Assembly (NCBI GenBank): GCA_964421755.1
Contig: CAYQYP010000204.1
Location: 9,746 to 73,745 of the forward strand
DNA: 64,000 nucleotides
Origin: an uncultured Acidobacteriota bacterium
Lineage (GTDB): Bacteria > Acidobacteriota > UBA6911 > RPQK01
Direction of reading: 5' to 3'
In this document: positions 1-64,000 of the stretch, piece after piece
How positions within the stretch are numbered: the first letter of the stretch is position 1
Layout of the letters: each line of letters begins with the position of its first letter
Translations under genes and position numbers: made by a program
The notes under the pieces: generated by a model
The model's database searches: none
The model's input: the letters and a program-made list of their open reading frames with translations, nothing else
What the model was told of the DNA's origin: nothing

Positions 1-918
1 GCCTTGGCGCATCTTCCTCGTCGGCACGCTGCGGTTGACCCAGGAACCGAGCGGGATCGACTGGTGGAACCAGGCGAAGAAGAAGAAGGTCCGGTCCTTG
101 ATGATAGGGCCGCTCACTTCGCCTTCCCACTCGTGCAGGATGTAAGGTGTCTTGGTTTTTGAGAAGTATTCTCTGCCGTTCATGGCCGAGTTCTCATGCT
201 TGTAATAAGCGGCGGCGTGCCAGGTGTCGGCACCGCGCTTCGAGATCATGTTGAAATTGGCCGCCCGGGCGCTGTCGGCACCCCCGTTGACCGGCGTCAC
301 TTGTACCGTCTCAAAGAAGGCCGGGTTGTCGTTCTGGTCGCCGGCGGTGTCGTTGGCAACCCCATCCATTGCCCAAGTCTGCTTGTTACGGTCCGAGATA
401 CCCGACATGACAAGGTTCCAGCCGTTTCCCTGGATTCCGGGCATGGTTGTCATCAAGGCCAGCGGCGAGGGATAGACATCCACCAGAGGCCTGTCGAGGA
501 ACTTCTTGGCTTCCAGCTCGCCGGAGATGGTGCCGGTTTCGGTGTTGATGGCGGCCGCTCCGGTCGTCACCGTGACCGTTTCGGACTGCATACCGACCTG
601 AAGCCCTACATCGAGACGGCGGACCTGGCCGGCGTCTACTTTGACGTCCTCGGCCACAAAGGAGCGGAACCCGGTCAAGTCAACTTTAACCCGGTAAAAC
701 CCCGGCTTCAGATCAGGCACCTCGAAGTTGCCGTAGGTGTCGGTTATCAGCTTCCGAACCTCGAGACTGGTTGCCTGGTCGATTACGACGATCTCTGCCC
801 CCGGAACTACTCCTCCGGATTGATCAGTGACCGTCCCCCTCAAGACGGACCTGTCGGTTTGAGCCACGGCCAAACCGACGGTAAGCAGGACGATGAGACC
901 CAGCAAACGCATTCGCAT
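1..918 (-). CDS. N-terminal part of a TonB-dependent-receptor-like outer membrane protein with a carboxypeptidase-regulatory-like N-domain. The gene continues beyond the window start.
   Basis: Reverse translation from the ATG at 918..916 gives MRMRLLGLIVLLTVGLAVAQ (signal peptide). It continues ...VTDQSGGVVPGAEIVV...GFYRVKVDLTGF, typical of a CarbopepD_reg beta-sandwich. An AGGAGG Shine-Dalgarno sits 5 nt upstream of the start. The track ORF 196..963(+) is its antisense shadow. Confidence 0.7.
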   Translation of the reverse strand, partial: MRMRLLGLIVLLTVGLAVAQTDRSVLRGTVTDQSGGVVPGAEIVVIDQATSLEVRKLITDTYGNFEVPDLKPGFYRVKVDLTGFRSFVAEDVKVDAGQVRRLDVGLQVGMQSETVTVTTGAAAINTETGTISGELEAKKFLDRPLVDVYPSPLALMTTMPGIQGNGWNLVMSGISDRNKQTWAMDGVANDTAGDQNDNPAFFETVQVTPVNGGADSARAANFNMISKRGADTWHAAAYYKHENSAMNGREYFSKTKTPYILHEWEGEVSGPIIKDRTFFFFAWFHQSIPLGSWVNRSVPTRKMRQG

Positions 919-1300
919 AGGGGACCTCCTCTGGGATGCACCTCCGAGACGAGCGAAGTCTAGTGGAACTGGCGAAACAGGAGAAGGAGTTTTTCGAACC
1001 AAGGGCTCTATTTCGCACTTCGAAAAAGAAAAGCCGGGTGAAATGAGGTTCGCAGATGAGCAGCCAGCTCTCAATCGCAGAGTTAAAACCACTGAATTTA
1101 CGGCACTTGACGCGCAGCGAGGGGAAACCAAACACCGGCACTAGCCGTGGGGGAACGGCTATTCTCCTGTCCGGTTGCGAGCCGACCAGCAAAGACCCGG
1201 GGAAAGTTGCCGGATCCCGCATTTCGTAGTACGAAAAATCAAGCGATCGAAACCAGGCGGGATCCGACTGAAGGCCCTGCGGCCCCGCCCCACGGCATCT

Positions 1301-1873
1301 TCAACTGTGGTCCCGAGAGCGCCGGAGCTGGCCGTTAACGCCGACCCGGGGCGGCTTCTCAAGGAGTCCCTCGAGGAGCTCCACCTGCCCTTCGAGGTGA
1401 AGGAGCCGGGTCCTTTTTTCCTGCAGCAGTCGAATCAATGAAGGCACCGGCTGGCTGCCATTTCCGTTATTGCCGCCGAATCTGCTTCGGCCATTGTCCC
1501 GCGTCGAAAACGGTCCGGCAAGTCGAAGATCAAGGCGAACCGATTGCGGCGTGACGCCGAACTGTTTTTTGAAAGAGCGGTGAAAATTCGAGCGGTCCTC
1601 GAACCCGACTCGCCTGGCAATTTCTGCGACCGTGAGGTCGGAGTGTTTCAATAGACGTTCCGCCTGTATGAGCCGGAGCTCCCCCACCAGGTTCTTGACC
1701 GATCGTCCGACGTTTTTGCGGAAGAGGTGCTGCAAGTGGCTTGGGGTAAGACGAGCCTCCTGAGCGAGATCAGACAGCAGGATCTTTGAGGTCGCATTCT
1801 GGCAGATTCGGCGAATTACGTAGCTGACTCTGGGGTCAAACGTGCTGCGAGTTCTCGATGTTTGCGAATGCAT
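1301..1873 (-). CDS. Short AraC/XylS-family transcriptional regulator, HTH domain only.
   Basis: HTH_18-type helix pair: ICQNATSKILLSDLAQEARLTPSHLQHLFRK...LTVAEIARRVGFEDRSNFHRSFKKQFGVTP. The C-terminal tail is low-complexity. Confidence 0.7.
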   Translation of the reverse strand: MHSQTSRTRSTFDPRVSYVIRRICQNATSKILLSDLAQEARLTPSHLQHLFRKNVGRSVKNLVGELRLIQAERLLKHSDLTVAEIARRVGFEDRSNFHRSFKKQFGVTPQSVRLDLRLAGPFSTRDNGRSRFGGNNGNGSQPVPSLIRLLQEKRTRLLHLEGQVELLEGLLEKPPRVGVNGQLRRSRDHS

Positions 1874-2207
1874 GTCTTGAGATTAGTGCGCCCACAAATG
1901 CGTTCGCAAATTTTTTTGTATATGCCAAAAAACCGCGGGATTTCGGGAACCAGAGGCGTCGCGAGGGCAGGCTGGGAGGGCCATTGTTCGTCCCGCGAAC
2001 CAGCCTGAGGTCCCCGAAATCTGCCGGCCGGCCGCACGTCCTAATGGTAACCGGCCATTGCTTTCACTACACCGATGTTTGCACCCGGAACCGGTCAGTT
2101 GGGAGGCCCCAGGCAGCTGCAATTCGGTTGTCGGTTGGCCTTATAGACGCTATACTTCCGCATTTGTGCAGAGGCGGCTTGGGAGTTGTCTGCCCTGAAG
2201 GAAGGTT

Positions 2208-2744
2208 ATGAGTCGAATTCGCAACCGTCGATTCTGGATGACCTCTGGTGTCGGTGTCCTTATCTCTCTGGCCGGATTGACGGCGAATCGTGTTTTCGCC
2301 GACGACGCGATGCCGAACATCGTGGTGTCGGTTGGCCTGAAGGTTCTCAGCATGCAGAAGCAGTTCAGCGGGAAGCCGGAGGGCATCACAGTGTTCGTGC
2401 TCGATGACGCGAACGTCGCCAAGGCGTTCCAGGCGAGTGTTAACACGACCGTTGGTTCCATGAAAGTGGCCCGAGTTCTTTCAGGCTCGGAGCTCCCGAC
2501 GGAAAAGCCGGATGTCCTTTTCATAGGCGGCAGAGACAAGGTCGAGGCGGCTATCGCCTATACCCGCACACAGAAGGTCCTGAGCATGGCCAGGAGCGAC
2601 AGACTGATTTCCAAGGGAGTCACTCTGACGGTTTACCAGACTCCGGACGGCAAAGCGCAGATCACGATGAACATGTCGGGGGCGTTGCTCGAAGGCGTGG
2701 ACATCAACCCGGCGACTCTCAAGGTGGCGAGCGTGGCCAAGTAA
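2208..2744 (+). CDS. YfiR-like (DUF4154) periplasmic protein with a signal peptide.
   Basis: Signal peptide MTSGVGVLISLAGLTANRVFA. The C-terminal segment DVLFIGG...KGVTLTVYQ...DGKAQITMNMSGALLEGVDINPATLKVA resembles the YfiR/DUF4154 fold. A GAAGG Shine-Dalgarno precedes the ATG. Confidence 0.55.
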   Translation: MSRIRNRRFWMTSGVGVLISLAGLTANRVFADDAMPNIVVSVGLKVLSMQKQFSGKPEGITVFVLDDANVAKAFQASVNTTVGSMKVARVLSGSELPTEKPDVLFIGGRDKVEAAIAYTRTQKVLSMARSDRLISKGVTLTVYQTPDGKAQITMNMSGALLEGVDINPATLKVASVAK

Positions 2745-2787
2745 GACTTGGCGCTCCAACTGACTATGGGCCACAGGTAACAAGACA

Positions 2788-4818
2788 ATGAACCTCTCAT
2801 CTATTCGAGTCAAAATCCTCTCGATCGTAATCGGCATTGGGGTGGTCTTCAGTCTGTTGCTGGCCTTTTACACGCCCTACCAGTCAAAGGTGATGGGAAA
2901 CGCCATCCTGCTCAAAAACGCCGAGTTCATAACCAATCTGCTCGCCGATAACCTGGCCCTGGGTATGCAGACCATCATCGTCGACGATGGTGCCGCTCTC
3001 AAGCAAACGCTTTCGCTGCTAAACGGTCGGGAGAATGAAGAAGCCATCTCCACGGTGCGGATTTTCGACGACCAGATGAAATACGTCGACGGGCTGAAGG
3101 GTGAGGCGCAGAAGGCCGTTCTCGGGCCGGTCGAGAGGATGTTGCTCGAAGATCAGGGCGACCGGTTGCTGGCCTGGACGCCGATGCGGGACGCCGATCG
3201 AAAGACCGTGGGGTATCTGGAGATCGAATTTTCCAAGGGATATCTGGAGGCGGCCAGTACCCAAAACGCCAGGCGTAACCTTCTGATCGCCGTAGCTGCC
3301 TTTGGACTCACCATGCTGATCACACTTTTGACCGTCGGCAAGGTTGTCCAGGCCATTCAACGCCTATCGGTCGCGGCACGGCACGTTACCTCGGGCAAGA
3401 TCGATGTTTCGATCGATGTCAACTCCCAGGACGAGGTGGGAAATCTGGCGGAATCGCTGCGGGAAATGATTCGGATTCAACGCGAACGGGCTGTTGCGGC
3501 CAACCGTTTCTCGCAGGGAGACCTGAGTGCCGAGGTGAGGACTATGGCCGACGACGATGTTCTGGGCAACGCCATGGTCCGGATGAAAGAAAAGATACAG
3601 TCAATGGTCGGCGAGATCCGGTTGCTCGCGTCCGCCGCAGTGGAAGGACGACTCGGCTATCGCGCCGATGTATCCCGCCACGGCGGCGAGTTTGCCGAGA
3701 TCATCAGCGGTGTAAACAACACGATGAGCGCGGTCATCGGTCCCATCAACGAGGCGTCCTCCGTGCTGGAGCGTGTTGCCGCAAAGGATCTGACCGCTCG
3801 CGTAGCCGGAAGCTACAAGGGTGAGTTGGTCACGATGACAGTGGCGATGAATACCGCTGTTGACAACCTGGACAAGGCGCTCCAACTGGTGGTTGCAGGG
3901 GCCGAGCAGGTTGCGTCCGCGTCCAGCCAGATCACCGGAAGCAGTCGCTCGCTGTCGGAGGGCGCCGGGCGTCAGGCCAGCACCCTGCAGGAGGTGTCGA
4001 GCAACCTCCAGGAGATGGCAGCCACAACCACGCAGAACGAATCAAGCGCCAAAGAAGCTCACCGGCTCTCAGCCGAAGCCCAGACGAGCGTAGACCACGG
4101 AATGGCGGACATGAAACGGCTGTCGGACGCCATCGCTCGGATCAAGGCTTCCTCCGATTCAACCGCAAAGATTGTAAAAACAATCAATGAAATTGCGTTT
4201 CAGACCAACCTGCTCGCCCTGAATGCCGCCGTTGAGGCGGCCCGGGCTGGCGACGCGGGTCGCGGGTTCTCGGTCGTGGCGGAAGAAGTGCGTAACCTGG
4301 CCATGCGCAGCGCCGACGCGGCAAGGAGCACGTCGAACCTGATCGAGGAGTCGGTAAGGAACGCGGAGGCGGGCGTCACCATCAATCACGACGTGGTCGG
4401 GAGCCTCTCCCAGATCGCCGGCCAGGTGACCGCCATGCGAAACGCGCTCGCCGAGATTGCGGCCGCATCCGAACAGCAGAGCCTCGGCCTGCATCAGGTG
4501 AACACCGCGGTCGAGCAGATCAACCAGGTAACCCAGCAGACCGCGGCGAGCGCCGAGGAGTGCGCCAGCGCAGCTTTCGAGTTAAACCAGGAAGCGGACG
4601 AAATGAAGCGGATGGTCTCAATGTTCCACTTGAGCGGCGGGGAGCTACACAAAGACCGCGAAGAACAGGGACTTGACAGCCTGCAGATGGGGTCGAAGCC
4701 GCTTGTCCCGGGCAACGGCGCTCAAAAACGCCTGAATCCTAACCCTCTGCTCCCCGGGGCGGGCAGGACCATTGAGGCAGCAATCTCCCGCCGGACAGAC
4801 CGATACACCGGGATCTGA
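2788..4818 (+). CDS. Methyl-accepting chemotaxis protein with an N-terminal transmembrane helix, a periplasmic sensor region, HAMP repeats and an MCP signalling domain.
   Basis: Transmembrane helix [18 protein letters not shown]. Second transmembrane helix [23 protein letters not shown]-like segments. Conserved MCP core [43 protein letters not shown]. Confidence 0.9.
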
Positions 4819-4857
4819 GGTCGTGGAAAAGTCAGCCAAAAGCTGGGGCTTCCTTGC

Positions 4858-5271
4858 CTATCCAACCAGCGCAAAAGTGTTGGGCGCGACCCGCTTGAAG
4901 CGACGACCGAGTTGTATGTAGCGCTGCAAAGCCGTCGTCACCGCACTCGGACTGACGTAAACGCCTACCGTCTTGATCCGCTCGGCCAACTCCTTGACAT
5001 GCAGTGGCTCTCCGCTTTCCCGGAGCGTCTGTTCGACAGCATCGGGAATCGAAATCCCCGCCTTCTTTCGAGAGCGGGCTGCCCCTGCACGGGGACTCTC
5101 CGGGCTTTTCTGCTCGGTCAGGTCGGCCTCGGGCATGCCGTGGCGCAACAGAGTCTCCAGTAAATCCACCTGAGCCTGCAACCTGATCAGTTCGGTCTTC
5201 TTCTCCCGCAGCAGTTCCTGCAGCTCATTCATATAGCGAGTGTAGCACGATTTGCCACTCTCTATATACAA
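4858..5271 (-). CDS. Hypothetical protein with an N-terminal coiled coil and a C-terminal winged-helix domain (HARE-HTH/Mrr-N-like).
   Basis: Sequence ELQELLREKKTELIRLQAQVDLLETLL followed by ISIPDAVEQTLRESGEPLHVKELAERIKTVGVYVSPSAVTTALQRYI. The true start may be the internal MNELQ at ~5232. Confidence 0.45.
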   Translation of the reverse strand: MYIESGKSCYTRYMNELQELLREKKTELIRLQAQVDLLETLLRHGMPEADLTEQKSPESPRAGAARSRKKAGISIPDAVEQTLRESGEPLHVKELAERIKTVGVYVSPSAVTTALQRYIQLGRRFKRVAPNTFALVG

Positions 5272-5297
5272 ATAAACTTAACTGATTCGGCAACCTC

Positions 5298-5406
5298 GGA
5301 AGGGGCAAAGGGGCAAAGGGATAAAGGGGTAAGGCAAAATCACTTTGTTGACACTTTTGTGCGCTTTGCCCCTCTGCCCCTTTGCCCCTTTGCCCCTTTG
5401 CCCCTG
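5298..5406. repeat. Inverted repeat built from tandem GGGGCAAA-type octamers, with G-quadruplex-compatible G-runs on both strands.
   Basis: Left arm 5298-5335: GGAAGGGGCAAAGGGGCAAAGGGATAAAGGGGTAAGG. A 25-nt spacer contains TTGACA. Right arm 5361-5406: CGCTTTGCCCCTCTGCCCCTTTGCCCCTTTGCCCCTTTGCCCCTGG. The arms are imperfect reverse complements of each other. Confidence 0.8.
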
Positions 5407-5415
5407 GTCTTTCCG

Positions 5416-6483
5416 CTAGATCCCTGGGTACCAAGTCAGGGCGTTTGTGCGGTAGATCTTGTGGAGCACCGCGCCAGGCAAGGCCAAGCCTCGCACGCGC
5501 GTCTCTGTGGACCCGACGCGAGCCTCTTCGGATGTTGCGAAGTATTTCCAATCCTCTGTCCACCTGGCACGCAACCGCGCGCATACCGCCTTCGGATCCT
5601 GGCCTTCGTTCATCTCCAAGTCGGTTGCATACAGCACCCGGTCCTGGTATTTCATTAAGAACTCCTTCACTGCCTTCGGATCCAGAAGCTGCAGATCGTC
5701 CACCCGTGCGGCGAGGTCCACAGCGAGATTCGGAAACCGATCAAGCCGCTTGGCCAGTTCCGCGACGCTCCATTCAAGGCTGGCCAGGTGCGCCCCTACA
5801 TAACGGAGTTTTGGATGCCTGGAAAGCACCTGCTCAACCGCCCGAATATGGGCCTCGTAGGGGGGATATTCGGGATGCAAGTACATGTGGTACTGCGGAT
5901 GTGCGCCATAATACCGCCGGTTACTTTCCGAGAGCATCCGGTCAAGAGGCAGCCAGCAGTCCTTTGGTTCACCGATATGTGCAGTCAGCGTTTTTCCCTC
6001 GCTGGCTATGTAATCGAAAATCGGGTCAAACCGGGGATCGTCGATCATGACGAACCGGCCCGTTTTGTCGCGAAACTCCATTCCGATGTTCTTCCAGACC
6101 TTGACGCCTATGGCGCCCTCTCTGAAAGAGGTTTGCAGGAGCTTGATTGTCTTTTGTGTCCAGTCCGGCTCGTCCGATCCGCTTATCGGGAATGTCGTAA
6201 CGAAGCGGAAACGATTGGGATGAAGGCGCTGTTGCTTCCTGATGAACTCCAGTTGTGGCGGGACCGGCTGGCTGTCCACGGCAATCACGATCGCTTTAAA
6301 GCGGTCGGCTGCGACCTGGTTCAGGAACTCCGGGCCAGATGACCGGACATGCAGGTGAGCGTCGATCTTGTCGAACGTCCGAAAGTCAGGCCCGGGCCCT
6401 TTTTGCCCGAGCATCGAAGCGGTAAACAGACAAGACGAGCTGTACACGAGCCAATTTCTGCGAGTGATCTTTTCAAAACTCAT
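5416..6483 (-). CDS. Amidohydrolase-2 family metal-dependent TIM-barrel hydrolase, possibly exported.
   Basis: N-terminus RRNWLVYSSSCLFTASML is TAT/Sec-like. DAHLHV metal-binding motif. The layout fits Amidohydrolase_2, which includes decarboxylases and lactonases of sugar-acid and aromatic pathways. Confidence 0.75.
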   Translation of the reverse strand: MSFEKITRRNWLVYSSSCLFTASMLGQKGPGPDFRTFDKIDAHLHVRSSGPEFLNQVAADRFKAIVIAVDSQPVPPQLEFIRKQQRLHPNRFRFVTTFPISGSDEPDWTQKTIKLLQTSFREGAIGVKVWKNIGMEFRDKTGRFVMIDDPRFDPIFDYIASEGKTLTAHIGEPKDCWLPLDRMLSESNRRYYGAHPQYHMYLHPEYPPYEAHIRAVEQVLSRHPKLRYVGAHLASLEWSVAELAKRLDRFPNLAVDLAARVDDLQLLDPKAVKEFLMKYQDRVLYATDLEMNEGQDPKAVCARLRARWTEDWKYFATSEEARVGSTETRVRGLALPGAVLHKIYRTNALTWYPGI

Positions 6484-6649
6484 GGCAGGATGCTACAACA
6501 ACTGCCCACGCAGACGTCAGCAACTTTTAACCGGCCTCCTCGCCAACCGGTCCAAGCAAATCGCGCTCTCCTTGACTTTCCGTTCTCTGGTTCTTAACAT
6601 TTCGCGCAGCAGTGAAACGGACAATTCCACAATAAGAAATGGGGCGACT

Positions 6650-7420
6650 ATGAACGTACTCGAGCAGTTTCGTCTGGACGGGAAAGTGGCTGTGGTGACT
6701 GGTTGCGGACGCTCGAATGGGCTGGGCTTTGCGATGGCGGAGGCGCTGGCCGAAGCAGGCGCCGACATCGTCGGCGTCGACCTGGTGGATCTTACCGAAA
6801 CACGTGTCGCGATCGAAAAAAAGAAGAAGCGCTTTCTAGGCCTTCAGGTGGACCTCGGTGCGCCCGGAGTCGTGGTGGATGTCGCGAACAAGGCGCAATC
6901 GGCAATGGGACGGATCGACATCCTGGTCAACAATGCAGGCATCATCCGGCGGACACCGGCCGTTGATTTCTCGGAGAAAGACTGGGATGACATCATCCAG
7001 GTAAATTTGCGTGCGGTCTTTTTCCTTTCACAGGCGGTCGCGCGAGTCTTCCTTCAGCAGGGCAACGGCGGGAAGATCATCAATATCGCCTCCATGTTGT
7101 CTTTCCAGGGCGGAGTTCTGGTCCCCGCTTATACGGCGAGCAAGAGTGCAGTGGCTGGCGTCACCCGTGCTCTGGCCTGTGAGTGGGCCAAGTGCCGGAT
7201 CAACGTGAACGCCATCGCGCCCGGCTACATGGCGACCGACAACACGGCGCCGCTCCGGGCGGACCCGGCGCGCAGCGCCACCATACTGGACCGAATCCCG
7301 GCCGCCCGTTGGGGAGAGAATTCGGATTTGAGGGGCGCGGTGGTCTTTCTCGCCTCCGGCGCATCCGATTACGTCAATGGCCATATTTTGGCGGTCGACG
7401 GTGGCTGGCTGGCTCGTTAG
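6650..7420 (+). CDS. Short-chain dehydrogenase/reductase similar to 2-dehydro-3-deoxy-D-gluconate 5-dehydrogenase KduD.
   Basis: Starts at the ATG at 6650: MNVLEQFRLDGKVAVVTGCGRSNGLGFAMA (TGxxxGxG). NNAG motif present. YTASKSAV catalytic YxxxK. The C-terminal GHILAVDGGW is KduD-like. Confidence 0.85.
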   Translation: MNVLEQFRLDGKVAVVTGCGRSNGLGFAMAEALAEAGADIVGVDLVDLTETRVAIEKKKKRFLGLQVDLGAPGVVVDVANKAQSAMGRIDILVNNAGIIRRTPAVDFSEKDWDDIIQVNLRAVFFLSQAVARVFLQQGNGGKIINIASMLSFQGGVLVPAYTASKSAVAGVTRALACEWAKCRINVNAIAPGYMATDNTAPLRADPARSATILDRIPAARWGENSDLRGAVVFLASGASDYVNGHILAVDGGWLAR

Positions 7421-7492
7421 CTCCTGAACTGGAGTATCATGGCGCAGAGAGAAGATCCTGAACTAGTGACTTGTATCCAGAAGGAGCCAGAA

Positions 7493-8752
7493 ATGAATCG
7501 ACGTCGGTTTTTGGGACAGGTTGTGGTTGGGGCGGGCGCTGCGTCGTTGTGGACGGCGAGAAGCTACGGGGCAATTCAGGGCGCGAACGAACGGTTGCGG
7601 ATCGGTGTGATCGGCTGCGGTGGCATGGCGAACGGCCACATGGATGCCCTCCTGAAGATGAAGGCCTCCGACAACATAGATATCGTCGGTGTCTGCGACG
7701 TTTACACGAAGCGGCTGGATGCGGCAGCGGCCAAGACCGGGGGAAAGCCGTACAAGACGTATCAGGAACTCCTTGGGCAAAAGGACATCGACTACGTCCT
7801 GATTGCCACTCCCGAGCATTGGCACCATCGAATGGCACTGGATGCCCTGGATGCCGGCAAGCATGTCTACGTCGAGAAGCCGTTGACCCACACGATCGAT
7901 CAGGCAAAAGACGTCGTGGCCAAGGTGAAGGCGGGTAAGCTGAAGCTTCAGGTGGGCGTACAGGGCATGTCCGACGAATCATACGAAGTGGCCAACGACT
8001 ACATTAAGCAAGGGGCTCTGGGCAAAGTTGTCATGGCCCAGATTGACTACTCGCGCAACTACGTCGGCGATTTCTGGGCCTATGAGATGGACACGGAGGC
8101 TAAACCCGGGGTCAACCTGGATTGGGAAGCCTGGCTGGGGCCGGCACCCAAGCGTCCGTGGGATCCTCGGCGCTATTTTCAGTGGCGGCGTTACTGGGAT
8201 TACTCGGGCGGAATCGCCACGGACTTGTTCATCCACCGCGTAACGCGCATTTTGAAGGCGGCAGCGTTGACGTTTCCCGAGTATGTCGTCGGAACGGGCG
8301 GGAAGTTCAATTTCGTCGACAGCGTCGCCGAAATCCCTGACACCTTCAACATGCTGTGCGATTATCCGGGCGGGCCAACTGTTTCCCTGGTCTCGTCGAT
8401 GGCGAACGACACACCCGTGGATCACGTCATTCGCGGACACAAAGCCACCCTCGAATTCAACCGGACAGGCTTTGTCATCACGCCGCAACAGACCAGCAAA
8501 GAGGACGTCATCACACCGGCCGCCGGCGCCAAAGACGAACAGGGACGAATCACCTACCAAAAGAAGGGCGCCGAGGACGTGACCCTGCACCATCGCAACC
8601 TCCAGGCAGCCATTCGCAAAGACGAGAAGCTGCGTTGCGACGCTGACCTCGGGTACTACGGAGTCGTGGTCACAATGATGGGGGTCGAGTCGTACCGAAA
8701 GCGCGCCTACCTGAAATGGGACCGGGCGCGGCAGAAAGCAGTTGTCGCCTGA
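7493..8752 (+). CDS. Gfo/Idh/MocA-family NAD-binding oxidoreductase with a twin-arginine signal, possibly GH109-like.
   Basis: AAGGAG Shine-Dalgarno 7 nt before the ATG at 7493. TAT motif [20 protein letters not shown]. Rossmann segment [17 protein letters not shown] motif present. Confidence 0.85.
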
Positions 8753-8884
8753 TTTCGGAATGCGGATTGCGGATTGCGGAATAAGAGGCAAGAGCGATAG
8801 GGCAACGGAGTGCCTGGCACTCCGAACTTTCGGCTGTCGCAGGTTTTCTATTACGCAATCGTGTTCCCCGTGTCTTCGTGATCA

Positions 8885-10237
8885 ATGCCTTTCCTACAGC
8901 AGGAATCAACCATGTCCGATAACAAAACAGTCTCACCGGAATCGAGCCTGGCCATCGACGGAGGCCAGCCCGTCCGCACCGCGCCGTTACCTCTCGAGTT
9001 CCCTGGGGTGCACCACATGGACGAAGAGGAGGTCGAGGCCGTTGTGCAAGTGCTTCGGTCGCGGTCGCTCTTTCGCTACTACGGCATAGAGCCGCAGAAG
9101 CAGGTTGAGCAGTTTGAGGCGGATTTCGCGAAATTCATCGGGGTCAGGCACGCCCTCGCCGTCAGCAGCGGCACAGGAGCGCTGCACGTAGCCCTGGGCG
9201 CGCTGGGGGTCGGCCCGGGTAAGGAAGTGATCATCCCGGCTTATCTCTGGGTGGCCGTTGCTTCTGCCGTCGTCAACAACGGCGGGATCCCGGTGCTTGC
9301 TGACATCGACAGCTCATTTTGCCTCGATCCCTCGAAGCTCGGTCAGTACATCACGGACAAGACTGCCGGCGTCGTCCTGATCCATATGAGTGGTGCTCCG
9401 GGTAACGCGTCGGCTGTGCGGGATATCACCCGGGACAAAGGCGTCTTCCTGCTCGAAGACTGTGCGCAGTGTGCGGGGGGAAGAATTAATGGCCAGAGCG
9501 TGGGCACCTTCGGGAACATGGCGATCTTCAGCTTTCAGATGAACAAGAACATGACGGCCGGTGAAGGCGGTTGCGTGGTCACGAACGACGTTCGTCTGTA
9601 CCGTCGGGCATTTGCATGCCATGACTTGGGATACGCGCGGGATGAGAACGGGCGCCTCCAGTTCGAGGACCCGGAGTTGTGTCTTTGGGGCAGGGGGTAC
9701 CGCCTGGACGAGCTGCGAGCCGCGGTGCTGCGGGTTCAGCTGCGGAAGCTTCCGGCCATCATCGGGCGCATGCGGGCCAGCAAGTACAGGATACGTGCCG
9801 CCTTAGCAGAATTCCCTCAGGTTCAACTGCGCACCATTGTCGATCCGGCTGGAGATACGGGCTGCTTCCTGATAACAACTTACCGTGATCAGGCGACGGC
9901 CGCCCGGGTCAATGCCGCCTTGCGGGCTGAAGGCCTGGTCACGTGGCCCCAGGGGATCTCGAACGTCCTCATGACCCAGTGGGGACTTCACCTGTACTAC
10001 AACATCCCCAGCCTTGTCGGCCGAACGAGCGTGGATGGCCGTGGATTTCCCTGGAGCCTGCCAGCAAACACGGGGTTGGGCGGTCAGTACGCCAAGGGAA
10101 GCTGTCCGGTCGCAGATGACCTGTTCTCGAGAAGCGTCTTGCTGGCGATTCCGTCTTGCCTTACCGAGAAGGACGAGGACGACATCATCGCGGGGTTCCG
10201 AAAAGTGCTGCGGGAACCACGGACGAACACGGACTAA
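8885..10237 (+). CDS. DegT/DnrJ/EryC1/StrS-family PLP-dependent aminotransferase or dehydratase.
   Basis: N-terminal segment EEEVEAVVQVLRSRSLFRY...VSSGTGALHVALGALGV. FQMNKNMTAGEGG is the PLP-lysine region. The C-terminal extension is longer than usual. The start could alternatively be 8912. Confidence 0.85.
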   Translation: MPFLQQESTMSDNKTVSPESSLAIDGGQPVRTAPLPLEFPGVHHMDEEEVEAVVQVLRSRSLFRYYGIEPQKQVEQFEADFAKFIGVRHALAVSSGTGALHVALGALGVGPGKEVIIPAYLWVAVASAVVNNGGIPVLADIDSSFCLDPSKLGQYITDKTAGVVLIHMSGAPGNASAVRDITRDKGVFLLEDCAQCAGGRINGQSVGTFGNMAIFSFQMNKNMTAGEGGCVVTNDVRLYRRAFACHDLGYARDENGRLQFEDPELCLWGRGYRLDELRAAVLRVQLRKLPAIIGRMRASKYRIRAALAEFPQVQLRTIVDPAGDTGCFLITTYRDQATAARVNAALRAEGLVTWPQGISNVLMTQWGLHLYYNIPSLVGRTSVDGRGFPWSLPANTGLGGQYAKGSCPVADDLFSRSVLLAIPSCLTEKDEDDIIAGFRKVLREPRTNTD

Positions 10238-10330
10238 AACGCGGACCAACACGGACGAACGCGGACCGACGCACGGTGGCGGAAGCTTCGTCCGTGTCAG
10301 TCGGTTCGGTCGTCCGTGCTTTCCGTGTAC
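10225..10330. terminator. Candidate bidirectional terminator and repeat cluster between convergent genes.
   Basis: Several ACGGAC(G/T)AAC direct copies. Inverted partners are CACGGACGAAC...TTCGTCCGTG and GGTCGTCCGTGCTTTCCGTG. No clean U-tract. Confidence 0.3.
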
Positions 10331-10332
10331 CC

Positions 10333-11433
10333 CTACCGGTCCACCCGGGCGGTACCGCCCTTCATGACTTTCTCAACTTCCTTCAGGCCCGCGGTCGTCG
10401 TATCGCCCGGCGTTGTCATCGCCAATGCGCCGTGCGCGGCACCGTAGTTCGCGGCCTCCGCCACCGACTTACCTTCCATCAGTGCATAGACGACCCCCGA
10501 GGCGAAGCTGTCGCCGCCTCCGACGCGGTCATAGATTTCGAGATTCTCTCGGAGAATGGCGTCGCCGAACTCTCCGCCGGCGTACACGATCGCACCCCAG
10601 TCGTTGATCGATGCGGTTTTGGCGTTACGCAGCGTGGTCGCCACCGCCTTGAAGTTCGGGTATGTCTTGACCGCCTCGGAAATCATCTTCTTGAAGTTGG
10701 ATGGATCAAGCTTGGAGCATCCCTCGTCGAGACCCTCCACCTTGAAGCCGAGCGCGGCTGTGAAGTCCTCCTCGTTGCCGAACATCACGTCCACGTGTGA
10801 GGCAATTTCGCGATTCACCTGGACCGCCCTTTCAGTTCCGCCAAAGTCCTTCCACAACGACGGGCGGAAGTTCAGGTCATAGGAGACGACTGTCCCGTGT
10901 CTCTTCGCCGCGGTCATGGCCTCGATGATGACTTCGGGCGTCGTGGCGGAAAGCGCCGCGTAGATGCCTCCGCAGTGAAACCACCGGATCCCGTCCTGCC
11001 CGAAGATTCTCTCCCAATCGATATCGCCCTCCTTGAGCTGAGAGGCAGCTGAATGCCCGCGATCCGAACAGCCGACCGCCGCCCGAACACCGAACCCGCG
11101 CTCGGTAAAATTGAGTCCGACCCTCGCCTTACGTCCGATCCCATCGTAGGGAACCCACTTCACGTATTCCATGCTGACGCCCCCTTGCAGGATCAGGTCT
11201 TCGAGGAGCCGACCCACAGGGTTGTCAACGATAGCTGTGACAACAGCCGCGTTCTTGCCGAAACAACGGCGCAGGCCGCGTGCAACGTTGTACTCTCCGC
11301 CTCCCTCCCAGACACGGAAGGTCCGGGTGGTGTGAATCCGGTTGTCACCCGGATCGAGTCGGATCATGATTTCTCCGAGCGACAGGATGTCGTACTTGCA
11401 CTCCGATTTAGGCTTTACATTGAGAACGGGCAT
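10333..11433 (-). CDS. PfkB/ribokinase-family sugar kinase similar to 2-dehydro-3-deoxygluconokinase KdgK.
   Basis: Start moved to the internal ATG at 11433, which has a GGAGGAG Shine-Dalgarno 6 nt upstream. Reads MPVLNVKPK...ILSLGEIMIRLDP. The C-terminal GGGDSFASG...AAHGALAMT is the pfkB signature 2. Confidence 0.8.
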   Translation of the reverse strand: MPVLNVKPKSECKYDILSLGEIMIRLDPGDNRIHTTRTFRVWEGGGEYNVARGLRRCFGKNAAVVTAIVDNPVGRLLEDLILQGGVSMEYVKWVPYDGIGRKARVGLNFTERGFGVRAAVGCSDRGHSAASQLKEGDIDWERIFGQDGIRWFHCGGIYAALSATTPEVIIEAMTAAKRHGTVVSYDLNFRPSLWKDFGGTERAVQVNREIASHVDVMFGNEEDFTAALGFKVEGLDEGCSKLDPSNFKKMISEAVKTYPNFKAVATTLRNAKTASINDWGAIVYAGGEFGDAILRENLEIYDRVGGGDSFASGVVYALMEGKSVAEAANYGAAHGALAMTTPGDTTTAGLKEVEKVMKGGTARVDR

Positions 11434-11566
11434 GACTCTCTCCTCCGCATTTTGAATCCGTTTCGATGATCGACCGAGTGTAAAAGCGGGGGACGAGTGC
11501 GTCAAGAGTGGTAACATCTCGTGTCATATCGCCTCAGGGGTGGACGGGCAAGGCAGGAGAACAAGC

Positions 11567-11998
11567 ATGAGCAAAGGACAGGCGGTCGCCGGATGGGGTC
11601 CCTCCTGGATCGCGCTAGCCATCGCGCTGGGGCTGCACGTGTGGGATGAGGCGGCCCATGATTTCCTGTCGTTTTACAATCCAATGGTTGCCGGCATCCG
11701 GGAGAGAGTCCCGTTTCTCCCTGTACCGACGTTCAGCTACCGCATGTGGCTGACGGGGCTCATTGTGGGCGTCGGGATCTTGCTTTTGACCTCGGTTTTC
11801 GCCTTCCGGGGGGCTCGGTGGTTGCGACCGCTCGCTTACGCATTAGCTGTCCTGATGATCGCTAACGGCCTTCTGCACGCGGCGGGTTCGATTTACTATG
11901 GCAGGCTCATGCCGGGCCTTTATAGCTCGCCCGTTCTTATAGCATCGTCCATTTGGCTGCTGGTACAATTGCGACAAACCAGACTATCAGGGACTTGA
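11567..11998 (+). CDS. Hypothetical integral membrane protein with about four transmembrane helices.
   Basis: AGGAGA Shine-Dalgarno 7 nt before the ATG at 11567. Hydrophobic helices WIALAIALGLHVW, LTGLIVGVGILLLTSVFAF, LAYALAVLMIANGLLHA. Confidence 0.5.
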   Translation: MSKGQAVAGWGPSWIALAIALGLHVWDEAAHDFLSFYNPMVAGIRERVPFLPVPTFSYRMWLTGLIVGVGILLLTSVFAFRGARWLRPLAYALAVLMIANGLLHAAGSIYYGRLMPGLYSSPVLIASSIWLLVQLRQTRLSGT

Positions 11999-12025
11999 CG
12001 CTGCACGGGGCTCAAGGAGGCTCTC

Positions 12026-12445
12026 ATGGATCGAGACGATGCCGAACATGTGCGATTGCTGTCGATCTTCCACTACGTAGTGGCCGGGCTGGCCGGGTTG
12101 TTTGCCTGCTTCCCGCTGCTTCACCTCGGGTTTGGCGTTTTGATGCTCACCGGTGCGTTTCCCGAAAAGGACCCCGGTCCCCAGCACATGTTGACCGTCA
12201 TGGGGATTTTCTTCGTCGTCTTTTCCACGGTGGCAATACTTCTCGGATTGGCCTTTTCTATCCTGCTCGCGCTGAGCGGTTTCTATCTGAACAAGCGGAT
12301 CCACTACACTTTTTGTCTTGTCATGGCGGGCATTGCCTGCATTTTCATGCCGTTTGGAACGGTCCTTGGCGTCCTTACGATCATCGTGCTGATGAGGCCT
12401 CCGGTGAAGGCGGCCTTTGAGGGATCGCCCCCGGACGCTGAATGA
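12026..12445 (+). CDS. Hypothetical small integral membrane protein.
   Basis: AAGGAGG Shine-Dalgarno 5 nt before the ATG. Three to four transmembrane helices ([72 protein letters not shown]). Confidence 0.5.
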
Positions 12446-12469
12446 GCGAAGCGGCCCGACGGGCAAGGT

Positions 12470-12554
12470 TGGTGCGAAAGGGGGGACTCGAACCCCCACG
12501 GGTTTCCCCACTGGATCCTAAGTCCAGCGCGTCTGCCAATTCCGCCACTTTCGC
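12470..12554 (-). tRNA. tRNA-Leu: tRNA-Leu with anticodon UAG, class II with a long variable arm and an encoded CCA.
   Basis: Reverse-complement reading gives GCGAAAG-TG-GCGG-AATTGGCAG-ACGC-G-CTGGA-CTTAGGA-TCCAG-TGGGGAAACCCGT-GGGGG-TTCGAGT-CCCCC-CTTTCGC-A-CCA. Perfect 7-bp acceptor stem, TTCGAGT T-loop, anticodon loop CTTAGGA. Confidence 0.85.
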
Positions 12555-12591
12555 GAGTCAACTACATTCTAAGCCAACCTTTGTCTTCCCG

Positions 12592-15261
12592 TCACTCCTC
12601 CCGCAGCGCGGCGATCGGATCGACCCGTGTGGCGCGATGGGCGGGCACGAGGCAGGCGATGATCGCTACCAGCGTGATCACGGCCGCAACGCTCACCATC
12701 GTGGCCGGATCAGTCGGCCGGACCTCGAAGAGCAGCGTCTCCATCAACCGCGTCAGCGCGAGTGCACCGGCCAGCCCAGCCGCCAGGCCGATAAACGTGA
12801 GCTTCAGGCCATGCGCCATGATGCTGCGCAGCACGGCCTCACGCTTCGCGCCGAGCGCCATCCGGATGCCGATTTCACGGCGCCGCTCCGTCACCAGATA
12901 CGAGAGCACGCCGTAGGTCCCGATTGCGGCGAGCAGGAGGGCGAGGGCAGCGAAGCCGGCGAACAGGTGCATCAGCATGCGGGGCCGGCCGAGGGAACCG
13001 CTGATCACTTCATCCATGAGCTGCAGCCGGATAATCGGCAGCGAGGGATCGGCCTCACGTACGGCGGCGGCAATCGGTGGCTGCAGCGTGGCCATCGGCA
13101 GCGCACTCCGCAGCACGATATTCATGTTTCCGTCATGCCCCCAGTCACCGAGGTTAGGACCGGAAATGGTCGGGAAGATTTGCGGCAGCTGCTCGAGCAG
13201 GAAGTACAACTCGGTGCCGGTTGCCTGGTCGACGCCACCCTGCTTGACATCCTTCGCCACGCCAACGACCGTGACCCAGGGCGTCCCGTCGCCGAAGCGC
13301 GGCCTGACCCGACGACCGATCGGGTCGAGATCCTTCCAGAACCGGCGAGCGAACGTCTCGTTCACGACCGCCACAAGAGCGCCGATGCGATCAGTCTCCT
13401 CGAACGGACGGCCCTCCACGATCGGTATCCCCATCGCCTGGAAATAGCCCGTGGTGACCGTCTGGTAATAGTCCACCCAGTTGCGTGGCGTCTCCGGTGG
13501 CGGTGTGTAACCTTCGATGTCCGTGCCCAGGCCGTTGACCTCCCGCTGTGGAGGCAGCCCGGACACGGCCGACACACGTTCGACGCCGGGCATGGCGGCG
13601 AACCGATCGATCAAGCGTTGATACAGCCGCAGCCTCTCGTCGAAGTTGGGGTACGTGGAGGCGGGGAGCGCGACCCCGAACGTGACCAGCCGCGATCGAT
13701 CGAATCCGGGGTCGACCTTCATTAGATTCATTACCGTCCGGAGCATCAGCCCCGCGCCCACCACGAGCACAACCGCGAGTGCCACTTCAGCGGCGACAAG
13801 AGCACGGCGCACTGCATGACGGGTACTGGTCGAGCCGCGCGTCGCACGCTCGTTCAGCAGACCGCTCGGGCCTTGGTGGAGGGAATGCAGCAGTGGCGCC
13901 AGCCCGAACGCGACGCCGGTGGCGACTGATACGAGCAGTGTGAAGCCGAGCACCGCTGGATCGATGGCAATGTCGGCGACACGCGGAAGACTATTGGGAT
14001 ACGCAACGATCAACGCCCGCACACCAGCCCAGGCCAGGGCCAGGCCGATGGTGCCGCCGACGAGCGACAACACGACGCCTTCAGCCGTAAACTGGGCGAG
14101 CAGCCGCCGCCGGCCGGCTCCCAGTGCCGCGCGCATGGCGAGCTCGCGCCGTCGGGTCTCGGCGCGCGCCAGCAGGAGGTTGGCCAGGTTGGCGCAGGCG
14201 ATGAGCAGCACCAACGCTACCGCCGCCTGCAGCATCCAGAGGGCACGCCGTGCCGAGCCGACAATCTCGTCCTGCACGGGCTCCATCTGCATGACGTGGT
14301 CGCCACGCTTGAAGACGTGCCCGTTCACGCCGGCGCGTTCACCCCAGTTCGCAACGAGCGACGCAAGCTCCGCCTCGGCCTGCTGTGCGGTCACTTCATC
14401 TTTCAGACGGCCCAACACATTGAGAAAGTGACTCTCTCGAAACTGGCGAAAAGCAGGAGCGAGCTGGAGCGGCAGCCACACATCGACCCGGTTGTCCATC
14501 AGGTCGAAGCGGGCCGGCATGATGCCAATGACCTCGCGCGTGAGACCGTCGATCTCGATCGTGCGGCCGACGATGTTCTCACGTGCGCCGAAGGCCGACC
14601 GCCACAGCTCGTGCGACAGGATGACAAGTGCGGGCCCGTTCGCGCGCGTCTCGTCCCGACGGAACCACCGGCCGCGCTCTGGCTGGACGGCGAGCACCTC
14701 GAGCAATTCTGCATTCACCGTGGCCCTCGTGACGCGCCGCGGACGATCGAGGGCGGCGAGATTCACCTCGCCGATCGTGAACGCGCCGACGACCGAGAAG
14801 GACCGATTGATTTCAGTGAGCTCGAAATATTCCGGCGCCGACACCGAGCTCTGCTCCACCCCCTGGCGCTCGAACCGCGTTGTCAGGAACCGGAGCTGCT
14901 CAGGGTGTGGATACCCGAGTGGCTTCAGGATCACGGCGTTGACGACCGAGAACATCGCGGTATTCGCACCGATTCCGAGGGCCAGTGTCAGAACCGCGAC
15001 GGTTGTGAATCCCGGAGCTTTCCGGAGCGTGCGGAGCGCGTACCGAACGTCCTGGACGATCTCGTCGATCCAGCGGCGGGTCCACACTTCCCGGACGTCT
15101 TCCTGTGTGCGCGTCACGTTGCCGAACGCGCGGCGTGCGGCGTACTGCGCATCCGCCTCGGACATACCGTCAGCGACACGCTCCTCGGCCTCCAATTCGA
15201 GGTGCGTCTGGATCTCGCGTTTCAGCTCGTCATCGTGATCTCTCGGCATAGCGTTTCTCAC
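12592..15261 (-). CDS. ADOP-family duplicated FtsX permease (MacB-like, two FtsX domains).
   Basis: 889 aa. N-terminal prefix [51 protein letters not shown] is characteristic of ADOP permeases. Two four-helix FtsX modules. The many antisense ORFs in the track are shadows of this gene. Confidence 0.9.
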
Positions 15262-15276
15262 AGACCCCGACGAATC

Positions 15277-15603
15277 TCAAACACGCTTCAGCACCCGAGC
15301 CATCGCACGAACCAGCTCGTCCCACTTGCTCTCCTCGACCGACAGCTGCTTCCGGCCTTTCGGTGTCAGCCGGTACATGCGCATTTCGCGTCCGCTTTCC
15401 GTCTGCTCCCAGTTCGACGTGATGCAGCCGCTCTTCTCCAGGCGGTGCAAGGCCGGGTAGAGCGACCCGTGCTCCACCTGCAGGACGTCTTCGGACGTGC
15501 GCTGGATATGCTTGGCGATGCCGTGGCCGTGAAGGGGACCAAAGAGCAGGGTCCGGAGGATCAGCAGTTCGAGGGTGCCCTGGACGAGCTTCCGTTCTGG
15601 CAT
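15277..15603 (-). CDS. PadR-family transcriptional regulator, the partner of the ADOP permease.
   Basis: Start taken at the internal ATG 15603. Reads [34 protein letters not shown], a canonical PadR N-terminus. The longer track ORF extends across the operator palindrome. Confidence 0.85.
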
Positions 15604-15641
15604 AGTAGGTATTCTACCATCATTGGTAGAATACCTACTAT
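15602..15641. promoter_or_regulatory. Perfect 18-bp inverted repeat overlapping the PadR start codon, a putative autoregulatory PadR operator.
   Basis: ATAGTAGGTATTCTACCA-TCAT-TGGTAGAATACCTACTAT, with 18/18 complementarity. It lies immediately upstream of and overlapping the ATG of padR. Confidence 0.6.
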
Positions 15642-15655
15642 CCACTTTCTTCCTT

Positions 15656-17284
15656 TCAAAACCTGAAGCCCGCGCCGACACTGATCCTCGGAGTGTGCCG
15701 GGTTTCGAACTGGCCTTGAAAAAATGGCGGCTCAGAGGCGGAGTAGCGCCACATACCCATCGGTTGAGAAACAACCGTGTCCGTTACATCCAGTCGGAAG
15801 AAGAATCGATCGGATCGATAGACACCGAAATCGTAGACTTCCAGTACTCCTCCAAAGTCCAGGGCAAACCGGTTTGCATTGACGATTAGATGCGTGACGT
15901 TTAAGGAACCCAAGTGCTTGCGTTCGGTTAGGAATCCCGGCCGGACGACCCCGAACACGCCCCAGCCCGGCCTTCTGACCCCTGCCTTGACTCCAAACAA
16001 TGTAAGAAATCTTTCTTCAAAATTGCCCGGCCAGTAGTTGGTTTGCCCCTCGAGCGCCAGGTGGTTATTCAGATTGTAGGCGAACCTCGCACCACCGCCC
16101 CGCTCCCCGAACTGTCCCGGTGCAGCAGCCACAGAAAGGAAGTGACTAAACGAGGAGTAGTGTCCTCCAATTTCGAATCTCTTCACCGCCGGCGGCGCAG
16201 GTTTGTCGCCCTGGTAAATAGAGGGGCCGCGGAGAATGCTCGGTTCCTTTTTGGTTAAGGTGAAACGGCCACTGTCCAGGACTATGGTTTGCTTTTCAGT
16301 CAGCCGGATCGAAGCTGCGCGGAAGTCGCTGCCTGAATCGATGTAGATCGAGTAACTCCCGTCTTGCATTCCAAGCGCGATTTGGCGGCCTTCCGTTTTG
16401 AGCAATTCGGTCACCAACTGCCTGTCTGCATTCAGAATGTAAACCCGGCCACTTAGGGCTTCGGGGAGCACGAGTATCGAGGACACCCCGCGAACGTCGG
16501 TCAAGACCAACTCGCCAGTGCCCGACATCTGGATATCGTAAGCAGGATGCTGGGGCCCGCCCTGAGTTTTTGCAGTCCGGCCGAGTGTCTCGTTGTATGA
16601 GAAGTCATAGGCCTCGTTCAAGCTGACCTTGCCGTCTGTGTTTGAGTCGGCCGCGCCCCTCAGCGCTGAGATGAGATAGTAGGTAAAGAAAGATGCCCGA
16701 ATCCGGTCTGATTCCTGGGCGGTTTCATTCTCCGAGCTGGAGGTGAGGAAGGCATAGCCTTTCATATCGGCGGGCGATGTAGCCAGAAAGGCTGGTTCCC
16801 GAATGACTCCCTTCTGCCTGGTTATGGCGCCGGACGCACACGCGTCGAGCACCGCCACGTTTACATCCGCCTTAAGAAGGGCCATCTCTTCCCTGATCTT
16901 CGGGTAGGGAAACCGGGTTCCCCCGAGCAGAAGACCCTGGTCATCTGCGTGGCCGGAGTAGTAGAAGAGGACCTCCACACGTTCATTGGCCGCCCGGCTT
17001 TCCTTGATCTCAACCCTCAACGCTTCAAGCGCCTTGCCGAAGTCAATCAAGGAAGGCTCCCGGAGAATCCGGCAATCCTCCCTTCGCACGCCGCCAAGCT
17101 GTTGCATCAGTCGGGCAAACGCTTCGGCATCGGAGACCGCATAGCTCAAGGTCGGGCGACTGGGGCCACCCCGGTTGGCACCCGAAACGATCGCATAGCG
17201 GCGAACGGCAGCCGCCGAGGAGAGCGAGTGCGCCAGGATAAAGACGATCAACAGGGCGAAGAGGGTCAAAATAGGTTTTTTCAT
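15656..17284 (-). CDS. Secreted caspase-family (peptidase C14) protein fused to a C-terminal beta-barrel, outer-membrane-like domain.
   Basis: Signal peptide [26 protein letters not shown]. Catalytic His in [13 protein letters not shown]. Catalytic Cys in [11 protein letters not shown]. The C-terminal ~250 aa has alternating amphipathic beta-strands and ends ...ISVGAGFRF (terminal Phe, the OMP signature). The start overlaps the anti-sigma stop (ATGA). Confidence 0.75.
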
Positions 17285-18075
17285 CGTGTTTCTTCCTTTT
17301 GGAGCAGTACCGTCGACTGTTGATAGCCGGCAGGCAGCGACAGGCCCCCGCTTCGGTGATCCCAACTCGTCTTCGGTGTCCGTATTGCGTCCTTAACCAG
17401 CTGGACCGGGAACGGATGATTGGATGTAACAAAGAAAAAGATCTCTCCTTTCGGCGCTTGATCCAGGCGGAAGGCCGAAGGTAAAGGAGTTGCTCGTCCC
17501 TTGGAAATCTCAACCGCTTGAACCCCCTGCTCGGGGAGATGCTGAGTGATGCTTCCTTGCCCGTCCACCGAGAGAATGGCTCCGTAACTGTGTCCGGCGG
17601 AGTAGTAGGACAACTGAATGAGGTCATTACTTCCCACTTTGCCGCCGTCGCTGAGCTGCCGAATCCCTTCGGCTGTCTTTAGGAAGACGAGTAAGCGTGT
17701 TTGATCTCCCTTCGCACGCACTCCTTCTACTGGGGGCTGGGTGGCTTGGTTGGCCTGCCAGAAAAACGGCAAGCTGAGTCCGGCGATCAGCATGGCCGAC
17801 AACAACGCGAGACTGAACGGGGAGAAGAACAGGCTTCGAACAGGTCCGCGTTTCTGCTCGGCCGGGGACACCATCCGATCGCGGATCTTGGCGCTGAACC
17901 GGTCAGGCGGGTACCGACTGAGAAGCGCTTCACCAGATTGCCGAAGCTGGTTTAGCTTCTGGGCAACGGCTGGGTCCGAGGCGACAGCCCGTCTCACCTG
18001 CTCGGCCTCGTTGGGTTCCAACTCATCAAGCAGGAAGCGTTCTAGCCAAATCTCCGGGATCTTCTGGCTGCTCAT
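17281..18075 (-). CDS. Membrane-spanning anti-sigma factor without a zinc finger, with a periplasmic C-terminal domain.
   Basis: Start at the internal ATG 18075, with a GGAG Shine-Dalgarno and ATGA overlap with the sigma stop. N-terminus MSSQKIPEIWLERFLLDELEPNEAEQVRRAVASDPAVAQKL is an anti-sigma N-terminal domain. Transmembrane helix SLFFSPFSLALLSAMLIAGLSL. About 150 aa periplasmic region. Confidence 0.7.
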   Translation of the reverse strand: MSSQKIPEIWLERFLLDELEPNEAEQVRRAVASDPAVAQKLNQLRQSGEALLSRYPPDRFSAKIRDRMVSPAEQKRGPVRSLFFSPFSLALLSAMLIAGLSLPFFWQANQATQPPVEGVRAKGDQTRLLVFLKTAEGIRQLSDGGKVGSNDLIQLSYYSAGHSYGAILSVDGQGSITQHLPEQGVQAVEISKGRATPLPSAFRLDQAPKGEIFFFVTSNHPFPVQLVKDAIRTPKTSWDHRSGGLSLPAGYQQSTVLLQKEETR

Positions 18076-18584
18076 AGTTTCTCCAGTTCTCGCAGGCTTT
18101 TTCTCAAGCGCTCGAGTCTCTTTCGCACTCCCGAAACCGACATCCGGAATTCGACAGCCACCTGCTCCAATGTCATTCCGTCCAGGAAATGCATAACCGC
18201 CATGACCCGGGAGGAGACAGGATGTCGTCTGAACAACTTCTCGAGGAGCATGGACGAGTCCCAATCCGGAACCGCCGCTATGCAGCGCAGAAGCTCTTCC
18301 TCGCTGTTCATCTCTCTTGCCCGATGCTTGCTTCGGATCCGGTTCAGGCAAACGTTTGTCGCAATCCGATAGAGGAGGCTGGACGGGTAATCGGGAGTCA
18401 GTTTGGTGCGATGCTGAATGACTTGGACGAAAACATCCTGCATGGCATCCTCCGCTTCCCGTTCGTCGCACAGTAGTTTCAGGCATCGCCTGAAGACCAT
18501 AGGACCGTAGCGTTGATAGAGGTCCGCAATATCCATAGCCGCGCTCGTCTCGAACGACCACCGGTTGTCGTGTGTTTCCCGCAT
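18072..18584 (-). CDS. ECF-subfamily RNA polymerase sigma-70 factor.
   Basis: Region 2 DIADLYQRYGPMVFRRCLKLL...AEDAMQDVFVQV. Region 4 LEQVAVEFRMSVSGVRKRLERLRKSL. The track ORF begins at a GTG at 18605. The ATG at 18584 (MRETHD) is proposed as the start. Confidence 0.85.
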   Translation of the reverse strand: MRETHDNRWSFETSAAMDIADLYQRYGPMVFRRCLKLLCDEREAEDAMQDVFVQVIQHRTKLTPDYPSSLLYRIATNVCLNRIRSKHRAREMNSEEELLRCIAAVPDWDSSMLLEKLFRRHPVSSRVMAVMHFLDGMTLEQVAVEFRMSVSGVRKRLERLRKSLRELEKL

Positions 18585-18777
18585 CTCTATCGTCTTGTTC
18601 CGCACCCTTAAACACCGGGAGAATTGCGATCTGTCACCTCGTGGGAACTTTTCTTATCTCCCATCTCGCTTGCGAACCGCTTGAAAATGGAAAACGAAAC
18701 ACCGGTTCCCAGAATCGAGGCAGTCAATTAGATGCAGCAAACCCGCTGGATGGTCGCAAGACAAGGAGCGACGACGG

Positions 18778-18981
18778 TTGTGGGGGCCGAGTCGCTTTAC
18801 CTTGTCGCTGAAGTGGTGTGCTCGTTACTTCTTTGCGACCGAGGAACACAAGAAACTGTTCGAGCAGAATCCGCATCAATACCTAACACAGTATTGCGGT
18901 TACTACGCCTGCGGCGTCGCTCCCGGCGCGTTGTTCCCGGTGGACATCAGCACCTGGCAGATGCGTAACGGCAACCTGTAG
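18778..18981 (+). pseudogene. Remnant or truncated YHS-domain-like protein ORF.
   Basis: KWCARYFFATEEHKKLFEQNPHQYLTQYCGYYACGVA resembles the periplasmic YHS-type family (…YYFASxxNKxxFExNPxxYxPQYGGYCAYGVA). It lacks a signal peptide and N-terminal half and begins at TTG. Confidence 0.35.
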
Positions 18982-19001
18982 CGCGTTCCATAAGGAGAAT
19001 T

Positions 19002-20171
19002 ATGAGAAGTGTGTTATTTGTAATTCTGTCCGGCCTCCTCTTCACTATCGTCATAGCGCTCAGCCTCCGCACCAGCGCAGAAGCTGTGGCGGCCGAAAAG
19101 GCGACCTCCTCCGCAAAGATGGAAGCCGCTTACTTCGCGGGCGGCTGCTTCTGGTGTGTGGAAGCGGACTTCGAAAAAGTGGACGGAATCACCGAAGTGA
19201 TATCGGGTTTTGCCGGAGGAGAAAAGGAAAACCCTGCGTACCAGGAAGTATCCGCGGGGCGAACCGGACACACGGAATCGGTGAAGGTGATCTATGATCC
19301 CGCGAAGATCAGCTACTCCGAGCTGCTCCAAGTGTTCTGGACGCACATCGATCCGACGGACAAAAACGGCCAGTTTGTCGACCGGGGAAGGCAGTATCGC
19401 AGTGCGATCTTTTACAGCAATGAGGCAGAGCACCGGCTTGCGGAGGCTTCAAAGAAGCTACTGGAAAATTCCGGGGTGTTCAAGAAACCGATCGTGACCG
19501 AAATCGTTCCGCTCACCAAGTTCTACGAGGCGGAGAAGTACCACCAGGATTTCTACAAGAACCATGCGGACCGATACCGGAGCTACCGGTCCGGCTCCGG
19601 GCGGGATCAATTCCTCGCCAAGACTTGGAAAGCCCGTACCTTTGATTTATCCAAGAACTTAAAGGAGAGCCAGATGGAAGCGACGAGCAAGACAGTATCC
19701 AACCGACAATATAGCAAGCCCGACGACAAGGAGCTGCGCGAGAGGTTAACGCCGATTCAATACAAGGTCACGCAGAAAGAAGGAACCGAGCCGCCGTTCA
19801 AAAATGAATATTGGAACAACAAAAAAGAAGGCATTTACGTGGATGTCGTGACCGGAGAGCCCCTCTTCAGCTCGCTGGACAAATACGATTCGGGGACCGG
19901 CTGGCCGAGCTTCACGAAACCGCTGGAAAGGACCAACATAGTCGAAAGAGAAGACCGGAGCTTGTTCGCGTCACGGACCGAGGTCCGAAGCAAGCACGGG
20001 GGTTCCCACCTCGGTCACGTTTTTCCGGACGGCCCCAGACCAACCGGCCTGCGCTATTGCATGAATTCCGCCGCGCTCAGGTTCATACCCAAGGAGGACC
20101 TCGCCAAGGAAGGCTACGGCGAGTACGCACGGCTGTTCGAAAAAGCCGAAACGCACGCCGAGGCGGAATGA
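19002..20171 (+). CDS. msrAB: Membrane-anchored or secreted bifunctional peptide-methionine sulfoxide reductase, an MsrA-MsrB fusion.
   Basis: AAGGAG Shine-Dalgarno 6 nt upstream. Signal/anchor [19 protein letters not shown]. MsrA motif [12 protein letters not shown]. MsrB motif in the C-terminal half (GTGWPSF...[11 protein letters not shown]). Confidence 0.9.
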
Positions 20172-20253
20172 GGCGGGCAAGGGTGGCTTTGCCCCCTAGG
20201 GGGCGCAAAAAAGCACGACTGGACGTAGGAAAAAAGGAAAGTACCGATTCGAC

Positions 20254-21234
20254 ATGAAATCGCAAATTCAGACAGACCTCAACGTGTTCGACCAAGCGGT
20301 GTTGAACCATGAAGGCACACCGTTGCACGGTTTGGATCTCACCACCATCCAGGTCAATATCGGTCTGACCTGCAATCTGAAGTGCGTGCACTGCCATGTA
20401 TCCTCCGGTCCGACCCGTAAGGAACAGATGAGCTGGGAGACCATGGAACTCGTTCTCATTGCCGCGCGAAAAGTGCACGCGCGTCTGGTCGATATCACTG
20501 GCGGAGCTCCCGAGATGAACCCTCATTTCCGACGGTTTGTGGCAACACTACGGGATGAGGGTTTCGAGACTCAGGTCAGGACAAACCTTACGATTCTACT
20601 CGAGTCCGGCTATGAGGACCTGATCCCTTTCATGGCAGACCGAAAAGTCAGGCTGGTGGCCTCCCTTCCCTGTTACCTCGAGCAGAATGTCGACAGCCAG
20701 CGCGGCGAGGGCGTGTACGAAGGGAGCATCCGGGCCATTCAGCTGCTGAACACTCACGGCTACGGCCTGAAGGAGGACCTGCCGCTCGATCTGGTTTACA
20801 ACCCGCTGGGCCCGGTGCTTCCACCGAACCAGGAGCGCCTGGAGGAGGATTACCGCCAGGAGCTTGGCCGGCGATTCGGCATCCATTTCACCCGGCTGCA
20901 TGCCCTCGCCAACATGCCGATCGGACGCTTCCGGGTCATCCTTCGACACGAGAGAAAAGACGGTGACTATCAGTCGCTTCTCGAGCGCACATTCAATCCG
21001 CGAACACTGGAGGGGCTGATGTGCCGTCATCAAATCAGCGTGGATTGGACCGGCGCTCTTTATGACTGTGACTTTAATCTGGCCACGCGTCTGCCTCTAA
21101 ATCACGGGGCGCCGACGCATATCAGGGATTTCGATCCCGACACGCTGGTCCGACGCCGGATCGCGACAGCCCCCTATTGCTTCGGGTGTACAGCCGGCTG
21201 CGGCTCGTCCTGCGCAGGCGCGCTGGTGAAGTAA
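20254..21234 (+). CDS. Radical-SAM protein with a C-terminal Cys-rich domain (rSAM/Cys-rich family, ArsS-like).
   Basis: CX3CX2C motif in GLTCNLKCVHCH. C-terminal cluster APYCFGCTAGCGSSCAGA. Confidence 0.75.
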   Translation: MKSQIQTDLNVFDQAVLNHEGTPLHGLDLTTIQVNIGLTCNLKCVHCHVSSGPTRKEQMSWETMELVLIAARKVHARLVDITGGAPEMNPHFRRFVATLRDEGFETQVRTNLTILLESGYEDLIPFMADRKVRLVASLPCYLEQNVDSQRGEGVYEGSIRAIQLLNTHGYGLKEDLPLDLVYNPLGPVLPPNQERLEEDYRQELGRRFGIHFTRLHALANMPIGRFRVILRHERKDGDYQSLLERTFNPRTLEGLMCRHQISVDWTGALYDCDFNLATRLPLNHGAPTHIRDFDPDTLVRRRIATAPYCFGCTAGCGSSCAGALVK

Positions 21235-21271
21235 TCCTGTGAATCCGGTTAATCCTGTCTAAAGGCTTTTT

Positions 21272-21307
21272 GACAAGATTGACAAGACTAACAAGATTAA
21301 CGAGATC
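21272..21307. repeat. Four tandem imperfect 9-mers (GACAAGATT type) in the promoter region of the DUF547 gene.
   Basis: GACAAGATT GACAAGACT AACAAGATT AACGAGATC. They embed two TTGACA hexamers. A TAATCCTGT direct repeat lies just upstream at 21232-21258. Confidence 0.7.
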
Positions 21308-21328
21308 ACTGGCAACCGTGAGGACATC

Positions 21329-22207
21329 ATGATTCGAAAAGCGCCTCGCTCGACTCTTCTCCTGCTGGTGCTCGTCGCTGCGTCCGCGTGTACCGGAGAT
21401 GAGCCAACCGTTTCGGCTGTCGATTCCATTCCCACAAATCTCAGCGCGACAGCGGATGACGCTTTCCGCACGGTGCTTTCAGAGCGAGTCAAAGGACAAG
21501 GTCTGGTCGACTACAAAGCGCTAAAAGCCAACCACCAGGCACTCGACAGTTACGTCAGGTCACTCGCGGGACTGGACCCGAAATCATACGAAGCATGGAA
21601 CGACGGCAGGAAGATTGCCTTCTGGATCAACGCTTATAACGCTCTGACACTCAAGTCGATCGTCGATCACTATCCGATTAGAAAAGGCGGGTTGATTAGC
21701 GGCGTCCGGTTTCCAGAGAACAGCATTCGCCAGATCCCCGGCGTCTGGGACAAGGTCAGCCACTCGATCAAGGGAAAGCCGATGACCCTCGATCAGATCG
21801 AGCACGATGTACTGCGAAAGCAGTTCGACGAGCCCCGCATCCACATGGCGCTCGTTTGTGCGGCAATGGGCTGCCCGCCCCTGCGAAATGAGCCGTACAC
21901 CGGCGATCGCCTTGATGCCCAGTTGACCGACCAGGCGCGAAGGCTCTTCTCGGATTCGGGCAAGTTCCGAATCGACCGGGAGAACGAGACAGTGTACCTG
22001 TCGAGCATCTTCAAGTGGTTCGGCGCGGACTTCGCGCGAAAGTACTCAACCAAAGAATTCCAGCAGGTCAGCGCGGGCTTGCGTCCGGTCATGAATTTCG
22101 CGGCGCAACATCTTAGCCCGGCGGATGCCGAGTACCTGAAGACCCAGCGATATACTGTCGCCTACCTGGACTATGACTGGTCGCTCAACGAGAAAAAAGC
22201 ACGATGA
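21329..22207 (+). CDS. DUF547-domain lipoprotein.
   Basis: Signal and lipobox LLLLVLVAASACTG. The DUF547 core reads FWINAYNALTLKSIVDHYP...HMALVCAAMGCPPL. Confidence 0.75.
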   Translation: MIRKAPRSTLLLLVLVAASACTGDEPTVSAVDSIPTNLSATADDAFRTVLSERVKGQGLVDYKALKANHQALDSYVRSLAGLDPKSYEAWNDGRKIAFWINAYNALTLKSIVDHYPIRKGGLISGVRFPENSIRQIPGVWDKVSHSIKGKPMTLDQIEHDVLRKQFDEPRIHMALVCAAMGCPPLRNEPYTGDRLDAQLTDQARRLFSDSGKFRIDRENETVYLSSIFKWFGADFARKYSTKEFQQVSAGLRPVMNFAAQHLSPADAEYLKTQRYTVAYLDYDWSLNEKKAR

Positions 22208-22225
22208 TTGAAGAGAGGTTGCCTC

Positions 22226-24391
22226 TCACCGGGACGCTGGACGGGCGCTCGGATCCCCCGTGGGTGGCGGGGCAAGGTCGCTTGCGGCAGGCGGTCCAAG
22301 AAGCTCGGTGAAAATCGGTTTGAGCGCGTCCGACCAGACCTGGTAACCCTTCACGGTCGGGTGCAACCCGTCCATCATCATGCCCTGAAAAAGCTTGCCG
22401 TTCTGGTCGGCCAGCTTGTCATTCACATTGATGTAGCGAACACTCTTCCCGTCGGCAAACCCGGCGATGTTAGCGTTGAGCTGGTTGATCTCCGGCACGA
22501 CCGCGATATTGTCGTTGCGCGGGAAAATAGCCGTCAGGAGGATGGTCGCGTCGGGGGCTTTCGCACGGCAAGTGTCGAGGATGGCTTTGATCCCGCGAGT
22601 AATGGCTGCGATTTTCGCTCCGTCACCCGGAGTTGCGCCCACGTTGTTGGTTCCTGCCTGAACGACGATGATCCGCGGATTGATGCCGTCCAGCTCGCCG
22701 TTTTGAAGCCGCCAGAGGATGTTCTGGGTCTGGTCTCCGCCCCACCCGAAATTGGCAGCGTTCCATCCGAAGAAGTTGGCCCGCCAGTTCGCCAGGAACT
22801 CCGGATAGTCCAGGGCGCCCCAGCGGCGGGTGATCGAATCGCCAACGAAGTAGATGTCGATCCTGCCGGATTTCACCTTTTCCAGCAATTGAGCGTGAGC
22901 AGTCTGGGAATTCGGGTCGGACCGAGGTGTCGGATGATCGGCTGGCGCGTTGGCACTGGTATTCAGCCGCGGGGTTCGAACAAACATCTTGTCTGCCCAT
23001 GCGATGAAGTACTTCCAGTTCGGACCATCCGTGTGCCCGCCATCGTGCTGGCGCCAGGCCAGCTGACCATCGAGAAGTCCGGTGTTAACCGGGGGCATTT
23101 TCTCCTTCATGTAGTCATCCGAGGTGCCGAGATCCTTTGCGCCGAGCAACCTGAACACCGGTCCGGCCGCAACGGCAGCCATGTAACTGCCCTGCTGGTC
23201 CAGCCATTTTGCGTCGCCCCGCTCGGGTACGCCATAGCTGATGAAGGTCGGTCGCGGTGCACAAAGCGCTATCAACTGGTGGGCGTCCACAGGGAGGTCT
23301 CCGGCATTCCGGCTGCCGAAACTCGCCTCGGCGGCGCCATATTTGAGGAAGTTACCGGCCATCCAGTGGTATTCGCCCGAGCCGGTCAGGTTCTCCACCG
23401 CTTCGCCGAAATTGCGCCGATGCAGCTTCGCGCCGCCTTCGCCCGAAGAGCCGACCAGGACAACTGCGAACCGGGTCTCGAATGCCATCGTAACGAGAGC
23501 GGCCTTGCCGAATCGGGAGACACCCTCGATGCCCACGCGCTTCCCGTCCACGCTTGGATCGGTTTCAAGGTAGTCCAGAGCGCGTGCGGCGCCCCATGAC
23601 CAGGCGCGCAAAGAACCCCAGTCATCGGGCTTTCGTGGCTGCCCGCAGTTGACCAGGCCGATGACACCCTTGGTCAAACCGCCGCCGTTATCGGCTTGGA
23701 TACTCGCCGGGTTGAGAAAGGCGTAGCCCCAGCCATCGGCGATAAGCTGCTCCGTCCCAGGCGGATCGCCAGCGGGAGGAGCCTGTCCGGGAGGAGCGCC
23801 GGGACGCGTGGGCATCTGCGCGGTGCCCAGAGCCTGGGCCAGGTTCCCTCTGCGGAACATAATCATGAGCGGGACGGGGCCGGTTGCATCCGCAGGCGTC
23901 ACGACCGTCAGCTCAATCTCGACGCTAATGCTCGGGCACGACGCATTGTCGACCTTGCCGACGAGTCGCTTGCCTATAGCGGGATGACCGCCAATCGTTG
24001 CCGTCCCTGTTTCGGCCACCGACCATGTGACTTTCGGGACGTTCGGGGGGATTCGACCGTAAACCTCGCGCTCGAAATCTTCCATGATTTCCGGCCGGCG
24101 GAGGTTCAACCACATTTCCGGCGTGGTCACCTTCCGTCCGTCTCTGAGCGTCAGCACCGGAGGGAGACTCGGGCAAGGATTCGCCAACGCCTCGTCGTAG
24201 TTGGCGGGATTCGGCGCTCCCTCCCTGCCGCTGGGGCCGGGACGTAACGCGACGATGCCAAGCTGCTCCATCATGTTTCGGTGGTCATCCGCCGTCGTCC
24301 AGTTCCGCGGTTCGGGTTGTGTGACCGATTGAAGGGCGCGCGCGTCCGCTCCTGAGAGACAGATGGCCAGCACCAGGACCGGTAACCTCAT
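22226..24391 (-). CDS. Secreted two-domain carbohydrate esterase: a CE15 glucuronoyl esterase fused to a C-terminal SGNH/GDSL hydrolase.
   Basis: Start at the internal ATG 24391 (GGAGG Shine-Dalgarno, signal MRLPVLVLAICLSGADARA). CE15 catalytic-serine motif GVSRFGKAAL. C-terminal domain with the SGNH block I, YFVGDSITRRWG. GTNN (block III). DGLHP (block V). Confidence 0.8.
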   Translation of the reverse strand: MRLPVLVLAICLSGADARALQSVTQPEPRNWTTADDHRNMMEQLGIVALRPGPSGREGAPNPANYDEALANPCPSLPPVLTLRDGRKVTTPEMWLNLRRPEIMEDFEREVYGRIPPNVPKVTWSVAETGTATIGGHPAIGKRLVGKVDNASCPSISVEIELTVVTPADATGPVPLMIMFRRGNLAQALGTAQMPTRPGAPPGQAPPAGDPPGTEQLIADGWGYAFLNPASIQADNGGGLTKGVIGLVNCGQPRKPDDWGSLRAWSWGAARALDYLETDPSVDGKRVGIEGVSRFGKAALVTMAFETRFAVVLVGSSGEGGAKLHRRNFGEAVENLTGSGEYHWMAGNFLKYGAAEASFGSRNAGDLPVDAHQLIALCAPRPTFISYGVPERGDAKWLDQQGSYMAAVAAGPVFRLLGAKDLGTSDDYMKEKMPPVNTGLLDGQLAWRQHDGGHTDGPNWKYFIAWADKMFVRTPRLNTSANAPADHPTPRSDPNSQTAHAQLLEKVKSGRIDIYFVGDSITRRWGALDYPEFLANWRANFFGWNAANFGWGGDQTQNILWRLQNGELDGINPRIIVVQAGTNNVGATPGDGAKIAAITRGIKAILDTCRAKAPDATILLTAIFPRNDNIAVVPEINQLNANIAGFADGKSVRYINVNDKLADQNGKLFQGMMMDGLHPTVKGYQVWSDALKPIFTELLGPPAASDLAPPPTGDPSARPASR

Positions 24392-24558
24392 ACCACCTCC
24401 TTCCAGAATCCGAGAATCTCGCCAACGTAAGGTTACCACTCGGGCTGGCGCAGGAGGGAGCCAAAGAGTCAGGCGAATCAGACTTGAACCCTGCTAATCG
24501 CTTGTTATAACTTTTGATCTATAACTTTGATCAGGTTCTTTTTATAGGTTTTGTCGAA

Positions 24559-25239
24559 ATGAATAGGCACAAGGGGAGGGGCGCTACAAGGCAAGAGCTG
24601 GATTACGAGATTACGATACAGCGGGAGAACAGCTGTATTCAGGGTGCCCGGGTTGTAAGAGTCAGGGCTGGTGCGATGTGTTTGCACTGCCGCTCTGGTC
24701 TCCACCCGGGGGAAACCGTACGGGTAACTTTGGCCTCCAGCCTTCGCTTCCGGGCTTACGTCTCTCGCGTCATGGGACCGGACGAGCATCCTTCCGACGG
24801 CCACATCGCGTTTCTTAATCTTGCAACTCAACACCAGGCGGAGACCGCTCGCGCCAGTCCGACGGCATCCTGGGCCTTTTTTGACGAGACTCTGGACCGG
24901 GTCGATTTTGGAGTCGATCTTCGGCTTGCCCACTTGAACTCCTACATCCTCCGTCACTACACGGACCCCGAGGTGTTGGTGGTGGCCGCCCGCAGGCTGG
25001 GAGTCACCAAACGTTACCTGGTCGCTCTCTTCAAAAGCAAGCTCGGCTGCCGCTGTTCCGATTGGCTGGTTTACGTCCGGATGCGACAGGCGCTCTGGTT
25101 TTTCGCGAGAGAGGACCGGTCGGTGAATGAAGTCGCTCACCGGGTCGGATACCGGACTCTAAGAGCTTTTGAAAGAACATTTAAGCAGCGAATTGGGCTA
25201 ACGCCAAGACAATTCAAGATCTTGGTGCGGCCGCTGTAA
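24559..25239 (+). CDS. AraC-family regulator with an uncharacterised ~110 aa N-terminal domain. The start is uncertain.
   Basis: C-terminal HTH_18: VTKRYLVALFKSKLGCRCSDWLVYVRMRQALWF...VNEVAHRVGYRTLRAFERTFKQRIGLTPRQF. The track ORF begins at a TTG at 24514 inside a TATAACTTT(T)GATC direct repeat. Confidence 0.55.
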   Translation: MNRHKGRGATRQELDYEITIQRENSCIQGARVVRVRAGAMCLHCRSGLHPGETVRVTLASSLRFRAYVSRVMGPDEHPSDGHIAFLNLATQHQAETARASPTASWAFFDETLDRVDFGVDLRLAHLNSYILRHYTDPEVLVVAARRLGVTKRYLVALFKSKLGCRCSDWLVYVRMRQALWFFAREDRSVNEVAHRVGYRTLRAFERTFKQRIGLTPRQFKILVRPL

Positions 25240-25377
25240 TTGTTGATATTGGCCGGCAGGTCATTGTTGGTGAATTATGCGACGAATTTGCCGCGTGGCC
25301 TGTACAACCCTCGGTAAGTTGGCTATCTTCCAGTCAGGACATCACACAACAACTTGATCGATGAGGGGGCTTGCATT

Positions 25378-25929
25378 ATGTTGCCTTCCGATTCACCTGT
25401 ACCCGCCAGACCGGACTTCGCTAACGAGCGTCTCTTCTCTTACTACCCCGCTTTAGGAAGAGTGAGAAAATACGTGCAGGAAAACTGCAGCGAACCGATT
25501 ACCCTGTCGCAGGTAGCCGACGTAGCCGCTATGGAAACGACTTATTTCTCGGCTTTTTTTCACCAGAAGGTTGGGCTCACTTTCACTGATTGGTTACGCC
25601 GTTTCCGAATCGCGAACGCCATGGCCATGTTGGCGTCTGAAAACTACTCGGTATGCGAAGTAGCATTTGCCGTCGGATTCAATGATCTGAGGACTTTCGG
25701 AAGGGCCTTCAAGCGTTACACCCGGCTCACTCCTACGGAGTACAAGAGATTGACGGGCCCGTCTCCGCTGACACCGACTTCGGAAAGCCGTCAAGGCAGC
25801 GCGGCGGTACAGCCGCTAGCTGCTGCCCAGGCAAGTGCAGGGCCCTCCCGGTTTTCTGAATATACCCAGGAAACAAGGGGGGCGGATCATCGGCCCGGAT
25901 CTCTGCGTCACGCCGGCGTGAAGGTTTAA
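25378..25929 (+). CDS. AraC-family transcriptional regulator.
   Basis: GAGGGGG Shine-Dalgarno before the ATG at 25378. HTH_18 reads ITLSQVADVAAMETTYFSAFFHQKVGLTFTDWLRRFRIANAMAML...VCEVAFAVGFNDLRTFGRAFKRYTRLTPTEY. Confidence 0.65.
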   Translation: MLPSDSPVPARPDFANERLFSYYPALGRVRKYVQENCSEPITLSQVADVAAMETTYFSAFFHQKVGLTFTDWLRRFRIANAMAMLASENYSVCEVAFAVGFNDLRTFGRAFKRYTRLTPTEYKRLTGPSPLTPTSESRQGSAAVQPLAAAQASAGPSRFSEYTQETRGADHRPGSLRHAGVKV

Positions 25930-26470
25930 AAACCGCTCCTCGGAGCGCGCCCGGCTGTTGAAACCGACTTGGCCGATCGCCCTTCCTTCGCCGGAAAACT
26001 GGCAGCCCTAATCGAAGAAAGAACGCGAAAGAAGGGCGAGCTATCCCGCATCTGATCTCCGTTTTCCGTTCTGCCTCCTCTCGTATATCCATTCGGCTTA
26101 AGCGCGGGTGACTCGACGACCTCAACTCGTTGTCCGAACGGTCAACTCCAGGGAGTGGGCAAGATCTCGATAGTTGACCAGACTCCCTCATGCCATGCCG
26201 CGTTTCTCCCAAACGGTGCTGAGACTTCTCTTTCCCAGACACGTAAACTTGCGTGCAATTCTGGGCGTGGTCACGAGAACCAACACCGAACCAATCGGAT
26301 GTAAGTGACAGGCGCGAAGCGCTCTCGCTCCCCGGGTGCGAGACGCTATCCGCTTCCAGCCGCGCCGATCGTCGATTCCCTCCCTTTCTGTACTGAGTTC
26401 GCCCGAACAGGGCTAAACACTCGTACTGACCCTCTTCCTTAATTCGTTTCCGTTCCCCACAGGTGGTGCC

Positions 26471-27787
26471 ATGCGAGAAGACTATCTCCCGTTCGCTTTA
26501 CCGGATTTGGGCTCCGAGGAACTGGAGCAGGTCACCGAGACGCTCCAGTCGGGTTGGATCACAACTGGACCAAAAGTTCGCGAGTTCGAGACTAGGTTCG
26601 CCGCATACGTCGGTGCGAAGCATGCGGTGGCGGTCAATAGCTGCACTGCTGCTTTGCACCTGGCGCTCGAGGCGGCTGGTGTCAAGCGCAATGACCTGGT
26701 TATCACGACTCCCTACACGTTTGCAGCTACCGCCGAGGTTATTTACTACCTGGGGGCGATTCCAGTCTTCGTGGATGTCGACGCAGAAACCCTCAACATC
26801 GATGTGACCCGTTTGAGGGAGACGTTGCGCCAGCTGGAAATCAGCCGTATTGCACGAGTACCGGCGACGTCCGTCGCAATCCGCAAGGCTCTTCACAAGC
26901 GAAGTGGACGGACAGAGAAACCTGCGAGCAAGAGAGCGGGGAAACGGAGATTGAAAGCGGTGGTGCCGGTGCACATGGCTGGCTATCCGTGCGACATGGA
27001 CGAGATAAATCGAATGGCTTCCACGTTTGGTTTGGCGGTCGTCGAAGACGCGGCGCACGCATTCCCCACGTCCTATCGCGGCCGCCGAATCGGCGGGTTT
27101 CAGACAGAGACAAGTCGAAACGCCGCCTGTTTTTCGTTTTATGCCACGAAGCCCATTACGACCGGCGAAGGTGGAATGGTGACAACAAACGATGACCAGT
27201 TGGCGGAGCGGTATCGCGTCATGCGGCTTCACGGCATAAGCAAGGACGCCTGGAAGCGTTATTCGGTCGAGGGCAGTTGGTACTACGAGATTCAGGCACC
27301 AGGTTTCAAGTACAACATGCCCGATCTCGCCGCTGCGGTCGGCCTCGCTCAGCTGTCCAAAGCGGAGCGCATCTGGACGCGAAGAGCGGAGATGGCGGCG
27401 GCTTACAACGACGCCTTTGCGAATTATGAGGAACTGCAGGTGCCGACAGCGGCCCCCGAGATCCAACACTCCTGGCACTTGTATGTTTTGCGATTGAACC
27501 TTGATTTGCTCTCTATAGACCGGGATGCGTTCATTACGGAATTGAAGCGGCGCCGAATCTGTACCAGCGTTCATTTCATCCCCCTTCACCTGCATCCTTT
27601 CTATCGCTCCGAATACGGATACGAACCCGAGGATTTCCCGGTCGCCTACGCCGAATTCAAACGAGAAGTGTCGCTGCCGATCTACACAAAGATGACGGGC
27701 CGGGATGTAAACGACGTCGTGACGGCGGTTACCGAAGTCGTCCGGCGATTCAGCAGAAAGGCTGTTTATGCGGTGGCTGGATTTTAG
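26471..27787 (+). CDS. DegT/DnrJ/EryC1 aminotransferase (PglE/WbpE-like sugar aminotransferase) carrying an unusual ~40 aa basic insertion.
   Basis: AGGTGG Shine-Dalgarno. N-terminus MREDYLPFALPDLGSEELEQVTETLQSGWITTGPKVREFE. FYATKPITTGEGG (PLP-lysine). An insertion ARVPATSVAIRKALHKRSGRTEKPASKRAGKRRLKA lies between conserved blocks. Confidence 0.9.
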   Translation: MREDYLPFALPDLGSEELEQVTETLQSGWITTGPKVREFETRFAAYVGAKHAVAVNSCTAALHLALEAAGVKRNDLVITTPYTFAATAEVIYYLGAIPVFVDVDAETLNIDVTRLRETLRQLEISRIARVPATSVAIRKALHKRSGRTEKPASKRAGKRRLKAVVPVHMAGYPCDMDEINRMASTFGLAVVEDAAHAFPTSYRGRRIGGFQTETSRNAACFSFYATKPITTGEGGMVTTNDDQLAERYRVMRLHGISKDAWKRYSVEGSWYYEIQAPGFKYNMPDLAAAVGLAQLSKAERIWTRRAEMAAAYNDAFANYEELQVPTAAPEIQHSWHLYVLRLNLDLLSIDRDAFITELKRRRICTSVHFIPLHLHPFYRSEYGYEPEDFPVAYAEFKREVSLPIYTKMTGRDVNDVVTAVTEVVRRFSRKAVYAVAGF

Positions 27788-28442
27788 CGTTGCTGTTTTG
27801 GGCCTGCTTTTTTTGAGTCCGCTTCTGCTGGTTTTGGCATGCCTCGTTAAGTTGACCTCTCCCGGTCCGGTGTTTTACAGGCCTCTGCGAGTCGGTCAAG
27901 GCGGGCGGCTGTTCAGACTCAACAAGTTCCGAACCATGGTTCCGGATGCTGAGCGTCTGGGCCCCGGGATCACCGGTCATCGTGACGCGCGAGTCACAGG
28001 GGTGGGCAGGTGGCTTCGCAGGTGGAAGTTGGACGAGCTCCCGCAACTTCTTAATGTCCTGGCCGGAGAAATGGCGCTTGTAGGCCCCAGACCCGAAGAC
28101 CCTAGATACGTTGAATATTACCGGCCGGAGCACGCTGCTGTCCTGTCCGTACGGCCCGGGATAACCGGGGCGGCGAGTCTCGTCTACAGGAATGAGGAAG
28201 AAGCCCTCACGACCCGTAATTGGGAGCAGGAATACATAGCGCGTCTTCTTCCCGCAAAGCTTTTGATCGAGCTGGAGTACCTCGGTCGACGGAACGCTTG
28301 GACGGACCTGAAGCTGGTCTTTGAAACGCTGGGAGCAATTCAAGCTGCCCCCGGCTCTACGAGGAAGAAAGCGCAACCAGTCCACCCCCGTCTGGCGCCG
28401 TCCGACCGGGAGAAAAGGGCGTCATTGGCCGACCGGATATAA
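27768..28442 (+). CDS. Small PglC/WbaP-C-like phosphoglycosyl (sugar-1-phosphate) transferase, the initiating enzyme.
   Basis: Single N-terminal transmembrane helix VAVLGLLFLSPLLLVLACLV. Followed by PGPVFYRPLRVGQGGRLFRLNKFRTM...DELPQLLNVLAGEMALVGPRP, the bacterial sugar transferase signature. It overlaps the upstream gene by 20 nt. Confidence 0.85.
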   Translation: MRWLDFSVAVLGLLFLSPLLLVLACLVKLTSPGPVFYRPLRVGQGGRLFRLNKFRTMVPDAERLGPGITGHRDARVTGVGRWLRRWKLDELPQLLNVLAGEMALVGPRPEDPRYVEYYRPEHAAVLSVRPGITGAASLVYRNEEEALTTRNWEQEYIARLLPAKLLIELEYLGRRNAWTDLKLVFETLGAIQAAPGSTRKKAQPVHPRLAPSDREKRASLADRI

Positions 28443-28467
28443 GCATCAAACAACGCGAGGAGTCACT

Positions 28468-30582
28468 ATGTCGGGCCTGATGAGGCGTCAGGATTCAGTT
28501 CAGGATCAATCGGACGACTCGATCTGGATCGATCAGTTCCTGGAGGAGAAGGACGTCGATTTACTCCGCTACCTGCGGATCATGTGGAAGAGAAAGTGGC
28601 TCGTATCGGCGGTCCTTGCGACAGTAGTGGGAATCGCTGCGCTCTGGACTTTCAGCGCGACGCCGCTTTACCGATCAAGCGTGAAGATTCAGATTGATCC
28701 GGAGGAGAAAGTTCTCCCCTATCAGCAGGTTCTTGACCTCGTCACTAATCCGCGTCATCTGCAGACCCAGACCGAAATTCTGACCAGCCGGATGCTAAGT
28801 GAGCGCGTCAGCCGCGCTCTTCAAAGCAAGGATGGGGTCACTCGGCCCCCGTTCATCGGTTCCTATTTGAAGGTTGATGTCGTCCCAAACACCCAAGTTG
28901 TAAAGGTCAGCTACACGTCAGAGGACCCGACATTTTCGGCGGATGCGGCCAACCTCGTGGCTGAGGAGTACATCCGCTACAACTTCGAGAGCAGGTACAA
29001 CGCGACACTCGAGGCTCGCAACTTTCTTCAACGCGAGCTGTTTGAGGTGAAAAAGAAACTGGAAAAGTCAGAGGAGGAGCTCGCGCGCTATTCCGAATCA
29101 CACGACCTCCACACTGTTTCCGAAGAGGACAATGCTGTAGTTCAGAAGCTGTTTGCGCTTAATAAGGAGCTGACCGAAGTCGAGCAGCGGTTACGGGCCA
29201 ACCGTTACGACGACATTCGGAATTCGACTTCCGCGACCTTCCCGGACAGCTTGAAGAGAGAGACTGTCAAGCAATTGGAGATGCGCCTGTCCGATGCCCG
29301 GCAAAAGCTTGCGGCCTTGTCCGTTGAATTTGGCCCAAATTGGCCCGAGGTAAAGCAGTTGCGGCAGGATATCGCCAACCTGGAGCGCGATCTGGAGGCG
29401 GAGGTGGAGAAGACAGTGGACCAGCAACGCCTGGAATACCAGCTCGACGAAGAACATCGGCGACGCGTCAACGCTTCGATTGCCGCTCACGAACGTCTCG
29501 TGAACCGACTCCGCTCTGACTTGATCCAGTACAACATCATCAAGCGGGAAGTGGACACCGACAAGGAACTTTATGAGGGCTTGCTCCAAAGACTCAAGGA
29601 AGCCGGAGTCTCCGCAGGGCTGAAATCGAACAACATACGTGTCATCGAACAAGCCAGAATTCCCCAGGTCCCATATTCCCCAAACAAGCTGCTCAATCTC
29701 ATCCTGGCAGTTGTTGCGGGGCTGGTTCTCGGTTTCGGATTGGCGCTGTTCGCCGAGCACGTAGATGCGAGTCTGAATAGTCTGGAAGACGTGGAGCAGT
29801 ACGTTGGTTTGCCCTCCCTGGCTTCGATACCGGTCCTGCGACTAGCGCCGGACAACGACCCACGGTTTATGACGATGGAAGCACTGGAGGCAGTGAGCGC
29901 GAATTCGTTCATCGGCGAGGACGCTGGACAGCAGGAGAGCTATCGAGCCCTGAGGACTTCTATTCTCCTTTCCTGCGCCGGAAGGCCGCCTCAGACGATA
30001 TTGGTCACGTCCTCACTTCCCGGGGAAGGCAAGACAACTACAGCCTTGAATCTGAGCGCTTCGCTTGCGCAGACCGGCCGAAGCGCGGTGCTGGTCGAGC
30101 TCGATCTCCGGAGAGGATCCGCCAGCAGGATCCTGAAGCCGGATGGCACCTGCGGTATGAGCGGCTACTTGTCCGGCCACTGCGAACTGGCGGACGTGGT
30201 GGAAAACACTGGAGTGCCGAACCTCTATCTTATGCCGGCCGGCGCCCCACCGCCCAATCCGGCCGAACTTGTCGGTTCAAAAAGGATGGAGCTGGCATTG
30301 GAAACGCTGGCTCGATCCTTTGATTACGTAGTTTTGGATTCTCCGCCGGTACTCAGCTTCACGGATGCGGTCGTGGTATCTACGTTGGTCGACGGCGTCG
30401 TCTTCGTTGTCCAAGGTGGAAAGACCTCCCGAAGCGCCGCGCAGCAGGCCAAGAAGCAGCTGGCCATTGTGGGGGCCCACGTTCTCGGAACGGTCATGAA
30501 CCGAGTGAAAGGCCTTAGTTCGGGCTGCTACGCTTACTACCCGGAACCCGACGCCTACCAGAAAAGGACCTGGCACGGCTAG
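28468..30582 (+). CDS. Wzc-like polysaccharide co-polymerase (PCP-2a) with a C-terminal BY-kinase domain and a Tyr-rich tail.
   Basis: GAGGAG Shine-Dalgarno before the ATG at 28468. Transmembrane helix, Wzz/GumC region, long coiled coil, second transmembrane helix. Walker A SSLPGEGKTTTALNLSASLA. Walker B VVLDSPPV. C-terminal CYAYYPEPDAY. Confidence 0.85.
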   Translation: MSGLMRRQDSVQDQSDDSIWIDQFLEEKDVDLLRYLRIMWKRKWLVSAVLATVVGIAALWTFSATPLYRSSVKIQIDPEEKVLPYQQVLDLVTNPRHLQTQTEILTSRMLSERVSRALQSKDGVTRPPFIGSYLKVDVVPNTQVVKVSYTSEDPTFSADAANLVAEEYIRYNFESRYNATLEARNFLQRELFEVKKKLEKSEEELARYSESHDLHTVSEEDNAVVQKLFALNKELTEVEQRLRANRYDDIRNSTSATFPDSLKRETVKQLEMRLSDARQKLAALSVEFGPNWPEVKQLRQDIANLERDLEAEVEKTVDQQRLEYQLDEEHRRRVNASIAAHERLVNRLRSDLIQYNIIKREVDTDKELYEGLLQRLKEAGVSAGLKSNNIRVIEQARIPQVPYSPNKLLNLILAVVAGLVLGFGLALFAEHVDASLNSLEDVEQYVGLPSLASIPVLRLAPDNDPRFMTMEALEAVSANSFIGEDAGQQESYRALRTSILLSCAGRPPQTILVTSSLPGEGKTTTALNLSASLAQTGRSAVLVELDLRRGSASRILKPDGTCGMSGYLSGHCELADVVENTGVPNLYLMPAGAPPPNPAELVGSKRMELALETLARSFDYVVLDSPPVLSFTDAVVVSTLVDGVVFVVQGGKTSRSAAQQAKKQLAIVGAHVLGTVMNRVKGLSSGCYAYYPEPDAYQKRTWHG

Positions 30583-30629
30583 GCGATCTCTCCCCGACAT
30601 CCCAGCGCGCAATTGAAAGGAGCACGGTT

Positions 30630-32588
30630 ATGAGTCAGGCAGACGGTACCGCACTCCAGCATCTCGCCACTGAAACAACTTTCGATCGGCTCATCAAGGT
30701 GAGCCAGAAACTGCTGTTCCGGCGTGTCAGTCAGGTGGCGTTGGATGCCCTCGTCGTCGCCAGCGCTCTTTTTACTGCTTACCTGGTCCGATTTGACGGT
30801 GAGATCCCTGCGGACCACTACTCGCAGGTTCTGAGGCTGCTTGCCGTAACCCCGGTCCTGTACTTGGCAACGAGCTCCGTCGTGGGAGTTTACGGTCAGG
30901 TGTGGAGATACACCTGCTTGAGAGATATCCAATGCCTCGTTCTGTCAGTCGGCTGCAGTTCCCTGGTGGTTCTGGTCGTCCGAATAGCTGAACATCCGAT
31001 TGGTGGAACAGGTCTGCCGTTGGGCGTTGTGCTCCTCCAACCGATCCTGACGTGCGGAGGTTGGGTGGGCTGCAGGCTGTTACGACGGGTCATGTATCAC
31101 CGGACGGTTCCTAGTGATGTCGGACGGCGGGGTCTTATGGCCCGGCGACGGATGGTCCTTGTTGGGGCCGGGCAGGCAGGAGTGTACCTGGTTCGGGAGT
31201 TCCTGAAAGCGAAGCAGTCCGATCTTGTAGGGTTCCTGGATGACAATCCCGAGCTCCACGGCAGGAGGATCGAAGGACTGAAGGTACTGGGCAGCACTCG
31301 TGATTTGGAGAAGGTCGTCGCCCGGGAGAGGATAGGTGAAGTGGTCCTCAGCATGCCGAGCACCGCCCGCTCCGTCACTCTTTCCCTTGCTGACCGGTGC
31401 CGAAAGGCGGGAGTAAGAGTTTCGACGGTTCCATCCGTTACCGAAATACTTTCAGGCGAACTCGGCATAACCGAGATCCGCCCCGTCCAGATGGAGGATC
31501 TACTCGGACGATGCAGCGTCGACTGTTACGCCCCCCCTGAGTTCCTCAAGACCTATCGGGGCAAACGCATTATGGTGACCGGCGCGGGGGGATCGATCGG
31601 ATCGGAGCTGGTCAGACAACTGAGGAGGCTGGAACCCTCGTCATTGATCTTGCTCGACAAGGACGAAAACAGCCTCTACGAAACTGTCTTGGAGATTCAA
31701 GAAGATTTCGACAATGTGGCCGAGATCATCGCGGACATCAAGGATCAGGCGCGACTCAACAAGCTGTTTGGCGAGCTGATGCCACAGATCGTCTTTCACG
31801 CCGCCGCCTACAAGCATGTTCCACTCATGGAAACATGCCCGGCGCAGGCGGTTCAAAACAATGTCATCGGGACGCGCAACGTGGTGGCTGCAGCCGATCG
31901 CTTTGGCGTCGAGCGCTTCGTTCTGATCTCAACGGATAAGGCCGTGAACCCGTCGAGTGTCATGGGGGCGTCCAAACGAGTTGCTGAAATGATTGTCCAA
32001 GGCAGCGCCGCCCGCGACCGGCGTTACTGCAGCGTCCGGTTCGGCAACGTTCTGGGTAGTCGAGCGAGCGTTGTGCCTCTTTTTCAGAAGCGGATCAGAC
32101 AAGGCAAGACCATCCCGGTCACGCATCCCGATGTGGAGCGTTACTTCATGACGATTCCGGAAGCTGTCCACCTCGTCATCCAGGCCGGCTCTATAGGGCA
32201 AGGGGGCGAGATCTTCATGCTGGACATGGGAAAACCGGTCAAGATTATGGAGCTCGCCCGGAATCTGATCCGTCTGTCCGGCCTGGAGCCCGAAAAGGAC
32301 GTCCAGATCCAGATAACCGGAATGAGGGCGGGGGAGAAGCTCTATGAGCAGTTGATGGTCGACGGACAGGACACCATCTCCTCGACCAGACATCCGAAGA
32401 TTTTTGTGGTGCACGCGGCGTCTCCGGATCCCTTCCTGGTTCAGCAGCACTTGCGCCGGCTCGAAAAAGCTGCCGCCGACGACGACGATGCAGAGATCAG
32501 GAGACTCTTCGGCGGCCTCCGGATTGGGTACAAACCGCCCTCTCGCAGGGCTTACGGCAAGACGGCAGCATCTCTCCGGTTTAACTGA
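30630..32588 (+). CDS. CapD/WbpM/PglF-like membrane-anchored NDP-sugar 4,6-dehydratase (polysaccharide biosynthesis protein CapD).
   Basis: Four N-terminal transmembrane helices. Rossmann motif VTGAGGSIGSEL. Further motifs ISTDKAVNPSSVMGASKRVAE, RFGNVLGSRASVVPLF. Confidence 0.9.
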   Translation: MSQADGTALQHLATETTFDRLIKVSQKLLFRRVSQVALDALVVASALFTAYLVRFDGEIPADHYSQVLRLLAVTPVLYLATSSVVGVYGQVWRYTCLRDIQCLVLSVGCSSLVVLVVRIAEHPIGGTGLPLGVVLLQPILTCGGWVGCRLLRRVMYHRTVPSDVGRRGLMARRRMVLVGAGQAGVYLVREFLKAKQSDLVGFLDDNPELHGRRIEGLKVLGSTRDLEKVVARERIGEVVLSMPSTARSVTLSLADRCRKAGVRVSTVPSVTEILSGELGITEIRPVQMEDLLGRCSVDCYAPPEFLKTYRGKRIMVTGAGGSIGSELVRQLRRLEPSSLILLDKDENSLYETVLEIQEDFDNVAEIIADIKDQARLNKLFGELMPQIVFHAAAYKHVPLMETCPAQAVQNNVIGTRNVVAAADRFGVERFVLISTDKAVNPSSVMGASKRVAEMIVQGSAARDRRYCSVRFGNVLGSRASVVPLFQKRIRQGKTIPVTHPDVERYFMTIPEAVHLVIQAGSIGQGGEIFMLDMGKPVKIMELARNLIRLSGLEPEKDVQIQITGMRAGEKLYEQLMVDGQDTISSTRHPKIFVVHAASPDPFLVQQHLRRLEKAAADDDDAEIRRLFGGLRIGYKPPSRRAYGKTAASLRFN

Positions 32589-32606
32589 TACAAGCTCGGG
32601 TCCATT

Positions 32607-33902
32607 ATGTCCATAGCAATTGATGCCAGGAACATCTCGAAAATATACCGGATCGGTCGCGCCGAGCAGAAGCGCGACACGTTGGTTGGAGCCTGCATGA
32701 ACCTGGCTTCGATTCCTATCCGCAACTTGCGCCGACTTCGCAGTCTTTCGGTCTTCGGCGGGAACCAGGATGAAGAGGACACGATCTGGGCGCTCAAGGA
32801 TGTTACTTTCCAAGTCCACACTGGCGATGTTATCGGAATCGTAGGCCGCAACGGCTCCGGAAAATCCACTCTTCTGAAGGTCCTGTCCAGAATAACTCCG
32901 CCAACACGCGGTGAAGCGCGTATCTACGGGCGAATGAGCTCGCTTCTGGAGGTGGGAACAGGCTTTCATCCGGAGCTGAGCGGGCGCGAAAACCTCTACT
33001 TGAACGGTACGATTCTCGGCATGACCAAGGCTGAGATAGTCAAGAAATTCGACGAGATTGTCGACTTTGCGGGGGTTGAGAAGTTCATCGACACGCCCGT
33101 GAAACGGTACTCAAGCGGCATGAGGGTCCGCCTGGCCTTTGCGGTGGCCGCCCATCTGGAACCGGAAATCATGGTGGTTGATGAAGTGCTGGCCGTCGGC
33201 GACCTGGCATTTCAGAGGAAATGCCTTGGAAAGATGAACGAAGTGGGCGAATCCGGGCGGACTGTCCTTCTGGTTAGCCATCAAATGAGCCAGCTCCGTC
33301 GGCTCTGCAAGCGGGCCATTTGGATCGATGGGGGCGCGATTCAGAAGTTCGGCCCGACCGCAGAGGTTCTTGGGGCGTACGAGAAATCGATGAGCGGCGA
33401 CGAGAACCAGTCGTTGTGGACCGTCCGAGAATCGAGGCGCAAAGCCTCCTTTCTAGGCTGGGACATTGCAGAGCCCCAACCCAGGCAGCCGAACGTAGTC
33501 GAGACCCACGGCGCCGTTGTTGTCAGATTCCACCTGCAGGTAATGCAACCTATCCACGACGGCCACCACGACCTGTTTCTCTATGATGCTGAGGGACGGC
33601 TGGTCTGGGGAACGGTGGCGAGTGATCTCGAACTGGAGCCGGGAAAGCACGCATTTGTGTACACTCTCTCGAGTCTGCCACTTCGGCCTGGTTCTTACAG
33701 TTGGAGAGTCACCCTCTACGACAGGGCCACGGGCCTGATTGACCGCCAGAACTGTGTCCCGGAGCTGCTGATAGCCACCGAGCCCCTGGGCCACCCTCGG
33801 GATGAATGGGCAGGATTTCTAAACTTCCCACACACGTTTCGCGCGGTTCGCGACAACCATACTGCGCGGGCGGACAGGCCCGCCGTTTCAGTCACCCGAT
33901 AG
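32607..33902 (+). CDS. ABC transporter ATP-binding protein of the polysaccharide-export type (Wzt/TagH-like) with a ~170 aa C-terminal extension.
   Basis: Walker A GRNGSGKSTLLK. Signature YSSGMRVRLAF. Walker B MVVDEVLAVGD. An extra C-terminal domain (residues ~260-431) is predicted beta-rich (VVVRFHLQV...YSWRVTLYD). Confidence 0.85.
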   Translation: MSIAIDARNISKIYRIGRAEQKRDTLVGACMNLASIPIRNLRRLRSLSVFGGNQDEEDTIWALKDVTFQVHTGDVIGIVGRNGSGKSTLLKVLSRITPPTRGEARIYGRMSSLLEVGTGFHPELSGRENLYLNGTILGMTKAEIVKKFDEIVDFAGVEKFIDTPVKRYSSGMRVRLAFAVAAHLEPEIMVVDEVLAVGDLAFQRKCLGKMNEVGESGRTVLLVSHQMSQLRRLCKRAIWIDGGAIQKFGPTAEVLGAYEKSMSGDENQSLWTVRESRRKASFLGWDIAEPQPRQPNVVETHGAVVVRFHLQVMQPIHDGHHDLFLYDAEGRLVWGTVASDLELEPGKHAFVYTLSSLPLRPGSYSWRVTLYDRATGLIDRQNCVPELLIATEPLGHPRDEWAGFLNFPHTFRAVRDNHTARADRPAVSVTR

Positions 33903-33911
33903 TAAAAGCAA

Positions 33912-34784
33912 ATGAACATTAGTTCCCGGACTCTAATCGAACATGGCGGGCCGACTACATCGCGGCAACAGCCGGTGGCCGTCCTGACTCCGAGAGTCTC
34001 AGTGTTGCCCGACCGCAAGGAGCTTTGGCGCTATCGCGACCTTCTCTTCTTCCTGGTATGGCGGGATGTGAAAGCGCGGTATGCGCAGTCTGTGCTCGGC
34101 GTCGGCTGGGCAATAATACAGCCGCTCTTCTCGATGATCGTATTCACAGTGGTGTTCGGGTCACTTGCAAAGATTGACTCGGAGGGTCGCCCGTACGCGA
34201 TCTTCAGCTATACGGCGCTTGTCCCCTGGACTTACTTCTCAAACGCCGTCTCGACGAGCACAGGAAGCCTGATCACCAGTTCCGGCATGTTGAGCAAGGT
34301 CTACTTCCCGCGACTGATTATTCCGCTGACTCCGCTTCTCAGCAAGCTGATCGATTTCGGCGTGGGATTCTCAATCCTTTTCGTCTTGATGCTTTGGTTC
34401 CAGGTTACGCCCACATTGAACGCCCTTTACATACCCCTGCTGTTGATGGTTTTGATGCTGGCGGCTGGCGGGATGGGAATGTGGCTCACCTCTCTGGCAG
34501 TCCAATACCGGGATGTCAATTACGGGATTTCCTTTGGAATGCAACTCCTGATGTATGCGGCCCCAGTGGTCTATCCGGCCAGCCTCGTGCCAGACGCTTA
34601 TCGCAGCTTCTACGCGCTCAACCCCATGGTCGGGGTCATCGAAGGATTCCGCGCCGGCCTGCTTGGAACCACTCCAATGCCTTGGGATCTTATTGCTATC
34701 GGCAGTTGCACGGCCCTCCTTCTTTTTGTCACTGGCGCTCTCTTCTTTCGTCATAAGGAAGCTGCTTTCGCAGATGTCGTTTAG
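33912..34784 (+). CDS. ABC-2 type polysaccharide export permease (Wzm-like).
   Basis: Six transmembrane helices. Conserved N-terminal LWRYRDLLFFLVWRDVKARYAQSVLGVGWAIIQPL, typical of Wzm/KpsM/TagG. Confidence 0.85.
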   Translation: MNISSRTLIEHGGPTTSRQQPVAVLTPRVSVLPDRKELWRYRDLLFFLVWRDVKARYAQSVLGVGWAIIQPLFSMIVFTVVFGSLAKIDSEGRPYAIFSYTALVPWTYFSNAVSTSTGSLITSSGMLSKVYFPRLIIPLTPLLSKLIDFGVGFSILFVLMLWFQVTPTLNALYIPLLLMVLMLAAGGMGMWLTSLAVQYRDVNYGISFGMQLLMYAAPVVYPASLVPDAYRSFYALNPMVGVIEGFRAGLLGTTPMPWDLIAIGSCTALLLFVTGALFFRHKEAAFADVV

Positions 34785-34900
34785 CCCCCCGTCTAGCCCA
34801 CGTCTAGCCCGGATTCGCGCGTTGAACCCCCGGGTATGCCCGCCCGAGCTGCGCACGCAGCGAGGGCGCTGAAAATGCTGAAAATGATGCGGACCCGATC

Positions 34901-35716
34901 ATGGATATAGTGGCAGTCGTACCGGCAGGCGGGATGGGGACAAGAATTGCGCCGTCGCCCGTCAGTAAGGAGATCTTTCCCCTGGGCTTCTCGGTTCTTG
35001 ACGCTCAGTCGGCGCCCCGGCCGAAAGTCGCCCTTGAACACCTCTTCGAGAAGATGACCCGGGCTGGCATCCGGAAGGTGTACCTGGTGATTGGCAAGGG
35101 GAAGTGGGATATTCCTGCTTATACTGGGGATGGGTCGGCGTTCGGATTGGAAATCGCTTACCTGGTTCTTCGTGTCCCGTGGGGAGTTCCTTTCACAGTT
35201 GATCAGGCGTATCCGTTCGTCAGTAATTCCCTGGTCGCAATGGGCTTCGCGGATATCCTCTTTTCCCCAGATGACGCTTTTGTCCAGCTGATGGCGCTGT
35301 GCGAGGAAACCGCGGCCGATGTTGTTCTGGGCGTTGTCCCTGCGCCACGGGGCCGGAGGGTGGAACGTCTGGCGCTGGGCCCGGCCGGCCGTGTACAGGA
35401 GTTCGACATCAAGTCAGACCAGTCGCGCCTGGAGCACAGCTGGACGTGCTCCATCTGGAGGCCGCGGTTCTCCGATTTTCTGCACACTCACCTGAAGGGA
35501 AGACTTGAAGCCGGCGCCTCTCAACTTTTCGCCGAGGAGAGGGAACTCTGTCTGGGAGACGTTTTTCAGGCTGCTTCCGAAGGCGGGTTGGAAATCTGCG
35601 GTAAGGTCCTGTCTTCCGAACCGTACCTGGATATAGGCACGCCCGAGGATTTGCGGACCGCGATTCGACTCTGCACCGACTCGCAAACCCGTCCGGGCAA
35701 TCTCACCACTCAATAA
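34901..35716 (+). CDS. Sugar-phosphate nucleotidyltransferase family protein.
   Basis: N-terminal IVAVVPAGGMGTRIAP (the GxGxR NTP_transferase motif). Confidence 0.65.
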   Translation: MDIVAVVPAGGMGTRIAPSPVSKEIFPLGFSVLDAQSAPRPKVALEHLFEKMTRAGIRKVYLVIGKGKWDIPAYTGDGSAFGLEIAYLVLRVPWGVPFTVDQAYPFVSNSLVAMGFADILFSPDDAFVQLMALCEETAADVVLGVVPAPRGRRVERLALGPAGRVQEFDIKSDQSRLEHSWTCSIWRPRFSDFLHTHLKGRLEAGASQLFAEERELCLGDVFQAASEGGLEICGKVLSSEPYLDIGTPEDLRTAIRLCTDSQTRPGNLTTQ

Positions 35717-35734
35717 CAGGTTGGAGGTGGTCTC

Positions 35735-36577
35735 ATGGAGAGAGCCGACAATAAGATGAAGGTAATCATCTTAGCCGGGGGATTTGGATCACGGTTGTCT
35801 GAAGAAACCGTACTTCGACCCAAACCCATGGTCGAAATAGGTGGCAAGCCAATCCTCTGGCACATTCTGAACATCTACTCCGCTCACGGGTTCGACGAAT
35901 TCATAGTGGCGCTGGGCTACAAGGCGGAGGTGGTCAAGGAGTACTTCCTCAAGTTCTACGCCCTGAACAACGACATTTCCGTGGACCTGTCGACTGGAAA
36001 GACGGTAATCCACGATGGGAGACAACCCAGCTGGAAAGTGCATCTCGTGGATACCGGACTTCACACGCAGACCGGTGGTCGGCTGAAGCGGCTCAAATCT
36101 TGGCTCAAACCGGGGGAAGACTTCATGTTCACCTACGGAGACGGAGTCACCGATCTCGATATCCCCGCCTTGACCGCTTTTCACCGATCGCACGGCAAGT
36201 TGGGCACGGTGACGACGGTTCGATCACCCGAGCGATTCGGCAGGCTAGCTTTCCAGGGTGATCAGGTGACGGAATTCTACGAAAAGTCGGAGGCGAGCGA
36301 GGGGTGGATCAATGGTGGTTACTTCGTCCTCAATTACGACGCCATCGACTACATCGACGGGGACGACACCGCTTGGGAACGCACCCCTGTTGAAAGACTG
36401 GCCCACGACGGGCAGCTGGTCGGATATCGGCATTACGGTTTCTGGTCCTGCATGGACACGCTGCGCGAGAGGAATTCCCTTGAAGACCTCTGGAATTCGG
36501 GCAACGCGCCCTGGAGGATCTGGGACAAAAAGCAGCCAGGCGAACGGGAAATTCCGAAAATCATGGCGGTAGGATGA
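35735..36577 (+). CDS. rfbF: Glucose-1-phosphate cytidylyltransferase.
   Basis: MKVIILAGGFGSRLSEETVLRPKPMVEIGGKPILWHI...FTYGDGVTDLDI...GWINGGYFVL are the characteristic RfbF/DdhA blocks. GGAGGTGG Shine-Dalgarno before 35735. Confidence 0.9.
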   Translation: MERADNKMKVIILAGGFGSRLSEETVLRPKPMVEIGGKPILWHILNIYSAHGFDEFIVALGYKAEVVKEYFLKFYALNNDISVDLSTGKTVIHDGRQPSWKVHLVDTGLHTQTGGRLKRLKSWLKPGEDFMFTYGDGVTDLDIPALTAFHRSHGKLGTVTTVRSPERFGRLAFQGDQVTEFYEKSEASEGWINGGYFVLNYDAIDYIDGDDTAWERTPVERLAHDGQLVGYRHYGFWSCMDTLRERNSLEDLWNSGNAPWRIWDKKQPGEREIPKIMAVG

Positions 36578-37674
36578 TGAAGATACTAGTCACCGGCTCT
36601 GAAGGTTACATTGGCAGCGTTCTGACGGAAAAGTTGATGGCGCGTGGCCATCAGGTTCAGGGATTGGATACGGGCTATTACTCGGAAGTCTGCCTGTATC
36701 CGGTCGGACAGCCCAGCCGATTGCTAAGGAAAGATGTCCGGGAAGTCGTCACCAACGACCTCGAGGGTTTTGACGCCGTCGTGCATCTCGCCGAGCTTTC
36801 GAACGACCCCTTGGGGCAACATAACCCCGAAACGACCTACGAAATCAATCACCTCGGTTCGGTAGGGCTCGCTCGCAAGTGCAAAGAGGCGGGCGTAAGA
36901 CGTTTCGTGTACAGCTCCTCCTGTAGCGTCTATGGCGCAGGCTCCGATGAGCTCAAGACCGAAGAGTCCACCACCGCGCCGCAGACCGCCTACGCGCACT
37001 GCAAACTGCTGGTCGAACGGGATGTTTCCGCGCTCGCGGATAGCCGCTTCTGTCCCACATTCCTTCGAAACGCTACGGCCTATGGGCCGTCCCCCCGAAT
37101 CCGCTTCGACCTGGTCCTGAACAATCTGGCAGGGCTTGCATGGACGGCAGGGGAGATCAGGATGACCAGCGATGGGAGCCCACTCAGGCCCCTCGTTCAT
37201 GTCGAGGACATCTCCGAAGCGTTTTGCTGTGTGCTGGAAGCGCCCGAGGATGTAATTCATTGCCAGGTGTTCAACGTGGGAGACAACCGGCAGAATTATC
37301 GAGTCCGGGAGATAGCAGACATCGTTGGAGGGGTTTTCACCGGCTGCAACGTGACTTTCGGTCAGAATAATGGAGACAAGCGCAGCTACCGCGTTTGTTT
37401 CGACAAAATCAATTCCTCATTGCCGGGATTTCGGTGCCGCCTCGATGCTCGGCAGGGCGCCGCCCAACTGCTTCTGGTGTTTCGGCAGCTGAAGATGAGC
37501 CGAGAAGTTTTCGAGTTCCGCACCTTCACTCGTCTCAAGCAACTGGAGTACCTGCTTGGCTTGTCGCAGATAGACAGCCACTTCCTCTGGAAGAACAGGT
37601 CGCCCGAACCTACGGCTGGCGAAGGACTTTCTGTTCTGTTCGCGGCGACTGCAGCTGCTCGGGGATCGCTATGA
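36574..37674 (+). CDS. NAD-dependent epimerase/dehydratase (extended SDR) acting on an NDP-sugar.
   Basis: ILVTGSEGYIGSVL Rossmann motif. YAHCKLLVE (YxxxK). ATGA overlap with rfbF. Confidence 0.8.
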   Translation: MMKILVTGSEGYIGSVLTEKLMARGHQVQGLDTGYYSEVCLYPVGQPSRLLRKDVREVVTNDLEGFDAVVHLAELSNDPLGQHNPETTYEINHLGSVGLARKCKEAGVRRFVYSSSCSVYGAGSDELKTEESTTAPQTAYAHCKLLVERDVSALADSRFCPTFLRNATAYGPSPRIRFDLVLNNLAGLAWTAGEIRMTSDGSPLRPLVHVEDISEAFCCVLEAPEDVIHCQVFNVGDNRQNYRVREIADIVGGVFTGCNVTFGQNNGDKRSYRVCFDKINSSLPGFRCRLDARQGAAQLLLVFRQLKMSREVFEFRTFTRLKQLEYLLGLSQIDSHFLWKNRSPEPTAGEGLSVLFAATAAARGSL

Positions 37675-38927
37675 AGCTCGATTGTCGGTTTTGCGGCGCC
37701 TCCCTACGACATGTTTTCCTTGATCTGGGAATGTCGCCGCTAGCGAATTCTTATGTCAAGGCTGAGGACCTGAACAAACCGGAGAAGTTCTACCCGCTCT
37801 GTGTCTATATCTGTGAGGCCTGTTTCCTCGTTCAGCTTCCTGAATGTGAAAGCCCCGACCAGATCTTCTCAGATTATGCCTATTTCTCGTCCTTTTCGGC
37901 TTCGTGGCTTCAGCACGCGCGCGACTATACGGGGATGGTAATTGACCGACTCAAGTTGGACAAATTCAGCCGGGTCGTCGAAATAGCCAGTAATGATGGC
38001 TACCTGCTCCAGTATTTCGTCGAAAAAGGAATCCCGTGTTACGGAGTCGAGCCCGCCAGGAATGTTGCCTCTGCTGCCATAGACCGAGGCGTTCCAACCG
38101 TTGTGGAGTTCTTCTCGACTCAGAAGGCCGAAGAGCTCAAGAGTCAGGGGAAAGAGGCGGATCTTGTGATCGGTAACAACGTGCTTGCGCATGTTCCGCG
38201 TCTGAATGACTTCGTTGAAGGATTGAAGGTTCTGCTGAAGCCCTCGGGGACGATTACGATGGAGTTTCCCCATCTGCTCCGCCTGATGGAGGAGAACCAG
38301 TTCGACACCATCTACCACGAGCACTACTCCTACTTCTCCCTTTTCACTGTTCGCCGAATCTTCGCCAGTCATGGTTTGACCCTCTATGACGTTGAGCGAC
38401 TCTCTACACATGGCGGGTCGTTGCGCATCTACGGTTGTCATACCGGGCAGGAACCAGCGAAAGTCAGCGCACAAGTTTCCGAGCTTCTCTCCCTGGAGGA
38501 AGAGGCCGGACTGACACAGTTAAATACGTACGTGCAATTTCGACAAAAGGTCCTGGATACGAAAATAGGACTGGTCGAGTTCCTCATTTCCGCGAAGCGG
38601 CGCGGTAAGAAAGTTGCAGCGTACGGCGCCCCGGCAAAAGGCAACACCTTGCTCAATGTGTGCGGCATCCGGTCGGATTTGATCGACTACACGGTCGACC
38701 TATCGCCTCACAAGCAGGGTTTGTATCTGCCTGGCACTCACATTCCCATCTATGCTCCGAACGAGGTAGGACGGACCAGGCCCGACTACCTCTTGATATT
38801 GCCCTGGAACCTCAGAAGGGAAATAACCGAGCAGATGAGCTTCATACGGGAGTGGGGAGGCCAGTTCGTGGTACCGGTTCCCCAACTGGAAATCATTGCG
38901 GATGCTTCCGCGAGGGCAACCGGGTGA
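37671..38927 (+). CDS. SAM-dependent sugar C-methyltransferase family protein (Zn-ribbon plus Methyltransf_13/14 architecture, TylC3/EvaC-like).
   Basis: Start at ATG 37671 (ATGA overlap). N-terminal Zn ribbon CRFCGASL...CVYICEACFLVQ. SAM motif VVEIASNDGYLL. C-terminal domain typical of NDP-hexose C-methyltransferases. Confidence 0.7.
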   Translation: MKLDCRFCGASLRHVFLDLGMSPLANSYVKAEDLNKPEKFYPLCVYICEACFLVQLPECESPDQIFSDYAYFSSFSASWLQHARDYTGMVIDRLKLDKFSRVVEIASNDGYLLQYFVEKGIPCYGVEPARNVASAAIDRGVPTVVEFFSTQKAEELKSQGKEADLVIGNNVLAHVPRLNDFVEGLKVLLKPSGTITMEFPHLLRLMEENQFDTIYHEHYSYFSLFTVRRIFASHGLTLYDVERLSTHGGSLRIYGCHTGQEPAKVSAQVSELLSLEEEAGLTQLNTYVQFRQKVLDTKIGLVEFLISAKRRGKKVAAYGAPAKGNTLLNVCGIRSDLIDYTVDLSPHKQGLYLPGTHIPIYAPNEVGRTRPDYLLILPWNLRREITEQMSFIREWGGQFVVPVPQLEIIADASARATG

Positions 38928-39490
38928 AGTTCGAGGAAACCAGGCTCAAAGGCGCTTTTCTCATCCGTGCGACACCGTTCGAGGATGAACGGGGCTTCTT
39001 CGCCCGGACGTATTGTGAAAAGGAATTCGCGAGCCACGGGTTGAATCCCCGCGTGGTGCAGTGCAGTGTCTCCTACAGCAGAAAAAGAGGCACCCTGCGA
39101 GGTCTTCACTTTCAGAAGGCCCCGCACCGGGAGGCGAAGCTGATTCGCTGTGCTAGAGGAGCGATTTACGACGTCATCGTGGACCTGAGGCCGGAATCAT
39201 CCACGTTCTGCCAATGGCTTTCCGTGAATCTGTCCGCTGCCGAAGCGCACCCCCTGATGCTCTATGTCCCCGAGGGTTTCGCCCACGGTTTTCAGACCTT
39301 GGAGGACCACACCGAAGTTCACTACCAGATGTCCGAGTTCTATCAGGCGGAAAGCGCCAGCGGCGTTCGCTGGAACGATCCGGCCTTTAGCATCGACTGG
39401 CCGATCTCTGAAGTCACCATGTCAAACAGAGACGCCAATTACCCGGATTTCCGGGCTTTAATCGAGACAGGAGTCAATGGCGTCAGTTGA
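38923..39490 (+). CDS. dTDP-4-dehydrorhamnose 3,5-epimerase family (RmlC-like cupin) NDP-sugar epimerase.
   Basis: GTG start overlapping the upstream stop (GTGA). FEDERGFFARTY...LRGLHFQ...EAKLIRCARGAIYDVIVDLR...YVPEGFAHGF are the RmlC catalytic blocks. Confidence 0.8.
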
Positions 39491-40790
39491 AGTAGCGACC
39501 GAGTTGGATCGGGCAAATACGACCGGGGAGGAGATGATGAGCTTCATCTCCGGTCTATATCCCATTTGCCGCAGTATCACCGGCGAAGGCGTCCGGGAAA
39601 CGCTTCGGCGTATTGCAGCCCATATCCCCTTGACGGTTACCGAGGTCCCGAGCGGCACCGAAGTTTTTGACTGGGTTGTCCCTCAAGAATGGAACATCAA
39701 CGACGCTTACATAAAGGACAGTTCGGGACGGAGAGTCGTGGACTTCAAAGCGTCAAACCTCCATGTCGTAGGTTATAGCATTCCGGTCCGAACACGGGTG
39801 ACCCTTGAGAAGCTCAGGTCGCATCTTTTCAGCCTCCCGGAACATCCAGACTGGGTTCCCTACCGTACCTCCTACTACAATCAGACGTGGGGCTTCTGCC
39901 TGAGCGACCGAACGCTCGGTCAGTTGAAGGAGGAGGAGTACGAAGTCTGCATCGACTCCTCGCTGAAGGACGGATCACTGACCTACGCGGAATTCCTGAT
40001 CCCTGGACAGGCGCCCGAGGAAGTGCTCATCTCCTGTCACACCTGTCACCCCTCCCTCTGCAATGACAATCTGTCGGGCATCGCCGTCGCGACTTTTCTT
40101 GCCAAGGCGCTGAACAGCATGTCCGGATTGCGATTCTCTTACCGGTTCCTGTTCATACCCGGGACGATTGGGTCCATAACCTGGCTGGCTCGAAATCTAG
40201 AAAACCTTGGCAAGATCAAGCATGGCTTGGTTCTTGCGAACATGGGGGACCCGGGTGGCTTCGTCTACAAAAAGAGCCGACGGGGGAACGCCGAGATCGA
40301 TCGGGCCATGGCTCACCTCTTGAGTGGCTGTGGTGAGGTCCGGGAATTCGAGCCTTACGGGTATGACGAAAGGCAGTTTTGCTCCCCGGGTATCAATTTG
40401 CCCGTCGGCTGTCTATCCAGGACGCCTTTCGGCGAATTCGAGGAGTACCACACGTCTGCCGATAACTTGGATTTCGTCAGACCGGAGGCCCTCGACTCTT
40501 CGCTGCTGCTCTGTCTTTCTCTGGTGGAAGTACTCGAGGGCAACACACGCTTTGTCAACCTGAACCCCATGTGTGAGCCGCAGCTTGGTCGACGGGGGCT
40601 TTACCGGACGACCGGCGGGCAGAGGAGCCGAGAGGACGATCTGGCCCTGCTCTGGGTCCTGAACCTTTCCGATGGCCTGCACGACCTACTCGATGTCGCC
40701 GTGCGCTCCGGGTTGCCTTTCGAGTTGATCCGGCGCGCTGCCGATCGCCTGACAGGCTGCGGTCTGCTGTCGCCTGCTCTCCAGTCATAG
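39477..40790 (+). CDS. DUF4910/DUF2172 aminopeptidase-like (M28-fold) protein, common in NDP-aminosugar operons.
   Basis: N-terminus MMSFISGLYPICRSITGEGVRETLRRIAAHIPLTVTEVPSGTEVFDWVVPQEWN. C-terminal winged-helix-like tail. Confidence 0.55.
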   Translation: MASVEVATELDRANTTGEEMMSFISGLYPICRSITGEGVRETLRRIAAHIPLTVTEVPSGTEVFDWVVPQEWNINDAYIKDSSGRRVVDFKASNLHVVGYSIPVRTRVTLEKLRSHLFSLPEHPDWVPYRTSYYNQTWGFCLSDRTLGQLKEEEYEVCIDSSLKDGSLTYAEFLIPGQAPEEVLISCHTCHPSLCNDNLSGIAVATFLAKALNSMSGLRFSYRFLFIPGTIGSITWLARNLENLGKIKHGLVLANMGDPGGFVYKKSRRGNAEIDRAMAHLLSGCGEVREFEPYGYDERQFCSPGINLPVGCLSRTPFGEFEEYHTSADNLDFVRPEALDSSLLLCLSLVEVLEGNTRFVNLNPMCEPQLGRRGLYRTTGGQRSREDDLALLWVLNLSDGLHDLLDVAVRSGLPFELIRRAADRLTGCGLLSPALQS

Positions 40791-40816
40791 AAGGGCTTTT
40801 CCCGACCTTACCGATA

Positions 40817-42034
40817 ATGAAAAAGAGCGAAACTGTGAGACTTCTCCTTCTGCCTCAGCGAGTCGCTGGGCGGATCCGCCGTCTCGCTTACAACCGTCTG
40901 TACCGACCCTCTGGAGTGGGCCGCCTTCCGGAGGTGTCCGCCGAGCCGGCAAGAGGTGACTACAGGATTACGGTAAGACCGGATGCCAGTGCCGAGCACG
41001 CGATTTATGTTGTCCGGAACGGCCGGCTGCTGACCGACTGCCTCAACAGCATTGCCGTTATCAATGAAAGAAACAAGCTGGTATCGGGCGCCTCCTGGCA
41101 GTGGGGGGGGCTGGAAAGCGGCATCCTGAAGGATGAAGAGAACGCCGTCTTCGCGGCCCAGTTCTCGGCCCGGCCGAAACCTTACACAGAGACTGTTTTT
41201 TCCCTTTGGACGGGAGGCGGGGGCGACGGCAACCTCTTCCACTGGCTGTTTGACGCCTTGCCGAGGCTACATCTCCTCCAGCTATCGGGACTCCGTGACC
41301 AACCCGACCTTTTCGCAGTCCCTTGGCTGAAGTTTCCTTTTCAGAGGCAATCGCTTTCTCTGCTTGGCTTGAGTGACGACCGGTTTATAGAAAGCCGGTC
41401 GGTCCCGCACGTCAAAGCAAAGAAGATTCTCGCCACCGACCACCCGAGGGGTAACACCTCTTTGGTTCCAGCCTGGATATGCAAGTTCTTACGGCAGACC
41501 TTTCTGGCCTTACTCCCTCCTCCGCCGGTAAAGACCCGGAGGATTTATCTCTCGCGTAACGATTCCCTAAGTTCCCGGCGAATAGTGAATGAGCCTGATC
41601 TGGTCCGACGCCTTTCACACGAGGGTTTCACAAGCGTGACGGCGACGGATTTTTCGTTCGCCGAACAGGCGAGTCTTTTTCACAACGCGGAGATCATCGT
41701 GTCACCTCACGGCGCTGGTCTCTCCAATCTGGTCTTCTGCAGGCCCGGAACGAGGGTGATAGAGATCTTCTCGTCAGCATGGTGGCTCCCGATGTTCGAA
41801 GCTATTTCCAGCCACTTGAATCTAGCGTACAGCAGGTTTGCAGGGTCACCGAGTACAGAGGGTTCCGAGGTTCCCCGGAAGGCGCTCAAGACCGACATCC
41901 GTGTGGATGTCGACAAGCTGTTCGCCACTGTCGAAGCCTTGGACAAGGGTTTTCCCGTCCATTCAGGTGCGAGCAATTCTGAAACGATAGACACGCCGGG
42001 AAACCTTGCCGGCCTTGAACAAAAAGGAAACTGA
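40817..42034 (+). CDS. DUF563/GT61-like glycosyltransferase.
   Basis: C-terminal half RIYLSRNDSLSSRRIVNEPDLVRRLSHEGFTSVTATDFSFAEQASLFHNAEIIVSPHGAGLSNLVFCRPGTRVIEIF is the GT61/DUF563 signature region. Confidence 0.6.
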   Translation: MKKSETVRLLLLPQRVAGRIRRLAYNRLYRPSGVGRLPEVSAEPARGDYRITVRPDASAEHAIYVVRNGRLLTDCLNSIAVINERNKLVSGASWQWGGLESGILKDEENAVFAAQFSARPKPYTETVFSLWTGGGGDGNLFHWLFDALPRLHLLQLSGLRDQPDLFAVPWLKFPFQRQSLSLLGLSDDRFIESRSVPHVKAKKILATDHPRGNTSLVPAWICKFLRQTFLALLPPPPVKTRRIYLSRNDSLSSRRIVNEPDLVRRLSHEGFTSVTATDFSFAEQASLFHNAEIIVSPHGAGLSNLVFCRPGTRVIEIFSSAWWLPMFEAISSHLNLAYSRFAGSPSTEGSEVPRKALKTDIRVDVDKLFATVEALDKGFPVHSGASNSETIDTPGNLAGLEQKGN

Positions 42035-43345
42035 GTGAGACAAGCAACAATCCTCGGAGCGGGTATATCCGGACTGACCACTTCCTTTTTCATGGGGCAC
42101 GAGAATTGTTTGATTTACGAGTCGAAACCCTATTACGGCGGCCATATTTACAGCGAGATTCGAGACGGCTTCACCTGGGACGACGGCCCCCATGTCTCGT
42201 TCACCGAAAGCGAATTCGTACAGGAATTATTCGCCGAAAGTGTCGGTGGTGCATTCGAGGAATTCGAAACGATCGTTGGGAACTACCACCAGGGGCACTG
42301 GCTCGATCATCCGGCTCAATCCAACCTGTACCAGGTGCCCGAACCCCTACGAACGAAGTGTCTCGAGAGCTTCCTCGAAGCCAGGAAGAGCGAGCCTTTC
42401 ACGGACTTGCCGGGTGACTACCGCGAATGGCTGCACCGCGCGTTTGGCCCCGTCTTTGCCGACACCTTCCCCGCAGCGTACACGAGGAAATACTGGACGA
42501 CGGAACCGGAGAACCTGGGAGTGGACTGGATTGGGAAGAGGATCTTCTATCCCGAGGTGGAGGATGTGCGGGCCGGGTATTTCGGGCCGCTTCAACGGAA
42601 GACTTACTGGGTGAAGAAGTTCCGTTACCCCTCGAACGGTGGATTTCTAGCCTATGCGCACCGGTTTGCCAAGGGGGCTCAAATCAACTACTGCAAGACA
42701 GTCCAACGCATCCATTTCGGGCGCCGTGAACTTCGCTTCCACGACGGGTCGGAAGCCAGCTACGAAGCATTGATATCGACGCTGCCGCTTCCCGTCCTGA
42801 TCAAAGCCGCCGAGGACGTCCCGGACGACGTCAGGGATGCGGCTGCGGCTCTCCGATGCACGAACTTCCTCCAGGTTGAGGTTGCCGTAAGACACCCCTG
42901 TCCGCGGCCGGAACAGTGGATTTATGTTTACGACGAGGACAAGCTGAGTACCCGGATCAGCGTGACGGAGCATTTCTCCCCCAACAACGCGCCGAAAGGT
43001 ATGTCCGGGTTGGCCGTGGAGGTGTACGGCTCGGATTACCGCCCGCTTCCCGCGCAGCCCGGTTGGGGCTCGGTCGGGGAAAGAGTGAAGACCGAGTTGA
43101 TCCAGATGGGACTGATCGAGAACGCCGCCGCGATAGCTTCCAGTCACGTGCGCTATTCGCCCTGGGGAAACGTGATTTTCGATCATCAGCGACGTGGGGC
43201 GCTGAAGACAATCAATGACTTTCTGGACGGGGTGGGGGTCACGAGAATCGGTCGGTTCGCCGAATGGAAGTACCTCATGACCCACGACTGCGCCTTGCAC
43301 AGCAGACGGGTCGCTGAAGGACTGAAAACGATGGTCAACGCCTAG
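42035..43345 (+). CDS. FAD/NAD(P)-binding oxidoreductase of the amine-oxidase / UDP-galactopyranose-mutase-like superfamily.
   Basis: GTG start directly after the upstream stop. Dinucleotide-binding ATILGAGISGLTTSF...YESKPYYGGHIYS. Confidence 0.6.
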   Translation: MRQATILGAGISGLTTSFFMGHENCLIYESKPYYGGHIYSEIRDGFTWDDGPHVSFTESEFVQELFAESVGGAFEEFETIVGNYHQGHWLDHPAQSNLYQVPEPLRTKCLESFLEARKSEPFTDLPGDYREWLHRAFGPVFADTFPAAYTRKYWTTEPENLGVDWIGKRIFYPEVEDVRAGYFGPLQRKTYWVKKFRYPSNGGFLAYAHRFAKGAQINYCKTVQRIHFGRRELRFHDGSEASYEALISTLPLPVLIKAAEDVPDDVRDAAAALRCTNFLQVEVAVRHPCPRPEQWIYVYDEDKLSTRISVTEHFSPNNAPKGMSGLAVEVYGSDYRPLPAQPGWGSVGERVKTELIQMGLIENAAAIASSHVRYSPWGNVIFDHQRRGALKTINDFLDGVGVTRIGRFAEWKYLMTHDCALHSRRVAEGLKTMVNA

Positions 43346-43363
43346 TCGCACAAAGGGAGTACC

Positions 43364-44650
43364 ATGCAGCCTCTCATAAGTGTCGTGATTCCGACTTTTA
43401 ATCGAAGCGAGCTCCTGAAGCTGGCGATTCAGTCCGTTCTCAGGCAGACCTTTGATGACTTTGAAATTGTCATATCGGACAATTGCTCGACAGACAACAC
43501 CCCGGACATGGTCAAGGCTTTCTCTGATCCCCGTGTCTCGTACTTCAGAACGCCGTCCCACTGCGTTATAGCGGACAACTGGGAATTTGCCAGAAAAAAG
43601 GCTTCCGGCAAGCTGATTATGATGCTGGGCGACGACGATGCTCTGGTGGCGTCCGCACTCGGCCTTTTTGCCGATGCTGTTTCCGAACACAGCTCGGATT
43701 TCCTTTTCTGCAGGCTTTGCGAGTATCGCGACAGCAGTTTCCCGGGTGTTGGCCGCAACACCGTCTCCTGTCCAGGTTTCTCCGGAATGACTCGCGTGGT
43801 TTCAGCGCGCGAGTTCATCCAACCGCTGTTCGACCTCGCTCCGAAACTGCCGACCCATCCGAGCGCCTTCCTGTTCTCTAAGGAACTGGCAGAGCAAGTT
43901 GCGGCTCAGTGCGGGCGCTTCTTTCAGACCAATGGGGTGGAGTTTTTTGCCTGGCCGATATCCGCCGCGTTCGCTAAGAATATCGTCTTTATCGAATCCC
44001 CCGTGGTAATCCTCGGGAGAACCGGGAAGTCCTGGGGCGCCAACCTCGTGCTCGCCAACCCGGGACAAGAGAGAATCCTGCAATTGACGTCGGATGCGTC
44101 TCAAAAACGGGTCTCTGTGCCTTTGACCAATTTCCTCATGTGCAACCTTCTCGCAGAAGGGGTGCTGACCGCTCAAAAGTTACTCCCTGAGCGGCTTTCT
44201 CCCTATGTTTTCGACGAGGAGAACTACCTTCGAACGACAATGAGAGAGCTTCAGAAGAGGGCTCGCCTTGCTGTCGACGTCGAAAGGGACCTGACCGAAC
44301 TGAGAAGTTACGCTTCCAGGTTCCCGCAGTTACAGGCGGAGTTTCAGGTCAGCCTTCACCGCCCCAAGAGCAGGGGCCGGGTCCGCCGGGCGGCCGAGAG
44401 GCTTGGGCTCAGACCCAGGCAAACGGTGGACAGGATCATGCAGAACAATCGAGTCAGACGAGGGAACGTAAGCGCAGGCTTCAAAGTGAGCGGGGAAGAC
44501 TTCGGTTTCCACGACATCCTCGGCTGTGCCGGCTTCCTTGAACGGGTACTGCCGCGACCTGGAGCGCCTGTCCAAACAGGAGCCCAGCTCTCAACTGCGG
44601 AAGGCGCCACACGTCATTCTGAAGGCGCCAGGGGTGAGTATGCCGGGTGA
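43364..44650 (+). CDS. Family 2 glycosyltransferase.
   Basis: ISVVIPTFNRSELLKLAIQSVLRQTFDDFEIVISDNCSTDNT and a DDD motif (LGDDDAL). Confidence 0.8.
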   Translation: MQPLISVVIPTFNRSELLKLAIQSVLRQTFDDFEIVISDNCSTDNTPDMVKAFSDPRVSYFRTPSHCVIADNWEFARKKASGKLIMMLGDDDALVASALGLFADAVSEHSSDFLFCRLCEYRDSSFPGVGRNTVSCPGFSGMTRVVSAREFIQPLFDLAPKLPTHPSAFLFSKELAEQVAAQCGRFFQTNGVEFFAWPISAAFAKNIVFIESPVVILGRTGKSWGANLVLANPGQERILQLTSDASQKRVSVPLTNFLMCNLLAEGVLTAQKLLPERLSPYVFDEENYLRTTMRELQKRARLAVDVERDLTELRSYASRFPQLQAEFQVSLHRPKSRGRVRRAAERLGLRPRQTVDRIMQNNRVRRGNVSAGFKVSGEDFGFHDILGCAGFLERVLPRPGAPVQTGAQLSTAEGATRHSEGARGEYAG

Positions 44651-45437
44651 GCTCATCCCGTTGGGGACCAACGGGTACATCCCCTCGTTTGGGCGGCACA
44701 CCATGAGTTTCCTGCTTCTTACAGGAGAGACCGCTCTCCTGCTCGATGCCGGGTCCGGTATCGCGCGGCTGCTGGAGCCGGGCCTGCAAGAGGTTTTACT
44801 TCCTTACAGCCGGCTCAACATTGTCCTGACGCATTACCATCTGGACCACGTCATAGGCCTCTCTTACCTCCCCGGCGTCTGGACGAAGCCTGTGCGGATT
44901 TTCGCTCCGCAGAGGCCCTATGTCGACACTGAAGCCGGTGAAGCAATCGGTCGACTGTTGCAGCCGCCGCTGTTTTCTCTGGCGCTTGATCGTTTTCCGA
45001 TGGAAGTGGAGTTGTTCGGCTACGGTAAGGACAGGCTGGAGGTCGGGGAACTGTCCCTGCGATGCAGACGACAGGAGCACCCCGGTGGCTCGGTCGGGAT
45101 GAGAGTCAACGACGATCTCGCTTACATCACGGATACGGTTGTCGACGATCAGTCCGAGCGGTTCATCCGGGGGGTCGAGCTCCTGCTGCACGAGGTCTGG
45201 CTGACCGACGCCGAAGCGAGCGCGAACCCAGGAGGTCTGGCCGGGCATTCCTGTGAGAGCGACGTCCTCAGGCTGGCTGCGGATTCAGGTGTTCGCTACC
45301 TGCTGCCGGTCCATCACCACCCCAAACGCACGAACGAAGAGCTGAACCTATTCCTCGGCTCGCTGCGACGGGGAAAGGCAGAAATTATCTTGCCGCACGA
45401 AGGAATCAGGGTGGCGACCAGACAGGGTTCGCTATGA
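44640..45437 (+). CDS. MBL-fold metallo-hydrolase (RNase Z / beta-lactamase superfamily).
   Basis: TALLLDAGSG...VLTHYHLDHVIGL is the HxHxDH zinc motif. The start ATG at 44640 overlaps the upstream gene. Confidence 0.7.
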   Translation: MPGELIPLGTNGYIPSFGRHTMSFLLLTGETALLLDAGSGIARLLEPGLQEVLLPYSRLNIVLTHYHLDHVIGLSYLPGVWTKPVRIFAPQRPYVDTEAGEAIGRLLQPPLFSLALDRFPMEVELFGYGKDRLEVGELSLRCRRQEHPGGSVGMRVNDDLAYITDTVVDDQSERFIRGVELLLHEVWLTDAEASANPGGLAGHSCESDVLRLAADSGVRYLLPVHHHPKRTNEELNLFLGSLRRGKAEIILPHEGIRVATRQGSL

Positions 45438-46534
45438 CAATGACGGGCTTAATCAGACTGCATTCGAAGGCGGACTTGTTCCTTATCCGCCTGATAATTG
45501 CCCTCACCGATACTCCGAGGGTGAACAGAGGTAAAGAAACTGTCAGTCGGTTATGGCGGCTCGCTCGGAAGATCGTTCCCGGAAAAAGAGTGAGCCATGC
45601 GAGCCCGCGTAACAAAAACCCCGCAGTCAAGGTTGAGGTGGTCGGCGACAGGGGTGGGCAGCCCTCGGCGGTTGAGACAGCGTCAGTTCGACCGGCCGCC
45701 CAGTCAAACGGATCCGATGTTCCGATCATACTCATTCATGCGGGCGACCCGGATTACCTTCAGTACAGCCTGTCGTGCGCCCGTAAATACAATCGTGAGT
45801 CGCGGATATGTCTTTTGGGAGACCACTCCAATTCGCATTATGAATTCCTCGAACACTATCCTTTTTCTGCCTATTCCGGCCGGGCGGATCAGTTCGCAAG
45901 GTTCTATACCAACCACAGCACCAACGGGCGAGGCTTCGAATTGTTCTGCTTTCAGAGGTGGTTCATCCTGTGCGAGTTTCTCAAAGAACAAGGGATCGAC
46001 AAATGCCTGTACCTTGACTCCGATGTGATGCTTTTCGCCGACGCCAAAGATGAGCAGAAAAAATTCGACGAGTTTGATTTTGCCTTGGCGACAACGATGA
46101 TGGCTTGTGTGTTGTATCTCAATGACCCGCAGGTCCTGGAAAACTTCTGTGCCTTTTTAGAAGACATCTACACAAAGAAGGACCGTTACCACTACGACAA
46201 GATGCTTGCGCACTACGCCGTGCGCCGCAAGAACGGGCTGAAGGGTGGCGCCTGCGACATGACAGCTTTTGAGCTTTTCAACCTGGACTACTTTGCCTTC
46301 GTCGGCAATGTGGTCCAGATCATTGACGGTTCCGTCTATGACCCGGCGATGACGACGCCATATCCCGGCTTTGAAACCGAACAGCAGATCAAGAGAGTCT
46401 ACTGGAGAGAAGGCCAACCTTTCGGCAAACACCTGAAGACGGACCGGTATATACGGTTCAATTCGATGCATTTCCAGGGAAGGTCCAAGTCTTTGATGAA
46501 GCAAGTCTATGACCGGATCTCCCAGACTCCTTAG
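45434..46534 (+). CDS. Hypothetical protein, possibly a GT-A-fold glycosyltransferase (DXD motif).
   Basis: ATGA overlap with the MBL gene. N-terminal ~100 aa are low complexity. The conserved core has LYLDSDVMLF (DxD). Confidence 0.4.
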   Translation: MTMTGLIRLHSKADLFLIRLIIALTDTPRVNRGKETVSRLWRLARKIVPGKRVSHASPRNKNPAVKVEVVGDRGGQPSAVETASVRPAAQSNGSDVPIILIHAGDPDYLQYSLSCARKYNRESRICLLGDHSNSHYEFLEHYPFSAYSGRADQFARFYTNHSTNGRGFELFCFQRWFILCEFLKEQGIDKCLYLDSDVMLFADAKDEQKKFDEFDFALATTMMACVLYLNDPQVLENFCAFLEDIYTKKDRYHYDKMLAHYAVRRKNGLKGGACDMTAFELFNLDYFAFVGNVVQIIDGSVYDPAMTTPYPGFETEQQIKRVYWREGQPFGKHLKTDRYIRFNSMHFQGRSKSLMKQVYDRISQTP

Positions 46535-46569
46535 TGATTCCAATTCACGCCTTTTCCCCATACTCACAT

Positions 46570-47559
46570 ATGAACACTCCCATCGCTTTTCTGATTTTCA
46601 ACCGGCCGGAAGTCACTCGGGTCGTGTTCGCCGCCATCGCGAGGGCGAAACCTGAGAAATTGCTGGTTGTGGCCGACGGACCGAGGACTGATCGACCGGG
46701 CGAGGCCGAGAAATGCACTCTGACGAGGGCAATCATAGACCAGGTCAACTGGGAATGTGACGTCCAGACCAACTACTCGCCCGTGAACCTGGGATGCGGT
46801 CGGAGAGTGTCGACCGGAATCAGTTGGGTCTTTGAACAAGTGCAGGAAGCGATCATTTTGGAGGACGACTGCGTCCCCCACCCCAGTTTCTTTCCTTTCT
46901 GTGAAGAACTGCTCGCCAGGTACCGAGACAACAAGCGGGTGACGATGATTAGCGGCGACTGTTTCCTCCCCAGCGATTACCGCACTGTCTATAGCTACTT
47001 CTTCAACAGAAACATGGGTATGTGGGGTTGGGCCACCTGGTGTCGTGCCTGGCAGCACCATGATGTCTTCTTGCGCAGATGGCCTGAGCTGCGAGAAACG
47101 GACTGGCTGCGGGACGTGCTCAAGGATCCTGTCGCCGCTCGTGCCTGGAAGCCGATTTTTGACAAAGCTCACGCAGGGCGGGTAGACACCTGGGATTTTC
47201 ACTGGACATTCTCCATGTGGTCGCATGATGGGCTCTGTGCGTCTCCCGGTGTGAATCTCGTTTCCAACATTGGCTTTGGCCCGGACGCGACGCACACCAA
47301 GATGGACAAGAGCTCACTGTCGGCTCTTCCTGTTGAAGAAATGGTATTTCCCTTAAGACATCCCCCCTCGGTCTCCCATGATCACGAGGCGGACAGGGCG
47401 GTATTCAGAAGGGCTTTCGGGCCGCAGATGCCTGCAACTCCGTCGCCTTTACTCCACAGAATTCAAAGAAGATTTTGGGCGGGACTACCCAGGCCAGTCA
47501 GGCAGCTCTTAGAGAGGGTAGGTATCGTCAACGGCGCGGGTGGCCTGCATTCCAGGTAA
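46570..47559 (+). CDS. GT-A-like nucleotide-diphospho-sugar transferase of the HlpA-like family.
   Basis: MNTPIAFLIFNRPEVTRVVFAAI...AIILEDDCVPHPSFF (EDD motif). Confidence 0.5.
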   Translation: MNTPIAFLIFNRPEVTRVVFAAIARAKPEKLLVVADGPRTDRPGEAEKCTLTRAIIDQVNWECDVQTNYSPVNLGCGRRVSTGISWVFEQVQEAIILEDDCVPHPSFFPFCEELLARYRDNKRVTMISGDCFLPSDYRTVYSYFFNRNMGMWGWATWCRAWQHHDVFLRRWPELRETDWLRDVLKDPVAARAWKPIFDKAHAGRVDTWDFHWTFSMWSHDGLCASPGVNLVSNIGFGPDATHTKMDKSSLSALPVEEMVFPLRHPPSVSHDHEADRAVFRRAFGPQMPATPSPLLHRIQRRFWAGLPRPVRQLLERVGIVNGAGGLHSR

Positions 47560-47579
47560 CCCTCAAGGATCTGACAGAC

Positions 47580-49427
47580 ATGCATATTCTTGGAGTATCA
47601 GCCTTCTATCACGATTCGGCCGCAGCACTGGTGTCAGATGGCAAGATCATCGCTGCCGCTCAGGAGGAACGTTTCTCCCGGCGAAAACACGATGCACGAT
47701 TTCCAGTGAACGCTGTTAATTACTGCCTGGAAGAGGCTCGGGTTTCGATCGGAGACATCGGTTATCTCGTCTTTTATGAACGGCCCTATCTGAAGTTCGA
47801 ACGGCTGCTGGATACCTATTTGGCATTTTCGCCTCGGGGGTTTCGTTCGTTTCGGCAGGCCCTGCCTTTTTGGGCCGGCCATAGACTCCACCTCCCAGAG
47901 ATCATCCGAAAACAAGTGGGTCCGGACTTCGACGGTGAAATCTGCGTGGTCGGCCACCATGAAGCCCACGCCGCCAGCGCTTTCTTCCCCTCACCTTTCG
48001 AGGAAGCGGCCATTCTCACGCTCGATGCGGTCGGTGAATGGAGCACCAGTTCGATCGGGGTTGGGCGGGGCAACCGGATCTCGTTGATCAAGGAACTGAG
48101 ATTCCCGCATTCCCTGGGGATGCTTTATTCCGCCTTCACTTACTATACCGGGTTCAAAGTAAATTCCGGCGAATACAAGCTGATGGGATTGGCGCCCTAC
48201 GGCGCCCCCACTTTCGCCGAAACCATCCGGCGCAAGATTGTGGACATCCGTGACGACGGGTCAATCTGGCTCGACATGTCCTACTTCAATTACTGCCAGG
48301 GCCTGACGATGACTTCCGCGAAATTCCATGAGTTGTTCGGTGGTCCTCCACGCCGGCCGGAGAGCCTCATCACGCAGAAGGAGATGGATCTGGCCGCTTC
48401 TATCCAGCAAATCTGCGAAGAGGTAGTCCTCAAGGCGGCGAATTACGCCAGGCGGATAACCGGCCTCAACCGGCTAGTGATGGCTGGAGGCGTGGCGCTC
48501 AACTGCGTGGCAAACGGGCGCCTTCTCAGAGAAGGACAGTTCGAGAACATCTGGATTCAGCCCGCCGCCGGAGACGCTGGAGGTGCACTGGGAGCCGCTC
48601 TCCTGTGTTGGCATCACAAGCTCGGAAGACCGCGAGTCCTTGAAACGGCGGACAGTCAGAGAGGATCCCTGCTCGGTCCCGCCTACAATAACTCGGAAAT
48701 TGCCCTGTTTCTAGACTCCCAGGGAGCAGTGTATGACTACATCCCGCAGGAGCAGGCTCTTCTAGACCGCGTTGCCCGCCTGATGGAACAGGGTAACGTT
48801 GTGGGATGGTTTCATGGCCGGATGGAGTATGGCCCGCGTGCACTCGGAGCTCGCAGCATCATCGGGGACGCGCGTTCCCCCGAAATGCAGCAGCTTATGA
48901 ACCTGAAGATCAAGTTCCGCGAGTCATTCCGCCCATTCGCCCCCTGCGTGCTGAAGGACTATGCGAACAGCATCTTCGACCTGCGGCCGGCCGAAGAGAG
49001 CCCTTACATGCTCCTGGTTGGCCCGGTGCGGGAAGAGTGGCGTCTGGAACTTTCGCCTGAAGAACAGGAGAAGATGGGCGGCTCCGATCTCTGTCTCTGG
49101 GTGTCTGTACCGCGGTCAAAGTTCCCGGCCATCACCCATGTCGATTACTCAGCTCGGGTTCAGACGGTTGACGAGGAGAGGCACGGGCGTTTCTGCCGCC
49201 TCATGAAACGCTTCTATGACCTGACAGGGTGTCCGACGATTGTCAATACGAGCTTCAACATCCGTGGAGAACCGATCGTCTGCACCCCAGAGCATGCTTT
49301 TCACTGCTTCATGGGCACGGATATGGACGTCCTTGTCCTTGAAAACCATCTCCTCGAGAAAACGGCTCAGCCGTCACATCTGGATCGCGAGTCGGACGCC
49401 TACCGAGCGCAATATGAGCCAGATTAG
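47580..49427 (+). CDS. Carbamoyltransferase of the NodU/CmcH/NovN family (polysaccharide O-carbamoylation).
   Basis: MHILGVSAFYHDSAAALVSDGKIIAAAQEERFSRRKHD...GHHEAHAASAFF N-terminal ASKHA domain. C-terminal YrdC-like carbamoyl-adenylate domain. Confidence 0.85.
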   Translation: MHILGVSAFYHDSAAALVSDGKIIAAAQEERFSRRKHDARFPVNAVNYCLEEARVSIGDIGYLVFYERPYLKFERLLDTYLAFSPRGFRSFRQALPFWAGHRLHLPEIIRKQVGPDFDGEICVVGHHEAHAASAFFPSPFEEAAILTLDAVGEWSTSSIGVGRGNRISLIKELRFPHSLGMLYSAFTYYTGFKVNSGEYKLMGLAPYGAPTFAETIRRKIVDIRDDGSIWLDMSYFNYCQGLTMTSAKFHELFGGPPRRPESLITQKEMDLAASIQQICEEVVLKAANYARRITGLNRLVMAGGVALNCVANGRLLREGQFENIWIQPAAGDAGGALGAALLCWHHKLGRPRVLETADSQRGSLLGPAYNNSEIALFLDSQGAVYDYIPQEQALLDRVARLMEQGNVVGWFHGRMEYGPRALGARSIIGDARSPEMQQLMNLKIKFRESFRPFAPCVLKDYANSIFDLRPAEESPYMLLVGPVREEWRLELSPEEQEKMGGSDLCLWVSVPRSKFPAITHVDYSARVQTVDEERHGRFCRLMKRFYDLTGCPTIVNTSFNIRGEPIVCTPEHAFHCFMGTDMDVLVLENHLLEKTAQPSHLDRESDAYRAQYEPD

Positions 49428-49435
49428 GAGTCAAA

Positions 49436-49981
49436 ATGTCCTTGCCTAACCCCCCGAGACGAGCAGCCCTCCGGGCCTTTTGGCTTACGTCGGTTTGCCT
49501 CTTTGGCCTTCCCGCCGGCGTTGTGATCTCGGCAGTGGCGGGGGTCAGCCCGGCTGGATTCCTGGCGGTCTGCTTCGGCATCCTGTGTCTGGGCGTGGCC
49601 TGGCCTCATTATGTCATGCCCATTTACAGCGTCTGGCTCAGGCTCAGCCGGCAAGTGTTGCGACTGAGCAACCTTGCCCTGACCGCCGTCTGCTTCTACC
49701 TGGTTTTCGCGGTAGTCGGCGTTGCGGGTTCGCGCCTGCCTCTCAAGCGCGCAGCAGCGGACGAGTCGTTGTGGGAAGCGGCCGATAGACCGGCCCGTGG
49801 CGCCCTGGACGAGGCAGACGCAACCGCGGGCTCAACCCGAGGATGGGTGTTCCGGTACCTTAACAGGGCTGTGGAGTCCGGGAACCTGTGGACGATCTGC
49901 CTGTTACCCTTCCTGGTGATGCTAAGGTTCAATGACCAGGAAGGGAATTCCTATCCTTCTCAAATCTACACGCTCTTCTAG
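49436..49981 (+). CDS. Small four-transmembrane-helix membrane protein of unknown function.
   Basis: Four hydrophobic helices. Flanked by the carbamoyltransferase and the SGNH protein. Confidence 0.45.
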   Translation: MSLPNPPRRAALRAFWLTSVCLFGLPAGVVISAVAGVSPAGFLAVCFGILCLGVAWPHYVMPIYSVWLRLSRQVLRLSNLALTAVCFYLVFAVVGVAGSRLPLKRAAADESLWEAADRPARGALDEADATAGSTRGWVFRYLNRAVESGNLWTICLLPFLVMLRFNDQEGNSYPSQIYTLF

Positions 49982-50028
49982 AACCGCCGGTTTTTAGTGT
50001 CAAACCGCCGTCAGGAGGAATTAACCAG

Positions 50029-51147
50029 ATGCAAATTTTCAGAATGACTCTTGGCATCATCGCCACCGCTGCGGGGCTTATTCTCTTGGCGCCCGTGATT
50101 ATCCTCAGTCTACCTTTCTGGCTGGTCGCGTTTGGCACCCGGATTGGAAGCCGACTCCTGGAGCCTCGCTGTATAGCCTGGAACGAGGTTTTCGCCTTCG
50201 ATGATCAGTTCGGGTGGAAACCGAAGCCGAACCTCAAAGTGCATCACCTGGCTGACGATGTATTCCAACTGACGACAGATTCCGAGGGATGGAGAGGAAG
50301 AATCAGCCTGGCGCAAAGCCGTGTGGTTGTCCTGGGGGATTCCTTCGCCTTCGGATATGGAATTGATGATGACGATTTTTTTGCCAATTGCACACCCGAA
50401 TTGCAGGTGAAGGCGATCGGCTCGAACGGCTACAACATGGTGCAGGAGCTCATGTGGCTCGAGCACCTGGCGCCACACCTCAAGGACAAACTGGTCGTCT
50501 GGTTCATCTACCTTGGCAATGACCTCCACGAGAACCTGGTTCCTGACATGCACGGTTACAGGATGCCCTTCCTCCGATCGCGCGACGGGAATTGGGAAAT
50601 TACTAATCGACATCTTCGTCCGGAAAAGTGGCCTTTTACTTTCACGCTCGGAGGCGGACGCACCGATTATTACGAGCAGCTGGCCCGGCTCTGCGTACCG
50701 GGTGCGAGATCGTCCCGCGCCTACCGGGCTTGCGAATACTTGATTCAAAGAGCAAAGCAGTGCTGTGAACGAGCCGACGCACGTCTTATCGTCATCTCAA
50801 TCCCTGAAAGGCATCAGCTGAATTCGGCCGGCGTCGCATTTCTCCAATCACTTTCAGGCAACTCTTCCTTGTTTGACCCGGATCTGCCCGACAGCCAGTT
50901 GGGCGCCATTTGTCGCAGCCTGGCGATCCAATTTGTTGCTTTGAAAGGGAGGCTGAACGCCAGCCATTACAAGACCCACGACTGGCACTGGAACAGGAAG
51001 GGACACCGGGCCGTGGCCGGCATTCTGAAGGAAATCACGGCCGAACATGCCGGGCGTGCTAGAGTCCGGGATACCGAGCAGGTCCCCGTTCTCGGCAGCG
51101 GCTTGCGAATCGCGATTTCGCCGGGCCGGATGAGGGCAGACAGATGA
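50029..51147 (+). CDS. Membrane-anchored SGNH/GDSL-type hydrolase, a candidate polysaccharide O-acetyl esterase or transferase (AlgJ/AlgX-like role).
   Basis: N-terminal transmembrane helix GIIATAAGLILLAPVIILSLPFWLVAF. VVVLGDSFAFGYG (block I). IYLGNDLHEN (block III). THDWHWNRKGH (block V DxxH). Confidence 0.6.
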   Translation: MQIFRMTLGIIATAAGLILLAPVIILSLPFWLVAFGTRIGSRLLEPRCIAWNEVFAFDDQFGWKPKPNLKVHHLADDVFQLTTDSEGWRGRISLAQSRVVVLGDSFAFGYGIDDDDFFANCTPELQVKAIGSNGYNMVQELMWLEHLAPHLKDKLVVWFIYLGNDLHENLVPDMHGYRMPFLRSRDGNWEITNRHLRPEKWPFTFTLGGGRTDYYEQLARLCVPGARSSRAYRACEYLIQRAKQCCERADARLIVISIPERHQLNSAGVAFLQSLSGNSSLFDPDLPDSQLGAICRSLAIQFVALKGRLNASHYKTHDWHWNRKGHRAVAGILKEITAEHAGRARVRDTEQVPVLGSGLRIAISPGRMRADR

Positions 51148-52181
51148 AATGCCCGACCCTCGCCGAGCTCCCTTCGCCCCCGAAGGGAAAGACAGGATGG
51201 CCGTGGACGGAACAGAGTGAGACTCTGCCCGATAGCTCGGCAGCAGGAGGCTGGCCGGTCGTTACGGTTGTAACTCCCTCCTACAATCAGGCCCGTTTCC
51301 TCGAAGAAACGATCCGATCAGTTTTGCTCCAGGGTCACCCGAACATCGAATACCTGGTCATGGACGGTGGAAGCACCGACGGATCGCGCGAGATCATCCA
51401 GAAATACTCCGGCTGGCTCACCTACTGGCGCAGCGAGCTCGACGGCGGTCAGAGCGAGGCGATCAACCAGGGACTTGAGCGAGGTTCCGGCGCACTGGCC
51501 TGCTGGATCAACAGTGATGACATGCTTTACAGGAACGCCCTCTTCAACCACTTTTCCCGGTTTCATTACGCGCCTCGCACACTTTCTTTCGGCGTTTGCA
51601 CTTACATGGACGAACAGAGCAGGCCGGGTCACTCCCGTTCCGCGGGGATCCGTTCTTTCGAAGAGCTCATCCAGGTCGGCAGGTTTTGGCGGCAGCGACT
51701 CCACATCGTGCAACCGGAAGTCCTTTTTCCAAGAGCCATGGCGCTCGAGGTGGGCGGGTTGAACCCGGACAATCATTACTCAATGGACTACGAACTGTGG
51801 GGACGCTTGCTGCTCGCCGGGGCACGCGTCGAGTACACGAATGTGCCTTTCGGGATGTTCAGGCAGCACCCGGATCAAAAGACCCAAAACACGATAGCCG
51901 CCACCCGATCGCTGGTTGACGCTGCCCGCCGACTCACCCAGGCCGCCGGTTCGATTCCGGAAGAGAAGAAGCAAGAGATTCTGGAAGAACTGGACGAGTA
52001 CCTTAGAGTTTATGAAGACAACGCCTGGCGCGCGTCAGGGCGGTTGGCGCAGATCGGCCTGCCGCGGTTCGTTGTGAATGGAATCCGCAAGGCAAAAAAG
52101 GCGATGCAAAAGCAGGTGCGGCCGGTTTCCGGTAACCGCCGGTTGAGTCAACATGAAGATTCTGCTCGCAACTCCCCCTGA
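51144..52181 (+). CDS. Family 2 glycosyltransferase.
   Basis: VVTVVTPSYNQARFLEETIRSVLLQGHPNIEYLVMDGGSTDGS. ATGA-type overlap with the upstream gene. Confidence 0.8.
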   Translation: MKCPTLAELPSPPKGKTGWPWTEQSETLPDSSAAGGWPVVTVVTPSYNQARFLEETIRSVLLQGHPNIEYLVMDGGSTDGSREIIQKYSGWLTYWRSELDGGQSEAINQGLERGSGALACWINSDDMLYRNALFNHFSRFHYAPRTLSFGVCTYMDEQSRPGHSRSAGIRSFEELIQVGRFWRQRLHIVQPEVLFPRAMALEVGGLNPDNHYSMDYELWGRLLLAGARVEYTNVPFGMFRQHPDQKTQNTIAATRSLVDAARRLTQAAGSIPEEKKQEILEELDEYLRVYEDNAWRASGRLAQIGLPRFVVNGIRKAKKAMQKQVRPVSGNRRLSQHEDSARNSP

Positions 52182-53307
52182 AGAAGAAGTAGGCGGGGTT
52201 CCTCACGTGGTGAGAACTGTTTCAGCTAATCTTTCTTCCAGGGGCCACGAAATTTTTCTGTTCCGAACCGGGCGCGAAACCCGGTTAAGCAGGGAGAGCT
52301 CGCCGACCGGATTCCCCCGATTTGAGATCGGATTACAGATGCCCTTTGGCGGAAGGAATCCTCTGACCAGCCTTGCCATTTTCTCGGCCAGGTTTCCCCT
52401 CGCGTTTGTTCAACTCGCTCGGCTAATAAAGACGCTCGGGATTCAGATTGTGAATGTCCACTATCCGGGCCAATCGCACTGCTACTTCGCGCTTCTGAGA
52501 AGGATTCTCCCGATCCGCCTCGTGACGTCGGTCCACGGAACGGATATTTTCCCCAACGGCCGTCGTCGGGCTCGCTATCCTACGGGACTCCGCCTTCTTC
52601 TTGACTGGTCCGACCTGGTGGTCACACCGTCCAAGGCATACCGGAAGGACCTGCTCGGGATCTTTCCGCAGTTGGCGATGAAAACCGTGGCGGTGTGGAA
52701 CGGAATAGATGCGAACGAGCTCCGAGCTCTCGCGCAGGCGGGATACGAGGAACGCGTCCTCCCCGACTCTTATCTCCTCTGCATCGCGGCCCAAAACGAG
52801 AAGAAGGCAATTGATGTATTACTGCCTGCCTTCCGGTTGGTTCGCCAGTGTTATCCCGGCTTGCAGCTGGTCTTGGTGGGAGATGGTCCCCTTCGCGAAG
52901 AGAATCAAAGACTGGCAGCCTCTCTCGGCCTCGATTCTGCGGTGTTGTTCCTGAGAAAGGTCGATCGTTCGATGGTGGCGCAGGCTTTGAGCGGATGCGA
53001 GGCGTTCGTTCTTCCGTCACGTTCCGAACCTTTCGGAATCGTCCTGATAGAGGCCTTCGCTCTCGGCAAGCCGGTGGTAGCGACACAAGTCGGAGGGATA
53101 CCGGAAATCGTTCGCGACGGTGTCAACGGACTGCTTGTCCCTCCCGATAGCCCCGAGGCTTTGAGCGCCGCAATCCTCCGAGTTTTGGGGGATAAGCTGC
53201 TGCGGGATACCCTTGTACAAAATGCGCGGGTTGCCGTCGAGGGCTTCAGTGCCGAGAAACAGGCGGAAAGCTACGAATCACACTTCCGCCGTCTTCTGAC
53301 TGTATGA
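52153..53307 (+). CDS. Family 4 (GT-B) glycosyltransferase.
   Basis: MKILLATPP...GGVPHVV N-terminus. C-terminal LVLPSRSEPFGIVLIEAFALGKPVVATQVGGIPEIV (EX7E region). Confidence 0.8.
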   Translation: MKILLATPPEEEVGGVPHVVRTVSANLSSRGHEIFLFRTGRETRLSRESSPTGFPRFEIGLQMPFGGRNPLTSLAIFSARFPLAFVQLARLIKTLGIQIVNVHYPGQSHCYFALLRRILPIRLVTSVHGTDIFPNGRRRARYPTGLRLLLDWSDLVVTPSKAYRKDLLGIFPQLAMKTVAVWNGIDANELRALAQAGYEERVLPDSYLLCIAAQNEKKAIDVLLPAFRLVRQCYPGLQLVLVGDGPLREENQRLAASLGLDSAVLFLRKVDRSMVAQALSGCEAFVLPSRSEPFGIVLIEAFALGKPVVATQVGGIPEIVRDGVNGLLVPPDSPEALSAAILRVLGDKLLRDTLVQNARVAVEGFSAEKQAESYESHFRRLLTV

Positions 53308-54800
53308 AATCCATCCTCATGCTTGCCTATCGTTTCCCGCCGGAAGGAAGCGCCGGTACCTATCGGCCATTACGTCTCGTCCGACAATTGGACCGACGCG
53401 GGTGGGCCACCTCGGTAATCACTTTGGCGACCGAGCATCGGGAACGGTACGACCCGGAGTTGCTGTCCCGGGTTCCGGAGAAGACAGAGGTGATTCGCGT
53501 TGAGAAGGCCGATCCCTGGGCTCGACTGCAGGGCTGGAGAGCAGCGCGCCGACAGGCGACCAAGCCGTCAAACGAACGGGGATTAGGCCGGACCGGGGCA
53601 CGGGACGAGAGTCGAGCCAGGCGGTGGATGCGGCTCTCGGTGCGCCGAGGAGAGGCATGGCTTTACCACCCGGATCTTGCCATGTTCTGGATTCGCCCGG
53701 CGGTTGAAGCGGGACTGCTCGCTTGTGAGACCAGGAAACCGAGCGTCGTATGGGCTACTGGCGGCCCGTGGTCCGCCTTCGTGGCCGCAGCCCGGCTCTC
53801 TTCCGCGACGGCAGTGCCATATGTGCTCGATTTTCGCGACTGCTGGACATTGACCAACAATGACTTCCGTGCGCTCAGGCCGTCTTGGGCCTCAAGCCGG
53901 GATCGACGAACGCTTTACCGTCTCTTTCAAAATGCGCAGGCGGTGATCTTCAGATACCTAAGTGAAGCCGAATGCTACTGGCGAGCTTACCCCGGTGCCC
54001 TTCGCCAGGAGCGCGTTTTCATCATCCCCAATGGATTTGAGGGAAACGTCGAGTCCTTTCCCCTACCGGACGGCGACAGGATGGTCGTGCTCCACGCCGG
54101 TACCCTTTCTTCTTACCGTTATGATTCTCTGTTGGACGGTCTGGTCCTGCTCACCCGGAAGAACCAACACTACCGGCATCAGATCGTGTTCCTTTTTGTC
54201 GGAGAAGGCGCTGATCGGGTTGAAGCAGACGCTGCCCGCCGAGGCCTTGTCGGGATGGTTTCGGCCCGTCCGGCCACTGCAAACGCCGCCCTCGCATCCC
54301 TATACCGGAGCGCTCATGTCCTCCTGGTGCTCGGAAGAGAAAACGGGATGCGGGGCCACGAGTTGCTCGCCGGCGCCAAGCTGTTCGGTTATCTGAAGAC
54401 TGGACGTCCGATCCTCGGTGTTCTTCCCGAGGACGAGACAGCCAGAATCCTCAAGCAGGTTGGCGTGACAACCATCGCTCCGGCGGACGACTCCGGGCAG
54501 ATTGCATCAGTGCTCGAGACGTTGTTGACAACCTGGTCGGCAGGGCGACTGACCTCGTTGGCGCCCGATCCGGCACTCTGTGAAGTCTTCTCGTCGCAAA
54601 ATCAGATAGAGCATTACCTGCCAGCTCTGGAGGACAGGGCTCCTGTGGTTCCTTTTGTGCCGGGTCAAGCCTCGGTTCCGCCCAGCTTAAAGAAGAAAGT
54701 GGAAGCGATGGCTTTCGAAAACTCCCGAGACTTCTTGAACGGAAAACCCGGGATGCAAAGATTGCTCCGAACCTTCGGCTTCGCGCCTGATAGGAGATGA
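53304..54800 (+). CDS. GT-B-fold (GT4-like) glycosyltransferase, 498 aa.
   Basis: MKSILMLAYRFPPEGSAGTYRPLRLVRQL is a GT4 N-terminal signature. ATGA overlap. Confidence 0.65.
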   Translation: MKSILMLAYRFPPEGSAGTYRPLRLVRQLDRRGWATSVITLATEHRERYDPELLSRVPEKTEVIRVEKADPWARLQGWRAARRQATKPSNERGLGRTGARDESRARRWMRLSVRRGEAWLYHPDLAMFWIRPAVEAGLLACETRKPSVVWATGGPWSAFVAAARLSSATAVPYVLDFRDCWTLTNNDFRALRPSWASSRDRRTLYRLFQNAQAVIFRYLSEAECYWRAYPGALRQERVFIIPNGFEGNVESFPLPDGDRMVVLHAGTLSSYRYDSLLDGLVLLTRKNQHYRHQIVFLFVGEGADRVEADAARRGLVGMVSARPATANAALASLYRSAHVLLVLGRENGMRGHELLAGAKLFGYLKTGRPILGVLPEDETARILKQVGVTTIAPADDSGQIASVLETLLTTWSAGRLTSLAPDPALCEVFSSQNQIEHYLPALEDRAPVVPFVPGQASVPPSLKKKVEAMAFENSRDFLNGKPGMQRLLRTFGFAPDRR

Positions 54801-55741
54801 GCTTGCGGTTCTGCGTCCGTGACGATGATACGAGTTACTTCACCTCACCCGAGGAACTGGAGAAAGTGTATTCGCGGTGGACGCGGCTCGGGCCTGTCTG
54901 TCTGAGTGTCGTGCCCTTTTGCTGCGCGGGCAACAGCAAGGGAGTCCCTGCTCGAAACCGCGGCAAATGGACCATTCATCCTCTTGAGGAGAACCGGGCC
55001 TTGGTTGAGTACCTGCGTACGGCTGTTGGCGAAGGGCGGTACGAAATCATGCTGCACGGTCACTATCATGACCAGGAGGGCAAATCTCCGGAATTTGTCG
55101 GTGGTCGTGAATTGGCAAACAGGGTGACTGTGGGTCGCAATTATCTCGAAGGTCTCCTCGAGACGAGGGTGCGTGTCTTTGTCCCACCTCACAATGCAAT
55201 CAGGCGCCCCGGATTGAAAGCAGTCGTCCATGCGGGAATGCACTTGGGCTGCGCCGCCGGCCTGCGATCCGGGTGGCCGCTGTTTTCCGGGTTGAGTTGG
55301 ACCGCGTGGCGACGCATGCGGCGTTGGAAGCTAGCCGGCGGCCAGGGTTTTCCTTGGATCATCGATCTCGGGGACCACCGAGAGATCGCTTGCCGTTCCG
55401 TGACCCCCGGCGCCTCGATCAGTAGAAACAAGACGAGTATAGATCAGGCCCGTAGCGTCGACGGAGTATGCTGCCTGGCTACTCATTACTGGGAGATGGA
55501 TGCGCCCAGTGTCGTCGTCGGAGATCCTTCTGTGGGCGAGCACCTTGAGCGTCTGCTCGAATATGCATCCTCGCAGCCGGGCACGGAGCGGGTCTCTTTG
55601 GGAGACCTCTTATGCAATACGCCGCGGGTTTCGCCGCAACCGCCGGCAACGACCCGAGACCCGCTTGGAATGCCGCCGGCCGGTCATAATGAAAATACCC
55701 ATCCTTCCTGCCCTATCCAAAGATCCGGAGAGGGTGCCTGA
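54797..55741 (+). CDS. DUF2334 / polysaccharide-deacetylase-like protein.
   Basis: FCVRDDDTSYF...MLHGHYHDQ motif pattern of DUF2334 (NodB-like fold). ATGA overlap. Confidence 0.55.
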   Translation: MSLRFCVRDDDTSYFTSPEELEKVYSRWTRLGPVCLSVVPFCCAGNSKGVPARNRGKWTIHPLEENRALVEYLRTAVGEGRYEIMLHGHYHDQEGKSPEFVGGRELANRVTVGRNYLEGLLETRVRVFVPPHNAIRRPGLKAVVHAGMHLGCAAGLRSGWPLFSGLSWTAWRRMRRWKLAGGQGFPWIIDLGDHREIACRSVTPGASISRNKTSIDQARSVDGVCCLATHYWEMDAPSVVVGDPSVGEHLERLLEYASSQPGTERVSLGDLLCNTPRVSPQPPATTRDPLGMPPAGHNENTHPSCPIQRSGEGA

Positions 55742-56842
55742 ATGAGCGCACGAAAAGTCATCCTGGCTAACGATAGGGCCTTTCACTACGCCACCGGGTC
55801 AGACCTGGCCGTTGGGGGCTCCGAGAAGCACCAATGGTCGCTGTCACGGGCCCTGACACAAGCGGGCTGGTCCGTGACCATTGGTACTCGGTGTTTGAAT
55901 CCTGGCGTCGAAAGGTGGATTTCGGGCGTTAGGTTTCTCGGCCTCCCGTCCTCGACCCGTATCGCTTCGCTTGGGGCGTTTGCCCGGCGAGAGCGCGCGG
56001 ACTGGTGGTATTGGTGCAACGCCAGCCATCTCCTCGGGCCGATTGTCGCGCTGGCGAAAATGTCCGGGACTCGGACGATTTTCTCCGCGCGGTTCGACAC
56101 GGACGTATTGCCTAGAACCGCTTTGACGTTGCGACAGCGCTGGTGGCCGCTGTACTCCTGGGGGCTGGCGCATGCCGACCTTATCTTTGTGCAGCACCGG
56201 GGCCAATTCGAGCAGTTGCGCCCGGAATGGCGAGCGAAAGCGCACATTATCCCGGGGTTGGTTACCCTCCCCCGCAAAGCCGATCCACATGCGCTGAGAA
56301 GCTCATATGTGGCATGGGTCGGCATGTTGCGACGGCCGAAGCGCCCCGACCTGCTTGTGGAGATCGCCTCCCGGACTCCGGAAACTCGTTATATCGTCTG
56401 CGGAGGCCCGAGCTCCCATCGATCCCCGGCGGACTACAGCCAGACTATCGTTGAGTCGTTAGGAGGCCGTGGCAACATAGACTACCTCGGTCGTGTTGAC
56501 CATTCCACGACAACGGAGATCATCGGTCACGCAGGCCTGCTGCTCTCAACCTCCGAGGCAGAGGGATTTCCTAACGTTTTTCTCGAGGCGTGGGCATCCG
56601 GAACCCCGGTCGTTAGTCTGTCGATCGACCCTGACGACCTCATCCGACGCTTCGAGCTTGGCAGAGTTTCAGGGGATGTCACAGGCGCAGTGCGGGATGT
56701 TCGCGAATTGATGACCTCCGTTGAGTTTCGACAGCGTATGGGAGACCGAGGCAGGGACTACGTCAAAACCAACCATTGCGACGCAGCAGTCGTCAGGGCC
56801 TTCGAAAGGGCTCTAGAAAGTCCGGCTTATGTGGCTGCGTGA
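55742..56842 (+). CDS. Family 4 glycosyltransferase.
   Basis: C-terminal LLLSTSEAEGFPNVFLEAWASGTPVVS. Confidence 0.75.
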   Translation: MSARKVILANDRAFHYATGSDLAVGGSEKHQWSLSRALTQAGWSVTIGTRCLNPGVERWISGVRFLGLPSSTRIASLGAFARRERADWWYWCNASHLLGPIVALAKMSGTRTIFSARFDTDVLPRTALTLRQRWWPLYSWGLAHADLIFVQHRGQFEQLRPEWRAKAHIIPGLVTLPRKADPHALRSSYVAWVGMLRRPKRPDLLVEIASRTPETRYIVCGGPSSHRSPADYSQTIVESLGGRGNIDYLGRVDHSTTTEIIGHAGLLLSTSEAEGFPNVFLEAWASGTPVVSLSIDPDDLIRRFELGRVSGDVTGAVRDVRELMTSVEFRQRMGDRGRDYVKTNHCDAAVVRAFERALESPAYVAA

Positions 56843-58142
56843 AGGTTACCAGTCTGCGGCGGTTCTGCGAAGACCACCGCTGGAGATGGGAGCGCCAGGC
56901 GACCGAAGGCGCGGGCGTTTGCGAATCGGAATCCCCCCCGCCATTGCCGAGTACGGCTTTTACCTGTCTATCGCATACGCAACTCTTGGCGAAGCCGTCG
57001 GAGTCGCCCTGGTCCCCGGTTTCGGCGCCTTGGTCATGGCGGTCATCTGCGCAGTCTGCCTCAAGAGCGTGGGATTGCGTGGTGTTCCTATTTTCCTGCC
57101 CATCACGTTTCTGGTCGCGTTCGCGTGCTGCTTCGTGATTCTGCAGGTGTTTGTGCACAACGAGGGAGTTCTCGCTTCCGGAGTCCGATCCTATATACCC
57201 TGGATCTTTACCCTCGTGACCGCACAAGCCCTGGTGTTGCGCAAAGGCTTCCTCGGTCGTTTTGCGATCTGCTGTGCGGCAGTCGGCTTCGTGGGGCTTT
57301 GCTTCATGAAGAGCTGGACAGACGAGGGCCGGATCGGGTTGGAAGAGGGGGTAGCTTTTGCGAACCCGAACGATTTGGCTCGCTGGTTTGGGTTCGTAGC
57401 GATCTACTTTGGGGTGACGGCAATCGAAACAAAGAAAAACTGGGGTCGCGTGCTCGGGTGGGGCGTCGTCGGTCTCTGTTTTCTCGTTATCGGGATGACT
57501 GTCAGCCGAGGCACCCTGGTTGCCGCCGCAATCGCCCTGCTGGTCGCCTTGCGCCGTCTGATGAAGCGCGGTTTTTCCCAGCTTTTAGCATTGCTCCTGG
57601 TCATTGGCCTGGCGTGGGGTCTTGGTCTCTTCGACTCGGCGATTTCAGCGTATACCGAAAGGGGTCTGACGTCCTCGGGCCGGCTCGAAGTGCTCCCACG
57701 TGCCTGGGAACGTTTTCAGGAACGGGCGTTCGTCGGGTATGGGATGTCCAACGTCGCGACGTTTGTACCTCTGCGCGGGGACTTCAAAACTCCACACAAC
57801 GCTTTTCTGGCGATCGGACTCGCCGGGGGGCTTGTTTCTCTCTGCCTTTTCTTTCTGCAGTTCCTGTTTACTGGATGGCAGCTGATCCGTTGGCGGGCGA
57901 CACGCGTGGCCGATGCTCCTTTCTTCCTGCCTCTCTCGGTCTATGTTTTTCTCGCTCTGTTTCTTAGCAACGGGTCATTTATGAGCCCGTACATCGCGGC
58001 AACGATTTCAGCGGTGTCATTGCCCTTCGTCTTCCACTATCTTCAGAAGAACCTACGGCGGAGGATGATCCGAGCCCGCCGGCTGCACCTTCTGTCGGAC
58101 AAGGTCAATCTCCGGGGACAACGGAGACAATGCGCAAATTAG
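56829..58142 (+). CDS. Wzy_C-family membrane protein (O-antigen ligase/polymerase-like, ~10 transmembrane helices).
   Basis: Multi-transmembrane protein with a periplasmic loop containing RG...L and HNAFLAIGLAGGLV, typical of the Wzy_C/WaaL family. The start may be the downstream ATG (~56886). Confidence 0.7.
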   Translation: MWLREGYQSAAVLRRPPLEMGAPGDRRRGRLRIGIPPAIAEYGFYLSIAYATLGEAVGVALVPGFGALVMAVICAVCLKSVGLRGVPIFLPITFLVAFACCFVILQVFVHNEGVLASGVRSYIPWIFTLVTAQALVLRKGFLGRFAICCAAVGFVGLCFMKSWTDEGRIGLEEGVAFANPNDLARWFGFVAIYFGVTAIETKKNWGRVLGWGVVGLCFLVIGMTVSRGTLVAAAIALLVALRRLMKRGFSQLLALLLVIGLAWGLGLFDSAISAYTERGLTSSGRLEVLPRAWERFQERAFVGYGMSNVATFVPLRGDFKTPHNAFLAIGLAGGLVSLCLFFLQFLFTGWQLIRWRATRVADAPFFLPLSVYVFLALFLSNGSFMSPYIAATISAVSLPFVFHYLQKNLRRRMIRARRLHLLSDKVNLRGQRRQCAN

Positions 58143-59400
58143 TCGGCGCGGTTAGCGTGTTTAGCGGCGCGTCCATCGGAGTCGCCGACGTGGAGTACTC
58201 ATGCGCCCCAACATCGTTGCTCGTTCCTTGTGGGCGAGACGTCTTGAAATGATCGTAAATGACTTCAGGGATACTGCTCACCGCGTTGATGGCGGAGCTG
58301 CCGGACGACAAGCGAAGATCGAATTTTTGAGGATCGACGAATTTAGGGTCGACGGTAATATTGCCGCTGAAGACTCCAGTCGCCGAATTCTGAATGTTGC
58401 GCGTGTTTCCGTATGCGATATTGTTTTTGATTTCCGCCGAACCCGTTTTTACCCAGATGCCGTAAGCACACTTATACGCGGTGTTATGGTAGACCTTCTG
58501 CTCGCCGTAAGTAGTGATGCCCCACTTGTCAGACCAGATGAAGTTATTGTAGGCAATGTTGCCGCCGCCGCCCGAGAGGACGATGCCACCTCCGGAGCCA
58601 CCGAGCCTGGCGTTGCTGTAGAACCTGTTATTCCTGACCGTGTTGCCCGTTGCGAACTGTCCAGTCTTCGAGTTATACACCTGGATCCCGTACGCGGCGT
58701 TGCTGTAGAACCTGTTGCCTTCGATCAGATTGTAGCTGGTCTCGACGTACAACCCATGATCAAGGTCCTTCCTTTGCCCATTGCCATAGATCATGCAGTC
58801 AACGACTTCGTTGTAATCCGCCGATCCGGTGGTCGTTCCACTCCAAGTCAGGTGGATGCCCTGGTGACCCGCCGTCCTGATGACGAGCCGCTGAAGGCGG
58901 ATGCGACTGGCGCCTCCCCCGATCCGAACGTTCGCGTCGGTTGCACCCTCGCACGTCAAATCCTTGATAATGACGTACTTGATTCTGTTGACTTTCAAAT
59001 TCCAGACGTTGGGCGCGTTGACCGGTTTCATAATAACGGTTTCGCCCGCGTAGCCGCTGATCGTGACAGGACTAGACCAGCTTGTGCCGGCAGGGAATGA
59101 GATCTGATCGCTACTGACGTACTCGGCGTATGTGCCCCCTCTGATGAATAAGGTATCTCCGGCTCTAAGAACGCTGACACCCTTCTTGATTGTTTTGAAC
59201 GGCAGCGACGATGTCCCTGGGTTCGCGTCGTTTCCGTTCGATTTGGCGGTGTAGTAAGTCGTCCCCAGAAGTGCTGTGGAAGACAGACATACAAACACGG
59301 CCGCGGAGCTCAGGCAGTTAAAAATCCATTTCAATTCAAACACCTCCAGACGCGGCGTATTCTCCTGTGCCTCATCGATTGCACCTGTGACACTCATCAC
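58105..59400 (-). CDS. Secreted right-handed parallel beta-helix (pectate-lyase fold, PbH1 repeats) protein, a candidate EPS lyase, hydrolase or C5-epimerase. It is the only minus-strand gene inside the cluster.
   Basis: Signal/transmembrane WIFNCLSSAAVFVCLSSTALLG. Repeated beta-helix turns ...IEGNRFYSNAAYGIQVYN...VRNNRFYSNARLGG...IAYNNFIWSDKWGIT... Confidence 0.7.
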   Translation of the reverse strand: MMSVTGAIDEAQENTPRLEVFELKWIFNCLSSAAVFVCLSSTALLGTTYYTAKSNGNDANPGTSSLPFKTIKKGVSVLRAGDTLFIRGGTYAEYVSSDQISFPAGTSWSSPVTISGYAGETVIMKPVNAPNVWNLKVNRIKYVIIKDLTCEGATDANVRIGGGASRIRLQRLVIRTAGHQGIHLTWSGTTTGSADYNEVVDCMIYGNGQRKDLDHGLYVETSYNLIEGNRFYSNAAYGIQVYNSKTGQFATGNTVRNNRFYSNARLGGSGGGIVLSGGGGNIAYNNFIWSDKWGITTYGEQKVYHNTAYKCAYGIWVKTGSAEIKNNIAYGNTRNIQNSATGVFSGNITVDPKFVDPQKFDLRLSSGSSAINAVSSIPEVIYDHFKTSRPQGTSNDVGAHEYSTSATPMDAPLNTLTAPTNLRIVSVVPGD

Positions 59401-59445
59401 CCTAACTGGAGAAAACGCTGATTGCGGGCCAGTAAGGAGACCTCA

Positions 59446-61545
59446 ATGCGTGTTCTTGCCGTCACGAATCTATACCCCTCTGCTCGCAATCCAGTTTCGG
59501 GAACATTCGTTTTTGAACAAGTCCGCGGTCTTTGTCAAGCAGCAGTTGAAATCACGACGCTTGAGGTGGACCGACTCGGCGAAGGGATATCGGCCTATTT
59601 AGGGGTGGGGCGCAAAGTCAAGGACGCCGTGCGGGATCACCGCCCGGATCTGGTTCACGTCATGTACGGGGGGGTCCTTGCGGACCTGGTCACCCGGGCG
59701 GTCCGTGATCGCCCCGTGGTGGTCACTTTTCGCGGGTCGGACCTCTACGGCGAACCTTTTTCGCCTATCAGGGAGAGAATCATGGCCGCCTACGGAGTCA
59801 TTGCTTCACGTCAGGCCGCCCGGCGCGCAACTGGGGTCATAACCGTTTCACGAAGGCTCTCAGAAAAACTGCCGAAGGATGTTCCGAGGAGCAAGGTACG
59901 GGTCATCCCTTCCGGAGTGGACCTGAAGGTATTCCAACCTATGCCGAAGTCCGAGTGTCAGACCACGCTCGGCTGGAACTCTCGGCACTTCAACGTCCTC
60001 TTCCCCGCCAACGGCGAAAGACCCGTCAAGCGTTCGCATCTGACGGCTGCCGCAGTCGAACTGACGAGGGAAACAGGGATACCGGCGGAACTGCATCGCC
60101 TGACCGGAGTTTCCTTTTCCGAAGTTCCCGTCTGGATGAATGCGTCGGACGTGTTGATCCTCACCTCGTGGCATGAAGGATCGCCCAATGTTGTAAAAGA
60201 AGCGCTCGCCTGCAATCTCCCGATCGTATCGGTGGATGTCGGGGATGTCGAAGAGCGGATACACGGCGTTTCCGGTTGCTACATTGCTGAACCGGTCGCG
60301 AAGGATCTGGCGGCTAAACTATCCCTGGTCTTTAGGGGACAGAGAGTTATCGCAGGGCGCGAGAAAGTCGGAGCTTTGTCCCTTGAAACGACCGCCGAAG
60401 AGTTGAAAAGCTTCTACGCGCAACTTCTCGACTCCTTCAGCCGGTCAACGACGCCCGCCAGACGAATCGAAGTTCAGAGCTTCCGCGCCACGGATGAACG
60501 TGAGTCAAATTGCGCAAACGGGAACGGCCTCTTACTCTCGGTTCTGGTCCCGTGCTATCGGGAAGCACAGACGATCGAGAGGTGCATCCGCTCGATTCTG
60601 GCGCAAGAAATCCCCAACGGGTCCTTGGAAATCATCGTTGCAGATGGAATGTCGGACGATGGAACCCGGGGGGTGCTCCAGCGATTAGCCGCTGAGGATC
60701 CCCGGGTTCGAGTCGTCGACAATCCTCAAGGCATCGTGTCAACCGGCCTGAACCTGGCGCTGGCAGTTGCGCGAGGCAGGTTCATTGCCCGGATGGACGC
60801 ACACACGCGCTATGCGCCGGATTACCTTGCCCAGTGCCTCGCCACCATGGAGAAGACTGGGGCCGACAACGTAGGGGGACCGGTCCGCGCGGAAGCGGAG
60901 GGGTACCTGGCCAGGGCAATCGCCGCATCTTTTCATTCTCCTGTGGCTGTGGGCGGCTCAAAGTCCCACGACCTGAACTACGAGGGACCACTCGACAGCG
61001 TCTGGTACGGCTGCTGGCGGCGCGAGGTTTTTGAGAGGGTCGGTCTCTTCGACGAAAGACTCGTCCGCAATCAGGACGACGAGTTCAACCTCCGGCTGAG
61101 AGACGCGGGGGGAGTCGTGTGGCAATCACCGCGCATCAAGGCCTGGTACAGCTCGCGGGCGTCTCTGGGCGCCCTCTTCCGCCAGTACAGTCAATATGGC
61201 TACTGGAAAGTCAAGGTAATCCAAAAGCACAGGAAAGTGGCGTCATGGAGGCACCTGATACCTGGCGCCTTCGTCCTCTCGCTCATTTCGCTGCTTCCGC
61301 TCGCGCCGTTTTTCCCCCGAGTTCTCGAGTTCCTGATTTTCGAGCTCGTCCTTTACTTCTTCGCGTGCCTTCTCGGCGGTTTCATCGCTGCGCGGCAGAA
61401 AGGGATAACTCTCCTCCCGATCCTGCCCGGGGTGATCTGCACTTGCCACGTTGCCTACGGCCTCGGCTTCCTTTTTGGCGTGTGGGACTTCCTGCTTGCA
61501 GGCGCCAGCCAGCCAACCCGAAGTTTCACGGCCGTGTCCAGGTAG
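59446..61545 (+). CDS. Dual-domain glycosyltransferase: N-terminal GT4 (GT-B) fused to C-terminal GT2 (GT-A) plus C-terminal transmembrane helices.
   Basis: AAGGAG Shine-Dalgarno 6 nt before the ATG at 59446. MRVLAVTNLYPS...GT4 with ILTSWHEGSPNVVKEALACNLPIVS. Then LLSVLVPCYREAQTIERCIRSILAQEIPNGSLEIIVADGMSDDGT (GT2). Three to four C-terminal transmembrane helices. Confidence 0.8.
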   Translation: MRVLAVTNLYPSARNPVSGTFVFEQVRGLCQAAVEITTLEVDRLGEGISAYLGVGRKVKDAVRDHRPDLVHVMYGGVLADLVTRAVRDRPVVVTFRGSDLYGEPFSPIRERIMAAYGVIASRQAARRATGVITVSRRLSEKLPKDVPRSKVRVIPSGVDLKVFQPMPKSECQTTLGWNSRHFNVLFPANGERPVKRSHLTAAAVELTRETGIPAELHRLTGVSFSEVPVWMNASDVLILTSWHEGSPNVVKEALACNLPIVSVDVGDVEERIHGVSGCYIAEPVAKDLAAKLSLVFRGQRVIAGREKVGALSLETTAEELKSFYAQLLDSFSRSTTPARRIEVQSFRATDERESNCANGNGLLLSVLVPCYREAQTIERCIRSILAQEIPNGSLEIIVADGMSDDGTRGVLQRLAAEDPRVRVVDNPQGIVSTGLNLALAVARGRFIARMDAHTRYAPDYLAQCLATMEKTGADNVGGPVRAEAEGYLARAIAASFHSPVAVGGSKSHDLNYEGPLDSVWYGCWRREVFERVGLFDERLVRNQDDEFNLRLRDAGGVVWQSPRIKAWYSSRASLGALFRQYSQYGYWKVKVIQKHRKVASWRHLIPGAFVLSLISLLPLAPFFPRVLEFLIFELVLYFFACLLGGFIAARQKGITLLPILPGVICTCHVAYGLGFLFGVWDFLLAGASQPTRSFTAVSR

Positions 61546-61560
61546 CCGTAAGGATAACTG

Positions 61561-62703
61561 ATGAGCACGAACAAACCCTCGCTTCTTTACGTCGTGGGAC
61601 AGTTGGCCGGTGGCGGAATGGAACGGCAACTATACTATCTGTTGTCTCGCCTTGCTGCTAACCGCTACCGAACAGCTGTGTTGGTCTGGAGCACGTTTCC
61701 CAGGGATGCCTACCTTCAGAGAATCCGAAGGCTGGGAGTACCGGTCGAAATCCTGCCACCCGGATTACGACGAGCGGAGAAGTTAAGGGCGTCGCGTACC
61801 CTGGTCGACGTGCTCCAGCCTGATGTCGTCCATTCCTTTTCTTTCTACACCAACTTTGCTGCGTGGTGGGCTTCTTTGAACACTCGAACCCTGCCGATCG
61901 GCTCAATCCGAAGCGAGCAGGCTTACGCGCGAAGACGGGCAGGCCGGTTTCTGGGGATTGTGAACTCTTACCTCCCTCGTTTTCAAATTACAAACAGCCG
62001 TGCTGGCGAAAAACAGACTCGTGGAAGCCGGTCGGTATTCCTTCCCAGGCGCGTCGTCCTGGTGCCGAACGCACTCGACGTCACACAATTCAGTCTGCCG
62101 ACCGCGGACGGTTATCCTTTTCATATAGTCGGAATAGGCTCCCTCTATCGGGTGAAAAGGTGGGACAGGCTCCTCCGGTTAGCTTCCGAGCTGAAAGGGA
62201 GGGGGTATTCCTTCTTCGTCACAGTGGCCGGTGAAGGGCCGCTCAGAGATCAGCTCGTTGCCCAAGCCAGGAGTCTTGGTGTCGGGCACTTGGTCCAATT
62301 TCCCGGATATGTGGAAGACATCGCTGGCCTGCTGGCTCGCGCGACCCTCGTGGTCCACACCTCCGAGAGCGAAGGCTGTCCGAACGCTCTAATGGAGGCT
62401 ATGGCGGCCGGCCGGGCAGTGGTGGCGACTGACGTTGGTGACGTGCGCAACCTGATTGAAGACGGAGAAAGCGGCTTTGTGGTCGAAAACACTGAGGTGA
62501 GCGGGCTGGTGGACCGAGTCTCAAAGCTGCTGAGCGATTCCCGCTTGCGCACATCAATGGGACACAGGGCCAGGCAGAAAGCAGAAGCCTGTTTCGGCGT
62601 CGACCGTCTCGCTGATGACATGCTGGCCGCCTACCGGCTGGCTGGTCTGGGAAACCGGAATTCAAAACCAGAAGTGGACAATTTGTGCGTGGTCGAGAAG
62701 TGA
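61561..62703 (+). CDS. Family 4 glycosyltransferase.
   Basis: C-terminal LVVHTSESEGCPNALMEAMAAGRAVVATDVGD. Confidence 0.8.
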   Translation: MSTNKPSLLYVVGQLAGGGMERQLYYLLSRLAANRYRTAVLVWSTFPRDAYLQRIRRLGVPVEILPPGLRRAEKLRASRTLVDVLQPDVVHSFSFYTNFAAWWASLNTRTLPIGSIRSEQAYARRRAGRFLGIVNSYLPRFQITNSRAGEKQTRGSRSVFLPRRVVLVPNALDVTQFSLPTADGYPFHIVGIGSLYRVKRWDRLLRLASELKGRGYSFFVTVAGEGPLRDQLVAQARSLGVGHLVQFPGYVEDIAGLLARATLVVHTSESEGCPNALMEAMAAGRAVVATDVGDVRNLIEDGESGFVVENTEVSGLVDRVSKLLSDSRLRTSMGHRARQKAEACFGVDRLADDMLAAYRLAGLGNRNSKPEVDNLCVVEK

Positions 62704-64000
62704 GACCCGGGTTGCTGGTGTGGCTGCTCGGTGTTTCCGCCTGGCTATCGTGGGCGCCTTTCGAATGGAACGAGGCGAAGCTCCGATTTCAGCTGCTCCC
62801 GGCACTGAATCAAGAGCTCATCGCCCACTTCTTCTTGCTGGTTCCATTTGCGGTCGGCTTGTCTGCAATGAGGGCGGTTCGCGTCCAGCCGCTGTCTCGT
62901 CCTCTGCTTCAATCGAGCGAAAGACGGGATCGCACCCTGGGTCAAGACGCAGCAGTACTAGCCCTCATGGCCACCTTTCTCGAAGTCGGTCAACTCTTTG
63001 TCCACAGTCGCTCGGTGTCGCCGGTTGACTGGCTTGCCACTTTGGGGGGAGCCGTCGTTGCGGCAGCGGTCACCCGAAAGATTTTGAAAGAAGCGCCTCG
63101 AGACCTCCCCGCACTGCTCGTTGTGGTTCTCATGACGGGACTGGCTTGTACAAGTTTTTTCTGGGCGATTCTTCCGAGCCGGGGGCTTCAGCTGGAATCC
63201 TGGAACCCCGATTTTTCGGTGGTGACAGGCGACGAACTCGGCGGGGGACGTCGTTACCTGGGAACCGTGTCAAGTCCCGCCATTCGAGTGGGACACGAAT
63301 CGAACAACGTGGTTCTGGTGCCTGGCGCATCCCGGGAAGACCGCTATCGCGCGGTTGGCCTCGCGGAGCGAACTCAGTCTGTCACCCTGCAGGCTCACTT
63401 GCTGTCCTTCTCGGATACACAGCGGGGACCAGCCCGGATCGTCACTTTCTCGCAGGGGCATTTTGTCAGAAACGCAACGCTGGCCCAGGAAAAAAGAGAC
63501 CTCGTACTTCGACTGCGCACCAGCAGAGGGGGCAAGAATGGAGCCAGCTTTGAATTCATTCTGCGCGAAGCCGTTCAGGCCGGAAAGCCTACTTGGGTCT
63601 CCGCCGAATTCCGCCGAGGCGTGGTGACTATGCGTTCCGAGAGCGCGGCCGGTATCGTGTCGGGGACCTTTCGCCCGGATTTCCTGCGCGTTTCTCTCAA
63701 GATCCGCGGAGAGAACTTTCCGAAGCTGCACCCGGCCTTTTCGGGGAGAGGGACTCTGGTTCAGATCTTGCTGGCTCTGGCCGGTGTCGGGTACCTGCTC
63801 GGCTGCAAATGGCCTCGCCGCGCAGTCCCGGCGCTGCTCGGCGCCCTCGCTCTGACAGTCGGGCTGACCGGTCTCGTGGACGTCATTCTGTTGCGGATCC
63901 CGCTTCCCGGTGCGTCTGATCTTGCCCTCCTGTCGACTGCAACGGTGGTGGGGGTGGCGCTCACACGAATCGATCGTGCATGGGCAGTAAGAGTCCCGCA
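62699..64000 (+). CDS. VanZ-like membrane domain protein with an extended C-terminal region. The gene is partial and runs off the window end.
   Basis: GTG start overlapping the upstream stop. Hand-translated frame VRPGLLVWLLGVSAWLSWAPF...LIAHFFLLVPFAVGL...LEVGQLFVHSRSVSPVDWLATLGGAVVAAAV has a VanZ-like helix pattern. No in-frame stop was seen to 64000. Absent from the ORF track, presumably because it is incomplete. Confidence 0.45.

What the first reader, a model, noticed from the sequence alone, without database searches (positions are those of the whole stretch)
34901..40790. CDP-glucose-based deoxysugar sub-operon with a C-methyltransferase, an RmlC-like epimerase and a DUF4910 peptidase-fold protein
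The genes run in the order nucleotidyltransferase, RfbF (glucose-1-P cytidylyltransferase), an extended-SDR epimerase/dehydratase, a Zn-ribbon SAM C-methyltransferase of the TylC3/EvaC type, an RmlC-like 3,5-epimerase and a DUF4910 M28-fold protein. They are chained by ATGA/GTGA overlaps. The combination predicts a rare C-methyl-branched, CDP-activated deoxyhexose, like yersiniose or virenose. The DUF4910 protein is a recurrent but biochemically uncharacterised passenger of such operons. It may act on the sugar (for example amide or ester formation or hydrolysis) rather than on peptides.
Basis: partly seen in the sequence, partly recalled or inferred. Interest (0 to 1): 0.6.

Follow-up and report, generated by a model that had tools for sequence, protein, structure and literature searches.

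The report
C-methyl sugar cassette with DUF4910 partner
Six genes inside a large surface-polysaccharide cluster look set to build a rare methyl-branched sugar from CDP-glucose; the set is a widespread cassette already noted in 2014, it lacks a recognisable deoxygenating enzyme, and its zinc "peptidase-like" member (DUF4910) still has no known reaction.

Summary
Six co-directional genes at 34901-40790 encode a divergent nucleotidyltransferase (NT1), RfbF, an extended SDR, a TylC3/TcaB9-type sugar C-methyltransferase, an RmlC-like epimerase and a DUF4910/DUF2172/HTH_47 protein. Three junctions are ATGA/GTGA overlaps.

In about 100 related loci from many phyla, the last five genes form a conserved cassette. 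Among 36 loci with at least 5 kb on both sides of DUF4910:
- the methyltransferase is present in 34;
- the epimerase is present in 31, directly upstream of DUF4910 in 30;
- the SDR is present in 29;
- an RfbF-type transferase is present in 30.

- CDP activation and C-methylation are well supported.
- "Deoxysugar" is not. The SDR lacks the acid/base pair of 4,6-dehydratases and does not match the RfbG model. Its nearest relatives are GalE-type enzymes and a chain I recall as Cj1427, a C4 dehydrogenase. No dehydratase lies in the 64 kb window.
- In a few relatives a canonical CDP-glucose 4,6-dehydratase occupies the SDR's slot, so the SDR probably makes the 4-keto sugar.
- Yersiniose is a poor analogy. 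CDP-cillose/cereose is closer.

The link between DUF4910 and sugar pathways was published in 2014, and its chemistry is still unknown. This is a new member of a known kind, of moderate interest.

The parts
34901..35716 (+). NT1: a divergent RmlA-like sugar-1-phosphate nucleotidyltransferase (271 aa). It is an accessory second nucleotidyltransferase and not part of the universal cassette.
   Evidence: PF00483 at 21.4 bits. Best solved relatives are glucose-1-P thymidylyltransferases at E 8e-5. The GGxGTR and SK motifs are present in the sequence. Homologues of 42-75% identity occur in only 6 related loci: L013, L048, L069, L073, L101 and L103.
35735..36577 (+). RfbF, glucose-1-phosphate cytidylyltransferase (280 aa). 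It makes CDP-D-glucose.
   Evidence: TIGR02623 equivalog, 362.4 bits against a cut-off of 300.25. A GGAGG ribosome-binding site lies upstream.
36574..37674 (+). Extended SDR of the 'SSCSxYG' family (366 aa). Proposed NAD-dependent enzyme that forms the C4 keto group. It is not a canonical 4,6-dehydratase.
   Evidence: PF01370, E 2.5e-43. The best curated model is GalE, below its cut-off, and TIGR02622 does not match. The best solved relative is 6VO6, E 2.4e-24, and shares the AT-x-x-G-x-SPR-x-R-x-DL motif. Family-invariant residues are D32, S115-S116-C117-S118, Y140 and K144. The gene occupies the slot that canonical RfbG fills in L003, L009 and L084.
37671..38927 (+). NDP-hexose C-methyltransferase of the TylC3/TcaB9/KijD1/MtmC type (418 aa).
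   Evidence: Methyltransf_13, Methyltransf_23 and Methyltransf_14. PDB 4RV9 at E 5.9e-90, 5T64 at 1e-65, 3NDI at 6e-65. C5, C8, C48 and C51, plus Y69, H174, Y215, E217 and H218, align with KijD1 residues.
38924..39490 (+). RmlC-like NDP-4-ketohexose 3,5- (or 5-) epimerase (188 aa, GTG start).
   Evidence: TIGR01221, 177.7 bits against a cut-off of 155.75. PDB 3RYK at E 1e-45. H62, K72, Y134 and D170 are present.
39477..40790 (+). DUF4910/DUF2172/HTH_47 protein (437 aa). It is a cytoplasmic, mono-zinc, M28-fold non-peptidase whose reaction is unknown.
   Evidence: Pfam matches. PDB 3K9T (CA_C2195) at E 1e-145. H191, D197 and H325 are invariant, with S193 and P228 at the M28 catalytic positions. 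The AF2 model has pLDDT 83.6 and TM 0.85 to 3K9T. No signal peptide or membrane segment.
40817..42034 (+). GT61-family glycosyltransferase, a candidate transferase for the product sugar (context only).
   Evidence: PF04577, E 8.5e-31. Conserved in the nearest relative L013.
42035..43345 (+). Flavoprotein resembling UDP-galactopyranose mutase (context only). It may be a pyranose/furanose mutase.
   Evidence: PDB 4DSG at E 5e-29 and other 'UDP-galactopyranose mutase' chains. A homologue follows DUF4910 in L005, L013 and L058, and an Amino_oxidase gene sits in the same place in L101.
32607..34784 (+). Wzt (with a weak Wzt_C domain match) and Wzm, an ABC exporter immediately upstream (context only).
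   Evidence: ABC_tran plus Wzt_C (24.7 bits, below the Pfam cut-off of 30.4), and ABC2_membrane. Wzm/Wzt lie near the cassette in 10 of 36 well-flanked loci.

Best explanation
Genes 35735-40790 are one copy of a widespread five-gene cassette that makes a C-methyl-branched CDP-hexose for the surrounding ABC-exported polysaccharide.

Proposed steps:
1. RfbF makes CDP-D-glucose.
2. The 'SSCSxYG' SDR, an NAD-type GalE/Cj1427-like enzyme, oxidises C4 to give a CDP-4-ketohexose. It lacks the dehydratase acid/base pair, so loss of the 6-hydroxyl is not assured and the product may keep it.
3. The TylC3/TcaB9-type methyltransferase adds a methyl group to the carbon next to the keto group, most likely C3.
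4. The RmlC-like enzyme inverts C5, and C3 too if that carbon is still free.
5. DUF4910, a cytoplasmic mono-zinc enzyme translationally coupled to the epimerase, performs a further step on the keto-sugar nucleotide. That step is not a peptidase reaction and is not yet identified.
6. The window encodes no dedicated final 4-ketoreductase or aminotransferase. The keto group is therefore either reduced by NADH retained on the SDR, reduced by the MtmC-like methyltransferase, or handled by an unlinked enzyme.

NT1 (34901-35716) is an accessory second nucleotidyltransferase, probably for another sugar of the glycan.

Shown here: gene identities, retained catalytic residues and conserved linkage. Inferred: every chemical step.
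For: - Family assignments and cut-offs.
- Methyltransferase: solved sugar 3-C-methyltransferases at E 6e-90 to 6e-65, with zinc and catalytic residues conserved.
- Cassette conservation across Nitrospira, Chloroflexota, Gemmatimonadota, Actinomycetota, Ignavibacteriota, rhizobia and Streptomyces. Of 36 loci with at least 5 kb on both sides, 34 hold the MT, 31 RmlC, 29 the SDR, 30 a nucleotidyltransferase, and 23 hold all four.
- Reciprocal check: three look-ups that started from SDR homologues all returned MT, RmlC and DUF4910.
- SDR as the keto-forming enzyme:
  - Asp32 at the end of beta-2 indicates NAD, by established SDR cofactor rules.
  - Its nearest solved relatives are 6VO6 (which I recall as the C4 dehydrogenase Cj1427) and chains deposited as UDP-sugar 4-epimerases or generic epimerase/dehydratase proteins; a curated 4-ketoreductase model (RmlD, TIGR01214) scores far lower.
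  - Cj1427's function is given in PMC10680097.
  - Canonical CDP-glucose 4,6-dehydratases (motifs SSDKAYG and TSDKCY) fill its slot upstream of the MT in L003, L009 and L084.
  - 21 of 27 complete SDR-type loci also carry a separate last-step enzyme, either adh_short, SDR2 or a class-III aminotransferase.
- DUF4910 as an in-pathway cytoplasmic enzyme:
  - Zn ligands are invariant.
  - There is no signal peptide or membrane segment.
  - RmlC lies directly upstream in 67 of 86 loci. The two genes overlap by 4 nt in 24 of 71 cases and lie within 20 nt in 67 of 71.
  - The linkage holds whichever export system or glycosyltransferases flank the cassette.
- MtmC's dual methyltransferase and 4-ketoreductase activity: PMC10269268.
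Against: - No step has been tested biochemically.
- The RmlC-like protein is far closer to true dTDP-4-dehydrorhamnose epimerases (E 1e-45) than to epimerases acting on 6-hydroxylated heptoses (E about 1e-12).
- All characterised homologues of the methyltransferase act on 6-deoxy substrates. The downstream enzymes are equally similar in RfbG-type and SDR-type cassettes. Both points favour a 6-deoxy substrate.
- A dehydratase or reductase could lie outside the 64 kb window.
- Identity to 6VO6 is low, and its identification as Cj1427 rests on my memory plus the depositor's molecule name.
- DUF4910 is not needed for C-methylation as such. S. meliloti pSymB has rfbF-rfbG-MT without it, and no Bacillus record is among the 42 plasmid records with a DUF4910 match.
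Confidence: 0.55

Rival explanations
1. Classical 6-deoxy route. A CDP-glucose 4,6-dehydratase encoded elsewhere in the genome supplies CDP-4-keto-6-deoxyglucose. The SDR at 36574-37674 is the terminal 4-ketoreductase. The product is a CDP-6-deoxy-3-C-methyl-hexose like cillose or cereose, but C5-epimerised.
For: - The methyltransferase and the RmlC-like enzyme are closest to enzymes that use 6-deoxy-4-keto substrates.
- The window has only one SDR in the cassette and no other reductase.
- Some relatives do use RfbG.
Against: - 29 of 36 well-flanked cassettes carry this SDR and 30 their own nucleotidyltransferase; only L003, L009 and L084 among all loci hold a recognisable RfbG-type dehydratase.
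- The SDR sits in the RfbG slot, not the reductase slot.
- 21 of 27 complete loci have an additional reductase or aminotransferase.
- The SDR has the NAD-type Asp32. Its nearest relatives are 4-epimerases and a C4 dehydrogenase, while the RmlD model scores far lower.
Confidence: 0.2
2. The 'SSCSxYG' SDR is a non-canonical CDP-glucose 4,6-dehydratase that uses other residues, for example Cys117, for the elimination. The cassette would then be self-sufficient and the product 6-deoxy.
For: - The SDR is interchangeable with canonical RfbG in the same slot. MT, RmlC and DUF4910 remain 54-64% identical to the window's in the RfbG-type loci L003, L009 and L084, much as in SDR-type loci. This suggests the same intermediate.
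- Cys117 is invariant at the position of the dehydratase Asp.
Against: - Both acid/base positions are Cys and Ser.
- No dehydratase model matches.
- The closest solved relative, 6VO6, is from my memory a C4 dehydrogenase that oxidises without dehydrating.
Confidence: 0.2
3. DUF4910 does not act on the nucleotide sugar. It either works after glycosyl transfer, for example as a deacylase or amidase on the lipid-linked or finished glycan, or it is a true peptidase or regulator that merely travels with the operon.
For: - It has an M28 fold with an intact single Zn site and a PA-like lid domain, typical of hydrolases.
- Das et al. list amidase and transacylase options.
- C-methyl sugar cassettes work without it in S. 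meliloti, and the PLSDB Bacillus plasmids that carry the methyltransferase have no DUF4910 match.
Against: - It has no signal peptide or membrane segment.
- It is embedded among nucleotide-sugar genes and overlaps the epimerase gene, not glycosyltransferase genes.
- The linkage is independent of the export system.
- The M28 catalytic Asp and Glu are replaced by Ser and Pro.
- No conserved target protein is nearby.
Confidence: 0.25

Closest known systems
CDP-cillose / CDP-cereose pathway of Bacillus cereus (cytidylyltransferase, CDP-glucose 4,6-dehydratase, C-methyltransferase, reductase). The operon details are from my memory of Li et al. 2017 J Biol Chem. The existence of the two CDP sugars is cited from PMC7725333.
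   Same: Both start from CDP-glucose and use a TylC3-type C-methyltransferase. Methyltransferases on Bacillus cereus-group plasmids are the closest plasmid-borne homologues, at 54-56% identity.
   Different: The window has no recognisable 4,6-dehydratase and no dedicated reductase. It adds an RmlC-like epimerase and DUF4910.
Campylobacter jejuni capsular heptose pathway: Cj1427 C4 dehydrogenase, Cj1430 C3/C5 epimerase and Cj1428 C4 reductase (PMC10680097).
   Same: Both pair an extended SDR that is not a dehydratase with an RmlC-fold epimerase. The best solved relative of the window SDR is 6VO6, which from memory is Cj1427.
   Different: The C. jejuni pathway uses a GDP-heptose rather than a CDP-hexose, and has no methyltransferase and no DUF4910. 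Identity is low. Dependence on 2-oxoglutarate is untested here.
CA_C2195 of Clostridium acetobutylicum (PDB 3K9T) and the DUF4910 gene neighbourhoods described by Das et al. 2014 (PMC4000134).
   Same: Both have the same three-domain architecture. The HMMER match is E 1e-145 and Foldseek reports 49% identity. The Zn ligands are the same and the M28 catalytic residues are lost in the same way. Both are linked to a sugar epimerase/dehydratase, a nucleotidyltransferase and a methylase.
   Different: CA_C2195 sits in a nonulosonic-acid/Maf-type locus. The window copy sits in a defined NTase-SDR-C-MT-RmlC cassette, in which the RmlC gene nearly always directly precedes DUF4910.
Sinorhizobium meliloti pSymB rfbF-rfbG-methyltransferase trio (SMb21416-21418).
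   Same: Both have RfbF and a C-methyltransferase, which is 51% identical.
   Different: The S. meliloti trio has a canonical RfbG and has neither RmlC nor DUF4910. This shows that the RmlC/DUF4910 pair is an add-on to the basic C-methyl route.
dTDP-mycarose/olivose enzymes TylC3, MtmC, TcaB9 and KijD1.
   Same: They share the fold, the zinc ribbon and the catalytic residues. MtmC is also a 4-ketoreductase.
   Different: Those enzymes use dTDP-2,6-dideoxy or 3-amino substrates in antibiotic pathways. The regiochemistry and nucleotide specificity here are unknown.

Membership tests
Glucose-1-phosphate cytidylyltransferase (RfbF, TIGR02623) | Score above the curated equivalog cut-off over the full length | tested here: met
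   362.4 bits against 300.25, profile positions 1-255 of 255.
Glucose-1-phosphate cytidylyltransferase (RfbF, TIGR02623) | CTP- and glucose-1-P-specific activity | not testable with these tools
   Needs an enzyme assay.
NDP-hexose 4,6-dehydratase (RfbG TIGR02622, RmlB, GMD) | Match to a dehydratase model at or near its cut-off | tested here: not met
   TIGR02622 is absent from the hits. TIGR01181 scores 46 bits against a cut-off of 365. The best model is GalE at 106 bits.
NDP-hexose 4,6-dehydratase (RfbG TIGR02622, RmlB, GMD) | Acid/base pair directly after the catalytic Thr/Ser (Asp-Glu, Ser-Glu or Asp-Lys) | tested here: not met
   The window has S116-C117-S118-V-Y120-G, invariant in 47 family members. 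L003, L009 and L084 show SSDKAYG or TSDKCY in the same operon slot. The residue roles are from established knowledge of RmlB and RfbG.
Cj1427-type NDP-sugar C4 dehydrogenase | Sequence relationship and shared subfamily motifs | tested here: inconclusive
   6VO6 is the best solved relative, but only at E 2.4e-24. The AT-x-x-G-x-SPR-x-R-x-DL motif is shared. That 6VO6 is Cj1427 rests on memory plus the molecule name.
Cj1427-type NDP-sugar C4 dehydrogenase | Tightly bound NADH recycled by 2-oxoglutarate, and release of the 4-keto product | not testable with these tools
   The property is described in PMC10680097 and needs biochemistry.
Sugar C-methyltransferase (TylC3/TcaB9/KijD1/MtmC) | Zinc ribbon, class I SAM domain and C-terminal Methyltransf_14 domain | tested here: met
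   PF08421 at 83.7 bits, PF13489 at 61.4 bits and PF08484 at 214.3 bits.
Sugar C-methyltransferase (TylC3/TcaB9/KijD1/MtmC) | Four Zn cysteines and the catalytic Tyr/His/Tyr/Glu/His set | tested here: met
   C5, C8, C48, C51, Y69, H174, Y215, E217 and H218 align with KijD1 C15, C18, C56, C59, Y78, H183, Y224, E226 and H227. The catalytic roles are from my memory of the TcaB9 mutant studies.
Sugar C-methyltransferase (TylC3/TcaB9/KijD1/MtmC) | Site of methylation (C3 or C5) and nucleotide specificity | not testable with these tools
   Needs NMR of the product.
RmlC 3,5-epimerase (TIGR01221, PF00908) | Score above the equivalog cut-off, plus the His/Lys/Tyr/Asp catalytic residues | tested here: met
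   177.7 bits against 155.75. H62, K72, Y134 and D170 are present. The residue roles are from established RmlC literature. The nucleotide is probably CDP rather than dTDP, which was not tested.
DUF4910 / CA_C2195 family | DUF4910 with an inserted DUF2172 domain and a C-terminal HTH_47 domain | tested here: met
   E 7.6e-109, 4.9e-40 and 1.2e-25. 3K9T matches at E 1e-145. The model has TM 0.85-0.88 to 3K9T.
DUF4910 / CA_C2195 family | Single Zn site (His, Asp, His), with Ser and Pro replacing the M28 catalytic Asp and Glu | tested here: met
   H191, D197, H325, S193 and P228 are invariant in 23 sequences.
Peptidase M28 (co-catalytic zinc aminopeptidases) | Five metal ligands for two Zn ions, plus the catalytic Asp and Glu | tested here: not met
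   Only three ligands are kept and the catalytic positions are Ser and Pro. There is no PF04389 match at E up to 1e-3.

The most novel reading that the evidence does not exclude
The cassette is a self-contained route from CDP-glucose to a C-methyl-branched hexose. A Cj1427-like SDR oxidises C4 without removing the 6-hydroxyl. DUF4910 is a new kind of zinc enzyme of nucleotide-sugar metabolism that acts on the tertiary alpha-hydroxy-ketone made by the methyltransferase, for example by a metal-assisted ketol rearrangement, isomerisation or ring change. The product would then be a branched sugar not yet described, made by thousands of environmental bacteria.
Probability: 0.2. Interest if true: 0.7.

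Novelty: new member of a known kind. Interest (0 to 1): 0.45.

Why it matters
DUF4910 proteins are very common and strongly conserved.
- More than 8000 90%-identity clusters match at E up to 1e-10, a figure capped by the search.
- The listed relatives are about 54-65% identical to the window protein and come from at least six phyla.

They have had a crystal structure since 2009 and no known reaction. This analysis narrows the question. The protein belongs to a defined five-gene cassette. It is coupled to an RmlC-like epimerase. It is dispensable for C-methylation itself. It occurs in culturable, genetically tractable hosts (Shinella, Streptomyces, Sinorhizobium fredii NGR234). That makes its function directly testable.

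The analysis also flags an abundant SDR family that may form 4-keto CDP-hexoses without the usual dehydratase residues. If confirmed, that would change how such operons are annotated, because 'deoxysugar' is currently assumed by default.

Tried and rejected
- Promoter and terminator scan of 32000-43000. The counts did not exceed those in shuffled sequence, so it says nothing about sub-operon boundaries.
- Literature searches for DUF4910, DUF2172 and CA_C2195. Only the 2014 structural paper and incidental mentions turned up, with no biochemical characterisation. A search for 'aminopeptidase-like' with cytidylyltransferase and C-methyltransferase returned nothing relevant.
- Fold search of the AlphaFold model against the PDB (entries to April 2026). 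Only 3K9T is close. The rest are PA-domain M28 aminopeptidases, the transferrin receptor and GCPII, so there is no newer characterised relative.
- E. coli complete genomes. There was no DNA-level match to the DUF4910 gene, so no link to a chemically known E. coli O-antigen.
- Species-representative genome scan with the single protein. It gave only 10 loci and did not find the source organism. The metagenome scan with an alignment was needed.
- Confirming that 6VO6 is Cj1427. The structural paper PMC7509852 is not held and a text search for the code found nothing relevant. The assignment therefore stays partly from memory.
- Idea that DUF4910 supplies the missing dehydration step. Rejected, because DUF4910 is equally present where a canonical RfbG is present (L003, L009, L084).
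- Idea that NT1 is a core member. Rejected, because it appears in only 6 related loci.
- The Bacillus plasmid neighbourhood could not be read, because the PLSDB gene table there is incomplete.

Full report
**Observation.** Pfam and NCBIfam assign them as follows.
- 34901-35716 is a weak NTP_transferase (21.4 bits), here called NT1.
- 35735-36577 is glucose-1-phosphate cytidylyltransferase RfbF (TIGR02623, 362 bits, cut-off 300).
- 36574-37674 is an extended SDR (PF01370, E 2.5e-43).
- 37671-38927 is a three-domain methyltransferase (Methyltransf_13, Methyltransf_23 and Methyltransf_14).
- 38924-39490 is an RmlC-type epimerase (TIGR01221, 178 bits, cut-off 156).
- 39477-40790 is a DUF4910/DUF2172/HTH_47 protein.

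The junctions RfbF/SDR and SDR/MT are ATGA overlaps and MT/RmlC is a GTGA overlap. RmlC/DUF4910 overlap by 14 nt. NT1/RfbF are separated by 18 nt that contain a GGAGG site.

The genes lie inside one long co-directional polysaccharide cluster running from about 26.5 kb to beyond 62.7 kb.
- Upstream are a PglF-like dehydratase, a Wzz/tyrosine-kinase protein, and Wzt and Wzm.
- Downstream are GT61, a flavoprotein, GT2, a metallo-beta-lactamase-fold protein, a carbamoyltransferase, several more glycosyltransferases and a Wzy_C protein.

A consensus scan found no promoter or terminator signal above background around the six genes.

**The methyltransferase.** Its best solved relatives are sugar C-methyltransferases.
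- 4RV9, 'D-mycarose 3-C-methyltransferase', matches at E 5.9e-90. From memory this is MtmC.
- 5T64 (KijD1) matches at E 1e-65.
- 3NDI (TcaB9) matches at E 6e-65.

The four zinc-ribbon cysteines (C5, C8, C48, C51) and Y69, H174, Y215, E217 and H218 align with KijD1 Y78, H183, Y224, E226 and H227. From memory, these are the residues probed in the TcaB9 mutant structures listed. Whether it methylates C3 or C5 cannot be told from sequence.

**The SDR, and the word 'deoxysugar'.** The SDR does not match the CDP-glucose 4,6-dehydratase model at all. Its best curated model is GalE, at 106 bits and below cut-off.

Its best solved relative is 6VO6 at E 2.4e-24, deposited as 'putative sugar-nucleotide epimerase/dehydratease'. 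From memory this is Cj1427, the C4 dehydrogenase of C. jejuni that oxidises a GDP-heptose without dehydrating it (PMC10680097). The next hits are largely chains deposited as UDP-sugar 4-epimerases, with some generically named SDRs and two entries called dTDP-glucose 4,6-dehydratase.

In 47 family members taken from related loci the motif S115-S116-C117-S118-x-Y-G is invariant. The two positions after the catalytic Ser, which carry Asp-Glu in RmlB and Asp-Lys in RfbG, are Cys and Ser. Asp32 at the end of beta-2 indicates NAD rather than NADP.

No other candidate dehydratase exists in the 64 kb window, apart from the membrane-anchored PglF-like UDP-GlcNAc enzyme. The 6-deoxy character of the product is therefore unproven.

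**Comparative genomics.** Loci were collected in four ways.
- Exact look-ups placed the window in two JGI metagenome contigs.
- A scan of species-representative genomes gave 10 loci.
- A metagenome scan with a DUF4910 alignment gave 80 loci.
- Look-ups of single homologues gave more.

tblastn with the window proteins shows that RfbF-type transferase, SDR, methyltransferase, RmlC-like epimerase and DUF4910 travel together, in varying order, in many lineages. These include Nitrospira, Chloroflexota, Gemmatimonadota, Actinomycetota and Ignavibacteriota. On plasmids and chromids the cassette occurs in Shinella and Streptomyces, and DUF4910 itself also in Rhizobium, Sinorhizobium fredii (including NGR234) and Mesorhizobium.

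Of 36 loci with at least 5 kb on both sides, 34 have the methyltransferase and 31 the epimerase. In 30 of those the epimerase is directly upstream of DUF4910. The SDR is present in 29, a transferase in 30, and all four in 23.

The epimerase gene directly precedes DUF4910 in 67 of 86 loci with enough upstream sequence. A 4-nt overlap is the commonest junction, in 24 of 71 cases. In that count the start codon was chosen nearest to the stop, which biases the distances downward.

Three look-ups that started from SDR homologues all returned the full cassette.

**Variants that inform mechanism.**
- *A canonical dehydratase in the SDR slot.* In L003 (Nitrospira), L009 and L084 the 'SSCS' SDR is missing. 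An RfbG-type SDR carrying the dehydratase motif (SSDKAYG or TSDKCY) sits in its place just upstream of the methyltransferase. In L003 its top model is TIGR02622, at 206 bits and below the 278-bit cut-off.
- *A separate last-step enzyme.* Of 27 complete SDR-type loci, 21 also carry one. It is a classical SDR of the adh_short type, an extended NADPH-type 'SDR2', or a class-III aminotransferase. Six lack one, including the window's closest relative L013.

Together these argue that the 'SSCS' SDR is the enzyme that creates the 4-keto group, not the terminal reductase.

- *The majority variant.* It uses an RfbF-related transferase that scores below the equivalog cut-off (205-216 bits), paired with a PIG-L family deacetylase found in 48 loci. 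The window has neither.
- *Cassettes without DUF4910.* The C-methyltransferase clade also occurs without RmlC and DUF4910. S. meliloti pSymB has only rfbF-rfbG-methyltransferase. Bacillus cereus-group plasmids carry the closest plasmid homologues at 54-56% identity.

RmlC and DUF4910 are therefore an add-on pair, not part of the methylation chemistry itself.

**DUF4910.** The protein matches CA_C2195 (PDB 3K9T) at E 1e-145.
- The Zn ligands H191, D197 and H325 are invariant in a 23-sequence alignment. So are S193 and P228, which replace the catalytic Asp and Glu of M28 peptidases.
- An AlphaFold model (pLDDT 83.6) superposes on 3K9T with TM 0.85-0.88. The next structural neighbours are PA-domain M28 aminopeptidases, the transferrin receptor and glutamate carboxypeptidase II. 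No newer characterised relative exists in the PDB up to April 2026.
- There is no signal peptide or membrane segment.

Das et al. 2014 (PMC4000134) had already concluded from gene neighbourhoods that the family is not a peptidase and takes part in making a modified surface carbohydrate. I found no later biochemical work.

What this analysis adds is the defined cassette, the tight coupling to the epimerase gene, and the independence from the export system and glycosyltransferase type. These favour a cytoplasmic step on the nucleotide sugar. Which step that is remains inference.

Because the strongest partner is the C-methyltransferase (34 of 36 loci), I favour a reaction on the methylated 4-keto intermediate. 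A metal-assisted isomerisation or ketol rearrangement is chemically attractive, but there is no direct evidence for it.

**Most likely mechanism.**
1. RfbF makes CDP-glucose.
2. The SDR oxidises C4, with or without loss of the 6-hydroxyl.
3. The methyltransferase adds the methyl group, probably at C3.
4. The RmlC-like enzyme epimerises C5.
5. DUF4910 carries out an unknown zinc-dependent step.
6. The keto group is reduced. In the window this would be done by NADH held on the SDR, by the MtmC-like methyltransferase (MtmC is a proven methyltransferase and 4-ketoreductase; PMC10269268), or by an unlinked enzyme.
7. A glycosyltransferase such as GT61 or GT2 uses the product.

NT1 is a divergent RmlA-like transferase that recurs in only six related loci. 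It is probably for another sugar.

**Comparison with what is known.** The closest characterised pathway in logic is CDP-cillose/cereose in Bacillus cereus (PMC7725333; operon details from memory). For the SDR and epimerase pair, the closest is the C. jejuni heptose pathway. From my own knowledge, yersiniose has a two-carbon branch from a thiamine-dependent enzyme and virenose has been proposed to follow a different nucleotide route, so both are weaker analogies.

**Verdict.** The feature is real and the annotation is largely correct. It is a new member of a known, published but biochemically uncharacterised kind of operon. The unexpected points are the missing dehydratase and the strength of the RmlC/DUF4910 pairing. 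Interest is moderate (0.45).

Noticed in passing
window 42035-43345 (+): The flavoprotein downstream of GT61 is most similar to chains deposited as UDP-galactopyranose mutase (PDB 4DSG at E 5e-29, 3UKA and others; from memory, eukaryote-type enzymes), not to amine oxidases. A homologue directly follows DUF4910 in L005 and L058 and lies close to it in L013, L101 and L009. A furanose form of one sugar of the glycan, possibly the branched one, is therefore plausible.
   Followed up: partly
related loci L004-L107 (e.g. L107 12195-12848; L014 8786-9442): A PIG-L family deacetylase is present in 48 related loci. It is almost always paired with an RfbF-like transferase that scores below the TIGR02623 cut-off. 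The majority cassette may therefore start from an N-acetylated sugar. The window variant has a true RfbF and no PIG-L.
   Followed up: partly
related loci (e.g. L107 5362-6738; L019 17826-19181): A class-III aminotransferase annotated as glutamate-1-semialdehyde aminomutase (PRK06209, 755 bits) sits in 14 cassettes, where others have a reductase. This hints at an amino variant of the branched sugar.
   Followed up: partly
window 34785-34900: The 116-nt spacer between wzm and NT1 holds two short tandem direct repeats, CGTCTAGCCC (twice) and GCTGAAAAT (twice). Their meaning is unknown.
   Followed up: no
window 28321-30582, 32607-34784, 56829-58142: The same cluster carries a Wzz/tyrosine-kinase protein, a Wzm/Wzt ABC exporter whose Wzt has a weak match to the C-terminal Wzt_C domain (24.7 bits, below the 30.4 cut-off), and a Wzy_C (O-antigen ligase/polymerase-like) protein. 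Parts of both export routes are present. From general knowledge, Wzt_C domains recognise a chain-terminating cap on the non-reducing end, and the rare sugar could be that cap.
   Followed up: no
window 44526-49427: A block of a metallo-beta-lactamase-fold protein, two proteins with no family match (45434-46534, 46534-47559) and a carbamoyltransferase is conserved with the cassette in L013. This suggests O-carbamoylation of the glycan.
   Followed up: no
window 20254-22207 (+): A radical SAM protein with a DUF3641 C-terminal domain is followed by a DUF547 protein, just upstream of the polysaccharide cluster. From memory this domain pair resembles arsenosugar-type radical SAM enzymes. This was not checked.
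   Followed up: no
NC_012586.1 (S. fredii NGR234 pNGR234b) 1331920-1333173; CP132317.1 519550-520869: DUF4910 homologues of 54-58% identity lie on megaplasmids of well-studied, genetically tractable rhizobia and Shinella. In Shinella the full cassette is annotated (SDR, DUF4910, rfbC, methyltransferase, cytidylyltransferase, PIG-L). These are ready-made experimental systems.
   Followed up: partly
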